Shown one piece after another: positions 1 to 64,000 of a stretch of 64,000 nt of DNA. The DNA is taken from the IMG/VR virus record IMGVR_UViG_3300047655_000013, positions 1,077-65,076 of that record. One strand, given 5' to 3'. This DNA is from a virus. Taxonomy: Duplodnaviria; Caudoviricetes. Numbering within the stretch: the stretch's first letter is position 1; each line of letters begins with the position of its first letter. The translations under genes and the position numbers were made by a program. Under the pieces are notes generated by a model that was not told the origin of the DNA, searched no databases, and worked only from the letters and a program-made list of their open reading frames with translations.

Positions 1-246
1 CAAGTCGTTGACCGACTGTTGATTCGAGACGGTCATTCGCTGTGCTTCTACTGCATGCGGGAAATGTCGGAGAACGATCGGACGCTTGAGCATCTGGTCG
101 ACCTGAAGTATCAGGGTCCGGACAATATCCACAACATGGTGCTTGCTCATACGAAGTGCAACAACGAGCTATCGCACCTTACACCAATCGAGAAAATTCG
201 CATTCACGATCGGGCGATTCTCACTGTCGGAAAAGATTCCTCTTAG
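1..246 (+). CDS. HNH endonuclease (5' end cut by window edge)
   Basis: Frame open from base 1; CFYC...TLEH...[13 protein letters not shown] signature. Confidence 0.8.
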
Positions 247-254
247 GAGGCGAA

Positions 255-359
255 ATGTCTATCAACCCAACTTTGCTTTGGTCAGTGGTGATCGGCTGGA
301 GCGCTTTATCGTTACTGGCGCTGGCTTTCAACTTCGGCGCGCATGGGAGGAAGAAGTGA
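255..359 (+). CDS. small membrane protein (34 aa)
   Basis: AGGAGG RBS; [25 protein letters not shown] hydrophobic helix; stop overlaps next start. Confidence 0.6.
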
Positions 360-610
360 GCGAAATTCGTCAAGGAAGCATCGAGGAGCGCGTGAAAAAG
401 GAAGTCGCGTTCCACGCCGGCCAAACGGCTGAGTCGATCAGGAGCGAGGATTCTTTCCTTGCCGATCTGGAGTTCGACTCGCTGGATGCAGTCGAATGCC
501 TCATGTCGATCGAGGACGAATTCGGAATGGAAATTCCGGATGGAGACGCCGAGAAGATCGTCACTGTTCAGGATGCGATTGATTACGTGACGGCGAACGT
601 CAAGGCGTGA
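356..610 (+). CDS. acpP: acyl carrier protein
   Basis: GTG start after GGAGG; acidic 84 aa with [37 protein letters not shown], the ACP signature with the phosphopantetheine Ser. Confidence 0.92.
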
Positions 611-625
611 AATTTAAAGCGACGG

Positions 626-777
626 CCGCTTTCAGTTTCTATAAGCCGCTAGCGGGAAGAGCCTGCCGCTTGGTCTCCGTTATCGGACCGCCCTGATGAA
701 CGGTGATTGAGCCTGCACGTATTGGGACGTACCGGGAACGCCGCCCCGGCAGTCATCGTCCATCAGGGTGAAAGCGG
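626..777 (+). ncRNA. candidate structured RNA in intergenic region
   Basis: CCGCTTTCA (626-634) pairs with TGAAAGCGG (769-777); 691-709 pairs with 750-768 (2 G-U, 1 mismatch). Confidence 0.4.
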
Positions 778-858
778 ATGCGCGCGGAAGGCGGTACGAG
801 TAAGCGCGACGTAGCGAAGTAACTCTGCAAAACGGATAGTTGTCCTCTGGAGATAGCC

Positions 859-1086
859 ATGGGCAAATTTCACAATGCCGAAGTGTTTCGGCAATTCAAG
901 CCGCTCGACACAGCACCCGAGGCATGGGAAGAGCCGGAGCCCGTTGTCCTGACGGACTACGAAGCCGATCAGGAAGCTAGTGACGCCTACTGGACGAAGC
1001 TCGACGCAGCCCCTCGCCGCGTGACATTGCCCGACGAAATGTATGCGCCCGGCGTCAGACATGTGCGGTTGCCCGGAGATCGTTGA
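859..1086 (+). CDS. hypothetical phage protein
   Basis: GGAG RBS; part of coupled gene run. Confidence 0.6.
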   Translation: MGKFHNAEVFRQFKPLDTAPEAWEEPEPVVLTDYEADQEASDAYWTKLDAAPRRVTLPDEMYAPGVRHVRLPGDR

Positions 1087-1268
1087 TGCGCCGCTACCTC
1101 TTCCACCGCCTCGCCGGCCGGATCGTTCGTCGCGTGATTGGTATCCAGCGCGAGCCTGTCCGGCAATTGACCGAGGCCGATTATCGCGCAGTTGATCACA
1201 TGTTCGCCGCCCTTTCTGCATCTCTGGCTGCAATAGCGGTCGCCATTGTCTTGAGACTCTTACATTGA
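1086..1268 (+). CDS. hypothetical protein with C-terminal hydrophobic helix
   Basis: TGATG coupling with upstream gene. Confidence 0.55.
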   Translation: MRRYLFHRLAGRIVRRVIGIQREPVRQLTEADYRAVDHMFAALSASLAAIAVAIVLRLLH

Positions 1269-1276
1269 GGTGTGAC

Positions 1277-1501
1277 ATGAACCTACACATGGTTGACTTA
1301 CGCACGATTCAGACGACCGCGCGCATCACCCAGGCCGAGCGCATGGAAGCGCAGATGCGCCACACGGTGGCCCGCAACGACGCCGAACGCAAACGCGCGA
1401 AAGAGTACAACGCGCATCGCGGACTCACGCCGATGGCGATTGGTCAGCACTATCTGCCCGCAAGCGTGGCTCGCGCTTACCTGCATGTGAAGGTGGCGTG
1501 A
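1277..1501 (+). CDS. hypothetical phage protein
   Basis: GAGGTG RBS; coupled to next gene. Confidence 0.55.
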   Translation: MNLHMVDLRTIQTTARITQAERMEAQMRHTVARNDAERKRAKEYNAHRGLTPMAIGQHYLPASVARAYLHVKVA

Positions 1502-1848
1502 TGAGCATCCTTCAAAAAGTCCCTGTCACCCGTTGCGAAGATGGCTATTGGAGCCATCCCGACCTCATCCACTTCTGGCACGTTGAAATGAACGATGCAG
1601 AGCATTGCACAAAAGAGCAATGGGCCGATCTGGAGCGCCGCGCAGGCATCAAGACGCAGATCATCTATCTCGAAAGTGAATCGTTGGAGCATCCCGCATA
1701 CGTTTCCTATTTCGATAACGGCAACACGGACATTTCGGAATGGGACCCTTCGCCACCGCCGGACTGGTGGCTCATTGACATATGTGACAACGAAGACGGG
1801 CCATTCGCAGTTTGGGCGACGCATACGAACGACGCAGAGGCATCGTGA
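1501..1848 (+). CDS. hypothetical acidic phage protein
   Basis: Coupled ORF; DGYWSHP...EDGP motifs typical of a phage hypothetical family. Confidence 0.7.
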   Translation: MSILQKVPVTRCEDGYWSHPDLIHFWHVEMNDAEHCTKEQWADLERRAGIKTQIIYLESESLEHPAYVSYFDNGNTDISEWDPSPPPDWWLIDICDNEDGPFAVWATHTNDAEAS

Positions 1849-2372
1849 GTCCCACCCCCTATCAAATCAGCCTCCTGCATCACACTCTGGGCCTGAGCGA
1901 GCAGCGCCGCGAATCGTATCGGAATCACTTCGTGGCCGGTCACGGGCATAGCGACATGCGCCATCTTGAAGCGCTTGAACAAGCCGGATTCATGGAACGC
2001 CGGGCCACGCCGAAGTTTCTCGACACTGGCGACATTGTGTTCGCGGTCACCGATGCAGGTCTCGAGGTCGCCGTTCGGGCGTTGCCGGAACCAGTAAAGC
2101 TCGCGAAGGCTCAATCACGTTATGAGCAGTATTGCGATGTCAGCGAATGCTATGACTCGTTCGGCGCGTTCCTTGGCATTCCCGAGGTCAACTTCGAGGA
2201 GAGGAACAACAGCGGCTATCCAGACTATAGGCGGGTTAGGGAATACCGCATGTATCGCGGTAGCCGATGGGGGAGCTTCAGCGCCGAGATCAAGGGCGAA
2301 TGGGCGCCAACCAAAAAGGAAGCCAAGGCTAGCTATAAGGCTGTGCTGAAGGCTAAACGGGAGTCGTCATGA
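1845..2372 (+). CDS. hypothetical phage protein
   Basis: GTGA overlap; LLHHTLG...YRNHFVAG motif. Confidence 0.7.
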   Translation: MSPTPYQISLLHHTLGLSEQRRESYRNHFVAGHGHSDMRHLEALEQAGFMERRATPKFLDTGDIVFAVTDAGLEVAVRALPEPVKLAKAQSRYEQYCDVSECYDSFGAFLGIPEVNFEERNNSGYPDYRRVREYRMYRGSRWGSFSAEIKGEWAPTKKEAKASYKAVLKAKRESS

Positions 2373-2521
2373 TCCGAAAACTCGACCGCCTCTACCAACG
2401 CCATCCCCGCCTGACATTTGCCGGAATGGTTCTCCTTGCAGTACTAACACTTTACGCCGCCGACAGGGCTGATCGGGATAACCGGGTGCTGTGGGCGGCT
2501 ACTCAAAGAGGTTCGACATGA
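2369..2521 (+). CDS. small membrane protein (50 aa, not in ORF track)
   Basis: ATGA overlaps at both ends; MIRKLDRLYQRHPRLTFAGMVLLAVLTLY. Confidence 0.55.
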   Translation: MIRKLDRLYQRHPRLTFAGMVLLAVLTLYAADRADRDNRVLWAATQRGST

Positions 2522-3720
2522 GCGAAACCAAAGAATTGACTGTCCCGGAGCGCGCAGCGGTTGCCCTTAAATCCAGCGAGCACGAAGAAAACCTCCGTGC
2601 CCTGGTGCTGTCCACGGCCGATATCAAGGTCGTCAACAGTAAGGCCGGTCGCGATCAGGTGCATGCCGCAGGCATGGTGCTTTTGAAGTCCCGCACTGGT
2701 CTGGTTGCAGTCTCGGAATCTGCGGTCGAAGACGCCAAGGCCTTCACCAAAGCCGTGAAGGCAGAAGTGGCACGGCTGCTTGAAATTTCCGAAGCCGAAG
2801 AAAAGCGTCTGTTTGCTTTGCGCGACGCTTGGGACGCTGAGGTCGCAGCCGAAAAAGCCGCGAAGCTCGCTGTCGAGAAAGCCCGAGTCGACCTGATCCG
2901 CAGGATGATCGATGAGATCAAGACCTGTCCCGCCGAATGCATCGGCCGGTCAGCCGTCGAGATTCAAGGCGCGATCGACACCATGACGAATCATGAGATC
3001 GCTCTTGAAGAGTTCATGGAATTTGCCGGCGAAGCTCAGATGGCAAAGGTTGCGGCGCTGGCGAAGCTCAACGATGCGCTCGCCTCTCAGGAAGCCCACG
3101 AAGCCGAACAGGCCCGAATCGTCGCCGAGCGTGCCGAACTTGAGCGTCTGCGCGCCGAGCAGGCCGAGCGCGACCGTCTCGCCACCATTGAGCGCCAGCG
3201 CGTCGAAGATGAAGAGCGGATCGCTCGCGCCAAAGCACAAGCTGCAATGCTTGCAGAGCAACAAGCGCACGAAGCACGGTTGCAGGCTGAGCGCGACCGT
3301 GCCGCTGCAGAGTTGTGCGCCCAGCAGGAAGCACACGCAAAGCTGGTCCGCGAACAACAGGCGGAGATAGATCGCCAACAGGCCGAAATCGATGCAGCCC
3401 GAGCCGAACAGGAGCGTAAAGAGCGGGAGGCACGCGAGGCCGTAGAGGCTGCCGAACTCGCCGAGACAGAGCGTGTCGCCGCCGAGCAATCTGCAGCGGC
3501 TCAGGAAGAAGCCGATCGCGTTTTCGCGGAGCAGCAGCGGGTTGAGACGGAGCGTCGCGCAGCGGAAGCGGAGCAACTGCGTCGTGCGCAGATCCAGTTC
3601 GAAACTATCGGCCCGGATGCAGACGAGATCCTGTCTGTGCTTGCCAGCCACTACGACGTAAGCAATGAGGTCGCGCGACACTGGCTTGGGCGGCACGCAT
3701 GGATGGAGAAAGCAGCATGA
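2518..3720 (+). CDS. long coiled-coil protein of the recombination module
   Basis: 400 aa rich in A/E/R/Q; upstream of annealing and exonuclease genes. Confidence 0.75.
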   Translation: MSETKELTVPERAAVALKSSEHEENLRALVLSTADIKVVNSKAGRDQVHAAGMVLLKSRTGLVAVSESAVEDAKAFTKAVKAEVARLLEISEAEEKRLFALRDAWDAEVAAEKAAKLAVEKARVDLIRRMIDEIKTCPAECIGRSAVEIQGAIDTMTNHEIALEEFMEFAGEAQMAKVAALAKLNDALASQEAHEAEQARIVAERAELERLRAEQAERDRLATIERQRVEDEERIARAKAQAAMLAEQQAHEARLQAERDRAAAELCAQQEAHAKLVREQQAEIDRQQAEIDAARAEQERKEREAREAVEAAELAETERVAAEQSAAAQEEADRVFAEQQRVETERRAAEAEQLRRAQIQFETIGPDADEILSVLASHYDVSNEVARHWLGRHAWMEKAA

Positions 3721-4181
3721 GCAATCCGACTACACCGGAAGCGCGAGCGAGAAAGTCTGAATGGCAACGCGAGAGTCGTCGCAAATTTGCGGAGGAGCGC
3801 GGGTATTCCACGACTGCCAATTACGGCGCAGGCGGACATCGCGAAGAAGTCCTGGAGCGCGACGGTTATGAGTGCGTTAAGTGCGGCATGACAGACGCGG
3901 AGCACAAGGAAAGGTGGGATCGCTCGATCACGATTGATCACAAAAACAAGGATCGCGGCGACAACTCCATGGAAAATCTTCAGACGCTCTGCCTGACGTG
4001 CCACGGAAACAAGGATTTGATACCTCGCTTGCGGGCGCAGCGCGTCGCACCGTTCAAAGACCAGATTCTCGCCATGAGAGCGGCCGGCAGAACCTATCAA
4101 CAAATTGCCGATGAACTCGGCTTTAGCGTCGCAACCATCTGGAAGTGGTGCGGCTCATGGGAGAGCGCAAGCCATGAATGA
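3717..4181 (+). CDS. free-standing HNH endonuclease with C-terminal HTH
   Basis: RDGYECVKC...TIDH...NLQTLCLTCH; TYQQIADELGFSVATIWKW. Confidence 0.88.
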   Translation: MSNPTTPEARARKSEWQRESRRKFAEERGYSTTANYGAGGHREEVLERDGYECVKCGMTDAEHKERWDRSITIDHKNKDRGDNSMENLQTLCLTCHGNKDLIPRLRAQRVAPFKDQILAMRAAGRTYQQIADELGFSVATIWKWCGSWESASHE

Positions 4182-5109
4182 AATAATCGAAATGCCCCGG
4201 CAGCAGGCGGCTCTCGTCAATGCTGGCCGAATGTCCGCAATGGAGGTTGTGGCGCATACCGCAGCCGTCCAGGAGGTGATGCGCGCGGTAATGAAGCCAG
4301 ACGTGCATTACGGAAAAATCCCCGGCACACCGAAGCCTGCGCTTTACAAAGCGGGCGCGGAAGTCCTATGCATGTCATTCCGCATTGCCGACGAGTACGA
4401 GGTAGATGACCTGTCTACACCAGACATGATCCGTTACCGAGTGACATGTGTCGGCAAACACCAGACGAGCGATACCAAGCTTGGGTCGGGAATGGGGGAA
4501 GCCTCGACCGGCGAGGAGAAATACAAATGGCGCGGCGCAGTTTGCGATGAGGAATTCGAGATCACGCCAGCTACGCATCGCCGCATCAAGTTCGGCAAGA
4601 AGCAGGGCGGCGGGTTCTACAAGGCAAATCAGGTTCGCACCGAACCGTCTGACCTCGCCAACACGGTCCTCAAGATGGCCTGCAAGCGGGCAAAGATGGC
4701 GATGGTCCTCAACGTCACCGCAGCGTCCGATATTTTTTCGCAAGATTTGGACGAGTTGGACGAAACACTTCGCGATCACCTCGCAGGTCAGGATGGCGGC
4801 GGTCAACCCGTGTTGAGTACGCTGGGCGTAAAACTTGTCGCAGAGGCGAACGCCATCACAACCCGCGAACAGTTCGAAGCGCTCTGGAAACGAGGCGTCC
4901 AGGAAATCAATGCCGCCAAAGACGCCACCGCGTCCGATGCGTTCAAGGCTGCAATGGAGGCAAAGAGCAAGCTGCTTCCAGCCAAAGCAGCAGAACAGGC
5001 CAAGGACACCGAATCGCAGCGCGAACCGGGCTCTGACGAAGCCGAGATGGAGGCCGATTTCCAGCGTCAGGTGGCGCGCGAACGGGAGAGTCAAAGTGCA
5101 AATAATTGA
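4174..5109 (+). CDS. putative single-strand annealing (recombination) protein
   Basis: HYGKIPGTPKPALYKAGAE...NTVLKMACKRA motif; directly upstream of YqaJ exonuclease. Confidence 0.6.
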   Translation: MNEIIEMPRQQAALVNAGRMSAMEVVAHTAAVQEVMRAVMKPDVHYGKIPGTPKPALYKAGAEVLCMSFRIADEYEVDDLSTPDMIRYRVTCVGKHQTSDTKLGSGMGEASTGEEKYKWRGAVCDEEFEITPATHRRIKFGKKQGGGFYKANQVRTEPSDLANTVLKMACKRAKMAMVLNVTAASDIFSQDLDELDETLRDHLAGQDGGGQPVLSTLGVKLVAEANAITTREQFEALWKRGVQEINAAKDATASDAFKAAMEAKSKLLPAKAAEQAKDTESQREPGSDEAEMEADFQRQVARERESQSANN

Positions 5110-5863
5110 GTGTCCGCAAGGATCAGAGTCGTGGCATCAGGCCAGGGCGGGCGTAATAACTGCCAGCATGTTCTCCACGATCCGCAAAAAGGTAGGCGAG
5201 CTCGACGAACGGCAAAAATACTTTGTCGCACTGCGCATCGCGGGAACGCCCGAAAAAGCCGCTGCAGAGGCCGCTGGCTACAAAACTTTGCCGAAGTCCG
5301 ACATCATCACTCGCGCACTAAATGGCGAGAAGATCGGTGACTGGTCCGATGCAGCAAAAGATTACGCCTTCAGATTGGCGATCGAGCGCATCAGCGGGAA
5401 GCCTCTCGACGAAGGCTTCGAAACGTGGAGCATGAAGCGCGGCCATGATCTCGAGCCAGAGGCGAGGATGGAACACGAAGCCTTGACGGGGTTGTTCGTT
5501 AAACGCGCCGGGTTCGTAAAAACCGACGATGGAATTTTCGGCGCAAGCGCTGATGGCCTGATCGACCCTAAGGGCGGCAGCGAATACAAGTGCTTCATCG
5601 CGCCTGACAAGCTTCGCCCGATTGTGCTTGAGCACGATGTCAGCGAAGTAAAAGATCAAGCCCTCGGGTGTATGTGGCTATGTGGTCGCGACTGGTGGCA
5701 TGTGGGACTGTATTGTCCCGCGCTCGCGCCGGCCAACAAGCAATTCACGATGGTGGAAGTCAAGCGTGACGATGATTTCATCGAAAAGATGGAACAGGAT
5801 CTTTGGCAGTTCGCGCTATTCGTCGACCAATACGAAGCCGCTCTGCGCAAACAAGCGGCCTAA
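5096..5863 (+). CDS. YqaJ/lambda-exonuclease family recombination nuclease
   Basis: QGSESWHQARAGVITAS, RGHDLEPEAR, GASADGL, EYKC motifs. Confidence 0.9.
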   Translation: MQIIECPQGSESWHQARAGVITASMFSTIRKKVGELDERQKYFVALRIAGTPEKAAAEAAGYKTLPKSDIITRALNGEKIGDWSDAAKDYAFRLAIERISGKPLDEGFETWSMKRGHDLEPEARMEHEALTGLFVKRAGFVKTDDGIFGASADGLIDPKGGSEYKCFIAPDKLRPIVLEHDVSEVKDQALGCMWLCGRDWWHVGLYCPALAPANKQFTMVEVKRDDDFIEKMEQDLWQFALFVDQYEAALRKQAA

Positions 5864-6045
5864 CCAAACCCCCACCCCTCCCGACCGGAATAGGCGACTA
5901 CGAGTCGCAGTCTCTCCAAATGGGAAGAGGGTGGGGGTCTAACGATCAAGTAACCCTCGGACCGCGCTCCCCAAGGGCGCGGCGTTTGCAAGGGGCGCAG
6001 TCCCGGCCCCGCTTTTTCAAATCCGACTTTTTGGAGTTCATCCAT

Positions 6046-6636
6046 ATGAGCAACGATCAGACCTTATCGCGCCGTTTCGGCGCCGCAGAGGTAAAGGTGC
6101 CGGCCGACGAACTGTTTTCGGCCTGGTTCAAACAGCAGCTTGGCATGACGGTCAACGTCGGTCGTGATGTGCCTTCGATCGGCGCGGTGTGGCCGGGCGA
6201 AGGTGGTGTGAACGGTGGCTTGGGCCGCAAGGAAGATGGCACACCCGAGTGGCTGATCGTGCCGCCGATCAAGGTCGGCTATTTCAAGGAAGTCACCTAC
6301 GGCGGCTACGGCAAAGATGTGCCGGGTGCAGCGAGTTGGTACGACGGCCGCGCGAACACGGCCGCATTGTTGGCGGCCGGGGATGCCTACCAGGCTGCCC
6401 GGAAATGCTCCGACCTGTCGCACGAAGGGCACGCCGATTACTTCCTGCCGGCGAAGCTGCAACTGGCGCAGGTCTACGCCAGCCTGCATGGGGTCATCCC
6501 GAAGGAGTGGGTGCTGTCGTCTACGCAGTACTCGGCCAACCACGCCTGGAGCCAGCACTTCTACAGTGGCGACACCACCTTCTGGGACGAGGACGACAAA
6601 GCCGGCGCGCTCGCCGTCCGCAGTATTAGTTTTTAA
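6046..6636 (+). CDS. DUF1566/CLec-like protein, probable DGR target
   Basis: DGRANT, GHADYFLPA, SSTQYSANHAW.Q.F..G...AVR; C-terminal ~6508-6623 has VR-like codon pattern. Confidence 0.85.
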   Translation: MSNDQTLSRRFGAAEVKVPADELFSAWFKQQLGMTVNVGRDVPSIGAVWPGEGGVNGGLGRKEDGTPEWLIVPPIKVGYFKEVTYGGYGKDVPGAASWYDGRANTAALLAAGDAYQAARKCSDLSHEGHADYFLPAKLQLAQVYASLHGVIPKEWVLSSTQYSANHAWSQHFYSGDTTFWDEDDKAGALAVRSISF

Positions 6637-6688
6637 TTCTTCAATCCTTTAACACCATGGCAATCCGCGCAGATGCACGCACTGTCGA

Positions 6689-6874
6689 TCACTCATCGTC
6701 AGATGGCGGGGACTCTTTAGGTGCCTTAGCACGCTGTATGAGTTGGCGTAGCCAGCCGATGCCGTACGCATCCACCTTGGCCCACTGTGCGGCGGTAAGC
6801 CTGATAGAGCGCTGTTCAAGGCGCTCTTCAGGAGGTGTTGGGGGGCGGCCCCGTGATCGTTTGGTCTGTTCCAT
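6689..6874 (-). CDS. small DNA-binding protein (RGRP motif, ribbon-helix-helix-like)
   Basis: MEQTKRSRGRPP...RSIRLTAAQWAKVDAYG..WLRQLI; divergent from HNH across an AT-rich spacer. Confidence 0.6.
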   Translation of the reverse strand: MEQTKRSRGRPPTPPEERLEQRSIRLTAAQWAKVDAYGIGWLRQLIQRAKAPKESPPSDDE

Positions 6875-6971
6875 GTGCGCATTGTATCGCATTTGTTGTG
6901 ACACAAAAATACCTTGCTCTTCAGTATTTGTTGAATCACAATAAATGCATCACCAAACAAGGATACCGACC

Positions 6972-7445
6972 ATGGCATTTAACAAACTCTCGCTGGAACA
7001 AAGGCTTCTGAACAAGGTGGAGCAGGTTGGGGCATGTCTTCTATGGATCGGTCAGAAGGACAAGAAGGGGTACGGGCGAATCAGTGTTGGCGGGAAGGTG
7101 CGACGCGCGCATATCGTGCACTTCGAGCTTCACAATGGCCCAGTGCCGGAGGGGAAGATTTTGATGCACTCATGCGATACCCTGGCATGCATCCACCTCG
7201 GGCACCTCACGCCGGGAACGCAACTGGAGAACGTGCACGACATGCTGGCAAAGGGTCGCGCGAACAAGTGCAGGGGCGAGAAGGCAGTCCACGCGAAATT
7301 GACCGAGGAGCAGGTATTGGAGATTCGACGCCTCTATGAACCGGGTAAGTATGGCCGTGGATCACATGCGTTGGCGAAGCAGTTTGGAGTTTCACAGGCA
7401 TCTATCCATTCAATCTTGACAGGCGAGTCATGGAAGCACGTCTAA
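6972..7445 (+). CDS. HNH homing endonuclease with C-terminal HTH
   Basis: CLLWIG...GYGRI...AH...MHSCD..C.H..HL..GT..EN..DM; KLTEEQVLEIR; LAKQFGVSQASI. Confidence 0.9.
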   Translation: MAFNKLSLEQRLLNKVEQVGACLLWIGQKDKKGYGRISVGGKVRRAHIVHFELHNGPVPEGKILMHSCDTLACIHLGHLTPGTQLENVHDMLAKGRANKCRGEKAVHAKLTEEQVLEIRRLYEPGKYGRGSHALAKQFGVSQASIHSILTGESWKHV

Positions 7446-7735
7446 ACCCGAAGAAGACGATTCTTCAGCCTGTCGATCGCGGCGTTGACTTTGTCGGCCA
7501 TGTCATCAAACCGTGGCGCCGTTCAACGCGACCACGCACGGTTAATGAGGCATTGCGCCGCACAGCCGCCAGTGCGCCGGCTGATGTGCATCAGCTCGCG
7601 AACAGCTATTTCGGCTTGCTCAGGCAGGCACCGTCCAGCCACCACGACCGCGCGCGGCTCGCGAATGTGGTTCGCGATCGCGGGCATGCCGTCGACCGAG
7701 CGCTGACGAAGACTTTTCGCGGGTCGGTCGGATGA
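7436..7735 (+). pseudogene. C-terminal remnant of a DGR-type reverse transcriptase
   Basis: RLNPKKTILQPVDRGVDFVGHVIKPWRR...ANSYFGLLRQA (RT domains 6-7 and thumb); no YxDD region upstream. Confidence 0.8.
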
Positions 7736-7793
7736 CCGTTCCAGCAACTACCCCCCCCCATACGCCGCGCAGTGGCTGCGCGAAGAGGAAATT

Positions 7794-8375
7794 ATGAACG
7801 TGCTTGTCGGTTGCGAAGAATCGGGCGCAGTACGAGATGCGTTCGCCAAGATCGGCCACAAGGTTCTATCTTGCGACCTGCTGCCGACGCGCACCGCGGG
7901 TCCGCATTATGAAGGCGACATTTTCGACGTGATCGACTACCCGTGGGATTTGGCTATTTTCCATCCTCCCTGCACCCACACGTCTGTCAGTGGCGCGCGT
8001 CACTTCGCAGAAAAGTGGATGGACGGCCGCGGCGCTGCTGGCGTCTCGTTCTTCATGAATCTGGTTCGCCGGTCGACGCATATACCGAAGACGGCCTTCG
8101 AGCAGCCAGTGTCGATCATGAGTTCGCTTTATCGCAAACCGGACCAGGTAATTCAGCCATGGCAGTTCGGTCACGGCGAGACGAAGGCGACGTGTTTATG
8201 GCTGAAAGGCTTGCCGCTGTTGATGCCGACACAGGTCGTCGAAGGTCGCGCCGATCGCATCCACAAGATGGCGCCGGGACCTGAGCGGGCCCGCGAGCGC
8301 TCAAAGACCTACGACGGCATCGCCCGAGCAATGGCAGCGCAATGGGGTGGCGACCTCGTTTCGCAAGCCGCCTAA
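7794..8375 (+). CDS. phage C5-cytosine methyltransferase-like protein
   Basis: VLVGCEESG, SCDL, HPPCT, EQP, QPWQFGHGETKATCLWL, RSKT motifs. Confidence 0.8.
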   Translation: MNVLVGCEESGAVRDAFAKIGHKVLSCDLLPTRTAGPHYEGDIFDVIDYPWDLAIFHPPCTHTSVSGARHFAEKWMDGRGAAGVSFFMNLVRRSTHIPKTAFEQPVSIMSSLYRKPDQVIQPWQFGHGETKATCLWLKGLPLLMPTQVVEGRADRIHKMAPGPERARERSKTYDGIARAMAAQWGGDLVSQAA

Positions 8376-8421
8376 CCCCATCCGCGCAGCGCGCGAAGCA
8401 ATCGAACTATAGGACAACATC

Positions 8422-8763
8422 ATGAGCGATCAACTTGCACTGGAATTCGATGCCCCAAGAATGGTATTTGCAAGACGAAGCGCAGCCGATGAAATTCGTC
8501 GCGTCCTTATGGACGTTTTGCCTGAAGGTGTTCCTCCGTCATTCGGGCGCGTCGTTGCGGCTCGATTTTCAGGCAAGTCTCGCGTCGTCGCCGAACTGGA
8601 AATGGTCGATGGTTTGCGGGCTGAGGTTGAGGCATGGCAATGGTGTCAAGACGCGTGGGCGCACCGCTGGGTGAAGCTGGAAGGCGGGGACCTGTCTTGG
8701 GAGAACGGCGCTTGGGTTCGCATACCAACGGAGCAACCGCAGGCGATGGAGATAACCGCATGA
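8422..8763 (+). CDS. hypothetical protein
   Basis: AGGA RBS; coupled to next gene. Confidence 0.6.
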   Translation: MSDQLALEFDAPRMVFARRSAADEIRRVLMDVLPEGVPPSFGRVVAARFSGKSRVVAELEMVDGLRAEVEAWQWCQDAWAHRWVKLEGGDLSWENGAWVRIPTEQPQAMEITA

Positions 8764-9275
8764 ACACCGTCAATCACAACATCATGAGCGATACCACTAA
8801 AGATGCAGGGCCGAGCGAAGACGCGATTGAGCAGGAATGCCCCGAGTGTGGCGCGCTTTGCTTGTTCGACGACGGCAATTATGTGGCGATCGAGTCTTTG
8901 CCTGTAGAGAGCGAAGTTTCGCCTCAGAATGCGCCCGATGTGCGAAACGCGCTGGTATCGCTTGAATGCGTGAGGCAATGGCTCAATGGGGGGTGCGATC
9001 CGAAAGCTGCTTCCGTCGAGATCACGGGAATTATGCGCATGCTGCAAGGCGATGCCCCCGCCCAAGTGCAGGCGGAGGCAGTCCGGGTGCCGGACGGCTG
9101 GAAGCTGGTGCCGATCAAACCCACGGCCGAGATTGTCAAGGCAGGCGGAAAAGCTCGCATGGACGACTTCAACCGTAACGGCACGACCCTTTCTATCAAA
9201 GATGCCAACCGCGTCGCTGAAGCAATGTACCGCGCAATGATCGAAGCCGCTCCATCTACCGGTGACCAGTCATGA
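8760..9275 (+). CDS. hypothetical mosaic protein
   Basis: CPECG knuckle; VPDGWKLVP..PT...YRAMIEAAP motif common in phage accessory proteins. Confidence 0.7.
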   Translation: MNTVNHNIMSDTTKDAGPSEDAIEQECPECGALCLFDDGNYVAIESLPVESEVSPQNAPDVRNALVSLECVRQWLNGGCDPKAASVEITGIMRMLQGDAPAQVQAEAVRVPDGWKLVPIKPTAEIVKAGGKARMDDFNRNGTTLSIKDANRVAEAMYRAMIEAAPSTGDQS

Positions 9276-9499
9276 GTCGAAATCTACTTCATAAGACGAA
9301 GCTCGAAGATTTCAAGGCGTGGCTGGACTCGAAAAAGATCGAGCATCGACCTGCACGCGGCGATTTTCAGGTGCTTCAGGTGAAAACAAAGAACGGTCAA
9401 TGGCAATGCATCTTTGATCGGATTGACGCGAAAGAGCACTACACAGTTGCGTGGCCTCTTGAGCCGATCGTTCATCGCTTCATTAAGGACCGACCATGA
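9272..9499 (+). CDS. hypothetical phage protein
   Basis: ATGA overlaps at both ends. Confidence 0.7.
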   Translation: MSRNLLHKTKLEDFKAWLDSKKIEHRPARGDFQVLQVKTKNGQWQCIFDRIDAKEHYTVAWPLEPIVHRFIKDRP

Positions 9500-11340
9500 C
9501 CGCAACCCAGCCCGAGGGATTGGATATGACAGACGAACAGATTCGCAAGATCGCCACGCAGGTCTACGGCACGCTCGCAACCGAGCAAGAAATGCGCTTC
9601 GCCTTCGCCCTGCTATCTGCAAGCAAGCCTGCCGCGACTCAGGCGTTGCCTCAGTCGGTGCTGGACGCGCTGCGCTTCTATGCACACGGTCACCATTACA
9701 ACATCGACGACGATCATCAGCAGTTCGATACCGTCAGCGGAGAGCCGCAGAACTGGCTGTTCAGCGAACGCGACGACGACTGCACCATGATCGAGGATGG
9801 AAGCATCGCGAAGGCCGTGTTGCTTGGCGGTCTGCCGGGGGTTGAGGAGCCGACTGAGCCGATTGAGGGCGAAGTTTTCACCGCCTCTCCGACGTTCGAT
9901 CTTTCTCAAGAGTTTGTCACAATGGCCAGTGAGGATGCTGATGCGCCAAGCGTGATCGGCAATACGAGCCCTGCCGCGCCCTCGGTCGAGCAGGACGAGC
10001 GCGGGGCATGGCAGTCGACCCAGAAAACGCCTCCCGTAGAATTCATGGAATGGTATGGCGACCAGTTCAGCGCGCCCGTTCTATTGCATGACGGTGAGAA
10101 GGTATTGGACGTTGTAGCGCGGTGGAGTTTCGTTGAAGACGGCTGGGTAGGGTCACATTTTTCTGACGGTCCGTCACCTAGCGATTACGTCTTTCTCAAC
10201 ACAAAGTCGATGCGTTGGATTCTTCTCTCGGATGCCTGCTGCTGCGCCGCATCAACTTCCGCCAATGTGGCGCAGGGTGCGGAGGCGCAAGCGGAGGCGC
10301 CGATGGCTGACGCTTATGTTGGGGCGCGTGAAGATTTATCGATCTGGAAAAAACGAGCTCTTGAGGCCGAGGAACTGAACCGAAAGTTCATGGCATCGGT
10401 GAACGGGCCGACGCATATTGGCGAGCCGGTTGTCGCAGCCCCAATTTATGCATACGAGTGGGATTGTGGCCCCGGCGTGGTTCATCGTGATTTCCAGCAT
10501 TGCAGCTATAACGGGCGGTACCCGGATAGAACGCTTACTCTCTACGCCGCCCCGCCAGCACAGACAGCGAAATCTGCCGTAGCGCTGGACGATGAGCAGC
10601 GTAATTGTCTTGATGTGGTGATCAAAGACCTGGCTACGGCGCATTCGCTGGATAGAACTGCGGATGGCAGCTGGATTTTCGAGAATCACAACCTGTTCAA
10701 GTTTGCCTATGCCGCTCGTGCCGCATTCCCGCAACCTGTAGCGCAACCAGTGGAGCAGATTGAGTTCCCATATCAGCGCACGTTCAATTCTATAGCGGCA
10801 GCAACGTCTATGTCGTCCAGTAATGCCATCAGCATCTCTGTTCGGGCATTTCAGGAAGCCTATAACGCTGGCGCGCAACCAGTGGAGCAGACGCCACCAA
10901 CCATCGGCACGCAAGCACCGTTCTCGAATTGCCGGTTCAAGTGCTGTGACCTGCCGGGACAGTGCCGCGACGAGGGTAAGTGCCACCACCCAGCAGTGCC
11001 AGCCGCGCAACCAGTGGAGCAGACCGCGCAATCAGACTTCAAGAATTTCCATCGCCTTCTGTGCGAGCGGTTTGGCTATGTGCACGATGAGCAGGACTGG
11101 CAGCGCGATCAGCTTTCGTTGATCGAGTGGATCGCTTCCCGCGCCGCATCTCCGCAACCATCCCGGCCCGTGGAAGTTGGCGAGGCGAAACGATTCCCGA
11201 CGCCGATCTCGATCAGCACCGACAAGATTTTCGAGATCGCAAGCAAATACAACTTGGGCAATCCGCGCCTTGATGCGCTGCGCGGTTTCGTCAACGAAGT
11301 AATCCTCGTCAACGAGGCTGAATATGCCAAATCCGAATGA
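9496..11340 (+). CDS. 614-aa mosaic protein of short modules joined by repeated linkers
   Basis: Long ORF; AQPVEQ linker x3. Confidence 0.75.
   Translation: MTATQPEGLDMTDEQIRKIATQVYGTLATEQEMRFAFALLSASKPAATQALPQSVLDALRFYAHGHHYNIDDDHQQFDTVSGEPQNWLFSERDDDCTMIEDGSIAKAVLLGGLPGVEEPTEPIEGEVFTASPTFDLSQEFVTMASEDADAPSVIGNTSPAAPSVEQDERGAWQSTQKTPPVEFMEWYGDQFSAPVLLHDGEKVLDVVARWSFVEDGWVGSHFSDGPSPSDYVFLNTKSMRWILLSDACCCAASTSANVAQGAEAQAEAPMADAYVGAREDLSIWKKRALEAEELNRKFMASVNGPTHIGEPVVAAPIYAYEWDCGPGVVHRDFQHCSYNGRYPDRTLTLYAAPPAQTAKSAVALDDEQRNCLDVVIKDLATAHSLDRTADGSWIFENHNLFKFAYAARAAFPQPVAQPVEQIEFPYQRTFNSIAAATSMSSSNAISISVRAFQEAYNAGAQPVEQTPPTIGTQAPFSNCRFKCCDLPGQCRDEGKCHHPAVPAAQPVEQTAQSDFKNFHRLLCERFGYVHDEQDWQRDQLSLIEWIASRAASPQPSRPVEVGEAKRFPTPISISTDKIFEIASKYNLGNPRLDALRGFVNEVILVNEAEYAKSE
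10741..11023 (+). repeat. three perfect 19-bp direct repeats GCGCAACCAGTGGAGCAGA, 132-bp period
   Basis: Copies start at 10741, 10873 and 11005. Confidence 0.9.
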
Positions 11341-11947
11341 TGTAGCGCTGAAAGCAATCCATGAGTTTCTAGGAATTGCACAGAAGAAGATCTGCCCGCA
11401 GCCGGACAAGCCTGAAAGCGATTGGGCAAAACTGAAAGCAGCGGTAGACGGTCTGGCGTTGCTCGCAGCGTCGCAGTTTTCTGCCGTGGTGCTGGACGAT
11501 GAGCGGGCGGCGTTTGAGCTTAAAAGCTTCGAAGCTGCGTTGTGGGCTCTCGTAGAACAGGCGCGTTCATGGGAGAAAGCGTATAGCAACCCTTCTGAAC
11601 TATATGAGGCACTTGACGCTTACAAAGGCAACGTCGAACGAGAATTACATTATCTCGTCAGTCTGCATCGCACGCAGCTTGAACGGGAGAAATCCACGTT
11701 GCGACAGTTTAGGCAATTCGCCAGCGCCGCATCCCCGAAACCAGTAGCACAGACAGAGCGGGCGCTGACGGATGCGCCACAGTTCGACGCCAAGCACGTA
11801 AGCCTGAAAGAGCGGCCGGACGGCAAGCTGGTTCTGACGCTTCTGCTGGATGGCGTCGAAGGTGCGCCGCGATACAAGGTGATGCCGGTCAATCCCGGTG
11901 TCGTTCGTACCGCCGCGCAGCCAGCAAGCGTAGCATCCAATGACTGA
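11324..11947 (+). CDS. hypothetical mosaic protein
   Basis: Shares SAV.LDDE and AA.P.P linkers with upstream gene. Confidence 0.7.
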   Translation: MPNPNDVALKAIHEFLGIAQKKICPQPDKPESDWAKLKAAVDGLALLAASQFSAVVLDDERAAFELKSFEAALWALVEQARSWEKAYSNPSELYEALDAYKGNVERELHYLVSLHRTQLEREKSTLRQFRQFASAASPKPVAQTERALTDAPQFDAKHVSLKERPDGKLVLTLLLDGVEGAPRYKVMPVNPGVVRTAAQPASVASND

Positions 11948-12326
11948 CCTAGAAGAGTTTGAGGCGCATATCAAGAGCGCCGCCTGGTATCTAGCCCTTT
12001 CTGAAGCCGCCAAAGCCGATGACGAGGCCGCAAGCGTCTTCCGTATGGCGAAGATGGCAGCGAGTGAGGCTTGGCAAGCCTCTCGGCGTGCGGCAGTGGC
12101 TGAAATGGTGGGGCGATGGGATGTCAAGATGGAGGATGCTACGGCTTACCCGAGCCCATCCGCCAAATATCCAGATCTGCGCGCATATCACCTTGGCGTA
12201 GCTGGGCATGGCGAGCACGCCTACAACTGGACCGATAAACCGCACCGACTGGTTTATGACCTGACGCGCATGGTTGCTGATCTTCGCGATGAGATCCGGG
12301 CCATTGCTACTGGAGAAAAAGCGTGA
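11940..12326 (+). CDS. hypothetical protein
   Basis: Overlapping ORF; AWQASR and WTDKPHRLVYDL motifs. Confidence 0.65.
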   Translation: MTDLEEFEAHIKSAAWYLALSEAAKADDEAASVFRMAKMAASEAWQASRRAAVAEMVGRWDVKMEDATAYPSPSAKYPDLRAYHLGVAGHGEHAYNWTDKPHRLVYDLTRMVADLRDEIRAIATGEKA

Positions 12327-12580
12327 GTGATCTGATTAAACGGTTGCGCGAAAATTATGCATATTCATTGAGTATCACATCTTCCCCATATCGGCATGTC
12401 GTTTCACGGCTTCCCGTAGAGGCCGCCGACGCACTCGAGGCCGCAAATTCACGAATTGCCGAACTCGAACAAGAGCTTCGCCACATCGCCAACGCCGATA
12501 CGGTTGAATGGGACGACCCTACGCAGTTTGAAGCGTGGGCGAAGAGCCGCGCGCGATACACGCTAGGGAAGGGAAGATGA
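12323..12580 (+). CDS. hypothetical protein
   Basis: MSDLIKRLR...EAADALEA phage motif; GGAG RBS. Confidence 0.65.
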   Translation: MSDLIKRLRENYAYSLSITSSPYRHVVSRLPVEAADALEAANSRIAELEQELRHIANADTVEWDDPTQFEAWAKSRARYTLGKGR

Positions 12581-12852
12581 CCGACCTAATTCTTCCGCTC
12601 AAGCGCGAGTACTTCGATGCCATCAAGTCAGGCGAGAAAACCCAGGAATACCGGCTCGTCAACGACTACTGGTATCGGCGGCTCGCCTTACGGGATTTTA
12701 GCCGGATCGTCCTGACGCTTGGCTATCCAAAGCGTGACGACCATGAGCGCCGCCTAATCCGACCTTGGCGCGGCTACGTCGAACAAACAATCCAGCATCC
12801 GCACTTCGGGCCTGATCCGGTGAGGGTGTTTGCTATTTATGTGGGAGCGTGA
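12577..12852 (+). CDS. ASCH domain protein
   Basis: LPLKREYFDAIKSGEKTQEYR (GxKxxExR). Confidence 0.85.
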   Translation: MTDLILPLKREYFDAIKSGEKTQEYRLVNDYWYRRLALRDFSRIVLTLGYPKRDDHERRLIRPWRGYVEQTIQHPHFGPDPVRVFAIYVGA

Positions 12853-13193
12853 ATATGTCTGAAACCCTCTGGATGCTCCACATCCAAGGCCCCGATGACG
12901 TTGTTGCCGCGCCGTCGAAGGCCCAGGCCGAGAAGGTCGCCGCTGCGTTCAATGCGTACTGGAGCGAATGGCTCGGAAAGAAACGCGCCGAATCCGTCAC
13001 CGAAGGCAAGAACCCGGACCACTGGCCAAGCATCAACGCGGTCGTTGTCGAGTGGGATAGCACAGCTAAGGCGCATGCAAAGAGTCTGGCGCAGTACTGG
13101 CCGGATTATGCGGAGTATGGTGGTACTGAAGCGGTTGAGCCTGAGCCCACGCGCGACGACAAGACCATCGATATGTTCAGCGAGGCGCCATGA
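12849..13193 (+). CDS. hypothetical protein
   Basis: LW.LHIQGPDDVVAAPS motif; RDDKTIDMF tail. Confidence 0.65.
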   Translation: MNMSETLWMLHIQGPDDVVAAPSKAQAEKVAAAFNAYWSEWLGKKRAESVTEGKNPDHWPSINAVVVEWDSTAKAHAKSLAQYWPDYAEYGGTEAVEPEPTRDDKTIDMFSEAP

Positions 13194-13384
13194 GAAACGT
13201 TATCACTTGCGCCTCCTGGTTGCTGTACTGGCTCGGCGACCTTGTCAGTCGACCAATGTCACGATGGGATGCTTTCTCGTGGCTGTATCCGGCCTATAAC
13301 CGGCTGATGCTGGCCTCGTCTCGCTTGCAGGATTGGGGTGATGGGACTGGCCCGTGGAGTGATGTTGTTGGAGAGGAAAATTGA
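13190..13384 (+). CDS. hypothetical protein
   Basis: ATGA overlap; GAGG RBS. Confidence 0.55.
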   Translation: MRNVITCASWLLYWLGDLVSRPMSRWDAFSWLYPAYNRLMLASSRLQDWGDGTGPWSDVVGEEN

Positions 13385-13518
13385 CCGACCTGAACGAGCT
13401 GAAAGCCGAGCTCCAGTGGTGCATCGCAAATGCATCCGGCCCGCGCACCGAAGCCGCATTGCTCTGGGCGCTTGAACTTTTGGCTGAACTCGAAGCGGAG
13501 CAGCCATGCACCTCCTGA
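13381..13518 (+). CDS. small hypothetical protein (45 aa)
   Basis: GAGG RBS, TTG start overlapping upstream stop. Confidence 0.45.
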   Translation: MTDLNELKAELQWCIANASGPRTEAALLWALELLAELEAEQPCTS

Positions 13519-13663
13519 CGCTATACCTCCTCATCGGCCTCTCATTCTCCCTAATCGAATCACAAGGTCAGCGTCCATCGCTAGAAATGATATGGCTATG
13601 GCCTCTGGCTTTGGTGTCGGTTTTTTGTGGGGTGGTTTTGGATAATCTTGAGGCGGGGGAATT

Positions 13664-13927
13664 GTGAGCACAAGCTACGTGATTTTCTGCCAATCCTACG
13701 ATGATCCGGTGTGGGGCGTGCAAATAATAGACTGGATAAATACTGGCCTTGTGCGCGTCTATCGAAACAGCCTGAGAAAGGCAGTCTTTGAATATGTCGG
13801 ATATCCCGGCTTGAAGTTCGACCTTGAACAAGTCCATCGCACTTATCCGATCTGCAAGTTTGCATTTATGGCGCACGATCCTGCCGTGAGAGGGTGCATG
13901 CCGTTTCCGGATCGGCGTAACGCATGA
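13664..13927 (+). CDS. hypothetical protein
   Basis: ORF in operon orientation. Confidence 0.45.
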   Translation: MSTSYVIFCQSYDDPVWGVQIIDWINTGLVRVYRNSLRKAVFEYVGYPGLKFDLEQVHRTYPICKFAFMAHDPAVRGCMPFPDRRNA

Positions 13928-13979
13928 CCGAAGCTGCACAACGCATCATTGAGAAAACGCGGGAATACTGGGAAATCAA

Positions 13980-16148
13980 ATGAAGAAAGTCATTCACGAA
14001 GAAGGTGCGCGTCCGATCAAGATTTGGACCGATGAGATCGAGGACTCGGCGCTTCAGCAATTGAAGAATATCGCACGCCTGCCATTCATCGCTGGCAATG
14101 GCGTCGCTTGTATGCCTGACGTCCATGCTGGCATCGGCGCAACGGTCGGCACCGTGATCGCGACGGACAAGGCTATTGTGCCGGCCGCGGTTGGAGTTGA
14201 TATTGGGTGCTTTGCTGGCGACACGCTGGTATTCCTTGCGGACGGCAAAGATTATCGAATCGCGGATCTTGCGCAACGTGCGGAACCGTTCGCGGTCTAT
14301 GGTTGCCGCCCGAGTGGCGATGTAGTCGCGGCCTATGCCACTGCCAAGAAAACAAGATCGGCCACAGCCGTCGTCGCCGTGACGCTGGACAACGGCGAGC
14401 GCATCCGGTGTACGCCAGATCATGAGTTCCAAATGCGCGATGGCACTTACCGGCAGGCTGAGAGCCTGTGCGCCGACGACTCGCTGATGCCGTTTTATCG
14501 CGAGATTGACCCCGAGGGATACTTGCGCATCAAGCAGAACCGTACAGGATATTGGCAGCGGGCGCACTGGATCGTCGGTCGATCATCTTTGCTCGGGAAA
14601 ATTCCATCGTTTGAAGGACAAAAGACGATCATCCACCACCGGGATTTCTGCGAATCGAACAACGACCCAAAAAACCTCGTGTTCATGGGTGATCGCGACC
14701 ATAGCGCATACCATCGCTCGCTTGTTGACCGCAACACTCATTGGCAGTCGCCAGAATTCGAGGATCGCAGAAAGGCGGCCTTGCGCGCGCTGGCGGACAC
14801 CGAAGAAGGCCGCGCCATGATGGCGGCACGCGGGACCGCAAACATTCAGAAGTACATGGCCGAGAATGGCGATGAGTGGCGGTCGTCCATTGCTGGCAAC
14901 GGTGAGCGCGGCAAGGTCTATCTTCAGGATTACAACGCCAGCGTCGCTGGCCGACGCAAGAGCAGCGATAACGCCAAGCGCCTGCAACAGGTACCGCGCC
15001 AATGCCCGGACTGCGGGGTCGAAATGCTCGGTCACCTTGCAGTCTTAGCGCATCGGCGCCGAGAACACGGTCTGCACTACAACCACAAAGTGGTGAGCGT
15101 GGAGGTGTTGACCGAAAGGGAAGACGTTTATTGCCTCACCGTCCCGGACGTCGGTAACTTTGCACTGTCCGCCGGCGTGTTCGTCCATAACTGCGGCATG
15201 AACGCCGTGCGGCTGTCGCTGAAGGCAAGTGACCTTCCCGATAGCCTGCTGGCGATTCGCAACCAGATCGAACGCGACGTGCCGCTCGGTGCTGGGGGTA
15301 CGCACCAAGAATCGCGCCCCCCCGAATTGCCCGCGGACCTTGGCGCACGGTATCTCGCATTGACTGCCAAAACACCGGGGATCACCAACAAGAACATGGC
15401 TAAGCAGCTCGGCTCTCTGGGCTCAGGAAACCACTTCATCGAACTGTGCATCGACGAAGCCCAGGACGTCTGGATCATGCTGCACTCTGGCTCGCGCGGC
15501 GTCGGAAACCTCATCGGACGTTACTTCATCGAGAAGGCCAAGAAACGCATGGAGCAGTATTTCATCAGCCTGCCTGATGGTGATCTGGCCTACTTCCCGG
15601 AAGACACCGACGACTTCAACGATTACGTCGAGGCGGTCAACTGGGCACAGGACTACGCGTTAGAGAATCGCCGGGTGATGATGGCCGCAGTCATTGCCGC
15701 CTTGCGTCGACACATTCCGATCGAATTCTCGATCACGCATGAGGCCGTGAACTGTCACCACAACTACGTTGAGCGCGAGAACCACTTTGGCCGCAACCTC
15801 TGGGTGACGCGCAAAGGCGCTATCCGGGCGCGCGAGGGCGATCTTGGCATCATCCCTGGGTCAATGGGGCAGCGCAGCTACATCGTCCGCGGCAAGGGTA
15901 ATTTGCAGTCTTACTGTTCATGCTCACACGGCGCCGGTCGGAAAATGAGTCGTGCTCAGGCTCGGCGCACTTTTACGGTGGCTGATCTTGAATCGCAGAC
16001 GGCTGGCGTCGAGTGTCGCAAGGATGACGCTGTGCTCGATGAGATTCCGGCCAGTTACAAGGACATTGACCAGGTGATGGAAAATCAGCGCGATCTGGTC
16101 GAGGTCGTGCATGTCCTTAAACAAGTTTTATGCGTTAAAGGCGCATAG
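13980..16148 (+). CDS. rtcB: RtcB family RNA ligase containing an intein
   Basis: MPDVHAG, VGVDIG/CG, GSLGSGNHF, HSGSRG, HN, RKGA, PGSMG, SCSHGAGR, DEIP.SYK, VKG. Confidence 0.95.
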   Translation: MKKVIHEEGARPIKIWTDEIEDSALQQLKNIARLPFIAGNGVACMPDVHAGIGATVGTVIATDKAIVPAAVGVDIGCFAGDTLVFLADGKDYRIADLAQRAEPFAVYGCRPSGDVVAAYATAKKTRSATAVVAVTLDNGERIRCTPDHEFQMRDGTYRQAESLCADDSLMPFYREIDPEGYLRIKQNRTGYWQRAHWIVGRSSLLGKIPSFEGQKTIIHHRDFCESNNDPKNLVFMGDRDHSAYHRSLVDRNTHWQSPEFEDRRKAALRALADTEEGRAMMAARGTANIQKYMAENGDEWRSSIAGNGERGKVYLQDYNASVAGRRKSSDNAKRLQQVPRQCPDCGVEMLGHLAVLAHRRREHGLHYNHKVVSVEVLTEREDVYCLTVPDVGNFALSAGVFVHNCGMNAVRLSLKASDLPDSLLAIRNQIERDVPLGAGGTHQESRPPELPADLGARYLALTAKTPGITNKNMAKQLGSLGSGNHFIELCIDEAQDVWIMLHSGSRGVGNLIGRYFIEKAKKRMEQYFISLPDGDLAYFPEDTDDFNDYVEAVNWAQDYALENRRVMMAAVIAALRRHIPIEFSITHEAVNCHHNYVERENHFGRNLWVTRKGAIRAREGDLGIIPGSMGQRSYIVRGKGNLQSYCSCSHGAGRKMSRAQARRTFTVADLESQTAGVECRKDDAVLDEIPASYKDIDQVMENQRDLVEVVHVLKQVLCVKGA
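14208..15191 (+). mobile_element. intein (328 aa) with HNH endonuclease
   Basis: Starts CFAGDT; block B CTPDH; HH.D....NN...NL HNH motif; ends VYCLTV..GNFAL..GVFVHN followed by extein Cys. Confidence 0.95.
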
Positions 16149-16158
16149 CGGAGGAAGT

Positions 16159-16380
16159 ATGGCAGCAGTGATTGACATGCCGAAACTGGTGACGCTTGAA
16201 GAGTGGGCTGAGCGCACGTTCGCGACCAAACCGCATCGGAACACGCTGTACAACTGGCGTAGGGACGGCTGGATCGTGCCCGCCCCGATTAGGATCGGGA
16301 ATAGGTATTTCGTCGAGCCGACCGCCGTGTATGCTGATAGCGATGGACAGATGGCCAGGAGACTCGGGAATGGCGGCTAG
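16159..16380 (+). CDS. xis: excisionase
   Basis: VTLEEWA...TL..W.R.G.I.PAP...G..Y.V; directly upstream of integrase. Confidence 0.9.
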   Translation: MAAVIDMPKLVTLEEWAERTFATKPHRNTLYNWRRDGWIVPAPIRIGNRYFVEPTAVYADSDGQMARRLGNGG

Positions 16381-17485
16381 ACGGCGGGAGGCGAAGCGGC
16401 GTAACTGGCCGATGCATCTGAACCAGAACGGCGCCGGCTATTTCTACTGGCGCGACCCGGACACAAAGACAAGTCACGGACTCGGGCGCGACCAGGCGAA
16501 GGCATTTTCTGAGGCTCGGGCCGCCAACCTGGCTGTCGAGAAACGCCGCGGAAACGTTTCGCTTGCCCAGAAGATTTTGGAGCCCAAGGGCAAGACGCTG
16601 GACGACTGGACGGGAGAATACGAAGCAGTCTATATCGAGACCCGCAAGCCCACCGCATCGACTATCCGTACGGTGCAGGCAGGAATACGAGCGGTCCGGA
16701 CGGCCCCGTTTCTGCGATTGAATCTGCGGTCAATCAAGACGCAGGAAATTTCCGAGTTCATCACTGCGGCTACTGCAACGCGCGGGCCCCAGATGGCGGC
16801 CCTGATTCGCAAGACGCTGATGGACATGTTCCGGGAGGCGGAAACGAAGGGTCTCATAGACAACGGAACGAATCCGGTTACGGTGACGCGTGTCCCGTCA
16901 TTTGAGGTTGAGCGCGCGCGCCTCACGCTTGACCAGTTCAATGCGATCCACGAAGTGGCGTTGACGATGGACCCTTGGGTGGCGCGGAGCATGGAGATTG
17001 CCCTCGTCACAGCACAACGCCGCGAGGACGTTGCGAACATGCTATTCGCTGACGTGAAGGATGGCTTTCTGTTTGTGGAGCAGGAAAAAACGAAGCAGAG
17101 GCTGCGTATTCCGGTAATCCTGCGCCTCGACGCAGTTGGCCTCTCGATCGAAGACACCATAAAAAAATGCCGGGATCGGGCGATCTCCAAGTGGATGGTC
17201 CACCACAGCAAGCAGCTTCGCATCAGGAAGGCTGGCGACCCCGTAGACAAGGACGTCATCACGAAGGCCTTCCAGCGGGCCAGAATAGCGGCCGAGATAA
17301 CCTGGGAAGAGGGCAGAACCGCGCCAAGCTTTCACGAAATACGAAGCCTGTCAGCTCGCCTCTACACGGACCAATATGACAAGGATTTCGCGCAGGCCAT
17401 CTTGGGTCACAAGTCGGCCAGCATGACGGAGTTTTATCGCGATACGCGCGGTGCGGAGTGGACGGAAGTGAAGTTTGCCGGGTGA
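16370..17485 (+). CDS. int: lambda-type tyrosine integrase
   Basis: N-terminal arm-binding domain; TAQRREDV, KT, FHEIRSL, LGH, Y catalytic residues. Confidence 0.95.
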   Translation: MAARRREAKRRNWPMHLNQNGAGYFYWRDPDTKTSHGLGRDQAKAFSEARAANLAVEKRRGNVSLAQKILEPKGKTLDDWTGEYEAVYIETRKPTASTIRTVQAGIRAVRTAPFLRLNLRSIKTQEISEFITAATATRGPQMAALIRKTLMDMFREAETKGLIDNGTNPVTVTRVPSFEVERARLTLDQFNAIHEVALTMDPWVARSMEIALVTAQRREDVANMLFADVKDGFLFVEQEKTKQRLRIPVILRLDAVGLSIEDTIKKCRDRAISKWMVHHSKQLRIRKAGDPVDKDVITKAFQRARIAAEITWEEGRTAPSFHEIRSLSARLYTDQYDKDFAQAILGHKSASMTEFYRDTRGAEWTEVKFAG

Positions 17486-17700
17486 AAATTCCAGATATTT
17501 AAGCGACGAATAAACGGAGAGCCTTGCTAGGTATGGTTCCCTATTACATCCGAGGTAAACCCGGTAATCGGATTGTTTTGCCTTTTAAATCATGACTTTA
17601 TGAGCGATTTTGTGTGCTCGCGACGTGCATATGAATGCACATCGGTTAACAAATAAAATCAGCTAGTTACAACGCTATTCCAGACGATGAATTTTTAGGC
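17486..17700. other. putative attP region
   Basis: AT-rich non-coding DNA after int; IHF-like sites AATCAGCTAGTTA (17657-17669) and AATCATGACTTTA (17588-17600). Confidence 0.6.
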
Positions 17701-17726
17701 AGCGCGATTGTGGCAAAATCCTTGTG

Positions 17727-17742
17727 CTGTACATAAACACAG
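17727..17742 (+). promoter_or_regulatory. LexA (SOS) box
   Basis: CTGT-ACATAAAC-ACAG, 8 bp upstream of ATG 17751. Confidence 0.75.
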
Positions 17743-17750
17743 TACTCGCC

Positions 17751-18065
17751 ATGCCCCATCGCCCGCCCCTAACCGCCGCCGACCTCGCCGCGATATACGA
17801 CCGCGAACCGACTGAGACAGTCTTGCGCCTGCTGCGCGAAATTCATCGGTTGCGGTCTACGATCAAGCGTGCCGACCAGATTCGCAGGATGATAGGAAGC
17901 GTCGGCAGTTCGCACGTCGCGGGAACGGTGTGGGAGTGTTTTGAGCGGGAGTTGGATGCGGAGCCATGCCTGACTGATCCACCGACGCCGCGACAGCAAA
18001 GGTTGACCGACGAGCGGATGAGGATGCTCGCGGAGTGGCGGAAGAATGGACGGAAGAGGGATTGA
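17751..18065 (+). CDS. putative SOS-inducible hypothetical protein
   Basis: PPLT..DL..IY...LLREIHRLR; preceded by SOS box. Confidence 0.7.
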   Translation: MPHRPPLTAADLAAIYDREPTETVLRLLREIHRLRSTIKRADQIRRMIGSVGSSHVAGTVWECFERELDAEPCLTDPPTPRQQRLTDERMRMLAEWRKNGRKRD

Positions 18066-18095
18066 TGCGCTACCTTGGGTAGGCGAGGAGGAGGA

Positions 18096-18353
18096 ATGAA
18101 CTTGCGCTTTATAGACCCCGAAGAGCAGCAGCGCGACCTGAGAAGGAAGGTCGATCTTGCGTGTATGCAGGCATCACAGCAATGGATCGACAGTGGCGGT
18201 AGACCGGAAGAGATGAAATGCGTGGCGGTCTATATCGGCCCGATGTCTCTGGCGATCGAAGGAGGTAGCGAGAATGCGCGCTGGGCGATCATGAATCGCC
18301 TGCGCGAACTTGGGGTGGTAGTCGATGGTGCGCCGTCAGTGACGGGCGATTGA
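18096..18353 (+). CDS. hypothetical protein
   Basis: Strong GGAGG RBS. Confidence 0.6.
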   Translation: MNLRFIDPEEQQRDLRRKVDLACMQASQQWIDSGGRPEEMKCVAVYIGPMSLAIEGGSENARWAIMNRLRELGVVVDGAPSVTGD

Positions 18354-18378
18354 TGTGCGCTTAGGCGCGGGAGGCGGG

Positions 18379-18573
18379 ATGAAAGAAAGACTGAAAATCA
18401 TGGCGGCCAGCGCTATAACGGGCCTTCTGATCATTATTTGTATTGCGCATTACACCGATCATTCAGACGATGCGAAAGCAACGATGATCGCCAAATGTGC
18501 TGCGCAGGGCGTTCTCGTAGACGATAAGTCTACCAACGTCATTTGTGAGAATAATACGGCGAACGGAAGGTGA
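18379..18573 (+). CDS. small membrane-anchored protein
   Basis: GGAGG RBS; N-terminal hydrophobic helix. Confidence 0.55.
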   Translation: MKERLKIMAASAITGLLIIICIAHYTDHSDDAKATMIAKCAAQGVLVDDKSTNVICENNTANGR

Positions 18574-18603
18574 TTGATCGCCGCCAATGGCGAGAGGAGA
18601 TGG

Positions 18604-19059
18604 ATGATGCTTGACGATGACGAACCGCCGGTCGTTCTTTTCGACCCGGACCGCGCAGTACTGATTGGGAGTGGCCACGATCTGGATGCGGTCGGCGAGA
18701 TGCCGGATATCAGCTTATCGCGCAATAGCGTCGAGCCAGATCTAGATTACCGTTTTCGGCTACTCGCAAAGATGCGCTGGTTGCGCGGCGAGGGTGTGAG
18801 CATGGCAATTCACGGCGTCGATGCCTACTTGAAGTTCGAAGAGTACCTGGACAAGCAGACCGTCTGCGACATTGAGGGATTGCCATATCTCGTTCGCCAT
18901 ATCGAGATCGAAATGCCATCAGCGCGCGGACGGATTGGCGTTATCCCGGCGAGGCCGCTCGACCACGAATGGCGCGGCCCTATGGGCACCGAAACCACCG
19001 CACCAGCCGACGAACCCAAGCCCAACCATGTCCGCGATGCGGTGCGGGCGAATCAATGA
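18604..19059 (+). CDS. hypothetical protein
   Basis: AGGAG RBS. Confidence 0.55.
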   Translation: MMLDDDEPPVVLFDPDRAVLIGSGHDLDAVGEMPDISLSRNSVEPDLDYRFRLLAKMRWLRGEGVSMAIHGVDAYLKFEEYLDKQTVCDIEGLPYLVRHIEIEMPSARGRIGVIPARPLDHEWRGPMGTETTAPADEPKPNHVRDAVRANQ

Positions 19060-19271
19060 AACTTCGCCACGTCAAACGCCGCGCGCGTCCGCCAGATTTC
19101 AGACTGACAAAGTTGGGCGATATGGTGCTCATTGAGGTGAAGAGCGCCGCCTCAGTCGCCCGGTTCTTTGGGCCGACCAAGGAAGAAGATGATCGGTCAA
19201 TGCAGTTTTTTAAGCCGCAGGAATATTTGGAATCACATTCTGCAGAAAATGATCCGAAATTGACGGAATGA
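19056..19271 (+). CDS. hypothetical protein
   Basis: ATGA overlap; 3' end overlaps the lipase gene convergently. Confidence 0.4.
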   Translation: MKLRHVKRRARPPDFRLTKLGDMVLIEVKSAASVARFFGPTKEEDDRSMQFFKPQEYLESHSAENDPKLTE

Positions 19272-19797
19272 GCGTCGTCGACTTCCCGATGTGCGTCAGC
19301 AGGCCGGGATGCACGCCACCAAGGGGAAGATCCGGCACCGGGTCGGAACCGTTCCTCCACAGGTGCAACGGTACGTGCGATAGCAGAACCCGTAGCGTCA
19401 TGTCGAAGCTCACACGAGGCGGCTCAAAGGCCCATGCGGCTAACGGCGGCTTTCCTGCCAAAGTGAGAGCCGCAGCAGCCAGCAAACAGATGGCGCCCCC
19501 GAGAGAGTGCCCGATCAACGTCACAGGCTTGTCGCCAACGGCGGCCATGACTCCAGCCGACATATCCGTCCACGCGCAGTAGAAGCCGCGGTGCACGGCG
19601 CCCATCCCCGACACCAACGCTGGCACGGAATCGAGATTGTGCAGCCACGAATCTAGATCATCTGACCCGCGGAACGCGATGCACAGACCGTCCGCAGTCT
19701 GCCGCACGATCGCGCGCGAGGCGCTATCCGCGATCCCGATGTCGGGCTTCGCGTCATAGGCCTCTTGCGCGAACAGGGCGTAATCCCTGGCGTTCAT
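19210..19797 (-). CDS. class 3 lipase (alpha/beta hydrolase)
   Basis: IAFRGS, VHRGF, IGHSLGGA, PPRV, DPVPDLP, C-terminal DH. Confidence 0.9.
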   Translation of the reverse strand: MNARDYALFAQEAYDAKPDIGIADSASRAIVRQTADGLCIAFRGSDDLDSWLHNLDSVPALVSGMGAVHRGFYCAWTDMSAGVMAAVGDKPVTLIGHSLGGAICLLAAAALTLAGKPPLAAWAFEPPRVSFDMTLRVLLSHVPLHLWRNGSDPVPDLPLGGVHPGLLTHIGKSTTLIPSISDHFLQNVIPNIPAA

Positions 19798-20258
19798 CAA
19801 GCGCTCGCAGCAACCGGCGCGCTCGCGGGCGACGTCGGAACGACCGCCGGCGCATTCTGGTTGTAGACAACGAGCGCCGTCGACAGAGCGACGTTCAGAG
19901 CCGTCAGCGCGCCGATAATCGCGGGTTTCTGCGCTGCCGGAATCACGGTACTTGCGTTCACTGCAACGATGGCCGCGGGAATGCTAGTGCTGACCAGTGC
20001 GCTGATCGAAGTCACGTTGATCGTCGAGCTTGCCGTGCAGGCCAGATTCACGCCAGTGACAACCGCATTCGCAGTCGGATCGGTCGCAATGAAAATCTGC
20101 ACGCTGGGTTCGGTTGCCTGAAAGACCGTACACGCGCCGACGACATCCGTTTGCAGCTTGGCCAAGACTTGCTGCGCGTTTTGTTGCTGAGCGGTCGAAC
20201 ATGCGCCGAGTGCGAACGCGACTACGCCTGCCGCAAAAGCGGCGAGAATCTTTTTCAT
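19797..20258 (-). CDS. lipoprotein, possibly spanin-like
   Basis: MKK + hydrophobic + LGAC lipobox; C-terminal hydrophobic segment. Confidence 0.75.
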   Translation of the reverse strand: MKKILAAFAAGVVAFALGACSTAQQQNAQQVLAKLQTDVVGACTVFQATEPSVQIFIATDPTANAVVTGVNLACTASSTINVTSISALVSTSIPAAIVAVNASTVIPAAQKPAIIGALTALNVALSTALVVYNQNAPAVVPTSPASAPVAASA

Positions 20259-20296
20259 GGGGATTTCCTTCAGAGGTGCCGCGAGCGCGGCGGGAT

Positions 20297-20509
20297 TTAC
20301 TGCGCGGGGGCGGCGGGTTGTTTGGCGGCAGAGCGCGATGCAAGCCAGTTATAACCAGCATGCAGAACCAGAACGATGCCGCCAGCGATAAGGGCGGACA
20401 GGTTGCTAGGTGCTGTGCCGTGAAAGCCTTCCAGTGCCCAATTGACGGTCGGTACGAGATCGGCCGCGCCGATGGTCAGGCCGCTGGTGATGAGAGGATT
20501 GCTGTTCAT
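20297..20509 (-). CDS. small membrane protein, holin-like
   Basis: 70 aa, hydrophobic segments, lysis region. Confidence 0.55.
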   Translation of the reverse strand: MNSNPLITSGLTIGAADLVPTVNWALEGFHGTAPSNLSALIAGGIVLVLHAGYNWLASRSAAKQPAAPAQ

Positions 20510-21018
20510 TACAGATGCTCCGGGTCGTGGTGAATGACTTCAGTGGGGGAGAATTTCCAGCCCTCGACCGCATACTTGGTGAAGAGCCAGACCGGGAAAG
20601 GCAAGCGATGCAATCCCTCGTCTTTCCCGATGTGCTGCCCAGCACCGAGCAACATGCCGTTGACAGTCATGTCGTCGACGAAACGGTACGGGTCAAATGG
20701 CTGGGCGGACAGGAACGAATCCCAGTCGAATGCCTGCGCGTACGGCCCCCACTTCCCAGCCTTGCAATCGTCCGCAAAGCGCGGCCAGTCCCATGCCGTC
20801 GCGAAACAGCGTTCTACGGGATGGTGATGGGCTTGCAACGGCGCGCCGAGCTCTTCGGCGGTCATGTTGGTGATGAAGCAGCGGCCACCTTCACGTTCGA
20901 TCAGGAGTTTCTTCGTGCGAGTGAACAAGGAGGTCGTCTCGCGCTCGTCGTGTCCGGGCACGAAGTAATCAGCGCTCAGCGTGTCCTTCAGTTCATGCAC
21001 TTCGGTAACGTCGGTCAT
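20509..21018 (-). CDS. hypothetical protein, possibly degenerate HNH-like fold
   Basis: RCFI...LQAHH...LL...H...GLH pattern. Confidence 0.6.
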   Translation of the reverse strand: MTDVTEVHELKDTLSADYFVPGHDERETTSLFTRTKKLLIEREGGRCFITNMTAEELGAPLQAHHHPVERCFATAWDWPRFADDCKAGKWGPYAQAFDWDSFLSAQPFDPYRFVDDMTVNGMLLGAGQHIGKDEGLHRLPFPVWLFTKYAVEGWKFSPTEVIHHDPEHL

Positions 21019-21031
21019 TTCGTATGGGCGC

Positions 21032-21055
21032 AAAAAAGCCGCCCGCAGGCGGCTT
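21032..21055 (-). terminator. intrinsic terminator
   Basis: AAGCCGCC stem followed by T-run on - strand. Confidence 0.7.
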
Positions 21056-21074
21056 GAGGTGAGAGGATTCGGGA

Positions 21075-21368
21075 TTAGTCTTCGATGTTCGGCAAATCGA
21101 TCGTCTGATTGGCGAGCGCATGAGTGCAGTCACCGAGAAACTGGATACGGCCATCGGTAACGAAGCTGTGGCAGATACGCGGCTTGCCATGCATCTCCCA
21201 CGAAACCAGAACGGAAGGTTGAAAGGTCGGCGCTTCTAGCGATCGGTTCCATGCCCAGTTGGGCCGCGATTTTCCGTCGACGCGGACCGCATGCAGGAAC
21301 CCGCAACCAGGGCAGTCGAATAGAACGGACTGCTCGCCGTTGCCTAAGTCTTGGAGTTGCGCCTTCAT
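21075..21368 (-). CDS. DUF6527-like Cys/His protein
   Basis: CPGC..H...W.WN.S...PT..PS...CHSFVTDGRIQFLGDCTH. Confidence 0.8.
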   Translation of the reverse strand: MKAQLQDLGNGEQSVLFDCPGCGFLHAVRVDGKSRPNWAWNRSLEAPTFQPSVLVSWEMHGKPRICHSFVTDGRIQFLGDCTHALANQTIDLPNIED

Positions 21369-22000
21369 GCGAGGCTCATTGCTTTTTTCGCTGAGGTGTA
21401 CAGCGCCAACCGCTGCGAGTAACTGCCCGGAGTTCCGGTCGCAGTTGCGCTGCCGAGGTTGACGGCCTTCGACAACCCAAGGAAATTGCCGACGTCGGCC
21501 AGCGCGTTCAGATTGCGATTGAACCAGTACCAGGCTGATCCCATCGCGGCGTTCGCCGGTTGCTCGAGCAATTCCGGATGATTTAACAGATCCAGTTCGA
21601 CGCCCATCGCGCACAGCGTGTAGTTGCGTCGCCCCGTAATCCCCATGCCACGCCCGCGGAATAGCCAACCGTCACCGCTCGCTTCATCGCCATTGCCGTT
21701 CCGATTTGCATAGACGCGATTCGCGATCATCGGCGGCTTGTTTGCATACTGTTGCGCCTCGGCTTCATCGAAGTATTTCGAGAACTCCGTCAGCAACCCG
21801 ACAGCGCTGTAATTCAGGTTTTCCGATACAGCCGAAAGCCGCGCGGACTCGACGCCGATCTGGGCCAGAAACGCGGCAACCCGTAGCGGCGTGTTGATCG
21901 CGAACTTGTCGCAAGCTGCCTGCAGGGGCTGCAGCCATTGCGCTGCTCGCGCTGGCGATGCACCGCAACCAGCAACGATGATGTCTGTCGTCAGATTCAC
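21365..22000 (-). CDS. endolysin, glycoside hydrolase family 19
   Basis: AAFLAQIGVES, ENLNYS, IANRVYANRNGN, DGW.FRGRG. Confidence 0.92.
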   Translation of the reverse strand: MNLTTDIIVAGCGASPARAAQWLQPLQAACDKFAINTPLRVAAFLAQIGVESARLSAVSENLNYSAVGLLTEFSKYFDEAEAQQYANKPPMIANRVYANRNGNGDEASGDGWLFRGRGMGITGRRNYTLCAMGVELDLLNHPELLEQPANAAMGSAWYWFNRNLNALADVGNFLGLSKAVNLGSATATGTPGSYSQRLALYTSAKKAMSLA

Positions 22001-22374
22001 GCTATGTCCTTGTAGACCTTGTAAAGCGAGATCACCCAGTGCGTCCAGTCAGGGAGGCTTTTGAAGAACAGCCAGTGCAGCGCGGCATAGACGAGCACCA
22101 GCGCGATAAACCGCTTCGAGAAGATCTGCTTGACTACCCATTCCCACGCGCGCGCGAGGCGGCAGAAAAACCGCGTGGCATTCACCCCGCCATCCCACAT
22201 ATCAACGATGGCCGCCGTGCTCTTGCCTTGTGCATCGATTTTTGCGCCCAGATCGGCATACATCGCGTCCTGGCGTTTCAGGTGTTCTGTAATCCCGGAA
22301 AGTGCAGTGGAGACTTCCGAAAATTTTTCTTCACCTCTTTTCAAACGCTCGTTGATGGCGTCGATCTCGCTCAT
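21997..22374 (-). CDS. putative holin/membrane protein
   Basis: Coiled N-terminus plus one TM helix; coupled to endolysin. Confidence 0.55.
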   Translation of the reverse strand: MSEIDAINERLKRGEEKFSEVSTALSGITEHLKRQDAMYADLGAKIDAQGKSTAAIVDMWDGGVNATRFFCRLARAWEWVVKQIFSKRFIALVLVYAALHWLFFKSLPDWTHWVISLYKVYKDIA

Positions 22375-22389
22375 TCGGGCCCCGAAAGT

Positions 22390-22412
22390 AAAAAGCCGCC
22401 CAGAAGGCGGCT
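22390..22412 (-). terminator. intrinsic terminator
   Basis: AGCCGCC stem followed by T-run on - strand. Confidence 0.6.
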
Positions 22413-22669
22413 GTTGGTCGAATCTTTATTGGCTATACGGTTTTCCGTGTGGAAGGCTTGCGATGAGCAATAACCTTCTTCGTGTTGAAACGCGGCTCGC
22501 ATACGTCGCATACCAGGGCGCGCTTCGCACGCTGGCCACGAGTCACTGGCGGCAACGCGAGGCTGCAGTCTTGGCTCCCCTTATTGCGCAGATCGCAAAT
22601 CACTGATTTCTGTCAAATTCCCGGATTACGGTAATATCCGGGGACTTTCTGTAAGGCTTGGGGGCGGCG

Positions 22670-23752
22670 ATGAATAAAAACAATCTGAGGCTGGAAGGCC
22701 TATCCAGCCTGCGAGGCGTCGCGGCAATATCCGTGTTGCTGTTCCACGTCCGCGGCTACATGTGGATCGTCGGCAATAACCATACGTCAGCCTTCGAGAT
22801 ATTTACAGGCGTCTTCAGCCTCGGCGCGACGCTGTTTTTCGCCATCTCCGGCTTCCTGATGGCGCACCTGATCGAGACCGGCTACCGGAATTTCCTCGTG
22901 CGGCGTTTCGCGCGGATCTATCCGACTTTCTTTCTCGCAGTCGGACTATCGATCTTCGCCAAGGTGCTGTTCCTGGGGACGGTCACGCAACCCGATCTCA
23001 TCCGCTCGATATCCCTACTGCCTTTCGGCGTGATTCCCTATCCGCTGGATATCGAATGGACGCTGGTCTACGAAGTGTTTTTCTACATCGTCTGCGCGGC
23101 CTTCACGATCGGCAATGCAAAGCGCATATTCCCGTATTTCCTCACCTTGTGGCTTGCGGGCGTCATCGTGGCGAGACACGGATTCCACCTGGAGAGCGCG
23201 ATCACGCCGACGATTGAGACGATCCCGCTTCAGATCTTCAACATGTTCTTCATCGTCGGGGCGCTGACCTACTATGCCAACCGGCGCCTGAATGTGCCAT
23301 CGATCTTTGCGCGCGCGATCCTGGCCGCATGCGCCGCGCTCATCATCGCATGGCCGTTCCTCGAGCGCATTCCCATGTTCGCGGTCCATGAGCTTTACGT
23401 ATTCGCCGCGTGCTGCGTCGGCATCCTGTTATCGGCGAAGGAACTCAGCGGGGCATCTATCCTGACGCGCGCGCTAGCGAAGGCCGGCGATTATTCCTAT
23501 GGGATCTACCTGATTCATGCCAGCGTGCTCTACATTGTTTTAACGCTTGCATTGCAGCACTTCGGAAATTTGCCCTCAGCCTTCGCCTTTGCCGGATTCG
23601 CGCTAGCTTTGCTGGCAGGGATTGGCATGGGGATGCTTGATGTGCGAATCCATACCGGAATTTCTGCATGGATTCGCGCTCGATCAGTAGAGCGGGTACC
23701 AGTTAGTAGCTACGCCCCGGCAAATGTAGGCGTGGCCAACTCCGATGGCTAA
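22670..23752 (+). CDS. acyltransferase-3 family membrane protein (surface polysaccharide O-acylation)
   Basis: LRGVAA..V...H, FFAISGF, RRFARIYP, WTL.YE..FY, SYGIYLIH; many TM helices; opposite strand to late operon. Confidence 0.9.
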   Translation: MNKNNLRLEGLSSLRGVAAISVLLFHVRGYMWIVGNNHTSAFEIFTGVFSLGATLFFAISGFLMAHLIETGYRNFLVRRFARIYPTFFLAVGLSIFAKVLFLGTVTQPDLIRSISLLPFGVIPYPLDIEWTLVYEVFFYIVCAAFTIGNAKRIFPYFLTLWLAGVIVARHGFHLESAITPTIETIPLQIFNMFFIVGALTYYANRRLNVPSIFARAILAACAALIIAWPFLERIPMFAVHELYVFAACCVGILLSAKELSGASILTRALAKAGDYSYGIYLIHASVLYIVLTLALQHFGNLPSAFAFAGFALALLAGIGMGMLDVRIHTGISAWIRARSVERVPVSSYAPANVGVANSDG

Positions 23753-25420
23753 CGACGTATTTGGTGCCGTCACAGTGCTGCTCGTAGCATTGAGCGTAAG
23801 TGACGTAATAGTCTGGAAGCTGACGAATCGAACAAGTGAGCCATCATATCCGGCGCTGCATTGAGGCATCGTAATTGTCAGCGCGGCGAGAGTGCCGGCC
23901 GGAGCAATCAATAGAGTCTCAGTCCCCGCTGACATCGTCAGAGTTTGACCCGTTGTCGGCTGCTGGAAGCTATAACTCGTATCGCGCTCTTGCTGCGAAT
24001 GCAGAACGGCGGTGAATGCGCCTGCATTTGGTGCCGTACACCCTATGCAGGGCGGCGATGCCAAATAGCTGGAAAAGCCCGTACCACTTACCGTCCCACT
24101 CGCTGCGAGTGTGGTGAACGAACCCGTACTACCGCTGATGGGCGTGCCGGTGATGCCATCGGACATCGTGACAGCGCCGGTCGAGTTCGATATCTGAAGG
24201 GGAATGTCGGCGAACGTGCCACCGACAAATCTACTCACACCCCAAAGCGCACCGCTGTTGCTCTGCCCAAACATCTGCCAACGGACGGTTCCGTTCGAAT
24301 CGAAGTTGATCGCCGACTGATTGGTACCGGAGGTGTCGTTGATTGTGAATGTTGGGCTAACGTAACTCAGCCCACTAGGGCCCGTGAACGTCGCCCCCGC
24401 CAACGGCGCATACGGCGCCAGCAGAGAAGTAAAGCCCGAACCGCTGACCACCCCTGTTGCTGTTAGCCCGCCGCTAATCGATGCACCTCCCGCCGATACA
24501 TTCAATCCGCCAGAAGTCCCGATGCCGCCTGGTGCAGTGATCGCGCCCAGACCCGAGATCACGAACCCGTTTGGCCCCGCAAGCAGGCTCCCGGAGATGG
24601 TCCAATGCGATAGGTCAATGCCGGTACCGATGGTGATACCGGTGGTATCGGTACAAATCACGCAACCAGTTGTATCGAGAGGAGGGCCGCCGTTCAGGCT
24701 GCTCAGATTAAGTGCCTGGTGCCACGCGCCACCGGAGTTAAAGCTCCCCACGTGAAATGCGGCATCATTGGCGAGTATCGAGCCTTGATTCGCCCCATTC
24801 TGGACGACGCTTACCCCATATCGAATCGCAGTTGAGCATCCATTGCACTGGACATTGACTTCTTCGCCCGCGATACCAAACAGATTCTGGGCGCCCGAGT
24901 TGGCCACAACCACCGGATTCATTGCAAAGAAACTGCCTCGTCCATTGGTGGTGTTCGGTGCGGTACCATTATCTCCGCTGTTCGTGATCAGCTCGGCTGC
25001 GATGGCCACATAACCGGGAAGCGGATTTGCGGGGTTCGATGGTGCCGTGAAATTGCCGATCACATCCAACAGTTGACGGCCACCAGTCAGTGACGAGCCG
25101 CCGTAATTGGCGGCAAACTGCCATTCATCCAACACCGTCCCTGATGCTGCTGCCGCGTTGTCGCTCGACACATAGAACAAATTCGCGCACGGGTACATGA
25201 TTAGCGTCGTGGTCGTGCAATTCGCGGACGTCGTGCCCGTCACGGCCTGGCTGACGTTGATGTCCTTGACCAGCGATGCGGGTGTAGGGCCGATTGAAAG
25301 ACCGGTATTGACCTGCAGGTTAGATGTCGTCGTCGTTGCGAACGTAGGCGACGGAAAGGTCTGCGCAAAGGCCGACAACGAGAGCAGCCCCGCGGCGATT
25401 GCAGCGAATAGTTTTTTCAT
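23684..25420 (-). CDS. fibre/adhesin-like protein with N-terminal signal peptide
   Basis: 578 aa rich in G/S/T/N; MKKLFAAIAAGLLSLSAFA; YAPLAGATFTG fibre motif. Confidence 0.7.
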   Translation of the reverse strand: MKKLFAAIAAGLLSLSAFAQTFPSPTFATTTTSNLQVNTGLSIGPTPASLVKDINVSQAVTGTTSANCTTTTLIMYPCANLFYVSSDNAAAASGTVLDEWQFAANYGGSSLTGGRQLLDVIGNFTAPSNPANPLPGYVAIAAELITNSGDNGTAPNTTNGRGSFFAMNPVVVANSGAQNLFGIAGEEVNVQCNGCSTAIRYGVSVVQNGANQGSILANDAAFHVGSFNSGGAWHQALNLSSLNGGPPLDTTGCVICTDTTGITIGTGIDLSHWTISGSLLAGPNGFVISGLGAITAPGGIGTSGGLNVSAGGASISGGLTATGVVSGSGFTSLLAPYAPLAGATFTGPSGLSYVSPTFTINDTSGTNQSAINFDSNGTVRWQMFGQSNSGALWGVSRFVGGTFADIPLQISNSTGAVTMSDGITGTPISGSTGSFTTLAASGTVSGTGFSSYLASPPCIGCTAPNAGAFTAVLHSQQERDTSYSFQQPTTGQTLTMSAGTETLLIAPAGTLAALTITMPQCSAGYDGSLVRFVSFQTITSLTLNATSSTVTAPNTSLAIGVGHAYICRGVATNWYPLY

Positions 25421-25434
25421 TTGTTTAGCGCAAT

Positions 25435-25456
25435 AAAAAACCGCCCTGAGGCGGCT
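25435..25456 (-). terminator. intrinsic terminator
   Basis: CCGCC stem followed by T6 on - strand. Confidence 0.65.
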
Positions 25457-25477
25457 ATTGATGAACTTTGCTTTCGG

Positions 25478-25699
25478 TCAAGACAGGGAAATAACCCCGT
25501 TGTCGCTCCAGACGACACCCGCTGTAGTGGGGGGTGAAGTTGGCAAACCTGCTGCCCATGCTGTCGATGATCCGCTCAGGAGAGGCGCCAAATCCGAAAG
25601 CGGCATCGTGCATGTCACAATCTGGCCACCTTGAACTTGCTGGACCGTCACGGTCTCAGCGCCAGTCAGGGGTTGGAGTGCGCCGTAAATCTGAGCCAT
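25478..25699 (-). CDS. small tail-associated protein
   Basis: LPTSPP..GVVW.DNGVI motif also at the end of the baseplate wedge gene. Confidence 0.6.
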   Translation of the reverse strand: MAQIYGALQPLTGAETVTVQQVQGGQIVTCTMPLSDLAPLLSGSSTAWAAGLPTSPPTTAGVVWSDNGVISLS

Positions 25700-26512
25700 T
25701 TATCGATATTCCGCAAAGGTTGCCGACCCCGAAACTGAGCCGCTTGTGACAAATTCATAATTGGCGCCGGGCGGAACAGGAGCCCATACGCACAAAGCAA
25801 CACCGCCTGTCGTTGCTGTCGAGTTGGTGAATTCGAAGCCATTAACGAAAATGCCTATCGATCCAGCCCCTGTCGATGAGGTCGCAGCCGTCACAAAAAT
25901 CAGCGCATTCGTGCCGTTTGAATATATGGTGTTGTAATTGCGCGAAACTGCCTGAAGTGTCTGTCCAATACCAAAAACATTCCCGCCGCTTGCTCCGTTG
26001 ATGAAAAAAGGAAGCGCGGAATTACCCGCCTCAACTTGGTTGGCGGCGTTACAGAAAAGCGCAGAAAACGGTCCGGATGTCGAAGTGAGAGAATAGGCAA
26101 CGTTATTCGGGACTGAAAAACCAGAGTCGGCGGTGACAGTCCCGTCCACAGTCACTGATGCAGAAAACGCGTTGTTGGCGCTCCACGTATTGTTCGCTCC
26201 CAGTTGCCCGAACCCCGCCTGTTGTCCTGCGGTCGGCGGGCTGTATGCAAAGTCGCCGGTCAGCCACGTAAGCGCTGCCGTACCCTCCTGAGCACGCAAA
26301 ACCGTAAGAGTCGCTCCAGATACGGCGGTGGCGTACATGACCTCGAAATTCTGGCGCGTCGCCTGATCATTTAAAGTGATGACCAGTACTTGGCCGGCCG
26401 GGATGGAGGTCGGAAGGTGCGTCGCACTAGACAGCGTGATAGTCGTTGCTGAGGACGAAATCGCCCCCGCCAACGTCGTATCAACGTTGTTGGCGAACAT
26501 GAAGATTGTCAT
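25700..26512 (-). CDS. tail fibre protein
   Basis: FANN..TTLAGAI...LTVLRAQEGT N-terminal domain; follows baseplate genes. Confidence 0.75.
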   Translation of the reverse strand: MTIFMFANNVDTTLAGAISSSATTITLSSATHLPTSIPAGQVLVITLNDQATRQNFEVMYATAVSGATLTVLRAQEGTAALTWLTGDFAYSPPTAGQQAGFGQLGANNTWSANNAFSASVTVDGTVTADSGFSVPNNVAYSLTSTSGPFSALFCNAANQVEAGNSALPFFINGASGGNVFGIGQTLQAVSRNYNTIYSNGTNALIFVTAATSSTGAGSIGIFVNGFEFTNSTATTGGVALCVWAPVPPGANYEFVTSGSVSGSATFAEYR

Positions 26513-26518
26513 AGGGTC

Positions 26519-27415
26519 TCAGGCGATCGAGATGGCGCCGCCGTTATTCCAAAGTTGACCTGAACCAACTCCAGGATTGGAAAGGGGAAGATTTCCCCCT
26601 CCCAGCACAAGAAGTTGAGCCGCCGAGATGTTGATGAAATAAACGGGAGGTGCCGCCGGGTTGGGCGTTATGCCGGGAACCACCGCTGCGACGCCGCCGT
26701 CATTCCAGATAGAGCCGGCTGGCAGTGAAACAGGGTTGGTTGGCCATCCCGCCGCACTCGCGACCTGCAGGAGTCCGCCGTTGCTGGACAGGTAGTTAGC
26801 AACCACCACCTGATACTGGAACGGGAAAGACAGCGCGCCATTGGCCAACAATTGCTGAAGCGCGACGAACATGGCGCTGGAAGTGGCCTGAATCGTGAAA
26901 ACGTTCCCCGACACGCTTATTGAGGGCGGGTTATTTAAAACTGGATAGTCAGTCCCATTTGCGCCATTCAGGAACCTGTTCACTCGATTTTTCAGCCATC
27001 CAATCGTGAACATCTGACCATCGCCCCGATACAGATTCCACGTCATCACGCGCTTGTAAATGTCGTCCGTGGCAATCGTCGCATTGCCAGATGTGCTGTA
27101 GCGGTCCCCGTTGTATGCGAGTTCGTTGTAAGCGATCGCGTTGTAACTTGCTTTGCGATTGATTGCCAAAGTGGAGAGGACTGGTCTGCTGATCCCATAG
27201 ACGCCCTGGCCTATCCAGTCGAGCAGTGGGCCCGTCACATAGGGCGATATATACACCCCAAGCGGGGTCTGATTGAACCAAGCCAAGTACCCCTGTGCGA
27301 GACTGTTGTAACTGTCGATAAACGCCTGAAGGCTTGGGTCATCTGCATATTCCTGGTATAGATAGGCCGGGATGATCTGCTGGAGGGACTGCGCAGAGAA
27401 AGTTTCGAGTTGCAT
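26519..27415 (-). CDS. baseplate wedge protein
   Basis: LLDWIG..VYG..RP, DDIYKR; downstream of J-like gene. Confidence 0.75.
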   Translation of the reverse strand: MQLETFSAQSLQQIIPAYLYQEYADDPSLQAFIDSYNSLAQGYLAWFNQTPLGVYISPYVTGPLLDWIGQGVYGISRPVLSTLAINRKASYNAIAYNELAYNGDRYSTSGNATIATDDIYKRVMTWNLYRGDGQMFTIGWLKNRVNRFLNGANGTDYPVLNNPPSISVSGNVFTIQATSSAMFVALQQLLANGALSFPFQYQVVVANYLSSNGGLLQVASAAGWPTNPVSLPAGSIWNDGGVAAVVPGITPNPAAPPVYFINISAAQLLVLGGGNLPLSNPGVGSGQLWNNGGAISIA

Positions 27416-27416
27416 A

Positions 27417-28838
27417 TCACTGCACCACCGTCACGCCGGTATTGCTGCAAGAGAAATAGCTCTCAGGATCCGAAGGGATAATGCTGGTGCCGGCTGTTGG
27501 ACTCGCTGTTACGCCGTTAATCGTCACGACGTATGTGAGCGTGGTGATGTTAGGTGCTGAAATAACAGCAGAAACCGCCTGCTGAAAAACAGCGCTCATC
27601 TCGAGGATGTTGATCGGCTGCCCGACACAAATGGAATTTATGTATGACTGCAACGCAGGAGCGGCAAGCTGGTTGACGGAACTTCCTGCCGTGAAGTTCG
27701 GCAGTGTGGTGTTCCATGTCGCAGCGATCGTAACAATCTGCTGAGGCGGATTAACCGATAGAATGGTGTAGGTGTTCGGATTCTGGAACAACGATACCGA
27801 CACATTTCTCGGATTAGGCGTCAGTTGCGCGCCTGCGGAATAGGCTCCGAAACTACTGCCATTCGTCGTCGTCGTGATGGTCGTTGCAGTGACCGACGCT
27901 ATTGTGTATATCATGTTATAGGCGCTCGGCGTGGCCCCCGTCACTATCACCGTTTGTCCAGCGATATAGCCGTGAATCAGGTTCGTCGTGATAACAACCG
28001 GATTGGCATTGGACATGCCGACAATGGCGAGTTGAGAACCTTGCAAGGTCGCAATGTCGGGAACTCCCTGCAGAATGGCATTGGCGACAGCATAGGCATC
28101 CCCGCCGCCGCAGATTACTTGCCAACCGCCGGCAACGGCATTGATTGAGACCAGTCTCTGCTGCACTCCGCTTATTTTTTGCAGCAGGGTGCTCAGGTAT
28201 GCCGGCGTGCCAGTCGATGCAACTATGCCGGCCTGCAGCACTCTTCCGCGATAGCTTTGAACGCTTTCCGAGCCCGTTGCTGGAGTACCGGCTTGGGGAT
28301 TGTTGACCGTGACGGTGTAGGAACTCGGGATCGATGTCACGATCTGGGTGATCGTATTTGCCGGAATAGCAAAAGTGCCGCTATTGGTGGCGACGGCCGT
28401 TAGTTGTGGCGTCTGGCCGCCAGTCTGAATGACGCCACCGTCAAGAAGCGCATACTGGTTGGTGCCATCTCCCACCGTAAAGCCAGGTTGAAAGACATAG
28501 CCCGTCGGCCCGCTGAAGACGACGTTGACGCTTCCATTGGCCGGCGTACCCTGCGGAATCCCAAATTGCTGACCGAGTTGGGCAAGGATGTATGCATTGG
28601 CCCCATAGGGCGTCACCGATGCGACCGCATCAACACGCGCCTGGTCAATCGCAATCAGAGCCCCCGTTGCGGTCGACGAAACGTCCTCAATCAAGAGGCC
28701 AGGAAGGTTCGCCGTATAATCGGGAACTTCGGCCGCGACTCCGTTGATCAGGGCTGTATTGAGCGTTGCGGGCGGTGTCGTTTGAGGACCAGCCGCCGTC
28801 ATCACCAGAGGAACGTTCGTAGGCGTAATCGTGGTCAT
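27417..28838 (-). CDS. baseplate J-like protein
   Basis: LGQQFGI, ES..SYR.RV motifs; synteny. Confidence 0.85.
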   Translation of the reverse strand: MTTITPTNVPLVMTAAGPQTTPPATLNTALINGVAAEVPDYTANLPGLLIEDVSSTATGALIAIDQARVDAVASVTPYGANAYILAQLGQQFGIPQGTPANGSVNVVFSGPTGYVFQPGFTVGDGTNQYALLDGGVIQTGGQTPQLTAVATNSGTFAIPANTITQIVTSIPSSYTVTVNNPQAGTPATGSESVQSYRGRVLQAGIVASTGTPAYLSTLLQKISGVQQRLVSINAVAGGWQVICGGGDAYAVANAILQGVPDIATLQGSQLAIVGMSNANPVVITTNLIHGYIAGQTVIVTGATPSAYNMIYTIASVTATTITTTTNGSSFGAYSAGAQLTPNPRNVSVSLFQNPNTYTILSVNPPQQIVTIAATWNTTLPNFTAGSSVNQLAAPALQSYINSICVGQPINILEMSAVFQQAVSAVISAPNITTLTYVVTINGVTASPTAGTSIIPSDPESYFSCSNTGVTVVQ

Positions 28839-29182
28839 GTGGCGACAATTTTATTGAGCAGGGCACCGCTGTGACATACCGCGGCGATGTTGTATTGCGG
28901 GGGAAAGGAGCCCGGAGCCCGAACGATGGCGAGAGATGCGAAATACTGTGCGTATTGCTGCTGGATCTGACTGACATACCAGTCAGGAAAAACCTGCGTC
29001 AGGATCGTTTGCTGTTGCGGTATCCCGCTGTTTGCATAGAAAGGCGATTCGCCAAGATTTAACTTGATGACCTGAGAGATGGCGGTTAGATAGCAGTTGT
29101 CGGAGAACCCATTTGCATCGGTCGTAATGGCAACCCATTGATAGGTGCCATCTTCGTTGTATGTTCTGCCCCATACGCGCAT
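28835..29182 (-). CDS. baseplate wedge subunit
   Basis: LGESPFYANSGIP motif; synteny. Confidence 0.7.
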   Translation of the reverse strand: MRVWGRTYNEDGTYQWVAITTDANGFSDNCYLTAISQVIKLNLGESPFYANSGIPQQQTILTQVFPDWYVSQIQQQYAQYFASLAIVRAPGSFPPQYNIAAVCHSGALLNKIVAT

Positions 29183-29202
29183 TTCATAACCCTTGACTAA
29201 CG

Positions 29203-29850
29203 ATGCCCAAGACCGAAGCGCCCAGTTTTTTTACGCATGAAAACCTTTCGGCTCTGTCGCGCGATTACCTCGTGCTCGCGCTATTCATGAACAGCCGATC
29301 GGGAGCATTTGATCTGGCGATGGACGTGGCAAAGCTCGCTCCGCTGTTCGTGGAACGGGATCTCGGGCAAATGAAAATTTATGTGGCTGGATTCGCGCTG
29401 TCATATGAAGGCGCGGTACAGGCCGTCGATCTGATTCACTACATCCGCGGGTGGAAGGGCACACACCTTTACGCGCGCGGACGCATGATCATCGGAGAGA
29501 TGAAACAAGCCTATGATCTTGAATCTGTACTGCATTGCTTCACCGACTCATGCCGCGCCGACGATTGGCATGCTCATTGCCAGCGAACTATCGACACACC
29601 ATATTTTCCGGTACATGCAAGGCTCAAGCTCGAGTACATTCACCCAATGTTTCGCCACATCACAGCCGCCTCGAACGAGGGGAACTTCCTGTTTCCATGC
29701 TCGCATATGCTGCAATGGTTCGAGGCTCAGCCCGATCATCCATCGTCGGTGCGTGATCAGATTCAGGCTGAAGGCGTTGCAAAGATGTGTGACGTATGCC
29801 CCAGATTCGCACCCGACGATTTTGGGTTTAATCCGATGAAGAAGAGGTAG
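29203..29850 (+). CDS. moron-like hypothetical protein, Cys/His-rich C-terminus
   Basis: 215-aa ORF antisense inside the baseplate operon. Confidence 0.7.
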   Translation: MPKTEAPSFFTHENLSALSRDYLVLALFMNSRSGAFDLAMDVAKLAPLFVERDLGQMKIYVAGFALSYEGAVQAVDLIHYIRGWKGTHLYARGRMIIGEMKQAYDLESVLHCFTDSCRADDWHAHCQRTIDTPYFPVHARLKLEYIHPMFRHITAASNEGNFLFPCSHMLQWFEAQPDHPSSVRDQIQAEGVAKMCDVCPRFAPDDFGFNPMKKR

Positions 29851-29852
29851 CT

Positions 29853-30038
29853 ATGACGCAAACGATTCAGAAAACCGGAAAGACCTATAAGGCGATGATT
29901 CTCATCGGGCAACTTTCAATACTTGCCTCGCCATTCCTATTTTTTAATCACCACGGCGCTGCTTCGGCTGTCGCCCTCATGGTCGGCGTGGCGATTTATC
30001 TCGCGGGCAAAGCTGGTGCGTGGTGGAATCACGGCTAG
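29853..30038 (+). CDS. small two-TM membrane protein
   Basis: GAGG RBS; TIQKTGK.YK...WWNHG. Confidence 0.65.
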   Translation: MTQTIQKTGKTYKAMILIGQLSILASPFLFFNHHGAASAVALMVGVAIYLAGKAGAWWNHG

Positions 30039-30718
30039 CCGGTCATCGTGCCGGTGTTTCCTGTGCCAGTCTGCACGCCAGGATGATAGTGCCCATTGAC
30101 CGCACCATTCGGCAGGATGACGTCGGGAGCTTGGATCGGCAGTGTAGAGACCGCCTGAGTTCCGCCCCATGTGAAGGTTTGGCCGTCGACCGTCAGCGCA
30201 ATGCCTGCAGCATTGATGACAAGAGTCGTCGTCCCGAATGTAATCGTCGTGCCATTTGCGTTGGTCACGATTGAAGACGTTGGGCCCACGGTGGTTTGCA
30301 AAATCACACCGTTTGGCCCTTGGATCTGGGCGGCGTTCGGATCGATCGGCGAGAACGACTTCTGGCCCACCGGAACAAACACCAGCGCAGTCAGATTGCC
30401 TCGCTGCCGGAAGTCGGATGTTCCACTTCCCAAGCCAGAGATCCCGCCGAGGTAAGCGTCGGCCGGCATCGTCAGGCCAACATCCCCTTCCTGCGTTGGC
30501 TCGGTCAGCCATGAGCTTTCCGCTTTGGGGATAGTCACCGGTGGCAGCGTCCATGGCGCCGTATCCATCTCAAACTCAACCGTCACGATCTTGCCGATGA
30601 CGTTTGTCACGCGGCATGGAAGTGCCTTGCCAAGTCTTTTGATCGCCTGCTGAGCCCGCGTAATCGCAGTTTGGTTCAGATTGCCCTGAAACCACAATTT
30701 GGCAAAATCATCGCTCAT
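30035..30718 (-). CDS. baseplate central spike
   Basis: OB-fold-like N-terminus; C-terminal HxH (GHYHPGVQTG). Confidence 0.85.
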   Translation of the reverse strand: MSDDFAKLWFQGNLNQTAITRAQQAIKRLGKALPCRVTNVIGKIVTVEFEMDTAPWTLPPVTIPKAESSWLTEPTQEGDVGLTMPADAYLGGISGLGSGTSDFRQRGNLTALVFVPVGQKSFSPIDPNAAQIQGPNGVILQTTVGPTSSIVTNANGTTITFGTTTLVINAAGIALTVDGQTFTWGGTQAVSTLPIQAPDVILPNGAVNGHYHPGVQTGTGNTGTMTG

Positions 30719-31683
30719 ACGCTACCTGCAAGGCACTTCACAATAGTCGACCAAGACGCTCCGTCGGTCGATCGGTATGAGCCTATATGCCGCAACTCCG
30801 ATGCCGTGAATACTCCCTGAAACGCTGTCTGATAGTTGTTGCTTGACGGAAATGATTGCGCGGTTGTATTTACGAATCCGGGCCTGTTCTGCAATCCCTG
30901 CGGCATCTGGATCACCGACCCTAACTGGATATCATGTCGCAACACCAGTTTGCAAATCATGGTGTTGACATCGATCCAGGTCGGCTGCCCCACAAAATCA
31001 GTGAAATTGATCTGTATAGGTGTTGGGTTGTAGGTGCTGTCCCAGACGAAGAACTGCCCATTCTGGCAAGTCAGATTGACGCCGCTATAGTTCGGCCCGA
31101 CGAAATATCCTTGCGTTATGCCTTGAATGCACTGGCACAGCTCCTGCAAGGTTGAGCAGAAGTGGAGTTCGTCAAAATCCTGAACCAGTTGAGGTGCTAC
31201 ATTCGCCGTGAATGGCACGCCCGGATAGGCGACAGACAAGGTTTGCTGGAGAGCCTGCGGAAGCGACTGGCCAGCCTGCCAGTTGAGAACGATGTTGCCT
31301 GGATTGTCCAATGTGTACGTCGACGGTGCGATGACGAGATCAAGTCTCATATCGACGCCTTCCCAGTTTCCGTATGACTGGAATACCGTACCGGCCACAA
31401 GCAGACCGGCTTGCCGCGGATTTGCCAACGGTAGCCCTGCCTGCATGCCGCCTTTCATGCTGAACTGCATGCCCGTGAACTGCTGGGCTTGAGACAAGTC
31501 GGCAAGAGACACGCCGTGGATTGTCACGGTGAATACCTGTGCCGATGTCGCGACATCAGCCACTTGGCAATCAAATTCAATATCGAGTGCGTTGGGGTCA
31601 AAAACTCCGCCAGGATGAGACTGCCATTGACGGACTGGCTTTGCCTGACCATTTTGCGTCAGCGAAATATCGTAGTAACGCAT
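30715..31683 (-). CDS. baseplate hub protein
   Basis: Size and synteny before spike. Confidence 0.7.
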   Translation of the reverse strand: MRYYDISLTQNGQAKPVRQWQSHPGGVFDPNALDIEFDCQVADVATSAQVFTVTIHGVSLADLSQAQQFTGMQFSMKGGMQAGLPLANPRQAGLLVAGTVFQSYGNWEGVDMRLDLVIAPSTYTLDNPGNIVLNWQAGQSLPQALQQTLSVAYPGVPFTANVAPQLVQDFDELHFCSTLQELCQCIQGITQGYFVGPNYSGVNLTCQNGQFFVWDSTYNPTPIQINFTDFVGQPTWIDVNTMICKLVLRHDIQLGSVIQMPQGLQNRPGFVNTTAQSFPSSNNYQTAFQGVFTASELRHIGSYRSTDGASWSTIVKCLAGSV

Positions 31684-31961
31684 CAGGGATTGACTTCGAA
31701 GTTGCCCGTATCTTCACGCCAGAGAATCGTTGAGGTGCCGAAGATTCCGGGCGCGAGCGGAATATCAAAACCAGGCGGCGACCCGACCAAAGGCCCGTTC
31801 CAGACCACGTTCGCAAACTGATCGCTAAGCGTGAAATACCACCGTTGCGCCGTAATATTCCACGTCACCGATCCCGGGTATGACGCACTGTCCAGCGTGA
31901 AAACGTAGGAGAAGGGCGGCGACGTGGAGTTATTCAGCGATAGGGCAATGAGCGTCGTCAT
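31683..31961 (-). CDS. baseplate-associated small protein
   Basis: WN..AQRWY..L.D motif; synteny. Confidence 0.65.
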   Translation of the reverse strand: MTTLIALSLNNSTSPPFSYVFTLDSASYPGSVTWNITAQRWYFTLSDQFANVVWNGPLVGSPPGFDIPLAPGIFGTSTILWREDTGNFEVNP

Positions 31962-31962
31962 T

Positions 31963-32700
31963 CTATTGAGTCAGGAAACTGTTGACGGCGCCTGTGATGC
32001 CATTGATGCCCTGCGTTGCACCTTGCGCCGCGGAACCAACCGCCGATGCTGCGCTTGACCAGATCGATGTACCCGCCAACCCAGTGGGAGTGATTTGCTG
32101 CCCACCGGTTAGTATCGACATCAACGAACTCTGAGCATTCTGCGCGTCCGAGAGCGAAACCAGCGGCTGAAAGAAGTCCCATTGGAATTGCACCATCTGC
32201 TGTTTGCCCAATTCCCCGCTCGTCACATCCGTGATGTTATTAAGGAGACAGTTGGGGTAAATATGCGCCGGCGTCGCGATATGGAACGTTCCGCCCGCAG
32301 CAACATGCGCCTCGATAGAACTGCGCAGCGCCTCGAAGATCGCCAACTTCGTCAGATAACCGCCCGTATCCTGCACGGGCGCATACATGATCAGGGAAAC
32401 GTTCTTCGGTTGCTTGATGACCGCATTAGCTGCCACGAACTGATTGGCAAAGGGATATGTCGCCGTAGCATTGGCAACGAGCGTACTCCCGGGCGCGGGC
32501 ACGAACCTGGCGAACGGCTCGACGTTACCCGACAGCAGTCCTTGGGCGAGCGCAGCCAATTGGCCAGTCAACCCAATGATCGGCATCATGCCGCCCAGCG
32601 TATTCGCTACGATTCCGCCGTTCAGAATGATGGGAGATATCTGAAATGCGAGGTCGTACGCTGAACTGAACGCCGATTGCGTGATGGTCGAAAGGCTCAT
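31963..32700 (-). CDS. tail/baseplate protein
   Basis: Directly after tape measure. Confidence 0.65.
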   Translation of the reverse strand: MSLSTITQSAFSSAYDLAFQISPIILNGGIVANTLGGMMPIIGLTGQLAALAQGLLSGNVEPFARFVPAPGSTLVANATATYPFANQFVAANAVIKQPKNVSLIMYAPVQDTGGYLTKLAIFEALRSSIEAHVAAGGTFHIATPAHIYPNCLLNNITDVTSGELGKQQMVQFQWDFFQPLVSLSDAQNAQSSLMSILTGGQQITPTGLAGTSIWSSAASAVGSAAQGATQGINGITGAVNSFLTQ

Positions 32701-34571
32701 TGGGCTGCGGCTGCGTTGGCTTGTACTGCGACTCGTGCGGAAGTGTTGTTCTGGATCGTGACCTTGGCGCCCTGCGTTTGGCCCTTGAGTAGCCTGGCGA
32801 TCTTGATGTAGTCAAGAGTTTCGGACGGAAGTCCTTTCTGCCAGTTCTGACCATTTGCATTGATGGACTTGTCGACTCTTCCTATCCCATAGTCATATGC
32901 GGCCAGGGCCTGCGCGATGTCGCCTTTGTAATGCTTCGACAGAAAGCCCATATAGGCGCCGCCGGCGTTGGCCTGATCACGAAAATTCCATCGATCACCG
33001 CCTTTCCCCCACTCCTTCCACGTCGCTCCGGTAAATTGCAAGTCGCCAATTGCCTGATCGCCGTTGCGCAGCACTGGCCCAACCAGATTCCTTCCTTCCG
33101 TAGATTCCTTTGCCCACATAGCCTCCAGCGTTCCAGCAGGAAGGCCGTTTTTTGCATCCATATCGCCAAGTATGGCGCGTGGATCGGAGGGCATATTCAG
33201 GAAGTGGCGTGTATAGCCAAGCGCCTTGTCTGCAGATGAGATGCCGCCGAAACCTCGCACTCTGCCGCGCGTTTCGCGCTGCACTTCGTCAGGATCAAGC
33301 CCCGGATTGACGTCGATGGCGTGCGGGCTAGAAGTCGACGGCCCAACATCAATACCAAGGAATTTCGCCGCCTTTCGCAAGGCCCCCGCTACGGCAGTTA
33401 CCAATCCGGCGAAGTCCTTCATGTCCTGCTGAAACTGACTCGAGCCAAGATACTTCGTAAAACCGTTGATGCCATCTTCCAGCGAGCTCAGATTAGCCGG
33501 CGTGAAAATCTCATCAATCAGCTTCATCGCGTCCTTGCCGATGACCTCCACGAAATGCTGGAGTGGCCCGGAAAGCGAAACCAGCTTGTTTTTCAGATCC
33601 GTCTCGATGGTGTTGCCTGCATCCTTGATCTGGCGCAGAAACCCATACCAGGCATCCGTGTTCTTGTCGCTGACGTTGAATCGTCCTTGGTCTGAGCCGT
33701 ATTGCGACGCCGCTCGCTGGAGTTCGGACAGAGGTGTATTCCCCAATTGCCGCATCATTGATAGCGAGAACCCAGCTTGAGAAAAACCGGTCGACTGCAG
33801 CATCTCCGCCGTGCGCATGTTTTCTGGTGTGTTGGACCACCAGTTATGCGCGCGGATAGCAAGTTGACCCGCAAGCTGACCCGGGTCTTCACTGGACACC
33901 TGGTTGATGCCCTGACCGGCCGCTCGAGCGAGCCATACGCGCCCTGCAAAGCTGTTCTGCGCGCCGGCGATCGAACCTAGAACACTGGGATCAATGTAGC
34001 GTTGACCAAAGTCCTGATTGAACGCTGTCAATTGCCCCGGCGACATACCCAATCCACGGGCGCTGCGCTGGGTATCCACCGCGGATGACGCGAGATCCTT
34101 CAGGCCAATGCCACCGAGCAATCCGCCGAGGCCGGCGAGTCCACCACCGAGAGCCCCCAGTTTTAGCAGCCACTTTCCCATGCCGAAGATCGAGGAAGCC
34201 AGTCCCTCGGCATTCTTCTTCATTGAAGAGAGGGCCAACGAGCCACGCTCAGATTCATCCGCAAAGCTTTTCTGTGCCTTGAGATTTTTCGACAGACTTT
34301 CAAATAGGGCGTTGTTGGCTGCCCCGGCTTTTCTGATTTCGCGCGCGATGATCTCGGACTGGGTTGCTGCGATAACAAGAAAATCTTTCGACGCCTTGGA
34401 TGCTTCGGCGAAATCGCCCATTTCGCTACCAGCGTCGCCGATCGTCTCTTCGACTTTCTTCCATTCAGCCGGCGCACTCTTCAGATGCTCGTGGTATTCC
34501 TGATAAAGATCAAGGAAGGCTTTGAACTGGGTATCATCGACTTGGACTTTGACGATCGACGTTGCTGCCAT
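32697..34571 (-). CDS. tape measure protein with C-terminal lytic transglycosylase domain
   Basis: Helical 624 aa; KES...AIGDLQF...ALAAY.YG SLT motifs. Confidence 0.85.
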   Translation of the reverse strand: MAATSIVKVQVDDTQFKAFLDLYQEYHEHLKSAPAEWKKVEETIGDAGSEMGDFAEASKASKDFLVIAATQSEIIAREIRKAGAANNALFESLSKNLKAQKSFADESERGSLALSSMKKNAEGLASSIFGMGKWLLKLGALGGGLAGLGGLLGGIGLKDLASSAVDTQRSARGLGMSPGQLTAFNQDFGQRYIDPSVLGSIAGAQNSFAGRVWLARAAGQGINQVSSEDPGQLAGQLAIRAHNWWSNTPENMRTAEMLQSTGFSQAGFSLSMMRQLGNTPLSELQRAASQYGSDQGRFNVSDKNTDAWYGFLRQIKDAGNTIETDLKNKLVSLSGPLQHFVEVIGKDAMKLIDEIFTPANLSSLEDGINGFTKYLGSSQFQQDMKDFAGLVTAVAGALRKAAKFLGIDVGPSTSSPHAIDVNPGLDPDEVQRETRGRVRGFGGISSADKALGYTRHFLNMPSDPRAILGDMDAKNGLPAGTLEAMWAKESTEGRNLVGPVLRNGDQAIGDLQFTGATWKEWGKGGDRWNFRDQANAGGAYMGFLSKHYKGDIAQALAAYDYGIGRVDKSINANGQNWQKGLPSETLDYIKIARLLKGQTQGAKVTIQNNTSARVAVQANAAAAQ

Positions 34572-34683
34572 TATTAGCCCCTCAAAGCTTCGATGATGTA
34601 TCTTTCGCGGTGTTCGAGCGCACTGCGAAACGGGAATTCATGCCGCTCCGCGAACTCGCGAAATCCGGCTGTCGCCACGTAAT

Positions 34684-35343
34684 TCAGGATGGAACCGATG
34701 ATGCCGCCTTGACCGCGGAAGTCGCGGCCACTGTCGAGCTCGGCAAGGAAGCGACCCACACCGACAAGGGAGAGGGCGTAGTCGACGCTTTCAGGAACGA
34801 AGCCGTGCTCTGTCCGATTCGTTGCCGATCCACCTTTTTCGCCATGGACCAATGGCAGCAGAAAAAAACAATAGCAGCCTCCACTTCTTCCCATTCTTCC
34901 GCGTCAATCTTGCCGCCTGAGATTGCGAGGTCCACGGGAAGCATTTCCCATCCAGCCGCACCCGGGCAAAGAATTGTCGTGAGTCGGCGCAACTCGGCAA
35001 AGAATGCTTTGACTTCATCATCCTTTGGATTGCCGCGATCATCCACGTTGCCACGGCTCTCGGCATCTCGCAGCCCTTCGTCACGAAGGGTCAATGCTGC
35101 GACGCGTGGACCTGCGGACATAAGATACTGGCGCCCCTTATTTTCGAGGGTGGCTTTCGTAGAAGCGAGCAGAGCGAAGTTCTGGTCGAACACCGCTTTG
35201 CTGATGGGCGTATGAAATGCGTGGATGCGCACGATGTTTTCGGCCACATCCTTTTCTTCGCCCGTCACTTTGTCTTTTTCCTTCCTGACCACGCGCTCCG
35301 TGACAACCGGAAAGATGACGTTAAAGCTTTCATCGACTTGCAT
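34684..35343 (-). CDS. tail assembly chaperone
   Basis: Between tube and tape measure; AGGGA RBS before ATG 35343. Confidence 0.7.
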   Translation of the reverse strand: MQVDESFNVIFPVVTERVVRKEKDKVTGEEKDVAENIVRIHAFHTPISKAVFDQNFALLASTKATLENKGRQYLMSAGPRVAALTLRDEGLRDAESRGNVDDRGNPKDDEVKAFFAELRRLTTILCPGAAGWEMLPVDLAISGGKIDAEEWEEVEAAIVFFCCHWSMAKKVDRQRIGQSTASFLKASTTPSPLSVWVASLPSSTVAATSAVKAASSVPS

Positions 35344-35373
35344 TCTCAATCCCTTTGAGATCCCTATGGAGGA

Positions 35374-35425
35374 GCTGCGGAGGCCGGTAGGGAGGCCGGT
35401 TTTCGAGAGCGACTCTATCCGCAGC
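35374..35425 (-). ncRNA. three-way-junction RNA motif, copy A
   Basis: P1 GCTGCGGA/TCCGCAGC, TA, P2, GAAAA, P3 with TCCCTA in loop. Confidence 0.6.
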
Positions 35426-35431
35426 AAATCA

Positions 35432-35878
35432 TCAGAACGACCAGAGTGCAGCGTTGATCGGATACGAGCCACGGAGGATCAATCGAACCACTGGATCGGT
35501 ACCGTCGAATGCGCCCGGGTCGATGCGGATAATCGACGCGTTCACCATGCTGGTGACCGGGAAAGTCGACGTATCGCTATGGACGTTCACCTGGCCGATG
35601 TAGGTTGCCTGCTGGCCCTGTGCGACCCAGTTTGCTGCAAGGGCCTGGGTGCGCAACAGATTCACCGTCACCTGCGCCATGATGTACGGCTCGGGCGAGT
35701 TGACGACGCCCGTACCGGTACCAATCTGACCGGTCCAGTCGCCTTCAAACTCGAGTCGGGCGAATCCTTTCGACATGTACGGAGCGGTGATATTGAGCGC
35801 CGTATTGCTCGGGATAACGATCGCAGTGAGGACGCGATTAAGGACGCCCTGCGCGATCTGAGGGTTTTGGATTGCCAT
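35432..35878 (-). CDS. tail tube protein
   Basis: 148 aa directly after sheath. Confidence 0.75.
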   Translation of the reverse strand: MAIQNPQIAQGVLNRVLTAIVIPSNTALNITAPYMSKGFARLEFEGDWTGQIGTGTGVVNSPEPYIMAQVTVNLLRTQALAANWVAQGQQATYIGQVNVHSDTSTFPVTSMVNASIIRIDPGAFDGTDPVVRLILRGSYPINAALWSF

Positions 35879-35887
35879 TTGTCGTCC

Positions 35888-37435
35888 TTATGCGAACTGC
35901 ACGGCGGCCAGCGCGAAGCCGATTACGAGAAAACCGTTCTGACCCACGACAGTGGCCGAAAAGCCCCTGTAAAGGCCGGCCTGATAGTCGTTGGGATTCG
36001 CCGTGGTATAGGCCGCGAACGGCGTTGCGTTAATCGTGATGCTTAGCGCACACTGGAACTGGACTGCACTGTTCGCGACGCCCTGCGCCACGGCCAGCAG
36101 GGAATTAATCCCATTCTGGTCATAGATCAACGGCGGGTTCTGGTTCGAACCATTGATGACGGCAGCGGCGAGAGCCTGCTGCGCCTGAATCTGGAACCAG
36201 TCGAGCCCATACCACCAGGCGGCCTGGGTGCCGTCCATGGTGGTGCCTTTCCAGATGCCGGCCTTGGAAATACCACCTTCCGACGTCGGATAGATGATGT
36301 TGCCATAACCCGTCAGGACGTTGTTGATGTTGGTCTGATTGCCTGAGATAGCCCACGGCGTGACGCCCGTCAGGTACCGATAAGACATCGGTCCAAGAGG
36401 GTTTGATGCCGAAGGATTGTTCACCAGCCATTGGTAGAACATCGCGCCTGCGTCGAATTCTTGAGACGTAGCCGTCGGCGCCGGCACGGTTGCATAAACC
36501 GATTTCAACGTCGCGTAGTTCGACAGATTCGCGACTGAGGTCGTCGCAAAGAAATATGTTTTGCTGGTCGGATTGGCGTACTGGCCCGCGAGGATATTCA
36601 TCGCAGAAGCAAGATTTGCAGTTGCTGCGGCCCCAACGCCACCACCACCGCTAAAGGTGACCGTCGGCGCCGCAGTATAGCCGGAGCCCGGATTGGTGAT
36701 CGTCACGGCAACGACAGCACCATTCTGGATAATGGCCGTGCCTGCGGCGCCCGTTCCGCCACCACCACCACTAAACGCAACCGTCGGCGCCACCGTAAAA
36801 CCATTGCCACCGTTGTTGATGACAACCGACCCGACCTCATCCTTCGAGTAATCCCAGGCAGCCGGGGTGAGATACCCGTAGAAAACTCCCGGGTTATTCG
36901 TGATCCACGTGTTCAGCGCGGCAATCTGCGCGTCCACGCCGACAATATCGCCCAGTTCAAGAACGTAGACGCCGACGGCCGTTCCTTGCGCGAAAAACGA
37001 TGACGCCGGGTAGGTGATCGACGATGCGCCCGAGATCGTGAAGTAACCGGGCGTCGTTTCGGTGCCCGGGCTCGACGCGAGCGCATACGTGAACGTGGTC
37101 GAGGTCGCAACGGTCGCGATGTACGTGCCGTTATATGCACTCGGCACGGCACCAGAAATGGTCGTCGTGAACTGCGTGCCGATCGTCGGCAGAATACCGC
37201 TTGAGACCGTCGCCGTGACGGTGCTTGACGTCCACGCTAGCGAAGTAATCGCATACGAGGTTGCCGAGATAGAATTAATTGCGGACAGGTTGCCGCAAAA
37301 CTGATAAGCGCCGGGCGCAAGAGTCGTGCCACCCACCGAGACGATCGCGCCGCTTTGCTGAAGCTGGGACGGTACCGGCGCCGTGGTGACGACCGCGGTG
37401 AGATTGACGATCTGAGGGGTGATCGTTTGTGCCAT
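35888..37435 (-). CDS. tail sheath protein
   Basis: 515 aa; WWYGLDWFQI, L.YDQ.GI motifs; synteny. Confidence 0.8.
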   Translation of the reverse strand: MAQTITPQIVNLTAVVTTAPVPSQLQQSGAIVSVGGTTLAPGAYQFCGNLSAINSISATSYAITSLAWTSSTVTATVSSGILPTIGTQFTTTISGAVPSAYNGTYIATVATSTTFTYALASSPGTETTPGYFTISGASSITYPASSFFAQGTAVGVYVLELGDIVGVDAQIAALNTWITNNPGVFYGYLTPAAWDYSKDEVGSVVINNGGNGFTVAPTVAFSGGGGGTGAAGTAIIQNGAVVAVTITNPGSGYTAAPTVTFSGGGGVGAAATANLASAMNILAGQYANPTSKTYFFATTSVANLSNYATLKSVYATVPAPTATSQEFDAGAMFYQWLVNNPSASNPLGPMSYRYLTGVTPWAISGNQTNINNVLTGYGNIIYPTSEGGISKAGIWKGTTMDGTQAAWWYGLDWFQIQAQQALAAAVINGSNQNPPLIYDQNGINSLLAVAQGVANSAVQFQCALSITINATPFAAYTTANPNDYQAGLYRGFSATVVGQNGFLVIGFALAAVQFA

Positions 37436-37499
37436 ACAGGCTCCAGAAAAGCGAAACCCCGCTCAATGGCGGGGCTAGGAAGAAGGGCGGCGAGACGCG

Positions 37500-37784
37500 T
37501 TACGGATTGAAAGTCAGTGCTACGCCAAGATTTACGAGAGCGTTCGATGAGGGGGCGGTGCTCCACGTAAATGTCACGGACGTGCCACTGAGAACGGCAG
37601 TCGGAGTAACTCCCTGATCAACCGATACTTGGTAAATGCCGTTCGGAATCTTGTTGCGGATTTTGTTATCTGCAGCGATTTGGCTGTAGTAATCGACAGT
37701 CGTAGTCGTGGAAGTGCCATCGCCAACCAAACCGACGTTATAGCCATACTGGCTACCGCTGCCATTGGTAAGTTGAATTGCCAC
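37500..37784 (-). CDS. hypothetical, possibly virion protein
   Basis: Beta-rich 94 aa; GGAGGA RBS. Confidence 0.6.
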   Translation of the reverse strand: MAIQLTNGSGSQYGYNVGLVGDGTSTTTTVDYYSQIAADNKIRNKIPNGIYQVSVDQGVTPTAVLSGTSVTFTWSTAPSSNALVNLGVALTFNP

Positions 37785-37796
37785 AAATCCTCCCGA

Positions 37797-38099
37797 TTAC
37801 GACCACGAAACAGCAATGGTGTAGCCGGTCGGCGGCACCACGACAATTCCGTTGGCCGTAGGCGCGGCATTGAAATTGATCGGCGCACCAACTGCCGCAG
37901 CGATCACACCGACCTGATTGGCTACGGTATTGCCGCTCGTCGAGGTCGCGTCATAGACGGCGCCCGCCGTGCTGCCGGTGCCGGACACAACCGAAACTGT
38001 GAACACGCGCCCGGGCGACGATTTGATAACCGTGGCTGTCGTGATATCAAGCGTCGTCGTGGTGCCGCCGGGAATTGGGGCGAGAGGATATTGGGGCAT
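37797..38099 (-). CDS. hypothetical virion protein
   Basis: Beta-rich; GGAG RBS. Confidence 0.65.
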   Translation of the reverse strand: MPQYPLAPIPGGTTTTLDITTATVIKSSPGRVFTVSVVSGTGSTAGAVYDATSTSGNTVANQVGVIAAAVGAPINFNAAPTANGIVVVPPTGYTIAVSWS

Positions 38100-38113
38100 T
38101 CAAAACTCCAAAG

Positions 38114-38136
38114 AAAAAAGCCCGCTCAAGGCGGGC
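38114..38136 (-). terminator. intrinsic terminator
   Basis: GCCCGC stem followed by T6 on - strand. Confidence 0.65.
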
Positions 38137-38162
38137 AGGGGCGTCATGCGGGAATGCCCCGT

Positions 38163-39122
38163 CTAGACGGTTATGGAAGAGAATCCAGCAGACAGAATGA
38201 GTCGACGCGCAACAGCATCTGCGGCTGACTGGTAGTACCAGGCGACGATGTTGATCGTCTTCTTCATGGCAATTGCGCCGATTTCGACCTGAGTCCGCTT
38301 TTCATCGCGAGGAACTGGCGTATTGCCGAAACCGAAGTTGCCGGAATTGACGGAATAGTCGATAAGCATGGCCAGATACTGGATGGCCATCTGGTTCGTG
38401 AACCCGTAGAGGATCAGTTTCACGTTATCTTTCGCGAGTTGCGATGCGGACATCTGTTGCAAGGCGGTCAGGGGACTCGGATTTCCGGGCCATTGATAAA
38501 TCGGAAACGATGGCGCTTCGGTAAGATCGGGTTCGACGTGCGCCACTACATAGGGCGGCACAACGTTGTCTGGCACGAGATATGACGCGTACACCGGAAT
38601 CGTCGTTGCCCCGAATGTCGTTTGCGCGAGCCAGATTGGAAGGCTGTTCGAAACGATCGGTTCTGGCGGCAGATCGGCTATGCTGCCGACCAACTGGGCA
38701 GACATGGCCGGGTAGACCGCAAATCCGCGGTAGTGCCAGAGACCTGCCTGCTGATAGTTCGCGCCCGTTTCCGAGAATGCGACCTGCAGGGTTGTTCCAT
38801 CAACCTGCCACGTCCCAACCCACATGGTCCCGGGTGCGATCGCGTTGAGTTGCGACACTTCTCCGGTTGCAGTGAAAACCATCTTGTTCGCGGCGATGGT
38901 CTGATCTTCTTCCTGCTTGCGGTCAGTCAGGATATGCAGAGAACCTGTGAACTGCTGTACGGTGCCGCTCGCTACCCAGAACACATAGCCATCTGTCGGC
39001 AGCGTGGACTTTGTATATTGCTGGAACTGAACCGTCTGGTTGTTCGAAATCTGCGCGACGCCAGCGGCCAGCGATGCGGCAAGTTGCGACGGCGCGCCGG
39101 CGGCTTCGGAGATCAGGCTCAT
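38163..39122 (-). CDS. neck/tail completion protein
   Basis: Synteny between head and tail genes. Confidence 0.6.
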   Translation of the reverse strand: MSLISEAAGAPSQLAASLAAGVAQISNNQTVQFQQYTKSTLPTDGYVFWVASGTVQQFTGSLHILTDRKQEEDQTIAANKMVFTATGEVSQLNAIAPGTMWVGTWQVDGTTLQVAFSETGANYQQAGLWHYRGFAVYPAMSAQLVGSIADLPPEPIVSNSLPIWLAQTTFGATTIPVYASYLVPDNVVPPYVVAHVEPDLTEAPSFPIYQWPGNPSPLTALQQMSASQLAKDNVKLILYGFTNQMAIQYLAMLIDYSVNSGNFGFGNTPVPRDEKRTQVEIGAIAMKKTINIVAWYYQSAADAVARRLILSAGFSSITV

Positions 39123-39595
39123 GATTCGCTATTGGAAAGCCACGCACGGAAAGACGCGCTGTAAAGGCCGGTATCCATAAACTCCGAACGCGCCTGCCGT
39201 TTCTTGTTCGGCTGCTTTTTGCGCAGCGTCGAGCCCTGTTCCGCAGCGTCAACCGTCTGGCCGCTGACGCTCTTCCACTCGCGCGAGTCTAGATAGTCCC
39301 TGAACGCTTCCTCAATCCGGCCGTTGACACTTTGACCTTCGATTACGCGATCGCCTAGCTGAGTTGTCACGTCCTGACTGCCGAAAGCTATGACCGGTTT
39401 GCCTTGTGCAAGAGATTCAATTTCGCCCGACATCGCATCAGCAAGGAAATCGCCTATGTCATCTTCGTGAAGCTCCAGAAACGTCCGGATGACGTGGTAT
39501 TCCTTCTCAAGATAACCAGCCACTTCTCCAGTCGTCGTTGCGCCATCGCCATCTGAATAGGCCACATCAACAACGCCGAGATTTAGCGTAACCAT
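39119..39595 (-). CDS. neck protein
   Basis: C-terminal FMDTGLY..S motif. Confidence 0.65.
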   Translation of the reverse strand: MVTLNLGVVDVAYSDGDGATTTGEVAGYLEKEYHVIRTFLELHEDDIGDFLADAMSGEIESLAQGKPVIAFGSQDVTTQLGDRVIEGQSVNGRIEEAFRDYLDSREWKSVSGQTVDAAEQGSTLRKKQPNKKRQARSEFMDTGLYSASFRAWLSNSES

Positions 39596-40245
39596 TAGCT
39601 AACGCCCACAATGTTCGGCCCGTAACTCTGCGCATACGCCAGATATTCGCGACCCCACGGCGTATTCAGCAAATCCAGCCCTTGCATGGTGAGGCCTTTG
39701 ATGAAATCTGCAGTCACCAAGGTTTCGGACGTCGCCTGATCAGCCGAGGCAGCTACTGGCCCCGCCTGGAACGTCAGTAAATTGAATGCTTTTCGTTGGG
39801 CGGAGAAAAAGGTCTGCCCGGACTGGTCCTGCGCGACCTTGAGCAACTGGTGCATGCCAAGGTTGTACACAGCCAGGACATACATAAGTGGCGGCATACA
39901 TGCCGGCGGTATCAGTGCAACGCCGATCGCCACACTGAACGCCCATGCCAGATAGGGCGAATATGTTGCCGCTGTCGCGACTTCAACTGCGGCGGTAGGG
40001 GCGGGCGCAACCGTACCGCTATTCGTGCCACCGTTCCATGTCGCGATGTAAGCACTAATGCCCAGCCCGACAATGGCCATCCCGGGTGCGACTGTGCCCG
40101 CCGAAGCTGTTGCTGTCAGGTTGCCAGATGTATCGATTCCGACCGTCGTCAATGAACCGTTCGGGAGATCGGCCGAGGGCACGCCCTGATTCAACACAAA
40201 CGCGTTGAAGTCCGGCAAATTCGGGATGGTCGGATTCGAGAACAT
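39595..40245 (-). CDS. head-tail adaptor protein
   Basis: AVYNLG.H.L...TPWGREYL motif. Confidence 0.7.
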   Translation of the reverse strand: MFSNPTIPNLPDFNAFVLNQGVPSADLPNGSLTTVGIDTSGNLTATASAGTVAPGMAIVGLGISAYIATWNGGTNSGTVAPAPTAAVEVATAATYSPYLAWAFSVAIGVALIPPACMPPLMYVLAVYNLGMHQLLKVAQDQSGQTFFSAQRKAFNLLTFQAGPVAASADQATSETLVTADFIKGLTMQGLDLLNTPWGREYLAYAQSYGPNIVGVS

Positions 40246-40508
40246 CAGGGCACCGAGATGACTTGACCGCCTAGCGCGATGTAGTCAGCGAGATCGAGTG
40301 CGGCCGGCAGCGCCGCGATATATGGCATGTTCTGAGCCAAGGCAATCTGCCGCGGCGCATGCGACCAGACGGCATGCCCGCGAGAAATGCAGATCTTCAT
40401 GCCCTTCGACATAAGTGATCTGACTTCTTCGATATGCGTCATAGGCGCGATGCTTGTGGCCGCATCAACTGCGGCACGCGCCTCTTCAGTAAGTCGTATG
40501 GCCTTCAT
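40245..40508 (-). CDS. hypothetical protein
   Basis: Coupled ORF in late operon. Confidence 0.5.
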   Translation of the reverse strand: MKAIRLTEEARAAVDAATSIAPMTHIEEVRSLMSKGMKICISRGHAVWSHAPRQIALAQNMPYIAALPAALDLADYIALGGQVISVP

Positions 40509-40510
40509 GG

Positions 40511-41029
40511 TCAGATAGCAAGTTGCGCGTTTTCGGGGGCGGCCGAATCTACCGTTACGCTCATCGTTACTTCATTTCCAGTTGGCTTATCGCGCGGGCC
40601 AATGTCTTGCTGGACTTCGACCTGTGTCACTTTCGCGAGGCGTTTGCGCCGATCGCCGGGCAGGCGATTAGCCTGATCCATCGCGAGCGCGCCACGCTGT
40701 GCCTCTACCGCCGAAACTTTTTCCTGCGCCTCGACGCGCGCTTCGTGACCGCTACGGATCTGCGTCTCGGTAGTCGCCTTGTCGACGCTGTACATAAAGC
40801 CAGAGAAGTTCTCAAGCCGGCCGTTTGTTTCGCTTGATCGGCGGAACCCGGCGGTTTCAAGCTGCTTGATAAAGTACTCGACAGTCGTATCAGTCCAACC
40901 TTCGCCAATCTTTTCCTGACGACCAGAATGCACATCCAGTTCGTGGATACGGTTGGACTCGGGCAGGCGATAGTTGAATTTCAGGCGTTGTTTCGAACCG
41001 TTCGCAACGTAAATAATGGTCATGTTCAT
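40511..41029 (-). CDS. hypothetical protein after major capsid
   Basis: AGGGG RBS; synteny. Confidence 0.65.
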   Translation of the reverse strand: MNMTIIYVANGSKQRLKFNYRLPESNRIHELDVHSGRQEKIGEGWTDTTVEYFIKQLETAGFRRSSETNGRLENFSGFMYSVDKATTETQIRSGHEARVEAQEKVSAVEAQRGALAMDQANRLPGDRRKRLAKVTQVEVQQDIGPRDKPTGNEVTMSVTVDSAAPENAQLAI

Positions 41030-41040
41030 CCCCTAAAATG

Positions 41041-41061
41041 AAAAAACCGCCCATGGACGGC
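41041..41061 (-). terminator. intrinsic terminator after major capsid gene
   Basis: GCCGTCC-ATG-GGCGGTTTTTT on - strand. Confidence 0.65.
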
Positions 41062-41080
41062 TGCTTCCCTGAAAGTTGAG

Positions 41081-41135
41081 CCCGCACCAGGCCGGACAGG
41101 GACCGGCTTTTCGGATGCGCAATCCTAGGTGCGGG
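41081..41135 (-). ncRNA. three-way-junction RNA motif, copy B
   Basis: P1 CCCGCACC/GGTGCGGG, TA, P2, GAAAA, P3 with TCCCTG in loop. Confidence 0.6.
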
Positions 41136-41144
41136 GGTTAAGCG

Positions 41145-42170
41145 TCAATGCGGAATCGACAAAATGTAGAGGCCCGCGCCGCGGACATTCCAGCCGCTGC
41201 TAATCCGGTTCTCGTACACCGTGGTAATCGCACCGTCTTCCGTCGGAGTCGGGATTTCAGCCGGGGCAGCCATCGCTGCGTACTGGACGTTCACAGCCTT
41301 CATCGACGGCGAGACTTCACCGAAGGCGTTGGTGTTGATGCCCGGGATATCCGGCACTTCTACTTCCGGAATCGTCAGGATCACCGCGTCGGCACCGCCT
41401 GCGCCCTTTCCGATCAACGTGTCGTCGAAGAACCACACGAGATCATCGCCGGCCGCTGCCACGTTCTCCTGAGCGACGTTCGCCGTGGTCGACGTGCCGG
41501 CACCGGGGCGTTGATACGCAGTAACCTGAACGATGTTCGCGATCTGGGCTTGCAGAAAGATTCGCTGCGGGCTGATGACGACGATCTTGTTGTGGATCTT
41601 GCCGCCCGACTGAAACATGCCGATCTTCAGGTTCACGATCTGCGTGAGAAGCCACAGGGCCATCGCGCCGTTGTCGTATGTCGAGAACGTCGTGTTGCCG
41701 TACGGGTCAGGCGGCAACGTCACTTGCGTGGCACCCGGAGCGTTCAACAGACCTTCTCCGTTCGACGGCTGATACCCATACAACAACGCCGTACGGTATT
41801 GCTGGTAGTGACCCTGGCGTGCGGCAAGGCTTTGGGCGGCCGGCAAGCTGACGTTGTAGTTCGCTGCGGCAGCGGTGTCGTGACGGTCCCATACCGACCG
41901 CGTACGCACGAGGTAGGTCGCGGTGCTGAACTGTTCGCCGACAAGCGTTGCCGAGGGCAGAAAGTTCGGAGCGGCGCCAGAAGCCTGCGCCTCCGTGCGC
42001 AGATCGAGCGAGTTCACGTAGACGTACAGGTCGTCCAGGCTGATCTTGACGCGCGGTTTGCCGCCCTGCAGAGCTTCGAATGCACCCGATGCCTGCGCAT
42101 AGGTGACGATGAGGTCGGGCTCGGCGAAATGCGGGTTGATCCGCGCGCGGGCCGGAAACAGATTTGCCAT
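41145..42170 (-). CDS. major capsid protein
   Basis: 341 aa; LYG...EGLLN motif; after protease and decoration genes, followed by terminator. Confidence 0.85.
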   Translation of the reverse strand: MANLFPARARINPHFAEPDLIVTYAQASGAFEALQGGKPRVKISLDDLYVYVNSLDLRTEAQASGAAPNFLPSATLVGEQFSTATYLVRTRSVWDRHDTAAAANYNVSLPAAQSLAARQGHYQQYRTALLYGYQPSNGEGLLNAPGATQVTLPPDPYGNTTFSTYDNGAMALWLLTQIVNLKIGMFQSGGKIHNKIVVISPQRIFLQAQIANIVQVTAYQRPGAGTSTTANVAQENVAAAGDDLVWFFDDTLIGKGAGGADAVILTIPEVEVPDIPGINTNAFGEVSPSMKAVNVQYAAMAAPAEIPTPTEDGAITTVYENRISSGWNVRGAGLYILSIPH

Positions 42171-42182
42171 GTCTTGGGCTCC

Positions 42183-42788
42183 TTAGAGTTGGATCATTGC
42201 TGCATTACCCGTCGTCCAGGTCAATGCCCCGGTGCCCGAGTTGTAGCTGATGGTCTTGCTGGTGGAATTCAACGAAAGAATCTTCGTCGTCGCCGGCAGT
42301 GCAAACGCACCGGAAGTACCCGATGCGGTGAGTTGCTGGAGTGCCGGATCCCAGTACAGCGTCTGGTTGATCGCGCCGCTGTCGAGCGTGGCGACGATGC
42401 TGCCGAGAACGCCTACCGCGATACGGATGTTCGAGCCGAACCGGTAGTAGTTGATCGTCATGCCCGCGACGGACTGCTGTACGGTATTGCCCGGCACGAT
42501 GATCATGTTGTGCGCCTGGTCGAACACGGTGAAACCAGTCACGTTGCCAGCGGCGCTTGCCAGTACGAGCGAATTCCCCAGTTGGTTGGCGTTCACCGTC
42601 GCGACTTCTTCGGTGATCGCCATGCCGCCCCAGACGGGTTGTGTGACGCTCGATGCGACAACGCCGGACGTCAGCCACATGCGCGAAGAGGTATCGTCGA
42701 AGGTGGCCCCCTGGACGTACCCTTCCGTAGATTGGAGGAAGGTATTGGACGGCGAAGTCGTCAACTGCGGATTGAAAGAGACAGTCAT
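42183..42788 (-). CDS. head decoration/cement protein
   Basis: GYVQG, VWGG, YRFGS..RI motifs; AGGAG RBS. Confidence 0.7.
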   Translation of the reverse strand: MTVSFNPQLTTSPSNTFLQSTEGYVQGATFDDTSSRMWLTSGVVASSVTQPVWGGMAITEEVATVNANQLGNSLVLASAAGNVTGFTVFDQAHNMIIVPGNTVQQSVAGMTINYYRFGSNIRIAVGVLGSIVATLDSGAINQTLYWDPALQQLTASGTSGAFALPATTKILSLNSTSKTISYNSGTGALTWTTGNAAMIQL

Positions 42789-42799
42789 CTATCGACTCC

Positions 42800-44689
42800 T
42801 TAGTGTTTCTGACGGGGATCGAGCAGGCGAACGCTCTGACCTTGGTGTTTGAAGAAGCCGAGCCATCCGTCCATGTCGCCATCCCACTCAGTGATCTGGC
42901 GACCGGCTGCGTCGTTGTACCGGCGCGGAGTGAGCTTGCCGGCGGTGACGGCTGCGGGGCTGCGTGCGAAGGCTTGCGCATCCATGCGGATCTGTTCTTC
43001 GACGGTATCGAACACAACGCCGTCGATTGAATCCAGGCGGATTCCCTTGAACTTGTCGCTGTGCTTCTGAAACTTTGCAGCCAGTCGCTGGCGATAGGCG
43101 ATCGGGCTTTCGCCGTGGAGCGGTGCCGGTACGCTGTCGCCGAACATCTGTGCGACCGAATCCCAGCGGGCTTGGGCTGCGCTGAGTTGATCGCGATCGG
43201 TGACCGAGAGGGGAGTCGTGAGCGAAGTGAGTCGCGCATTCATTTCCTCGATCTGCTTCTTCATGCCCGCGTTTTCGCTGCGCAGTTGCGAGTCGGAACG
43301 AACGCGCGCATCTTCTGCGTCCTTGCGCTCTTTTGCTTCTTTCTCGACACGTTCCTTTTCTTCGGAATCGAGGCGAGCCGAATCGGCGCGACGTTGCGCT
43401 TCTTCCGAATCACTCCGCTCTTTGGCTTCGCGTGCGGCCTTGGCTTCCGCCGTTTCCTCAACAGCGCCAGCGGCCTCGGCAACCTTCAACTCCGAGGCGA
43501 CCGAATCGGCGGCCAGCGCAGCAGTCGGCATTGCATCGCCACCCTTGTTTTCGAGTGCATCGAGCCGCGCGCCCATTGCCGAGCATGCTTCGTCGAATCG
43601 CTTGCCAAGGGCATCAGCCCAGGCCGGAACCTGCTCTTGCGTTTCATCCATCTCTGTTTCTCCAGTGTTAATTCCGCTGGGCTCCCCCCCTTTGTCCCAC
43701 ACGCCCACCGGGCATATCGCCAGGTGATCGAGGTAGGATGGGTTGCCTTCGATAAGAACCGTCTTCCCATCAACTTCCAGGAATTCGGCTGAGCCCGCGT
43801 CGCGGAAAATCACCGCGGGACTAGTCGACTCGTGCGTCGTCAACATCAGTTGAACGGCGTCCGTGTCGATGATTCGTGCTACACCGCGGACTTCATCGCC
43901 CGCGATATAGGGATAGAAAATCGAGCCGACGTTGCGCTCGCGGTATTCTTTGGTATCAAGCAGACCAGGCGGGTGTTCGAAGATGACCGGCAGTCCGTTG
44001 CAGCGCTCGCGGAACTCTTCCGTCAGGAAGGTTTTGGGAGGACGGTAGACATACTCGTCGAGGGCCTTGCGGTAGCTCGTACCGGTGCCAGTGATGCGCA
44101 GATCAAAAAACCATGCGCCTTCGTATTTCTGGGGAGACAGCAGATAGCCCGCGGCCATCCGCTTCGCGATGTCGAGTTCATTGCCCGTGACGAGCTCGAT
44201 CGTCCGCGCTACCGGCGCGAGCATGTTCTCGGGCAGCGCATCAGGTGCGGCCCATTGCCATGCGGTGTGCTCGTCGTTTAGCTTCGGCTCGAACGGCTCA
44301 GGAACGTCCTGCAGGAAGCAGGTGTATTCGCCATTACCGCCGGGAATCGGGTTGCGGCGCGCCGGCCAGCGAGCGCCCTCAGGGCACACGCCGATCTCTT
44401 CGACACATTCACGCTCGGCAGCAGCTTCGGGCGTTTCTTCGCCTTCGGCGTGACCGCCAGGTTGCTCCCATTCACCGGTATCGCTGCGACGGACCAAAAG
44501 ATAGCGAGGGCCGGGAGCGCGGAAGAGTATGCCGGCGCAGATGATGGGTGCGGTTTCGGCATCCTTGCGCGCGTTACCTGCTTCATGCTCGGCGACCGCG
44601 ATTGCCTGATTCTCAGGATGCCCTGCATGACGAAGTTCGGCAATATTGGCGCTGACCGCCTCTTGCGACGAACCTTGTTCTAGGGGCAT
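42800..44689 (-). CDS. prohead protease/scaffold (DUF2213-like) with N-terminal Nudix hydrolase domain
   Basis: PGGHAEGEETPEAAAERECVEEIG Nudix box; YRPP..F, PVIFEHP, DHLAIC; coiled C-terminus. Confidence 0.8.
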   Translation of the reverse strand: MPLEQGSSQEAVSANIAELRHAGHPENQAIAVAEHEAGNARKDAETAPIICAGILFRAPGPRYLLVRRSDTGEWEQPGGHAEGEETPEAAAERECVEEIGVCPEGARWPARRNPIPGGNGEYTCFLQDVPEPFEPKLNDEHTAWQWAAPDALPENMLAPVARTIELVTGNELDIAKRMAAGYLLSPQKYEGAWFFDLRITGTGTSYRKALDEYVYRPPKTFLTEEFRERCNGLPVIFEHPPGLLDTKEYRERNVGSIFYPYIAGDEVRGVARIIDTDAVQLMLTTHESTSPAVIFRDAGSAEFLEVDGKTVLIEGNPSYLDHLAICPVGVWDKGGEPSGINTGETEMDETQEQVPAWADALGKRFDEACSAMGARLDALENKGGDAMPTAALAADSVASELKVAEAAGAVEETAEAKAAREAKERSDSEEAQRRADSARLDSEEKERVEKEAKERKDAEDARVRSDSQLRSENAGMKKQIEEMNARLTSLTTPLSVTDRDQLSAAQARWDSVAQMFGDSVPAPLHGESPIAYRQRLAAKFQKHSDKFKGIRLDSIDGVVFDTVEEQIRMDAQAFARSPAAVTAGKLTPRRYNDAAGRQITEWDGDMDGWLGFFKHQGQSVRLLDPRQKH

Positions 44690-44705
44690 GCGATGTACCA
44701 AAAGA

Positions 44706-44728
44706 AAAAGCCACCCGGAGGTGGCTTT
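44706..44728. terminator. intrinsic terminator
   Basis: AAAGCCACC-CGGA-GGTGGCTTT. Confidence 0.65.
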
Positions 44729-44747
44729 GTGTGTGAGCGATGCAGGG

Positions 44748-45056
44748 CTATACGTTACCGAGCGGATCGCTTAACCCGACAAACTTGCCATCGGAAAACT
44801 TGCCAAAGCGGCTGCTTGCACTGGAGATCTGTTCGTCGGTTAAAGCCACGATCGCCATGTATTGCCTCCACCGAGCGTCATAAAACCTCGGGCTTACCTT
44901 CGCCAGATCTTCGCCATCCATGTTGCGGGCCGCAAGGTGGTAGGAGGAGCTGCCACCAATGACGATCTCGAAGCAGTAAGCGATGCCATCGGGCAACCCA
45001 TCGCTACCACCTTGGGCGCGGAAAATGTATGGTTTGCAGTTCTCAAGCGGGTTCAT
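44748..45056 (-). CDS. hypothetical protein
   Basis: ATGA overlap with head morphogenesis gene. Confidence 0.55.
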   Translation of the reverse strand: MNPLENCKPYIFRAQGGSDGLPDGIAYCFEIVIGGSSSYHLAARNMDGEDLAKVSPRFYDARWRQYMAIVALTDEQISSASSRFGKFSDGKFVGLSDPLGNV

Positions 45057-45901
45057 GCTGCCACCTTTCTTTTCAGTCGCGTCTGCTCGAGAAGATCCTT
45101 ACCTTTGCCGGTCAGCATTTCTTCGGGCAGATCTCGAAGCGCATACAACGCCACGACGTAGCATTGACAGAACGGCTCCTGGGCAGCCGCAGTTACTTCG
45201 TCGTAATACCCCGCCGCCCCTCTTTTAACGAGCCCCTGATCCTGCGCCCAACTACCGCGGACCAGATAGATGAGCTGATCGCGCTCCTTATGGTCCTCGC
45301 GATAGTCATACCCGGGCTGTTTCCAGCGGCTTCGCCACCGGTAAGCGATCACACCGTTTTGCTGGGCTACCACTTCATTGATGGCAGCAACCAGCTTGGC
45401 ACCCTGATCAATGCTGCACCGACGCGCCTCATATTTCACTTGCTGGATCGGCTTGGCGATGTGCTCCTTGACGTCGATCTTGTCTACGATGCGCGAGCCT
45501 TGGTCAGGAATCGATGTAGCCCAGCCCGAGAATCGCTGAAGCGTCTTGTCGATTGCCTGTTCTCGGTTCAATTTGATCAGTTGCGTGCTCGCCCGGATTC
45601 GCCTATCCAGTTCTTCACGCGCAAATGGCTTTAGCCGCTCCGCCGTGAATGTCGGCACACCCGGGTGATACTTCAGCGTCGATGACTTCGAAAACGTCCG
45701 ATCGAACACGGTCTGCATTGCCAACTGCATCCGGCTCTGGATTTCCTCGGGACTAGGCAGATCAGCAATAGCAGCTAGTCGCAACTTGCGAAGCCAATCG
45801 TCCAGCCGCGCGACATCGTCGTAGCCGTTTTCGGAAATGTCTCGGACTGCGGCCGTCAAAACCTCCTGGAAGGTTTGATTGGTGGACGCGCGCGAGGTCA
45901 T
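45053..45901 (-). CDS. head morphogenesis protein (SPP1 gp7/MuF-like)
   Basis: R..DQ..KL, W, R.DH..RD, EPFCQC motifs. Confidence 0.8.
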   Translation of the reverse strand: MTSRASTNQTFQEVLTAAVRDISENGYDDVARLDDWLRKLRLAAIADLPSPEEIQSRMQLAMQTVFDRTFSKSSTLKYHPGVPTFTAERLKPFAREELDRRIRASTQLIKLNREQAIDKTLQRFSGWATSIPDQGSRIVDKIDVKEHIAKPIQQVKYEARRCSIDQGAKLVAAINEVVAQQNGVIAYRWRSRWKQPGYDYREDHKERDQLIYLVRGSWAQDQGLVKRGAAGYYDEVTAAAQEPFCQCYVVALYALRDLPEEMLTGKGKDLLEQTRLKRKVAA

Positions 45902-47355
45902 TCGTGGCTGCTTTCGACGATAGGCTTGGGCTCTTGAAGAGTTGGTCCTTCGTAATTGGCGATTAGATCTTCGTCTAGCTCGATCGGCGTCGAAAACATT
46001 GATTTCCGCTCATTCATGACTTCAGATCCCCAAATGACCAAGCGCGCCTTTTCGCTAGGGGGCAACATCGGGGCGGCGACTTCCATGAAAGCAATCGCCG
46101 CCTTCGTGATCACGTCGTCTTTTTTAGCTTTTTCGCTATCCGGCTCGACCAACAGATTCGGCCACTTCGCAGTGAAGGCGTTCTTCCATTCGTAGAAGGC
46201 CGTCTCGTATGGGATGCGCTGAAACTCTGCGTACTTGCGCTGGATAATCTTGTAGAAATTCGGACTCCACGCCCGCCGCATGACGATTTCGTCCATGAAC
46301 CGGTAATCCGGGTTCATCTCGATCCGCATCCGGTCAATGAAACGCGCGATGATCTTGGCGTCTTCCGAACCTTCCCCAAAGCCTTCCGTCAGCGTTTCCT
46401 GATAAAGCATCGCCGCCGGCATCTTCGCTGCGGTCGAAATATTCTTGATGCAGTTGTTGCGGGAGAACTCTGCGGCATCGCGCAGGTTCTTCAGGTCAAC
46501 CGATTCGATGCCTTCGTCGATACCGATCGAAATGACGTTGCCTGTCTTCGCGCCCTTTAGCGCCGAGCGTTTGAAACCGAACCACTGGCGCGCGCGTTGG
46601 TCGATCACCGAGCCCGGCGATTTCATCTTCATCACCAGCAGCGCAGCCTTTTCAGCCACCGCCTGATCGGTGATCATCGTCTGAATGTAGGTCTTGAGCG
46701 GGAATAGGGCGCGCTGGTAGACCGAGCGGCCGACGAATCCGAATGCGCTGTTCGTCCATTCGATGTAGATCGGTGACTCATTGAGCGCGATCACCGCGCG
46801 CGACGAGTGGTAATCCTTGCCCGCAACGCGAATGTATTGCGGCTTCTGAAAATCCGGAGCGTTCGGATCCTGATTCAGCGTGAGAGACCCCGCCGTATTG
46901 AGAGGGTCCCACGTATTGAAGTACAACTCCATTTCGTGGAGCCGGTCATACGGGAGCGGCTGGCTTGTCGGGAAATCGTCGCCATTCAGCATGCGGCCAC
47001 CGACGCCCAGAGACGCAATGCCGTAGACGCGTTTGAGCGTCTGATGTGCCTTGATGATCTCGTCAGCACCCGTCATGCCGATCGCCATCCATTCGCGGTT
47101 GAACGCGGCGATCAGATCGTCTTCAGGGCCACCCGGAACCGTGATCTCGCGTTCCTGCGACTGCGCTTCTTCAATCGGCGCTTCGGCCATCTTGGCGCCG
47201 AGCGGATGAAAGCTGTAAATGTCCTTGGCCAGTTGATACGACGGCGCAGATCCGGGCACGATGTCATCGGCCATCAGGATCTGCATGAGCGATGACGGAA
47301 CACTAGCGCCAGTACCCACTGTCGCGGCGCCGCCGTCGGTTTCGATATCGCTCAT
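45898..47355 (-). CDS. portal protein (DUF1073-like)
   Basis: 485 aa after TerL; RVYG, G.SV, GEGSED motifs. Confidence 0.85.
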   Translation of the reverse strand: MSDIETDGGAATVGTGASVPSSLMQILMADDIVPGSAPSYQLAKDIYSFHPLGAKMAEAPIEEAQSQEREITVPGGPEDDLIAAFNREWMAIGMTGADEIIKAHQTLKRVYGIASLGVGGRMLNGDDFPTSQPLPYDRLHEMELYFNTWDPLNTAGSLTLNQDPNAPDFQKPQYIRVAGKDYHSSRAVIALNESPIYIEWTNSAFGFVGRSVYQRALFPLKTYIQTMITDQAVAEKAALLVMKMKSPGSVIDQRARQWFGFKRSALKGAKTGNVISIGIDEGIESVDLKNLRDAAEFSRNNCIKNISTAAKMPAAMLYQETLTEGFGEGSEDAKIIARFIDRMRIEMNPDYRFMDEIVMRRAWSPNFYKIIQRKYAEFQRIPYETAFYEWKNAFTAKWPNLLVEPDSEKAKKDDVITKAAIAFMEVAAPMLPPSEKARLVIWGSEVMNERKSMFSTPIELDEDLIANYEGPTLQEPKPIVESSHE

Positions 47356-48630
47356 TTACCAGCCTTCAGAGTCGCCGAGGCTGATTGCCACGCTGTAGCA
47401 GAAGACATCGAGCGCGTCCATATGGTGGGGGGTTTTGGTACCAATGCGGAAACCGCAAACCTGTGACAGCAGATGATTCCTGGTCTGCCCTTTGTAGTTC
47501 GTCATCTTGTCGTAGGCATAGCGACTGAACTTCACGTCGCCGCGGTAGACATAGCCGCTGACTGAAAGGGCGCGCCCTTCTTTCCCGAGGCTGACAATAT
47601 CTTCATCAATGGGATAGACAGGTAAATCGCGCCTCTGCGACTGTTGGATCAGGACGGTGCCGCTACCCTTGTCTTCCACCCAGATGCCGACATTGCCTTG
47701 GCGAGCGCCAGTTTCCTTGGCCAGATCCTCAAGCCGCTGATTGACCGATGGAAGCCACTCTTCGAGCAGTGCTCCCTGAATCTGGATCAGATCCCAGTCC
47801 AGAATGATCAGTGGATGGCCGGCGATCTTGTTGCGAGCGCAATAAATGACCGCTGTACCGTCATGCTCCAGTCCATCCTTCAGCGCGGTGTCAACGACAG
47901 CAAAGACTTGGTCGCAACGGGTCGGATACTCGACCGGCTGGCCATCCTCAAGCAGACTAAGTTCCGAGAAGAAAGCCGAGCCGCGCCAGTCGACAAAATC
48001 GGCGAGATATTCCTGCTGGTAGACCAGCGGTGGGTAATCATGAATCAGCTTCGCGACGACTTCCGGGTCCAGATGCGGGTTGGACGCCGTCGGCGCATGA
48101 AACTCCACCCACCCCTCAGTAGGATTGGTGCACGCCTCATAGAAATAGTTGTCAGGGTCGATGCCTTTCGGCGTACCGGCCATGATGATCGAGCCGTTAT
48201 AGTCCAACAGCGTTGGACGAATCGACTGATCGATGATCTCTTTGAGGCCCTTCGCCTTGAGGCTTGCCTCGTCGACGATGACCTTGTGATACTTTCGGGA
48301 CCGGCCCGCGTTCTCATCTTCCAAGGTCCAGAATTCAACCAGGCCTCCAGTATTAAGCTGGATGAGCTGGTCGATTTTCGACTTGGACTGAATGACAGGC
48401 TTCAGCGTATGGATCAGATTTCCATACGTCGGCGCATTCAGCTTGTACTTCGGCCCGAGCCAGCCAACGCGCTCACCATTGAATGCCCACTTGGCGGCAC
48501 ATCGCTCGAGAAGGCTTGTTTTCCCGAAACGCCGGCCGCAGCGAATCACAACCTTTTTATGCTGCTGGAATCCGCGGGCGATCTCGATCTGGCGGTCATG
48601 AAGCTTCTGGAGCTTGACGGATTCCTTCAT
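47356..48630 (-). CDS. terL: terminase large subunit
   Basis: CGRRFGKT Walker A, VIVDE Walker B, GTP, nuclease Asp residues. Confidence 0.93.
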   Translation of the reverse strand: MKESVKLQKLHDRQIEIARGFQQHKKVVIRCGRRFGKTSLLERCAAKWAFNGERVGWLGPKYKLNAPTYGNLIHTLKPVIQSKSKIDQLIQLNTGGLVEFWTLEDENAGRSRKYHKVIVDEASLKAKGLKEIIDQSIRPTLLDYNGSIIMAGTPKGIDPDNYFYEACTNPTEGWVEFHAPTASNPHLDPEVVAKLIHDYPPLVYQQEYLADFVDWRGSAFFSELSLLEDGQPVEYPTRCDQVFAVVDTALKDGLEHDGTAVIYCARNKIAGHPLIILDWDLIQIQGALLEEWLPSVNQRLEDLAKETGARQGNVGIWVEDKGSGTVLIQQSQRRDLPVYPIDEDIVSLGKEGRALSVSGYVYRGDVKFSRYAYDKMTNYKGQTRNHLLSQVCGFRIGTKTPHHMDALDVFCYSVAISLGDSEGW

Positions 48631-49145
48631 ACGTCAGGATTCGGGTCGTCAAGCGCGGGCGGATCATCCGGGTTGGCGAATATCTCTTTGTTCGCCTTGA
48701 CCAGATTGAGCCCTATCTCACTGGCCTCGTTGGCCATCCGCGTAAGTACGGCGATGTCTTTAAGCGATTCCCGACTTTTATCATCCAGCGGAGTTGCATC
48801 GTCAATCTCAGCCACTTTCATATTCGCAATACCCGCGAGGCGATGCGAAGTGGCTGCGTTGTAGGCCGCGGCAGAACTTAGATGCCCAAGGGTATTAGTC
48901 AGATTGCGCAGTATCGAAACAGTATCGAATTGTTCCGAAACGGAAAGCTTCCTAAACGAAACTTCTGCCGCAACTATTTGTTTTGCAACGTCTTTTACTG
49001 CGCTTGCGCGTTTCGAAACGTTTTCGCTAATGCGAGTTTTCGAGACCCCGAACTCTCGGGCAAGGTCAGCCGCCCTCTCGCCATCCAGCAGTCGGCGTCG
49101 AATCTCATCCCACTGCGCTTCTGTCAGTTTGGATGGTCGGCCCAT
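48627..49145 (-). CDS. terS: terminase small subunit
   Basis: MGRPSKLT plus HTH; coupled to terL. Confidence 0.75.
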   Translation of the reverse strand: MGRPSKLTEAQWDEIRRRLLDGERAADLAREFGVSKTRISENVSKRASAVKDVAKQIVAAEVSFRKLSVSEQFDTVSILRNLTNTLGHLSSAAAYNAATSHRLAGIANMKVAEIDDATPLDDKSRESLKDIAVLTRMANEASEIGLNLVKANKEIFANPDDPPALDDPNPDV

Positions 49146-49389
49146 GGCTATTCATGGGCGACTGCCCCAGTTGAGTTAAAAATTTCTCTCTGCTCGGTGC
49201 CCATGAGTAGATTCTATTTGGTGAGGCCGTCCACACCGGGCGCTTAGGTCCGAGGATTGGCTACCCCGAGACTGGCAAGGAATTATGTGGCCGGCCTCAA
49301 AGCTTCCAATCAACACAGGTAGCTGCAGAAGCAAGAATAAAAACGCCGCCGAAGCGGCAAACGTCGAGGAGTCGACGCGAGGAGATTGC

Positions 49390-49465
49390 TGGAGCGAACT
49401 GTCGGATTCGAACCGACGACCGAGTGCTTGGAAGGCACTCGCTCTGCCATCTGAGCTAAGTCCGC
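49390..49465 (-). tRNA. tRNA-Gly (anticodon TCC)
   Basis: 76-nt cloverleaf: GCGGACT/AGTTCGC acceptor, CTTCCAA anticodon loop, GTTCGAATC T-loop, U73, encoded CCA. Confidence 0.95.
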
Positions 49466-49473
49466 GGATAGGT

Positions 49474-49613
49474 TGAGAGCGACCAGTGCTGATCCCTGGC
49501 TTGATGACCTCACTGGCGCACACCGATGTCTCAGCATGCCGCGTTACCGCCATCCGACGAACCGGGTGCGAGCCGGCATCCGTGCACAGTCAGCACCTGC
49601 GCATTCACTCTCA
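49474..49613 (-). ncRNA. candidate kissing-loop RNA
   Basis: Outer stem GAGAGTG/CGCTCTC; hairpin loops containing TGCTGA and TCAGCA are complementary. Confidence 0.55.
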
Positions 49614-49896
49614 TTGAAACCGCCAACCCGTTCGCCGCTCGGGCGCGCTTGGCCATCCAGGACGGCAGTCTGCGGTTTCAATGAAAGGGCTCGTTTCGTG
49701 AGCCGGTCGGCTTGCGCGTCCGCAAGCACCGTTGGGGCATAGCTTCTTGCCGGGATGGCATTTCATCACGCCCATGTGAATGGCGACCAACGCCGGATTT
49801 CAGGTCCGAGGTCTGCGACGGTTGGCATACCAAGCCATTCATATGGGCGGCCAGCCCGTAGTCAAGCTGCCGAGCCTATCGGCTGGCTGGCCGAAA

Positions 49897-50094
49897 TCAA
49901 TGCCGTGTAGCGAACAACGCGTGGGCGCCTTCTTCCGGCGTCAGCCCAGCGCTGTAATAGCCCGCAAGCTGCTCGTAGACGCCGAGTGTCGGTTTCCATG
50001 GCACGACGATCAGGCCGGCATGCAAGGCGGCGTCGATCGCCGAGCGAGACCATTCACTCAACATGGCTTGCTCGGCCTCTGACAGGTCGTTCAT
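49897..50094 (-). CDS. hypothetical protein
   Basis: ATGA-coupled small ORF. Confidence 0.6.
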   Translation of the reverse strand: MNDLSEAEQAMLSEWSRSAIDAALHAGLIVVPWKPTLGVYEQLAGYYSAGLTPEEGAHALFATRH

Positions 50095-50372
50095 ACATAT
50101 AGCTCGCGAGGATGCACGCCACGAGGCAATGCGAGGTGCTGCACTCGGCCATGTGCCCAGCAATACCCGACATTCAAGTCTCGCTCGGCCATGCGAGCCG
50201 CACTTTCGCTTCGGTACAGCTTAGGCTCACTATGCCACGCGGTTAGCTGCGTATCGTTCTGACCCATATACCGCCACCAGACGCACCATGGATAGTCATA
50301 GAGCCGCGCGCCGCAGTACTCACAGTGGCTTGCGTCTTCTGCGTTCTCGCGGGTACATCCAACGCATTTCAC
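50091..50372 (-). CDS. zinc-ribbon protein
   Basis: KCVGC...HCEYCG. Confidence 0.6.
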   Translation of the reverse strand: MKCVGCTRENAEDASHCEYCGARLYDYPWCVWWRYMGQNDTQLTAWHSEPKLYRSESAARMAERDLNVGYCWAHGRVQHLALPRGVHPRELYV

Positions 50373-50491
50373 TTCTGCAAAGCCCGAAGCGCATCGAGTT
50401 GAGCGATGTACCACGCCTTCAATGCCGGATCGAGGTTGCGCTGGCGCTCTACTGCTTGCTCCAGGCTGTCGATGATTTCTGCTGCAGTCAT
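50369..50491 (-). CDS. small helical protein (40 aa)
   Basis: Coupled at both ends; MTAAEIIDSLEQAVERQRNLDP. Confidence 0.5.
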   Translation of the reverse strand: MTAAEIIDSLEQAVERQRNLDPALKAWYIAQLDALRALQK

Positions 50492-50727
50492 ACGAACAGG
50501 CTCTCCAAGGCTTCCCACGCAGCACTTCGCGGCTTCGGCGCCGTTTCTTCAGCCAGAAATTCCGCAAACGATTTGGTCTGACGCTTCACTTCAGGTTCGA
50601 TCCAGCGGCGCGGGAATTCGGGAAGAGGCGAGTTGGTGACGCGCTCACGTTGCTGGCGATTCTCCCGCGATTGCTTCGCCGACAAGATTTCCATCGGATC
50701 ACGGTATGCGCGAGAAGCGAGGGCCAT
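50488..50727 (-). CDS. hypothetical protein, first late gene
   Basis: MALASRAYRDPMEIL; directly after tR'-like terminator. Confidence 0.55.
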   Translation of the reverse strand: MALASRAYRDPMEILSAKQSRENRQQRERVTNSPLPEFPRRWIEPEVKRQTKSFAEFLAEETAPKPRSAAWEALESLFV

Positions 50728-50743
50728 TTGACGCCTGGAATGC

Positions 50744-50769
50744 AAAAAGCCCGCTAGTTAGGCGGGCTT
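50744..50769 (-). terminator. tR'-like terminator after late promoter
   Basis: AAGCCCGC stem plus T5, ~150 nt downstream of promoter. Confidence 0.7.
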
Positions 50770-50922
50770 ATCAGTAAATTCTGGAGACGACTATCCAGCG
50801 AAAGCCGGAGTGAGCATTGGTATGACTGCAAGTGGCTCGTGCTGGTTGTCAGGGGATTGCCGCTGGTTTTGCGGTAGCGCCTACCTGGCCGGACACGTAG
50901 CGGTTAATATTCGCTCGCCATT

Positions 50923-50951
50923 AGTATATGACGAAATTTAGGGGTATACAA
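50923..50951 (-). promoter_or_regulatory. late promoter (pR'-like)
   Basis: TTGTAT-N17-TATACT on - strand, downstream of Q-like gene. Confidence 0.65.
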
Positions 50952-50959
50952 TAATTATT

Positions 50960-51232
50960 TTACGCTGGAGAAATGGTCTTATCGATCAGCTTCATCGCGT
51001 CGTTCATTCGGACGGCAAGGTGTGGGATTGATTGATCCATCAGGATTTCGCGGATTTCCTGCAAGGCAACACGGCGAGACCGCTGCCAGGCATCCCAGGC
51101 CCATCTTATTTCGTCTCGCTCGTAACCGAACTCTTCACTGCGGTTTGCCTTCATTTCTGCAAGGGCGGACGCTCGAAACATTTCCGGAACGTCGCTGACC
51201 CAATGATTCTCGAATTGCTCCCGATCTGTCAT
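50960..51232 (-). CDS. hypothetical protein
   Basis: REQFE..W...AWDAWQ motif; coupled to Q-like gene. Confidence 0.65.
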   Translation of the reverse strand: MTDREQFENHWVSDVPEMFRASALAEMKANRSEEFGYERDEIRWAWDAWQRSRRVALQEIREILMDQSIPHLAVRMNDAMKLIDKTISPA

Positions 51233-51771
51233 GCCGCCTCCGCCGTTTCTTCAAACGCCCCAAACGCTTTCATTGCACCGACCCGATGAGAGGACACGGC
51301 GCCACGAAGGCATTCGAGGATGGTTTCATAGTCACGTTCGTGTTGCCTCCATGCGCCGGCGGCGAGCCTCGCCATGTGCGCCCGTTCATGTTCGCCGTAC
51401 ACGTGTACACCCGTCCCACTGCACGACGGACATTCGCTGATGACGCCTCGCTTGTCCGTGATGACTGCGCGGCCACCGCACTTCCGGCAGTTGTCGTTCA
51501 ACCATTCCTTAACAGCGGCATGGCATAGCGTCTTGAGAACGTTCCTGCCGCGACGCGCATAGAAGCGCTCGCCGAGCAGATGAACGCACCGGCCGTAGAC
51601 CGTGTGATCGTGCGCCCACTTCAGGCGCTCAAGCATCGCGCCGAGTTTGTCGCCTGACATGCCGCGCGCGGCGATGTAGTCAGCGTCAGTCGGCGCGGTA
51701 TCGGACCATCGGAGATTTCCCGAATTAACGGCCCGCGCTTCACGTCGTCGAAAACCCGAGAAACTTGTCAT
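51229..51771 (-). CDS. Q-like late antiterminator
   Basis: CRKCGG...CPSCSGTG zinc finger; position before pR'/tR'. Confidence 0.65.
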   Translation of the reverse strand: MTSFSGFRRREARAVNSGNLRWSDTAPTDADYIAARGMSGDKLGAMLERLKWAHDHTVYGRCVHLLGERFYARRGRNVLKTLCHAAVKEWLNDNCRKCGGRAVITDKRGVISECPSCSGTGVHVYGEHERAHMARLAAGAWRQHERDYETILECLRGAVSSHRVGAMKAFGAFEETAEAA

Positions 51772-51887
51772 TTGAACCCCGCAGCACGATATCTAGTTGG
51801 ACCCAACAAGCCGTACACAACCGGTTGCGATATTCTACCAAAAACTAAGGACAACTACAATTATTTAGTTCTGTCAACAGTCAATTT

Positions 51888-52124
51888 TCATTGATCTTCG
51901 TGCCCCGTCAAGTTGATAAACCGATAGTCCACTCCGCCAGTCCGTTCGCGCTCCAATTCCTCCATCCCCTCCTTCAACTCACCGAACAGGTCCCGCTCGG
52001 GGGAGTCGCGGTGTTTGCGGCGATGAAATGTTGGCGGCGGCACACGATGCACACGCATCAGCACAACCATCGTGAGCAAGCCGAAGGTGAGGGCGCCTGT
52101 TAGGTAGGCTAGGATGTAGAGCAT
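51888..52124 (-). CDS. membrane-anchored hypothetical protein
   Basis: N-terminal TM helix. Confidence 0.5.
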   Translation of the reverse strand: MLYILAYLTGALTFGLLTMVVLMRVHRVPPPTFHRRKHRDSPERDLFGELKEGMEELERERTGGVDYRFINLTGHEDQ

Positions 52125-52290
52125 ATGTCCCTCGGGTCGGTGACTCGCATCAGACGCCAGAAATAGGCTATTCGTATGGCACTATCCAGAGTTGGCGAAT
52201 GAAATGCCGCTTGGCCGGGGAAGCGTACCCACCACATCGGATCGCCGTATTTGCGCGTCATGCCAGCGCGCGGCTTTACTGTTTGCAGGT

Positions 52291-52482
52291 TCATAGTGCC
52301 CTCCCATTCGGCACGCATGACAGGGCGGGCGAGTTGCCGTTATAGCCGCCGTCCTTGACTAGAACGCAATGCGCCCATGCCGTGTCGAATTCCTGATAGC
52401 CTTTGTCGTCTGCCCTAGTCCGGTCTGAGCAACCTCCCAAGATGAGCGTCAGATACAGTGAAACGGCGATTGCGTTTTTCAT
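52291..52482 (-). CDS. small lipoprotein
   Basis: Signal peptide with LGGC lipobox. Confidence 0.55.
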   Translation of the reverse strand: MKNAIAVSLYLTLILGGCSDRTRADDKGYQEFDTAWAHCVLVKDGGYNGNSPALSCVPNGRAL

Positions 52483-52769
52483 GCTGACCCCTTGGAGATC
52501 TCTGAATCGATATAAGAATCAGCATCCTCTTCCGTCAGCAGATACAAGGCGCCATCTTCTCCCTCGCAATCAATCCAACATCCTGCCGCCGGACCTTCGG
52601 CGTCCAAGCATGCGCGGCGGTTAATGCTGCGGAGATAGCAATAGCGCGCCGCATCAGCTCGCAACGCCCGAACCTCGACGATAAGAGCGAGGACGGTTGC
52701 TCCAGATACCGGAGCGCCCGGTAATTTGCTGGAGTTGATTAGCCTCTCCAGTTCTTCGAGATTGGTCAT
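52479..52769 (-). CDS. hypothetical protein (Ead/Ea22-like)
   Basis: ATVLALI.EV..LR.DAARY..LR motif. Confidence 0.65.
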   Translation of the reverse strand: MTNLEELERLINSSKLPGAPVSGATVLALIVEVRALRADAARYCYLRSINRRACLDAEGPAAGCWIDCEGEDGALYLLTEEDADSYIDSEISKGSA

Positions 52770-52893
52770 GCCGACCTCGGATAGTTGATAAGGAGAAGGA
52801 GGATGAGTGGCCACCCTGTTTGCGTCCAGTGGATGCCGATCACGACCAATAGCATGATCACGATGTTTTCGATTACTGCCCATGCGTAGTCGG

Positions 52894-53082
52894 TCATCTG
52901 GTCTCCGCATCATGAATGCACACATAATCGACCTGCTGATATGTGCGCTGAAGTTTCCCGGCGACAGCTTGACCCGCGGCCTCACACGCATTTTGTTGAT
53001 AGAAGCGCGCGTTGGTGATGGCAATATCGTCGTTATGCGACATCATCCCGGCGTGAATCATGACTAGCAAAATCCAGTTCAT
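52894..53082 (-). CDS. small hypothetical protein
   Basis: ATGA overlap with ninG. Confidence 0.5.
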   Translation of the reverse strand: MNWILLVMIHAGMMSHNDDIAITNARFYQQNACEAAGQAVAGKLQRTYQQVDYVCIHDAETR

Positions 53083-53678
53083 TCCACCATCTCCAGTTGA
53101 TTGACTTCGTTTGCCTTCTTCATCCGCCGGACCTCGGCGCGGTAGTACGCTTTCATTTCGACGATCTCGGGGATAGTTAGCTTTAGCGGCTCTTGCGGGC
53201 CTTCCAGTCGCTCGACTTCGGCGAGACCAATTTTCTTGACCAGATTGACGCGATATGCGACCAGGAAGCCGGATTGATGACGGTTGCATGGCAAACACTG
53301 CTTATGGACGTTGGCCGCGTCGAAACGAATAGCAGGGCTGGAACCTCGAGACAAATAATGCCCCGCGTCCCATTGACCTTGCCACGATGCCGGGCGGCCG
53401 CACGAGATGCATGGTAATTCTGCATCCCGACCACGCACCCATGCGTTGAACGCCGCCTGCAATTCCTTCAGATGCTCCCCGCGAGTCTTGACCTTCTCAA
53501 GAGCGGCGCGGAGGGATTTCTTTTCTTCGCGCTTGGCTCGCGCTTCTTTCTGTGCCCGCTGTTTCGCTGACCATGCTTGAGCGCAAGCGGGCGAGCAGGC
53601 AAACTGAAGCGTCCGTTGCGGAACGAAAACAACGGGGCACATGCGGCACTTCTTGGGTTTGTGCGAGGCGCGCATCAT
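53079..53678 (-). CDS. ninG: NinG/Rap recombination endonuclease
   Basis: CRMC..CS..CA; Q..FN..VR.RD..LPCISCG; DAGHY; N.HKQC..CN. Confidence 0.92.
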   Translation of the reverse strand: MMRASHKPKKCRMCPVVFVPQRTLQFACSPACAQAWSAKQRAQKEARAKREEKKSLRAALEKVKTRGEHLKELQAAFNAWVRGRDAELPCISCGRPASWQGQWDAGHYLSRGSSPAIRFDAANVHKQCLPCNRHQSGFLVAYRVNLVKKIGLAEVERLEGPQEPLKLTIPEIVEMKAYYRAEVRRMKKANEVNQLEMVE

Positions 53679-54148
53679 TGCTCGAACTCCACCAAAACAG
53701 CCTCCACCGTTCTCTCCCGGCCTTCGTCGTTCAAATGTGGCCATAGATATCGATAGGCCTGCGGCGAACGAATGAATGCCTTGATACCTTCGTGGACGTC
53801 ATGGAATTCGACATCGTCCAAAGCCTCGTAAGCGATCGACTTCGGGAGCGCCACTAGTGAACCATCCGGACCTGGGACGAAATCGCAATGACCCGCACCA
53901 GTTTCTAGCCACTTGCGCATGTGCTCGGCATCGTCAAACACTTCCTGCGTGGCGAAGAACGCGCCAAGCATTGCAAAATGGAGGCGATGAAATTTGGCGC
54001 TGCGCGGAATCTTGAAATCGAACGCGAGCGTCTGGCCCGGCCGCAGATTGGCCAACTTAGTGCGAAATCGCCCGTAGGCGCGTTCGTCCTTTTCGGTCAG
54101 GCCGGCGAGCTTGCCGCTCTCGTCTATCTGGAGGATGACTTTGCTCAT
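53675..54148 (-). CDS. NinB/DUF1367-like protein
   Basis: PRS..FHR..FA.L...PKSI motif. Confidence 0.65.
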   Translation of the reverse strand: MSKVILQIDESGKLAGLTEKDERAYGRFRTKLANLRPGQTLAFDFKIPRSAKFHRLHFAMLGAFFATQEVFDDAEHMRKWLETGAGHCDFVPGPDGSLVALPKSIAYEALDDVEFHDVHEGIKAFIRSPQAYRYLWPHLNDEGRERTVEAVLVEFEQ

Positions 54149-54873
54149 TGGTCGGACCACTCCAGTTTCTGCGGAAGCGGCGGAATCGTCTCCAGCGTCT
54201 CCAGGTTGATGAATGTGAAATACCCGTCCCGGAACACAGCGCCCGTGTCGATGTGATAGACGTTCCCCAACACAGCAGGGCGCTTGAGCGGCGTGTGTCC
54301 CACAATCACCGCGCGCACATCGGAAACGCCCGAATGGTCCTCAGATTGGATTCGGTTGCGATCCCACAGGCAATGATTCGTGATTGCCTTGAGTTTGTTG
54401 TTGCTCGTGACCTTTGAAAACTGATCAACCATCTGCGCCCAAGTTTCGCCGGCCACATCTGCATGCACGATGCCGATCATCCCCTCGGCCGTGTCAACTT
54501 CGATGGCGTAGGGCAGCGTCGCCAGGTTAAGCGCATATTCGTTCTGCTCGTGAGGCGTCGTGCCGATCAGCCACGCCCCGCCGTTGGCCGCGTAGTGGTG
54601 GGGGTCGCGGTTGCCGGGATCGACGTATCTTATTGCCATATCCTCATGATTCCCCTGCACGGCGTGAAACCACGGCTTGGCAATCCATTCAAGACACAAT
54701 TCGGAATCCGGGCCGCGGTCGACCAGATCGCCGACGCTAAAAAGTCGGTCAACCGCTGGGTCAAAGCCGATACCGTCAAGAGCGATTTGCAGCGATTTGA
54801 AACATCCATGGATATCGCCGACGGCGAAATCGCGGCCGACAGTGTTGCGCTCGAAGTGTTTGACGAAGTTCAT
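54145..54873 (-). CDS. ninI: NinI-like serine/threonine phosphatase (metallophosphoesterase)
   Basis: GDIHG, GDLVDRG, GNHE, GHT, IDTG. Confidence 0.92.
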   Translation of the reverse strand: MNFVKHFERNTVGRDFAVGDIHGCFKSLQIALDGIGFDPAVDRLFSVGDLVDRGPDSELCLEWIAKPWFHAVQGNHEDMAIRYVDPGNRDPHHYAANGGAWLIGTTPHEQNEYALNLATLPYAIEVDTAEGMIGIVHADVAGETWAQMVDQFSKVTSNNKLKAITNHCLWDRNRIQSEDHSGVSDVRAVIVGHTPLKRPAVLGNVYHIDTGAVFRDGYFTFINLETLETIPPLPQKLEWSDQ

Positions 54874-55015
54874 GCCAACACCACCCAACAGCAAAGGAAA
54901 ACACCGAACCACAGAAATCCCGTATCGGTGACGCCGTGAATATTCATTTAGGCCGCTACTGCAGCGAGCCCGATGCCAAGACCGGCGGTGATGAGACGGC
55001 GGATTTTGGATTGGT

Positions 55016-55333
55016 TCACGCTTCCTCCGGAACAAGGTCGGCCAGATGAAACACCTCCAACCCTAACTTGTCGGCAACCATGCGCTCGATCTTCGCGCCG
55101 AAGGATTCGGTCCAGCCGGGCAGGAGACAAATTGCCGTGCAACCCTTCATCGCCAGCAGATCAGCCGCGATGCAATCGAGCCAGTTCGCCGCTTCATCAG
55201 GGTTGATCTCGACTGGATTCACGACTTCCCATCGCATGTTGCGCAAGCGGACTGCCGTTCGATTGAACAAGGGGAAGTTGAGGCGCGGAATATCGCTCAT
55301 CGGCCCGCTGATGTAGATCTTGCCTTTAGTCAC
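55016..55333 (-). CDS. DUF4406 protein
   Basis: IYISGPMS..P..NFP.F...NP...LPGW..S.GA..E. Confidence 0.8.
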   Translation of the reverse strand: MTKGKIYISGPMSDIPRLNFPLFNRTAVRLRNMRWEVVNPVEINPDEAANWLDCIAADLLAMKGCTAICLLPGWTESFGAKIERMVADKLGLEVFHLADLVPEEA

Positions 55334-55523
55334 ACAAGCCTCCTTCGCTTTCCTCAACCGTTGCCACCGCCGGCCCATCAGCGCACAGCGTGGCCCGAAT
55401 GGCGCGCTGCTGAAGCTCGATCGCAAGCCTCTTGAATCGGTCAAGGCTGCAATGGATCCCGGCGCCGCCCATTAATTCGATGATCTCGGCAGTCGTATAG
55501 CCGATGACGGTTGTCGTAGTCAT
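55326..55523 (-). CDS. hypothetical protein
   Basis: Coupled small ORF. Confidence 0.45.
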   Translation of the reverse strand: MTTTTVIGYTTAEIIELMGGAGIHCSLDRFKRLAIELQQRAIRATLCADGPAVATVEESEGGLCD

Positions 55524-56062
55524 ACAGTCTCCAGTTCATCATGCAGATGAATCACCATGTCTTGCTTATAGACTCGGCCTTTCGTTCCGGCGGGTGCGGA
55601 GACCTGACCGGAAGCCGTGGCGAATGGGTTGACCATTTTTCTCCCGACCTTCTGGCCTTTGGATGCGAAGGGCTTTGGCAGATCAGGCATACCGTTGGCG
55701 ATTCCCCATTTGGGAGCCCATTTGCCCGCACCCGGAGGCGGCTCCCATCCAGCGATGCGAAACTCGTCCCGATAAAGGCTCTTCAGGTTTTCGACGGCGC
55801 GATATTTGATGCCGAGACGCTTCCCGATTTCTCGCGAGGTCAGCGCGATCTCCGTCTCGAGCAACTTCAGCATCCGGTCAAGGCCCGGACGAACCTTAAC
55901 GACACCGGCCAGCGGGCGCGACAGCCCCTCTATGCGCGCAGTCCGCCGCACTGATGCGGGAGTGTGACGCGGGAAAAGTGCCATCAGTTCGGCGCAAGAA
56001 GAAGCGGTCGCGTATTGATCACGCAACAAGGTGATTTCCGTTGTGAGCCAGTCGTTTTTCAC
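55520..56062 (-). CDS. putative DNA-binding protein
   Basis: W...E..LL...Y motif plus LTSREIGKRLGI HTH. Confidence 0.6.
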   Translation of the reverse strand: MKNDWLTTEITLLRDQYATASSCAELMALFPRHTPASVRRTARIEGLSRPLAGVVKVRPGLDRMLKLLETEIALTSREIGKRLGIKYRAVENLKSLYRDEFRIAGWEPPPGAGKWAPKWGIANGMPDLPKPFASKGQKVGRKMVNPFATASGQVSAPAGTKGRVYKQDMVIHLHDELETV

Positions 56063-56547
56063 GCGGCCTCCTTTGCCTGAAAATCCGCGTACACGTCGCC
56101 GCTTTTGACGCGCCCGATGATCGTGTTCGCCGCCTTGCGCAGTTCACTGCGGTCAGCAATTGCAAGCTGCTGGTCATGAACGCTCAACGCGATTTTCAAA
56201 GCGGCAATCGCCTCGGCGTCCAATGCGTAGCTGCCAGTGCTTTCGGCCCGACGCATCGCGCGCATCATGCCGATCATCGCGGCCTTGATGTCTTCGATGT
56301 ACTCGACGCCAATTCCCTGCTCACAGAGGATCAGGGCCATGTTGAGATTGCCGGCAAGGTCGTACCACGATTCGCTAGTCGGACAGCGCATTAGAGCTTC
56401 AAAAGACATGTGATGACCGAGCGCTATTTCGGTCTGACGCTGTTCGTTGAGCGGCTTTGCATCCATCCGGCGTTCATTGGCGGTGACGGCACGCTCGAGC
56501 CAACGATTCGGGTTGTAGCGCTTGCGAGGTTTTTTGTTGTCAGCCAT
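56059..56547 (-). CDS. hypothetical phage protein
   Basis: KKPRKRYNP...HDQQL motif. Confidence 0.65.
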   Translation of the reverse strand: MADNKKPRKRYNPNRWLERAVTANERRMDAKPLNEQRQTEIALGHHMSFEALMRCPTSESWYDLAGNLNMALILCEQGIGVEYIEDIKAAMIGMMRAMRRAESTGSYALDAEAIAALKIALSVHDQQLAIADRSELRKAANTIIGRVKSGDVYADFQAKEAA

Positions 56548-57353
56548 TACGCCGCCTGCCTGCGGTAGCTGGCCCAATCAAACACCACCAGACGACCGCC
56601 GTTCTCGCGCAAACGGTCAATTGATCGCTCACCGATGAATTCGCCCAGCGCCTCTTTGGCAAGATTGCTGATAACGAGCGTCGGCTTCAATTGCTCGTAC
56701 CGGCCGTTGATGATCTCAAACAGGATCATCTTTTCGGTGTCGCTACCAAACTGCACACCTACTTCGTCCAACACCAGAAGATCGGGATTGACGAACTCGT
56801 TAAGGGCCTGGCGTTCCGTATCGTCGCTACCCTTCGAATAGGTTTCCTTGACCGTGCGCACTGCATTCATGACCGAGACGAAGCGCACACGCAACTTCAT
56901 ATCGAGCACCGCGTTGGCAATGCCAATCGCTAGGTGAGTCTTGCCTGTGCCGACGCCGCCGCAGAAAATCAGGCTTGCGCCATCCTTGTGGGTTTCCTCG
57001 AAGTCCTGCACGTAGCTCCGGGCCACCGCCAATGCGCGCTTGGCACCATCGGTATGCGGCACGAAGTTTTCAATCGTGCGGTCAGCAAAGCGTAGGGGAA
57101 TTTGTGCGGCAGCGATGAGCCGGCGCTTTTCCTGCTGCTCGGCTTCGCGGCGACGCTCGGCGTATTCGGCGTCCTGCCTCGATTTCTGTTCAAGGTCTGC
57201 ACAGGCGCCGCAGCCGCTCCAATCCGTTGCGTTAGGGTGCTTGTACGCCACGTAGTCGCCATGCTTATCGCACGTCGCGGGTTGCGACGGGAACTTAAAA
57301 AGACCCGTCATCCCCAACGCCTTCCCGATAGTCTTGATTTCCGAATCCGCCAT
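56547..57353 (-). CDS. DnaC/IstB-like ATPase (helicase loader)
   Basis: GGVGTGKTHLA, LLVLDEVG, IINGRY, ISN. Confidence 0.9.
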   Translation of the reverse strand: MADSEIKTIGKALGMTGLFKFPSQPATCDKHGDYVAYKHPNATDWSGCGACADLEQKSRQDAEYAERRREAEQQEKRRLIAAAQIPLRFADRTIENFVPHTDGAKRALAVARSYVQDFEETHKDGASLIFCGGVGTGKTHLAIGIANAVLDMKLRVRFVSVMNAVRTVKETYSKGSDDTERQALNEFVNPDLLVLDEVGVQFGSDTEKMILFEIINGRYEQLKPTLVISNLAKEALGEFIGERSIDRLRENGGRLVVFDWASYRRQAA

Positions 57354-58131
57354 GTTTGTTCGCCTTCGATTTGGGTTTCATGCGAGAGTTGATCGCAGCA
57401 GAAATCCACGCTGCAGGTTCAACCGGTTTTTCGCGCATGAATTGCTGTGCAAGCTCCCACGCGCCTTCATCTTTCAACTGCTTGCGAGCGGCACCCATAA
57501 GGGACCGCGCGTTCTTGTCAGGAACGCCGCGCTCAACAAGCCACGGCACGGCAATCTTGAAAATCGCTTCCTCGGCCGTCAGACCTGGAATCTCTTCGCC
57601 GCCTTCCGGTTTTTCTGGCGGCGACGCGTCAGCGTCCGTTACGTCAGTAACGGAAGGGTTTGTAGTTGAAGAAGAAGATGAAGAAGAAGGGGGGGGATTT
57701 TCTCCATCCGTAAGGGGGGTTTTTAAACCCCCCTTATCTTTTGGGGGCCTCCCCCCTTTTTTTCCAAATTCAGCACCTTTTGCACCGTGTTCGGCACCCG
57801 CCTTGCCGCCTTCTGCGCGAACATTGCGAATTCGTTCGTCCTTAACCATGCGCCGGGAGAAGATCCGGCCATCGGAATCACGGCTGAATACGCCTGCGTC
57901 TTCAAGTTCCTGCAATAGCTTCTTGACGCCCTTTTCGGGCTCACCAACGAGACGGGCGAGCTGCGGCACACCCATAGCTCGGCCATTGACCGATAACGTT
58001 CCGTACGGGTCGCATTCATGCATGATGCACATCATCTCGGCCCACAATCCGCGCGAGCACAGGGAACAGCTTTGCAGCGCTGCGTCCTTTCGCCAGTCGG
58101 CGGGATAAAACTGGAAAGCCGGTCGCTTCAT
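57295..58131 (-). CDS. replication initiator protein
   Basis: PAFQFYPADW..D, SRRMV.D; upstream of DnaC-like gene. Confidence 0.8.
   Translation of the reverse strand: MKRPAFQFYPADWRKDAALQSCSLCSRGLWAEMMCIMHECDPYGTLSVNGRAMGVPQLARLVGEPEKGVKKLLQELEDAGVFSRDSDGRIFSRRMVKDERIRNVRAEGGKAGAEHGAKGAEFGKKGGRPPKDKGGLKTPLTDGENPPPSSSSSSSTTNPSVTDVTDADASPPEKPEGGEEIPGLTAEEAIFKIAVPWLVERGVPDKNARSLMGAARKQLKDEGAWELAQQFMREKPVEPAAWISAAINSRMKPKSKANKHGGFGNQDYREGVGDDGSF
57711..57736. repeat. perfect 12-bp inverted repeat in initiator gene, candidate origin element
   Basis: TAAGGGGGGTTT-TT-AAACCCCCCTTA. Confidence 0.55.
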
Positions 58132-58142
58132 TAAAAACTGTC

Positions 58143-58532
58143 CTAAAAAGCTTTCCGCCCAATCATGGTGATCGCGCGCTTCGCCGCGCCAAGCGCTTTC
58201 TTGGCTGCCTTGCGCTCGAGCACGAACTCGTATGCCTTAAGGCAGCAGGCGCAGTTCTCGTAGAGGTATTCACGGATCTCGACATCAGTCATCCAAACCT
58301 GCTGGCCGGCGCCCCATCCATCGTCCTCAACATCGGGCCGGAACGCCTCTGAGAGATGCGTCGGGTCATCGTGATCACCGTACTTCATGCCGCCGTCACC
58401 GATGCCGCATGTCCCGTGCACACCCTTGCAGTAGTGCAGTGCGTCACTGATGGATTTCGTAAGCAGCCTGATTTCCGCGTTGAGGCGAGCGTAGTCCGCG
58501 CAGGCGCGAAGGGCTTTCTGGTCGGAAGTCAT
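58143..58532 (-). CDS. hypothetical protein
   Basis: GGAGG RBS; ATGA overlap. Confidence 0.6.
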   Translation of the reverse strand: MTSDQKALRACADYARLNAEIRLLTKSISDALHYCKGVHGTCGIGDGGMKYGDHDDPTHLSEAFRPDVEDDGWGAGQQVWMTDVEIREYLYENCACCLKAYEFVLERKAAKKALGAAKRAITMIGRKAF

Positions 58533-58693
58533 CGAACCGCCTCCCAAACCGCCATAACCAGACAAGCCACAACAGCCGCTAGGCAGACCAGACCGACATA
58601 CCGATGCTCGAACACTGAGCGGGCAGCCTGGCGTTTCTGGGAGGCTTCCCACTGGGCGCGTTGGAGTTCGGTTGTATTGCCTGTTCGAGTCAT
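58529..58693 (-). CDS. small membrane protein (54 aa)
   Basis: Coupled at both ends; YVGLVCLAAVVACLVMAVW. Confidence 0.5.
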   Translation of the reverse strand: MTRTGNTTELQRAQWEASQKRQAARSVFEHRYVGLVCLAAVVACLVMAVWEAVR

Positions 58694-60330
58694 GAAGCCT
58701 CCGCGAACATGTCGGTTTGCCTAGTAGATTCGATTAGCGCCTGATCGACGCGATCGGCTTCGAATTGAATCCGCGCTTTAGCGATCTCGACGTATTCCGG
58801 CGTCATGTCGATGCCGATGAACCGGAAGCTTTCACGCATAGCGGCCTTCCCTGTGCTGCCCGATCCCATAAAGGGATCGAGGACGGTCCCGCCGGGCGGA
58901 GTCACCAGACGGCACAGATAGGCCATCAGATCAGTCGGCTTGACAGTCGGATGGAAGTTGCCGTTGCGCTTCCGCCAATCAGCCGTTTCGCGATCGCGCA
59001 TCGTTGCTTCCGTTTCGACTGCGGGCGTGTCACTGCCGCCGAGGCCTTCATTTCGATCGGCGCGGGATGCTTTAGCGCAATAAAAAAACCGGGCAGCAGA
59101 GCCGGCATCAAGCCGACGCGCACCGGGCTTCATGGCGAAGTTCGCCCCGCCGTTGTCCGCATACACGCGATCGCGGCTTGGCTCGTGCCCGCGATTCATT
59201 GCGCCATAGACGTTTTGCGTTTTGCGTGCGCCGTCCTGATAACTCACGTCAGCCATCTGGCCGGGCGCATCCGGGAATGCCTCGAGTACTTCGGCCGACC
59301 CGTCATGAATGACGTTGGCGGGCCAACGGCCAATGTCGCTTGGCATCCAGTCCTCAGGACGCTTGTGCATGCGCCAGCCATCCGCCTCAGTCCGATTGCC
59401 AAACGGCTGCGCTTGGCCGGGAATACGGCAGGCATCAATGTTCAGTGCACCAGTACCGAACGCCTCAACGTTCGCTACGACCGTTCCGACCAGCGGCTTG
59501 CGCGCCACACAAATCGGCTCGTGCGCCGGTTTGAGTGCCGTTCCCCAGCCTTCCCATTGGCGCGCGGCATCGGTTGCAGGCGCGGTAATGTCGAATTCAG
59601 CAGCGAAGCCATAGGACTTTTCCTCACCAGCATGCCGGCCGCTACCGCCTGCTATGCCGTTCTCACTGCGCGAGATAACCTCGCGTTCCACCGCCTCGAT
59701 GCTATCGAACGGAAGCCTGAACGTATCGCGGATCAGGTTGAACTGTTCCGGAGTCGGCATGTTCAAACCTAGCTCCCAGTTAGCCACACACCCGGTTAGG
59801 CCACCTGTCTTGCTGGGGAACAGAGAGGCAACCGCTTTCTGTGTAACGCCGTTTGCTTCGCGCCATCCACGAAACCACGGCCCGAACCACGCAACCGACT
59901 TTCCGCCCGCCTTGTCGATCGCCTTGCTCACGTCCATAGACTTCGGAAATCCTGACCCGTACAACCACATGATCTGATCGCGCACTTCGAAGCCCGCGTC
60001 CTCAATGGCGCATGCCATGCGGTGATAGGTCCGCGGACCAGAGAAAGCGAGTAGATGACCACCCGGCTTGAGTACTCGCAGGCATTCCGACCACATTTCG
60101 ACGCGGTGCGCAATGTCGCCGCCGTCCCACACCTTACCCATGAATCCCTTGTCACCGATGCGATGCCGGCCGTGCGGCATGTCCGGGTTGTTCGTGCGAG
60201 CGTGGCCGCCGCGCGATGCCTGCGTCAGGTGATATGGCGGATCCGTTACGATCGAGTCGACCGACGCATCCGCGAACGTCTTGAGCACGTCCATGCAGTC
60301 GCCGCAGTGGAGAGTGAAACACGCACTCAT
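58690..60330 (-). CDS. N6-adenine/N4-cytosine DNA methyltransferase with inserted XRE-like HTH
   Basis: DPPY, HPTVKP, LDPFMGSGSTG (beta order). Confidence 0.9.
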   Translation of the reverse strand: MSACFTLHCGDCMDVLKTFADASVDSIVTDPPYHLTQASRGGHARTNNPDMPHGRHRIGDKGFMGKVWDGGDIAHRVEMWSECLRVLKPGGHLLAFSGPRTYHRMACAIEDAGFEVRDQIMWLYGSGFPKSMDVSKAIDKAGGKSVAWFGPWFRGWREANGVTQKAVASLFPSKTGGLTGCVANWELGLNMPTPEQFNLIRDTFRLPFDSIEAVEREVISRSENGIAGGSGRHAGEEKSYGFAAEFDITAPATDAARQWEGWGTALKPAHEPICVARKPLVGTVVANVEAFGTGALNIDACRIPGQAQPFGNRTEADGWRMHKRPEDWMPSDIGRWPANVIHDGSAEVLEAFPDAPGQMADVSYQDGARKTQNVYGAMNRGHEPSRDRVYADNGGANFAMKPGARRLDAGSAARFFYCAKASRADRNEGLGGSDTPAVETEATMRDRETADWRKRNGNFHPTVKPTDLMAYLCRLVTPPGGTVLDPFMGSGSTGKAAMRESFRFIGIDMTPEYVEIAKARIQFEADRVDQALIESTRQTDMFAEAS

Positions 60331-60391
60331 ACCCACCACCCACAGGCTCTAGCCATAACAGATGGGTAAATGAAGATGTAGAGGGGGAATG

Positions 60392-60811
60392 TCATGCGGC
60401 TCTCCCGAGGATCTTCGCCCGCAACGCTGCAGCCTTCATTTCAGCCTCATGCAGCTCGCGCAGGTCGTCGCTGTAGAGCATTTCCTCTTGATGCGCAATC
60501 CATTGCGTCAAGAGGGTATGACCCACGAGACATTGAAAGCCGGCAATCTTCGTGATCGGAAGGTTCCATATCTTCCCGGCGCGATCGCGGCCGTTCTTGA
60601 TCTTCGAAAACTGGGAGGCCGAGAGCCCGAGGTAGCCCGCATAGGTCTTTTCGAGGAACTTGAAACGGCTCAGTTCGATTGCTTTCCGAACGAGTGCGGA
60701 TTGATCGGAGATCGAGACGACGACCTCCTGATCGACCGTGCGAGGCCGTTCCATGCGGCACATCAGCGGCAAATCTGCCTGACTATCAACAGTTGACACT
60801 TGAGTGGACAC
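60392..60811 (-). CDS. CII-like regulator
   Basis: HTH-like AGYLGLSASQFSKIKNG; downstream of cro. Confidence 0.55.
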   Translation of the reverse strand: MSTQVSTVDSQADLPLMCRMERPRTVDQEVVVSISDQSALVRKAIELSRFKFLEKTYAGYLGLSASQFSKIKNGRDRAGKIWNLPITKIAGFQCLVGHTLLTQWIAHQEEMLYSDDLRELHEAEMKAAALRAKILGRAA

Positions 60812-60886
60812 TCGAAGCTCCGCGAATATAAAGGCGTCACAAGGACGCCAACAAAAATAGGACTACATACCGTGCATCAGAAACCG

Positions 60887-61201
60887 CTACGCCGCCCGCT
60901 CCCGCATCTCTTTAGTCCCGCGATCCGAGGTGCCGCCGGTGGGGGATTGGGCGTCGTCACTGGACTTGATGCGCTCAGCAATTTCAGGCTTCGGTTCGCG
61001 GGGCGGATAATCATCCGGGACTTGAGACCAATCGAAATTAGGCTTGGCGAGTCTGAGGAACTGCACGCGCGGACGCGGCATGCCCTTCGTGCGCCACATC
61101 GAAACGGCGGCGTCAGAGCAATCGCAAAGTTCGGCGACAGCTTTCGTTCCACCGTTTCCGTCGATGATCAGGCTTGCAATAGGGTCGTGTGCTTTGTCCA
61201 T
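60887..61201 (-). CDS. cro: Cro-like regulator
   Basis: IID..GGT.AVAELC.....AVS.WR..G.P; divergent from cI. Confidence 0.8.
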   Translation of the reverse strand: MDKAHDPIASLIIDGNGGTKAVAELCDCSDAAVSMWRTKGMPRPRVQFLRLAKPNFDWSQVPDDYPPREPKPEIAERIKSSDDAQSPTGGTSDRGTKEMRERAA

Positions 61202-61209
61202 GTCTAGAT

Positions 61210-61271
61210 TTAAGCACACTTAAATGCAAAGGTAAAGCACCCTTAAGCGAAAAATAGTTAAGCTACCTTAA
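61210..61271. promoter_or_regulatory. OR: three TTAAG-N4-CTTAA operators
   Basis: 61210-61223, 61233-61246 (1 mismatch), 61258-61271. Confidence 0.85.
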
Positions 61272-62060
61272 ATGAAAACGACAATTACGCGACTGATGCA
61301 TGCGGTCACGGACAGGGAGTCCGCGTGGAACCGGCGCATCCTAAAAAAAGAGCTCGCGCAAGCTGCCGGGGTGACATCTTCAGCCGTTAGTTTCTGGTTG
61401 AACAACGAGGACACCGAACTCAAGGCGGAATGTGTCTTTGGCCTAGCGAAGTTCTTAAGGATTTCAGCCGAGTGGTTGCAGAGCGGCAAGGGCGATATGC
61501 TGGCGGTCCAGCACGATCCAGCTTTTACTGATTCGCTGAACACTGCACCAAAGACGCGCAAGATTGTTAAATCGACGCCTGACGATGCGACTAGCATTAC
61601 GGAAAAGAAGCCTGCTGCGTACGGCAATTTCGACCGTGCTGCGGTGGGATATAGAGAGATCCCCGTAATAAGCTATGTTCAGGCGGGCATGATGACCGAG
61701 GCGATAGACCCATTCTCATTGGGCGATGGTTTTGAAGTTATTACGACAGACCTAGATCTGTCTGGCGGGGCTTTTGGGCTGATCATCAGAGGCCCGTCGA
61801 TGGAGCCCGAGTTCAAGGAGGGCGACAAGGTCATCATTGACCCCGCCGTCTCTGCCCAGCCTGGCGACTTCGTTGTCGCAAAGAATACGCAGGAAGAGGC
61901 GACCTTCAAAAAATACCGGCCGCGCGGCACCAGCGACCGCGGCGAAATGGTGTTCGAGCTTGTGCCGCTCAATGACGACTTTGCCACCCTACATAGCGAG
62001 CGGGACCATCTGCATATCATCGGGGTAATGGTCGAGCACCGTAAGTACCGCCGCCGCTAG
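61272..62060 (+). CDS. cI: CI repressor (HTH plus S24 autoprotease)
   Basis: HTH; VQAG cleavage site, GPSMEP Ser, TFKKY Lys. Confidence 0.93.
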   Translation: MKTTITRLMHAVTDRESAWNRRILKKELAQAAGVTSSAVSFWLNNEDTELKAECVFGLAKFLRISAEWLQSGKGDMLAVQHDPAFTDSLNTAPKTRKIVKSTPDDATSITEKKPAAYGNFDRAAVGYREIPVISYVQAGMMTEAIDPFSLGDGFEVITTDLDLSGGAFGLIIRGPSMEPEFKEGDKVIIDPAVSAQPGDFVVAKNTQEEATFKKYRPRGTSDRGEMVFELVPLNDDFATLHSERDHLHIIGVMVEHRKYRRR

Positions 62061-62080
62061 AAGTCCACACTCCCTTAGCG

Positions 62081-62106
62081 AAGCCAGCCAAGAGCTGGCT
62101 TTTTTT
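62081..62106 (+). terminator. terminator after cI
   Basis: AGCCAGC-CAAGA-GCTGGCT plus T-run. Confidence 0.8.
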
Positions 62107-62117
62107 CATTCACGAAA

Positions 62118-62165
62118 TTAAGCGCACTGAAATTTTGCTTGCGCTTGAAAATTAAGTGTGCTTAA
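62118..62165. promoter_or_regulatory. OL operators / PL region
   Basis: TTAAGCGCACTGAA (62118-62131) and TTAAGTGTGCTTAA (62152-62165). Confidence 0.8.
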
Positions 62166-62218
62166 ATGAATTCCATCGCACCGCACACCCCACCACCAAC
62201 CTACTAGTGGAGATGGAA

Positions 62219-62482
62219 ATGAGCAAGAAGCACGAGCAGCGCACGCGAGCAGAGATTCTCGCCAAGCGGAACCAGCCGATCCAGGAAGTGCGCGTGATCC
62301 GCACGATTCAATCGCCGAAAGGCCCTATCGACGTTCCGCAGTCGACGTCGAGCGAGAAGTTGCGCGCCGCGTTTAACGCCTCGAAGTACATGCCGCACTT
62401 CGGCAATAAACAGCGGGCGAAGTTGATGGCGAAAGCTGCGCAGCCTGAGGCATTCAAGGGCTGGCTATCGGTGACGGCGTAA
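62219..62482 (+). CDS. basic hypothetical protein, first PL gene
   Basis: GGAG RBS; K/R-rich 87 aa. Confidence 0.6.
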   Translation: MSKKHEQRTRAEILAKRNQPIQEVRVIRTIQSPKGPIDVPQSTSSEKLRAAFNASKYMPHFGNKQRAKLMAKAAQPEAFKGWLSVTA

Positions 62483-62751
62483 CCATCATGAACCTTCAGC
62501 AACTAGTTACTTTTGCGACGGACGGTCGTGATCAATGCGATCCTGACCTGAACATTGAGTTGCAGTTCGAGATCAAGCTTAGCCCGGAATTGCGTGGCGA
62601 TCCGTATCCGCTCGAAGTTGCATCTGTGGACTACACGACGAAGGTGATTTTGTTGTATTGACTGTCCGCAGCGAGAAGCGACCGCGCTTCTCAGTGCGAA
62701 TAGCACCGCAGTAGAGGAGCACAGGCGCATGGCGTCGCCTGGTTGGAGCAA

Positions 62752-62762
62752 CGTTCTTTAAC
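62752..62762 (+). promoter_or_regulatory. boxA-like antitermination element
   Basis: CGTTCTTTAAC, one mismatch to CGCTCTTTAAC. Confidence 0.45.
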
Positions 62763-63431
62763 CTGACTAGAAGGCATACCAGTAATGGCGGGGCCAACGC
62801 GCTACCCCGGAAAAGATCAGCGCCTATCAAACCGTGGTGGTTCGGCTAGTGATCCACGGTGAGATTGATAACCGCATGCGTGACCCGGAGCTGGCTCGGC
62901 CAGGAGTGGCCGGGCGCGTATGCAGCAGTATTTCGTGAATGACATTGTGAGGTGCGCAAGCTCTTGGATTAGAGCGCACAAACAGTCGGCCGGGCTGCAT
63001 TCGTTCAAATGCAGCGAACAGCTAGGATGCAGAGAAATCGTCCGAACAAGCATACCGCATATGCGGGGTCGATAGCCGGTTAGCGACCGGCCGCAGCGTC
63101 ATTCACGAAGTGCTGCAGTTTTTACGAAAGCGCGCTGTGCTCCCTGCACAGTAAATCGGCGTAAGGCCGGGTGCCTCGGTGCGACAGCGCCTGACAGCGC
63201 ATAGATCATATCCCTGGACCCCGTTGCGGTATATCTGCGGCGCGGTTTAAAAACCCCGGAAACACCTGTAGATAGCTCCCTGCATAGCGTAGCGCGCTCC
63301 CGTGAAAACTGAATTCCTCGCCCTTGGATATAGGGCATAGCCGCAGTACAGCGAGGGGATGCCGCCCGTCAGGCGGCTTGCTGAATTTATTTCGGCAGTC
63401 AGGTTAGGACTGCAAATGAGAGGAGATCAAA

Positions 63432-64000
63432 GTGAGCGACGAGAAGCAGGAAACGATTGAATCCATCAAGGGTTTTAATTCCGACATGACATGCCGTGGC
63501 TTTCAGTTTGCGGAAGGAGAAACTTACACGCATGCTGGCGAGGCGATTGCGTGCGAATCTGGGTTTCATGCGGTTTCGGGATATCCGCTCGAAGTCCTTC
63601 GCTACTACTCGCCAGCTGGCAGCCGATTTTTCCATGTCGAGCAATCGGGCCAGTTAGCGCGTCACGAAGAAGACTCGAAGGTCGCAAGTACGGTGCTGAA
63701 GATAGGTGCCGAGTTGAGTCTGGCTGGCCTGATCAAATTGGCGGTCGAATACACGACGTCTCGTTGCAAACCGATTGATCCGAAATCGCCGGCGTTTTCC
63801 GACGTCGATAACGGGAGCGCCACGGCAAGCGGCGATAGCGGTGCAGCCACGGCAAGCGGCGATAGCGGTGCAGCCACGGCAAGCGGCGATAGCGGTGCAG
63901 CCACGGCAAGCGGCTCACGCGGTGCAGCCACGGCAAGCGGCTCACGCGGTGCAGCCACGGCAAGCGGCGATAGCGGTGCAGCCACGGCAAGCGGCGATAG
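63432..64000 (+). CDS. phage protein with 9-aa tandem repeats (3' end cut by window edge; not in ORF track)
   Basis: AGGAG RBS, GTG; KGF..DMTCRGFQF..G...C.SGFHA...YPL..YY domain then (ATASGDSGA)n. Confidence 0.85.
   Translation, partial: MSDEKQETIESIKGFNSDMTCRGFQFAEGETYTHAGEAIACESGFHAVSGYPLEVLRYYSPAGSRFFHVEQSGQLARHEEDSKVASTVLKIGAELSLAGLIKLAVEYTTSRCKPIDPKSPAFSDVDNGSATASGDSGAATASGDSGAATASGDSGAATASGSRGAATASGSRGAATASGDSGAATASGD
63819..64000 (+). repeat. 27-bp tandem repeat, at least 6.7 units
   Basis: GCCACGGCAAGCGGCGATAGCGGTGCA; units 4-5 carry TCACGC instead of GATAGC. Confidence 0.95.

Follow-up and report, generated by a model that had tools for sequence, protein, structure and literature searches.

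We analysed two related RNA elements on the minus strand of a 64,000-nucleotide stretch of a Caudoviricetes genome (the window) and found that both belong to the int-alpA family (Rfam RF02996). Comparison of the family members suggests that int-alpA, including the copy after the putative tail tube gene (copy A) and the copy after the major capsid gene (copy B), acts as a portable cis-acting translation-initiation leader of the following gene, rather than as an sRNA or a 3' appendage of the preceding one. We give this reading a probability of roughly 55%.

Both copies aligned to model positions 1-71 of 71 and scored above the curated gathering score of RF02996 (35.8 bits), for which a full-length match is required. 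The E-values across the whole window were 1.4e-10 for copy B and 2.8e-06 for copy A, and none of 14 control genomes was matched. The features of the family were all present in both copies, namely the three-way junction, UA at J1/2 and GAAA(A) at J2/3, and both copies also carry the two words of the consensus, a P3 loop rich in CCU and, about 10 nt past P1, a conserved AGGG. The sequence-only reading could not assign the RNA to a named family and had set a strong Rfam match as the finding that would remove its novelty. Both copies are genuine int-alpA members, so the structure is not novel, and no new RNA class is added because it is already catalogued. A check against C4-type phage RNAs, proposed at the same time, was negative: the Rfam C4 model matched neither copy at E up to 10.

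The int-alpA motif was found by comparative genomics (Weinberg et al. 2017, NAR 45:10811, PMC5737381); as far as the main text of that article goes, the motif is not named there. Its name refers to a site between integrase and alpA genes, whereas the window copies follow capsid and tube genes in a myovirus late region. The integrase-alpA context is a tendency that lies outside the model, and the Pfam AlpA family matched none of 33 immediately downstream ORFs. The proteobacterial, mobile-element occurrence of the family does extend to the window copies, as evidenced by prophages with 91-94% identical capsid genes in Paraburkholderia genomes. RF02996 matched 27 of 150 genomes sampled from the same bacterial family and 13 of 151 sampled from the same class. 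Rfam types int-alpA as 'Gene; sRNA', whereas the present census speaks for a leader that acts in cis and is joined to the start codon of the next gene.

When the cores were folded alone, the three-way junction was the minimum-energy structure of copy A (-21.9 kcal/mol, z -2.93) and of copy B (-26.2 kcal/mol, z -2.70), and 1 of 200 shuffles folded as well as the native core in each case. With the flanks added, the z-scores were only -0.57 and -0.61, respectively. The pseudoknot between the P3 loop and the tail comprises 6 bp in each copy (Table 1). The letters, strand and positions reported earlier for the two copies all agreed with the sequence. The stems, the TA and GAAAA junctions, the loop-tail pseudoknot and its compensatory change described there were also correct, as judged from the sequence and from covariation in the family.

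Table 1. Coordinates of the two int-alpA copies and their neighbouring features in the window.
Feature	Position	Strand	Basis or remark
Copy A, int-alpA motif	35361..35425	-	sequence; Rfam RF02996 45.8 bits at 35362-35425; own model R1 47.0 bits
Copy A P1	35425-35418 paired with 35381-35374	-	sequence
Copy A UA junction	35417-35416	-	sequence
Copy A P2	35415-35405	-	sequence
Copy A GAAAA junction	35404-35400	-	sequence
Copy A P3, loop CCUCCCUA	35399-35384	-	sequence
Copy A pseudoknot tail UAGGGA, after 7-nt linker	35366-35361	-	sequence
Copy A SD hairpin UCUCAA-AGGGA-UUGAGA	35344..35360	-	predicted fold; SD AGGGA 35354-35350 in loop, directly 5' of ATG 35343-35341
Gene upstream of copy A, 148 aa, probable tail tube protein	35432..35878	-	follows tail sheath gene (phrog_205); predicted fold matches solved tail tubes
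Gene downstream of copy A, 219 aa, phrog_11810 (unknown function)	34684..35343	-	homologues share same Met start
Copy B, int-alpA motif	41066..41135	-	sequence; Rfam RF02996 62.5 bits at 41067-41135; own model R1 66.8 bits
Copy B P1	41135-41128 paired with 41088-41081	-	sequence
Copy B UA junction	41127-41126	-	sequence
Copy B P2	41125-41113	-	sequence
Copy B GAAAA junction	41112-41108	-	sequence
Copy B P3, loop UCCCUGU	41107-41091	-	sequence
Copy B pseudoknot tail CAGGGA, after 9-nt linker	41071-41066	-	sequence
Terminator-like hairpin and U run, between copy B tail and next SD	41039..41062	-	stem 41062-41045, then T run
SD AGGGGA of gene downstream of copy B	41034-41029	-	sequence
Gene upstream of copy B, 341 aa, major capsid protein	41145..42170	-	phrog_264 'major head protein', E 3.5e-08
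Gene downstream of copy B, about 170 aa, phrog_6737 (unknown function)	40511..41029	-	likely start is second ATG, 41023

Among 62 distinct members, 94.2% of the pairing cells were paired, compared with 67.2% in shuffles and 32-47% when the partners were slid. Double-sided changes were found in 17 of 17 junction base pairs, a result reached by none of 500 shuffles of these members. Although every stem varies, the UA junction was the same in all 54 aligned sequences, and conservation reached at least 90% for G11 and for one A of the GAAA(A) junction. Throughout the family, the P3 loop pairs with an SD-like word that lies 7-10 nt 3' of P1, and a pseudoknot is reportedly marked in the published drawing of int-alpA. 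The two partners co-change among relatives (UCCCUG/CAGGGA, UCCCUUG/CAAGGGA, UCCCUA/UAGGGA, CCCCUUA/UAAGGGG and UCCCGG/CCGGGA, and further GUCCA/UGGAC). Covariation in homologues, the absence of which, together with a lack of reporter effect, had been named beforehand as a refutation, was therefore found for all 17 pairs and for the pseudoknot.

The motif is kept at a fixed spacing from a downstream start codon. An ORF of at least 100 aa begins 8-32 nt 3' of the motif match in 46 of 52 bacterial members, compared with 315 of 2080 random positions (15%), by ORF calls that are heuristic in GC-rich DNA; 15 of 16 further matches on viral contigs had the same placement. A hairpin with GG in its loop was present in 43 of 50 distinct tail-to-start segments (mean z -1.86), and the SD is thus usually placed in the loop of a small hairpin. 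The stem of the copy A hairpin covaries in relatives (UCUCAA/UUGAGA, CUCAA/UUGAG, CUGAU/AUCAG). The P3 loops resemble the anti-SD (CCUCCCUA, UCCCUGU, CACCUUCA), and the loop shows complementarity to the true SD as well as to its tail. Pairing of the loop with its own tail gave -8.4 kcal/mol (27 distinct loops) against -5.8 +/- 0.3 for permuted partners, pairing with the own SD region gave -8.0 against -6.2 +/- 0.35, and the word shared between tail and SD region had a mean length of 5.0 against 4.31 +/- 0.12; each value was reached by none of 5000 permutations, from which shared ancestry is not fully removed. A pure artefact of ancestry is disfavoured because the negative control, the linker against the tail, gave no signal (-2.19 vs -2.38, reached by 4246 of 5000 permutations). 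The SD-likeness of both the tail and the SD could account for some of the loop:SD signal without any switch. Copy B is off this plan: a terminator splits its tail from the SD, the SD lies outside a hairpin loop and the start codon is 37-43 nt past the Rfam match. The intrinsic-terminator-like hairpin was present in 10 of 10 B-type copies (alignment A1).

These features suggest a module in the order of junction, pseudoknot tail, short hairpin with the true SD in its loop, and start codon about 20 nt further on. The tail would serve as an SD-like decoy that competes with the real SD for the anti-SD-like P3 loop, and the competition between loop:tail and loop:SD pairing would set the access of the 30S subunit to the downstream start. 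Such control is likely because the P3 loop is complementary to both the tail and the real SD. The autonomous fold may also insulate the downstream start from a heavily translated upstream gene. An action on translation, be it up or down, is what we infer from this arrangement, as is any trigger that would flip it.

The module is portable. The 46 downstream proteins fell into 33 clusters, and any Pfam match was found for at most 9 of 33 downstream ORFs. One 12-nt SD hairpin core was common to six leaders, 13 of whose 15 pairs precede unrelated proteins. In one relative (L022), the order was capsid gene, terminator, HNH/endonuclease VII-like ORF, terminator, motif, SD and a homologue of the ~170-aa gene, with the tail and the SD being the same 7-mer, each complementary to the P3 loop. 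The motif was kept with the downstream gene after the endonuclease insertion parted it from the capsid gene. Where copy A is absent, the tube gene directly adjoins its downstream neighbour, with a 2-nt gap in L040 and L022 and an overlap in L018, L019 and L043; the model had no match at the tube/next-gene junction of L008. The sequence-only reading had proposed that the RNA steps down downstream expression or protects the upstream mRNA. The spacing to the next ORF speaks for its first half, a cis action on downstream expression, and L022 together with the heterogeneous upstream genes speaks against the second. A stoichiometry step-down at the two window junctions is possible as a local consequence.

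The motif might instead belong to the 3' end of the preceding high-copy gene, where its compact pseudoknotted fold would block 3' exonucleases or attenuate read-through. The capsid and tube portions of the mRNA would thereby persist longer, or be more abundant, than the portions downstream of them, which would set virion stoichiometry. P1 begins 6 nt past the stop codon in copy A (TGA 35434-35432, the first of two tandem in-frame stops, TGATGA) and 9 nt past it in copy B (TGA 41147-41145), and the intrinsic terminator directly after copy B would place the motif at the 3' end of terminated capsid transcripts. In 11 of the 25 members whose upstream ORF is co-directional and no more than about 100 nt away, the stop lay at most 15 nt before P1, so the motif may act where the upstream cistron ends. 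Thus, the earlier claim that each copy lies within about 10 nt of a virion-gene stop was right about the distances, but a tie to high-copy genes is not favoured. The upstream genes are heterogeneous and include P4-type integrases, which are not high-copy, in 10 of 25 cases of the family sample (3 of 10 in viral contigs), as well as genes for an endolysin, a Mu-F head protein, a sheath and a terminase. Moreover, the L022 motif still precedes the downstream gene although a terminator, a gene and a second terminator part it from the capsid gene, and the conserved tail, SD hairpin and start spacing would be needless for a 3' stabiliser. We consider a 3'-end element unlikely. A signal for RNA processing, either tRNA-like or self-cleaving, that cuts the polycistronic transcript between genes would suit the intercistronic position and the compact three-way junction. 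In many members the 5' half of the motif runs from P1 through UA to GCUC...GAGC and so resembles tRNA positions 8-13 and 22-25, but the P3-P1 gap of 1-2 nt is unlike a T-arm/acceptor stack, and the tRNA (RF00005), RNase P-substrate and catalogued ribozyme families of Rfam had no match on either copy at E up to 10. Such a signal is highly improbable. A tRNA or tRNA-like element and the catalogued self-cleaving ribozymes were rejected on these grounds, and the hammerhead because its core CUGANGA is absent from both copies and J1/2 is UA only. The sole ARAGORN call was a tRNA-Gly at 49390-49465.

A trans-acting sRNA, made from its own promoter or by processing, would use the P3 loop to base-pair with the SD regions of other mRNAs. 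The Rfam type, the exposed, anti-SD-like, CCU-rich P3 loop, the discrete 3' end that copy B and its terminator would yield, and a perfect TATAAT ending 6-7 nt before P1 in some AT-rich members (L081, L093) are consistent with this. However, an ORF lies about 20 nt downstream in most members, a terminator between motif and ORF occurs only in B-type copies, and the P3 loop is taken in cis by the covarying tail. A sigma-70 consensus scan found no promoter-like site near the window copies, and in L022, L066, L072 and L039 the motif directly follows the U run of a terminator, which leaves no space for a promoter. An sRNA is therefore very unlikely. The leader could also be a sensor, riboswitch-like or a protein operator, in which a small ligand or a conserved host protein would sit in a pocket formed by the invariant junction and so set the pseudoknot and downstream translation. 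The near-invariant junction letters amid varying stems would fit a pocket, and the SD-like tail and SD hairpin resemble an expression platform. The unrelated downstream genes suggest no metabolite, many SD loops lack GGA (many read GAAGGU or GAGGGC), and a search for CsrA (PF02599), the protein most obviously expected to bind GGA in hairpin loops, found none in the phage record or in either of two motif-carrying Burkholderiaceae genomes. We regard a sensor as quite unlikely and rejected a CsrA/RsmA-regulated leader. PF02599 was found in two other members of the class.

Several known systems share parts of this arrangement. In PK-repZ and PK-repBA, the translational activator pseudoknots of IncI and IncB plasmid replication genes, a hairpin loop likewise pairs with a short word immediately upstream of the next cistron's SD, and the element is also intercistronic and on a mobile element. 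Unlike int-alpA, they lack a three-way junction, an antisense RNA and a leader peptide control them, and the word that pairs with the loop does not look like an SD. Neither family matched the two copies at E up to 10. The SD-sequestering pseudoknot riboswitches preQ1-II and SAM-II resemble int-alpA in having an SD-like purine tract in the pseudoknot, conserved unpaired junction letters and a start codon within about 20 nt. In int-alpA, by contrast, the pseudoknot would be formed with a decoy that precedes the real SD, no function is common to the downstream genes, and Rfam gave no match to these riboswitches. Intercistronic stem-loops and partial terminators, such as REP elements and the terminators that follow phage capsid genes, give the genes of an operon different expression levels; they are simple hairpins that belong to the 3' end of the preceding gene. 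The window copies are like them in directly following a high-copy gene and, for copy B, in having a terminator; int-alpA differs in being a covarying junction and pseudoknot that travels with the downstream start.

The analysis thus gives an orphan Rfam family a function that can be tested, with a set of traits comprising the fixed order of motif, decoy tail, SD-in-loop and start, a loop that covaries with two partners, and a place kept before unrelated genes. We tentatively propose, at somewhat less than even odds, that int-alpA represents a new class of self-contained portable translational switch of proteobacterial mobile elements, in which an anti-SD-like loop on a rigid three-way junction toggles between the decoy and the true SD in its hairpin loop, and the invariant junction reads a host cue. 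It would be a plug-in ribosome-binding module for phages, integrative islands and free-standing endonuclease or anti-repressor genes, and in this phage it would produce the step-down that follows the capsid and tube genes. If so, it would explain context-independent or tunable translation of accessory and structural genes of phages and islands inside foreign transcripts, and would provide a compact natural insulator or regulator part.

At both window junctions, a gene of unknown function lies between a high-copy gene and connector or tail genes. The 341-aa protein has a 45% identical homologue in Pantoea phage PdC23 that is annotated as major capsid protein. The AlphaFold model of the 148-aa product (pLDDT 70) matches tail-tube proteins of solved structure (TM about 0.57-0.59 for the tubes of Sf14, Bas63 and Pam3), which points to a tail tube protein. 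The 219-aa product had no fold match in the PDB; it may be a tail assembly chaperone, judging only from its position between the tube gene and a 624-aa tape-measure-like gene. The start of the ~170-aa gene is likely the second ATG because its homologues begin MT(K/I)IY. The sigma-70 consensus scan of 34500-42500 yielded no promoter, against 3.9 expected in shuffles, and the copies are therefore most simply intercistronic. For a Paraburkholderia-type myovirus, they mark two junctions where late-gene expression probably changes sharply between neighbours.

Three matches were obtained when the window was scanned against Rfam at the gathering scores: one tRNA and two members of RF02996, the family named int-alpA. 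Copy B scored 62.5 bits and copy A 45.8 bits against a cut-off of 35.8, and the whole model was covered by each. A sequence-only reading had quoted the letters of both copies, which match the minus strand exactly, and had found no named family for them; the RF02996 matches overturn the latter statement and remove the novelty of the structure. It had also proposed a check against C4-type phage RNAs. Permissive Rfam scans of each copy (E up to 10) gave nothing else of weight, with no tRNA, ribozyme, C4 or plasmid pseudoknot family. The consensus of the RF02996 model already has the CCuU loop word and the terminal AgGG, and Rfam types the family as 'Gene; sRNA'. The excerpts retrieved in our literature search state no function for int-alpA and name the family just as present or absent in E. 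coli strains; elsewhere in these excerpts the words 'int-alpA' mean a gene order. The accession RF02996 did not occur in the literature searched. The main text of Weinberg 2017 (PMC5737381) does not contain 'alpA'; the motif is described in the supplements, and the pseudoknot or the downstream ORFs may already be mentioned in the discoverers' description there. Copies A and B are further members of a known family, in a context unlike the family's name, and what the present analysis adds is a concrete, testable function for the orphan motif int-alpA.

The layout of the two copies is listed in the table. The P3 loop of copy A is CCUCCCUA. The three-way junction was the minimum-energy structure of each isolated core (z -2.9 for copy A and -2.7 for copy B), and 1 of 200 shuffles folded as well in either case. 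With the flanks included, z was unremarkable (-0.6 for both copies), so that folding energy alone is insufficient to make the case. The 148-aa gene ends 6 nt short of copy A, in a stop codon with a further in-frame stop behind it; for the 341-aa gene and copy B, the distance from stop codon to motif is 9 nt. A recent duplication giving rise to A and B is unlikely, as all three stems differ. The P1 of copy A is common to members in other contexts (L063, L072).

Coordinates of the features discussed (window positions unless a locus is named)
Feature	Position	Strand	Remarks
Copy B, P1	41135-41128 with 41088-41081	-	junction letters as in copy A
Copy B, tail CAGGGA	41071-41066	-	after 9 nt; P3 loop UCCCUGU
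Copy B, intrinsic terminator	41062-41045	-	with U run; between tail and Shine-Dalgarno (SD)
Copy A, P1	35425-35418 with 35381-35374	-	then UA, P2, GAAAA, P3
Copy A, tail UAGGGA	35366-35361	-	7 nt past P1; complementary to P3 loop
Copy A, SD hairpin	35360-35344	-	stem covaries among relatives
Terminator-like hairpin, late region	38136-38120	-	
Terminator-like hairpin, late region	37476-37455	-	
106-aa ORF	34574-34894	-	other frame; overlaps end of 219-aa gene
633-aa ORF	42800-44701	-	NUDIX hydrolase domain at residues 56-164
tRNA-Gly (anticodon TCC)	49390-49465	-	inside the viral record
L022, insertion	495-1580		two flanking terminator-like hairpins
L022, HNH/endonuclease VII-like gene	517-1410		within the insertion
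L039, third int-alpA copy	1380-1620	-	in close relative G005
L005, sRNA-Xcc1 match	13915-13998	-	in Escherichia phage Rac-SA53

The IMG/VR record has 65,076 bases and is rated complete by CheckV; the window is most of it. The minus-strand order is portal (phrog_146), head morphogenesis protein, 633-aa NUDIX-containing protein, 201-aa protein, 341-aa capsid protein, copy B, five small genes, sheath (phrog_205), 148-aa protein, copy A, 219-aa protein and a 624-aa protein with a lytic transglycosylase domain. The earlier labels of major capsid and tail tube for the genes before the copies hold. The capsid call is based on a phrog_264 match (E 3.5e-08) and an annotated homologue in Pantoea phage PdC23, and the tube call on position and a predicted fold (pLDDT 70) matching solved tail tubes at a TM of about 0.57-0.59. 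With the four flanking proteins as queries, no PDB sequence match fell below E 0.5, and a search for folds like that of the 219-aa protein produced none that was credible (best probability 0.41, TM < 0.26); the position of this protein suggests a tail chaperone. The 106-aa ORF lies just before the tape-measure-like gene, where the frameshift products of tail chaperones are usually located. In the 633-aa ORF, the NUDIX domain is fused to a large conserved part (phrog_6216); the ORF has weak portal and protease-like matches, stands in the head module and is annotated as a NUDIX hydrolase in relatives. Since Paraburkholderia genomes carry prophages with 91-94% identical capsid genes, the host is likely Paraburkholderia.

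The Rfam scan found the motif in none of five cultured relatives with 43-67% capsid identity (Shewanella QDWS, Pantoea PdC23, Rac-SA53, Klebsiella Chronis and Yersinia YenM 29.18) and in 10 of 15 IMG/VR relatives, to which our own covariance model, R1, added an eleventh, locus L022 of relative G015. No match was obtained when a consensus-like member and copy A were compared by BLAST with 50,697 cultured phage records. The B position was occupied in every covering contig of 87-97% capsid identity. In six lineages the A position was occupied; in six it was empty, and there the tube gene runs up to or into the gene that follows. The Paraburkholderia caffeinilytica prophage of L040 has the B-type copy only, and L041 has both. 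The close relative G005 carries a third int-alpA copy, with a terminator immediately upstream and a Rha-like regulator gene downstream; in bacterial genomes (L066, L071, L072), leaders near-identical to it stand in front of KilA-N or Rha genes.

The compensatory change in the pseudoknot that had been read from the two copies extends to relatives' copies, in which the pairs change on both sides (UCCCUG/CAGGGA, UCCCUUG/CAAGGGA, UCCCUA/UAGGGA, CCCCUUA/UAAGGGG, UCCCGG/CCGGGA). Covariation in homologues, on which the sequence-only reading had staked its proposal, is present: among 62 distinct sequences aligned on R1, double-sided changes occurred in 17/17 pairs. In this alignment 94.2% of cells pair, compared with 67.2% for shuffles and 32-47% with the partners slid, figures that are somewhat favoured by the fitting of the alignment to the structure. 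The tail is not alignable by column; therefore, each P3 loop was compared with its own tail and with those of other members. The loop bound its own tail at -8.4 kcal/mol, and permuted tails gave -5.8 +/- 0.3 (27 distinct loops; 0/5000 permutations reach). Besides the tail, the downstream SD region is also complementary to the P3 loop: for the loop against its own SD region the value was -8.0 kcal/mol against -6.2 +/- 0.35 when permuted (0/5000). Furthermore, the SD region tends to repeat the tail word (longest shared word 5.0 on average vs. 4.31 +/- 0.12; 0/5000), as with UGAAGG twice in several members, CACAGGG twice in L022 and AGGGAU twice in copy A. The linker between P1 and tail, compared with the tail in the same design, gave no signal (-2.19 vs. 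-2.38, with 4246/5000 permutations reaching), indicating that shared ancestry alone does not yield such signals in this data set; an alternative linker:tail hairpin was rejected for the same lack of covariation. General SD-likeness of the tail and SD words surely contributes, and these permutation tests do not prove a switch.

To see which neighbour the motif belongs to, we sampled 150 genomes from the host's bacterial family (E up to 0.001) and 151 from its class. At least 27/150 and at least 13/151 genomes had a match, counts that are floors because Infernal was run with stricter filters and 30 candidates were scored per genome. By simple calling rules in GC-rich DNA, an ORF of at least 100 aa began 8-32 nt past the motif in 46 of 52 matches, compared with 315 of 2080 random positions in the same loci; the exceptions include two prophage copies at the copy B position (B-type). 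The same spacing was seen in 15/16 further full-length matches from viral contigs, which comprised 22 stretches selected by a pattern covering the family only in part. Between tail and start codon, 43/50 distinct segments contain a small hairpin whose loop includes GG, and the mean z of the tail-to-start segments was -1.86 against mononucleotide shuffles. The neighbours themselves vary. P4-type integrases make up 10 of the 25 co-directional upstream ORFs, hence the name int-alpA; the others encode a Mu-F head protein, endolysin, sheath, capsid, terminase, repressors and HNH endonucleases. The 46 downstream proteins fall into 33 clusters and mostly carry no label, with a Pfam match in at most 9 of 33 downstream ORFs and AlpA in none; where a label exists, the gene is a Rha-like or KilA-N regulator or an HNH/endonuclease VII gene. 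Six leaders have a 12-nt SD hairpin core in common, and in 13 of the 15 pairs among them the proteins that follow are unrelated. The clearest single case is L022, where the capsid gene and the motif are separated by an HNH/endonuclease VII-like gene with a terminator on either side; the motif still stands directly before the homologue of the ~170-aa gene downstream of copy B. In the viral contigs L112 and L098, an HNH or endonuclease VII gene has the motif as its own leader.

The motif combines a covarying rigid junction, invariant junction letters and a pseudoknot to an SD-like word with an SD in a hairpin loop and a start codon about 20 nt further on, and the whole module is portable. We favour, with a probability of about 0.55, a cis-acting leader that controls the downstream translation start. 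The module would govern 30S access to this start, with the anti-SD-like P3 loop paired either to the decoy tail, so that the SD is free, or to the SD. By folding autonomously, the motif may in addition protect the start region against the sequence context of the upstream gene and the ribosomes moving along it. A terminator stands between tail and SD in 10/10 B-type copies, in which transcription termination and leader would operate in series; L022 shows the opposite order, the terminator preceding the motif. A putative step-down after the capsid and tube genes at both phage junctions is biologically sensible.

The closeness of the copies to stop codons and the terminator of copy B would also fit a 3' stabiliser of the upstream mRNA, but this is unlikely, as the L022 arrangement, the integrase contexts and the conserved downstream parts do not fit it. 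A trans-acting sRNA agrees with Rfam's own typing. In some AT-rich members (L081, L093), moreover, a perfect TATAAT ends 6-7 nt before P1, so the transcript probably starts at the P1 base; in GC-rich members this place upstream of P1 is often taken by a stop codon or a terminator, and a scan of the window copies for the sigma-70 consensus revealed no promoter of their own. We nevertheless regard an sRNA as very doubtful, because an ORF follows the motif at once and some members lie directly after a terminator's U run.

The invariant junction might point to a sensor of a ligand or protein, which we consider rather improbable: no partner is obvious, and CsrA was found neither in the two Burkholderiaceae genomes checked nor in the phage; a CsrA operator was rejected for Burkholderiaceae. 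Least probable is a processing signal or ribozyme, which no model matched and whose sole point is a loose resemblance of the motif's 5' half to tRNA positions 8-25. A stimulator of stop-codon read-through or frameshifting was also rejected, since tandem in-frame stops follow the tube gene before copy A, B-type copies differ by single-base indels, and integrases have the same arrangement.

Of the two further terminator-like hairpins in the late region, the first precedes a 100-aa gene and the second immediately precedes the sheath gene; transcription of the late genes may thus run through several terminators. In six loci (L008, L012, L014, L022, L040 and L041) the capsid proteins are 87-97% identical to that of the window and the tube proteins only 45-80%; the head and tail modules are mosaic. 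The tRNA-Gly could be a phage-borne tRNA or could mark an attachment site or prophage boundary. In Rac-SA53, the sRNA-Xcc1 match (78.1 bits) adjoins an antirepressor gene.
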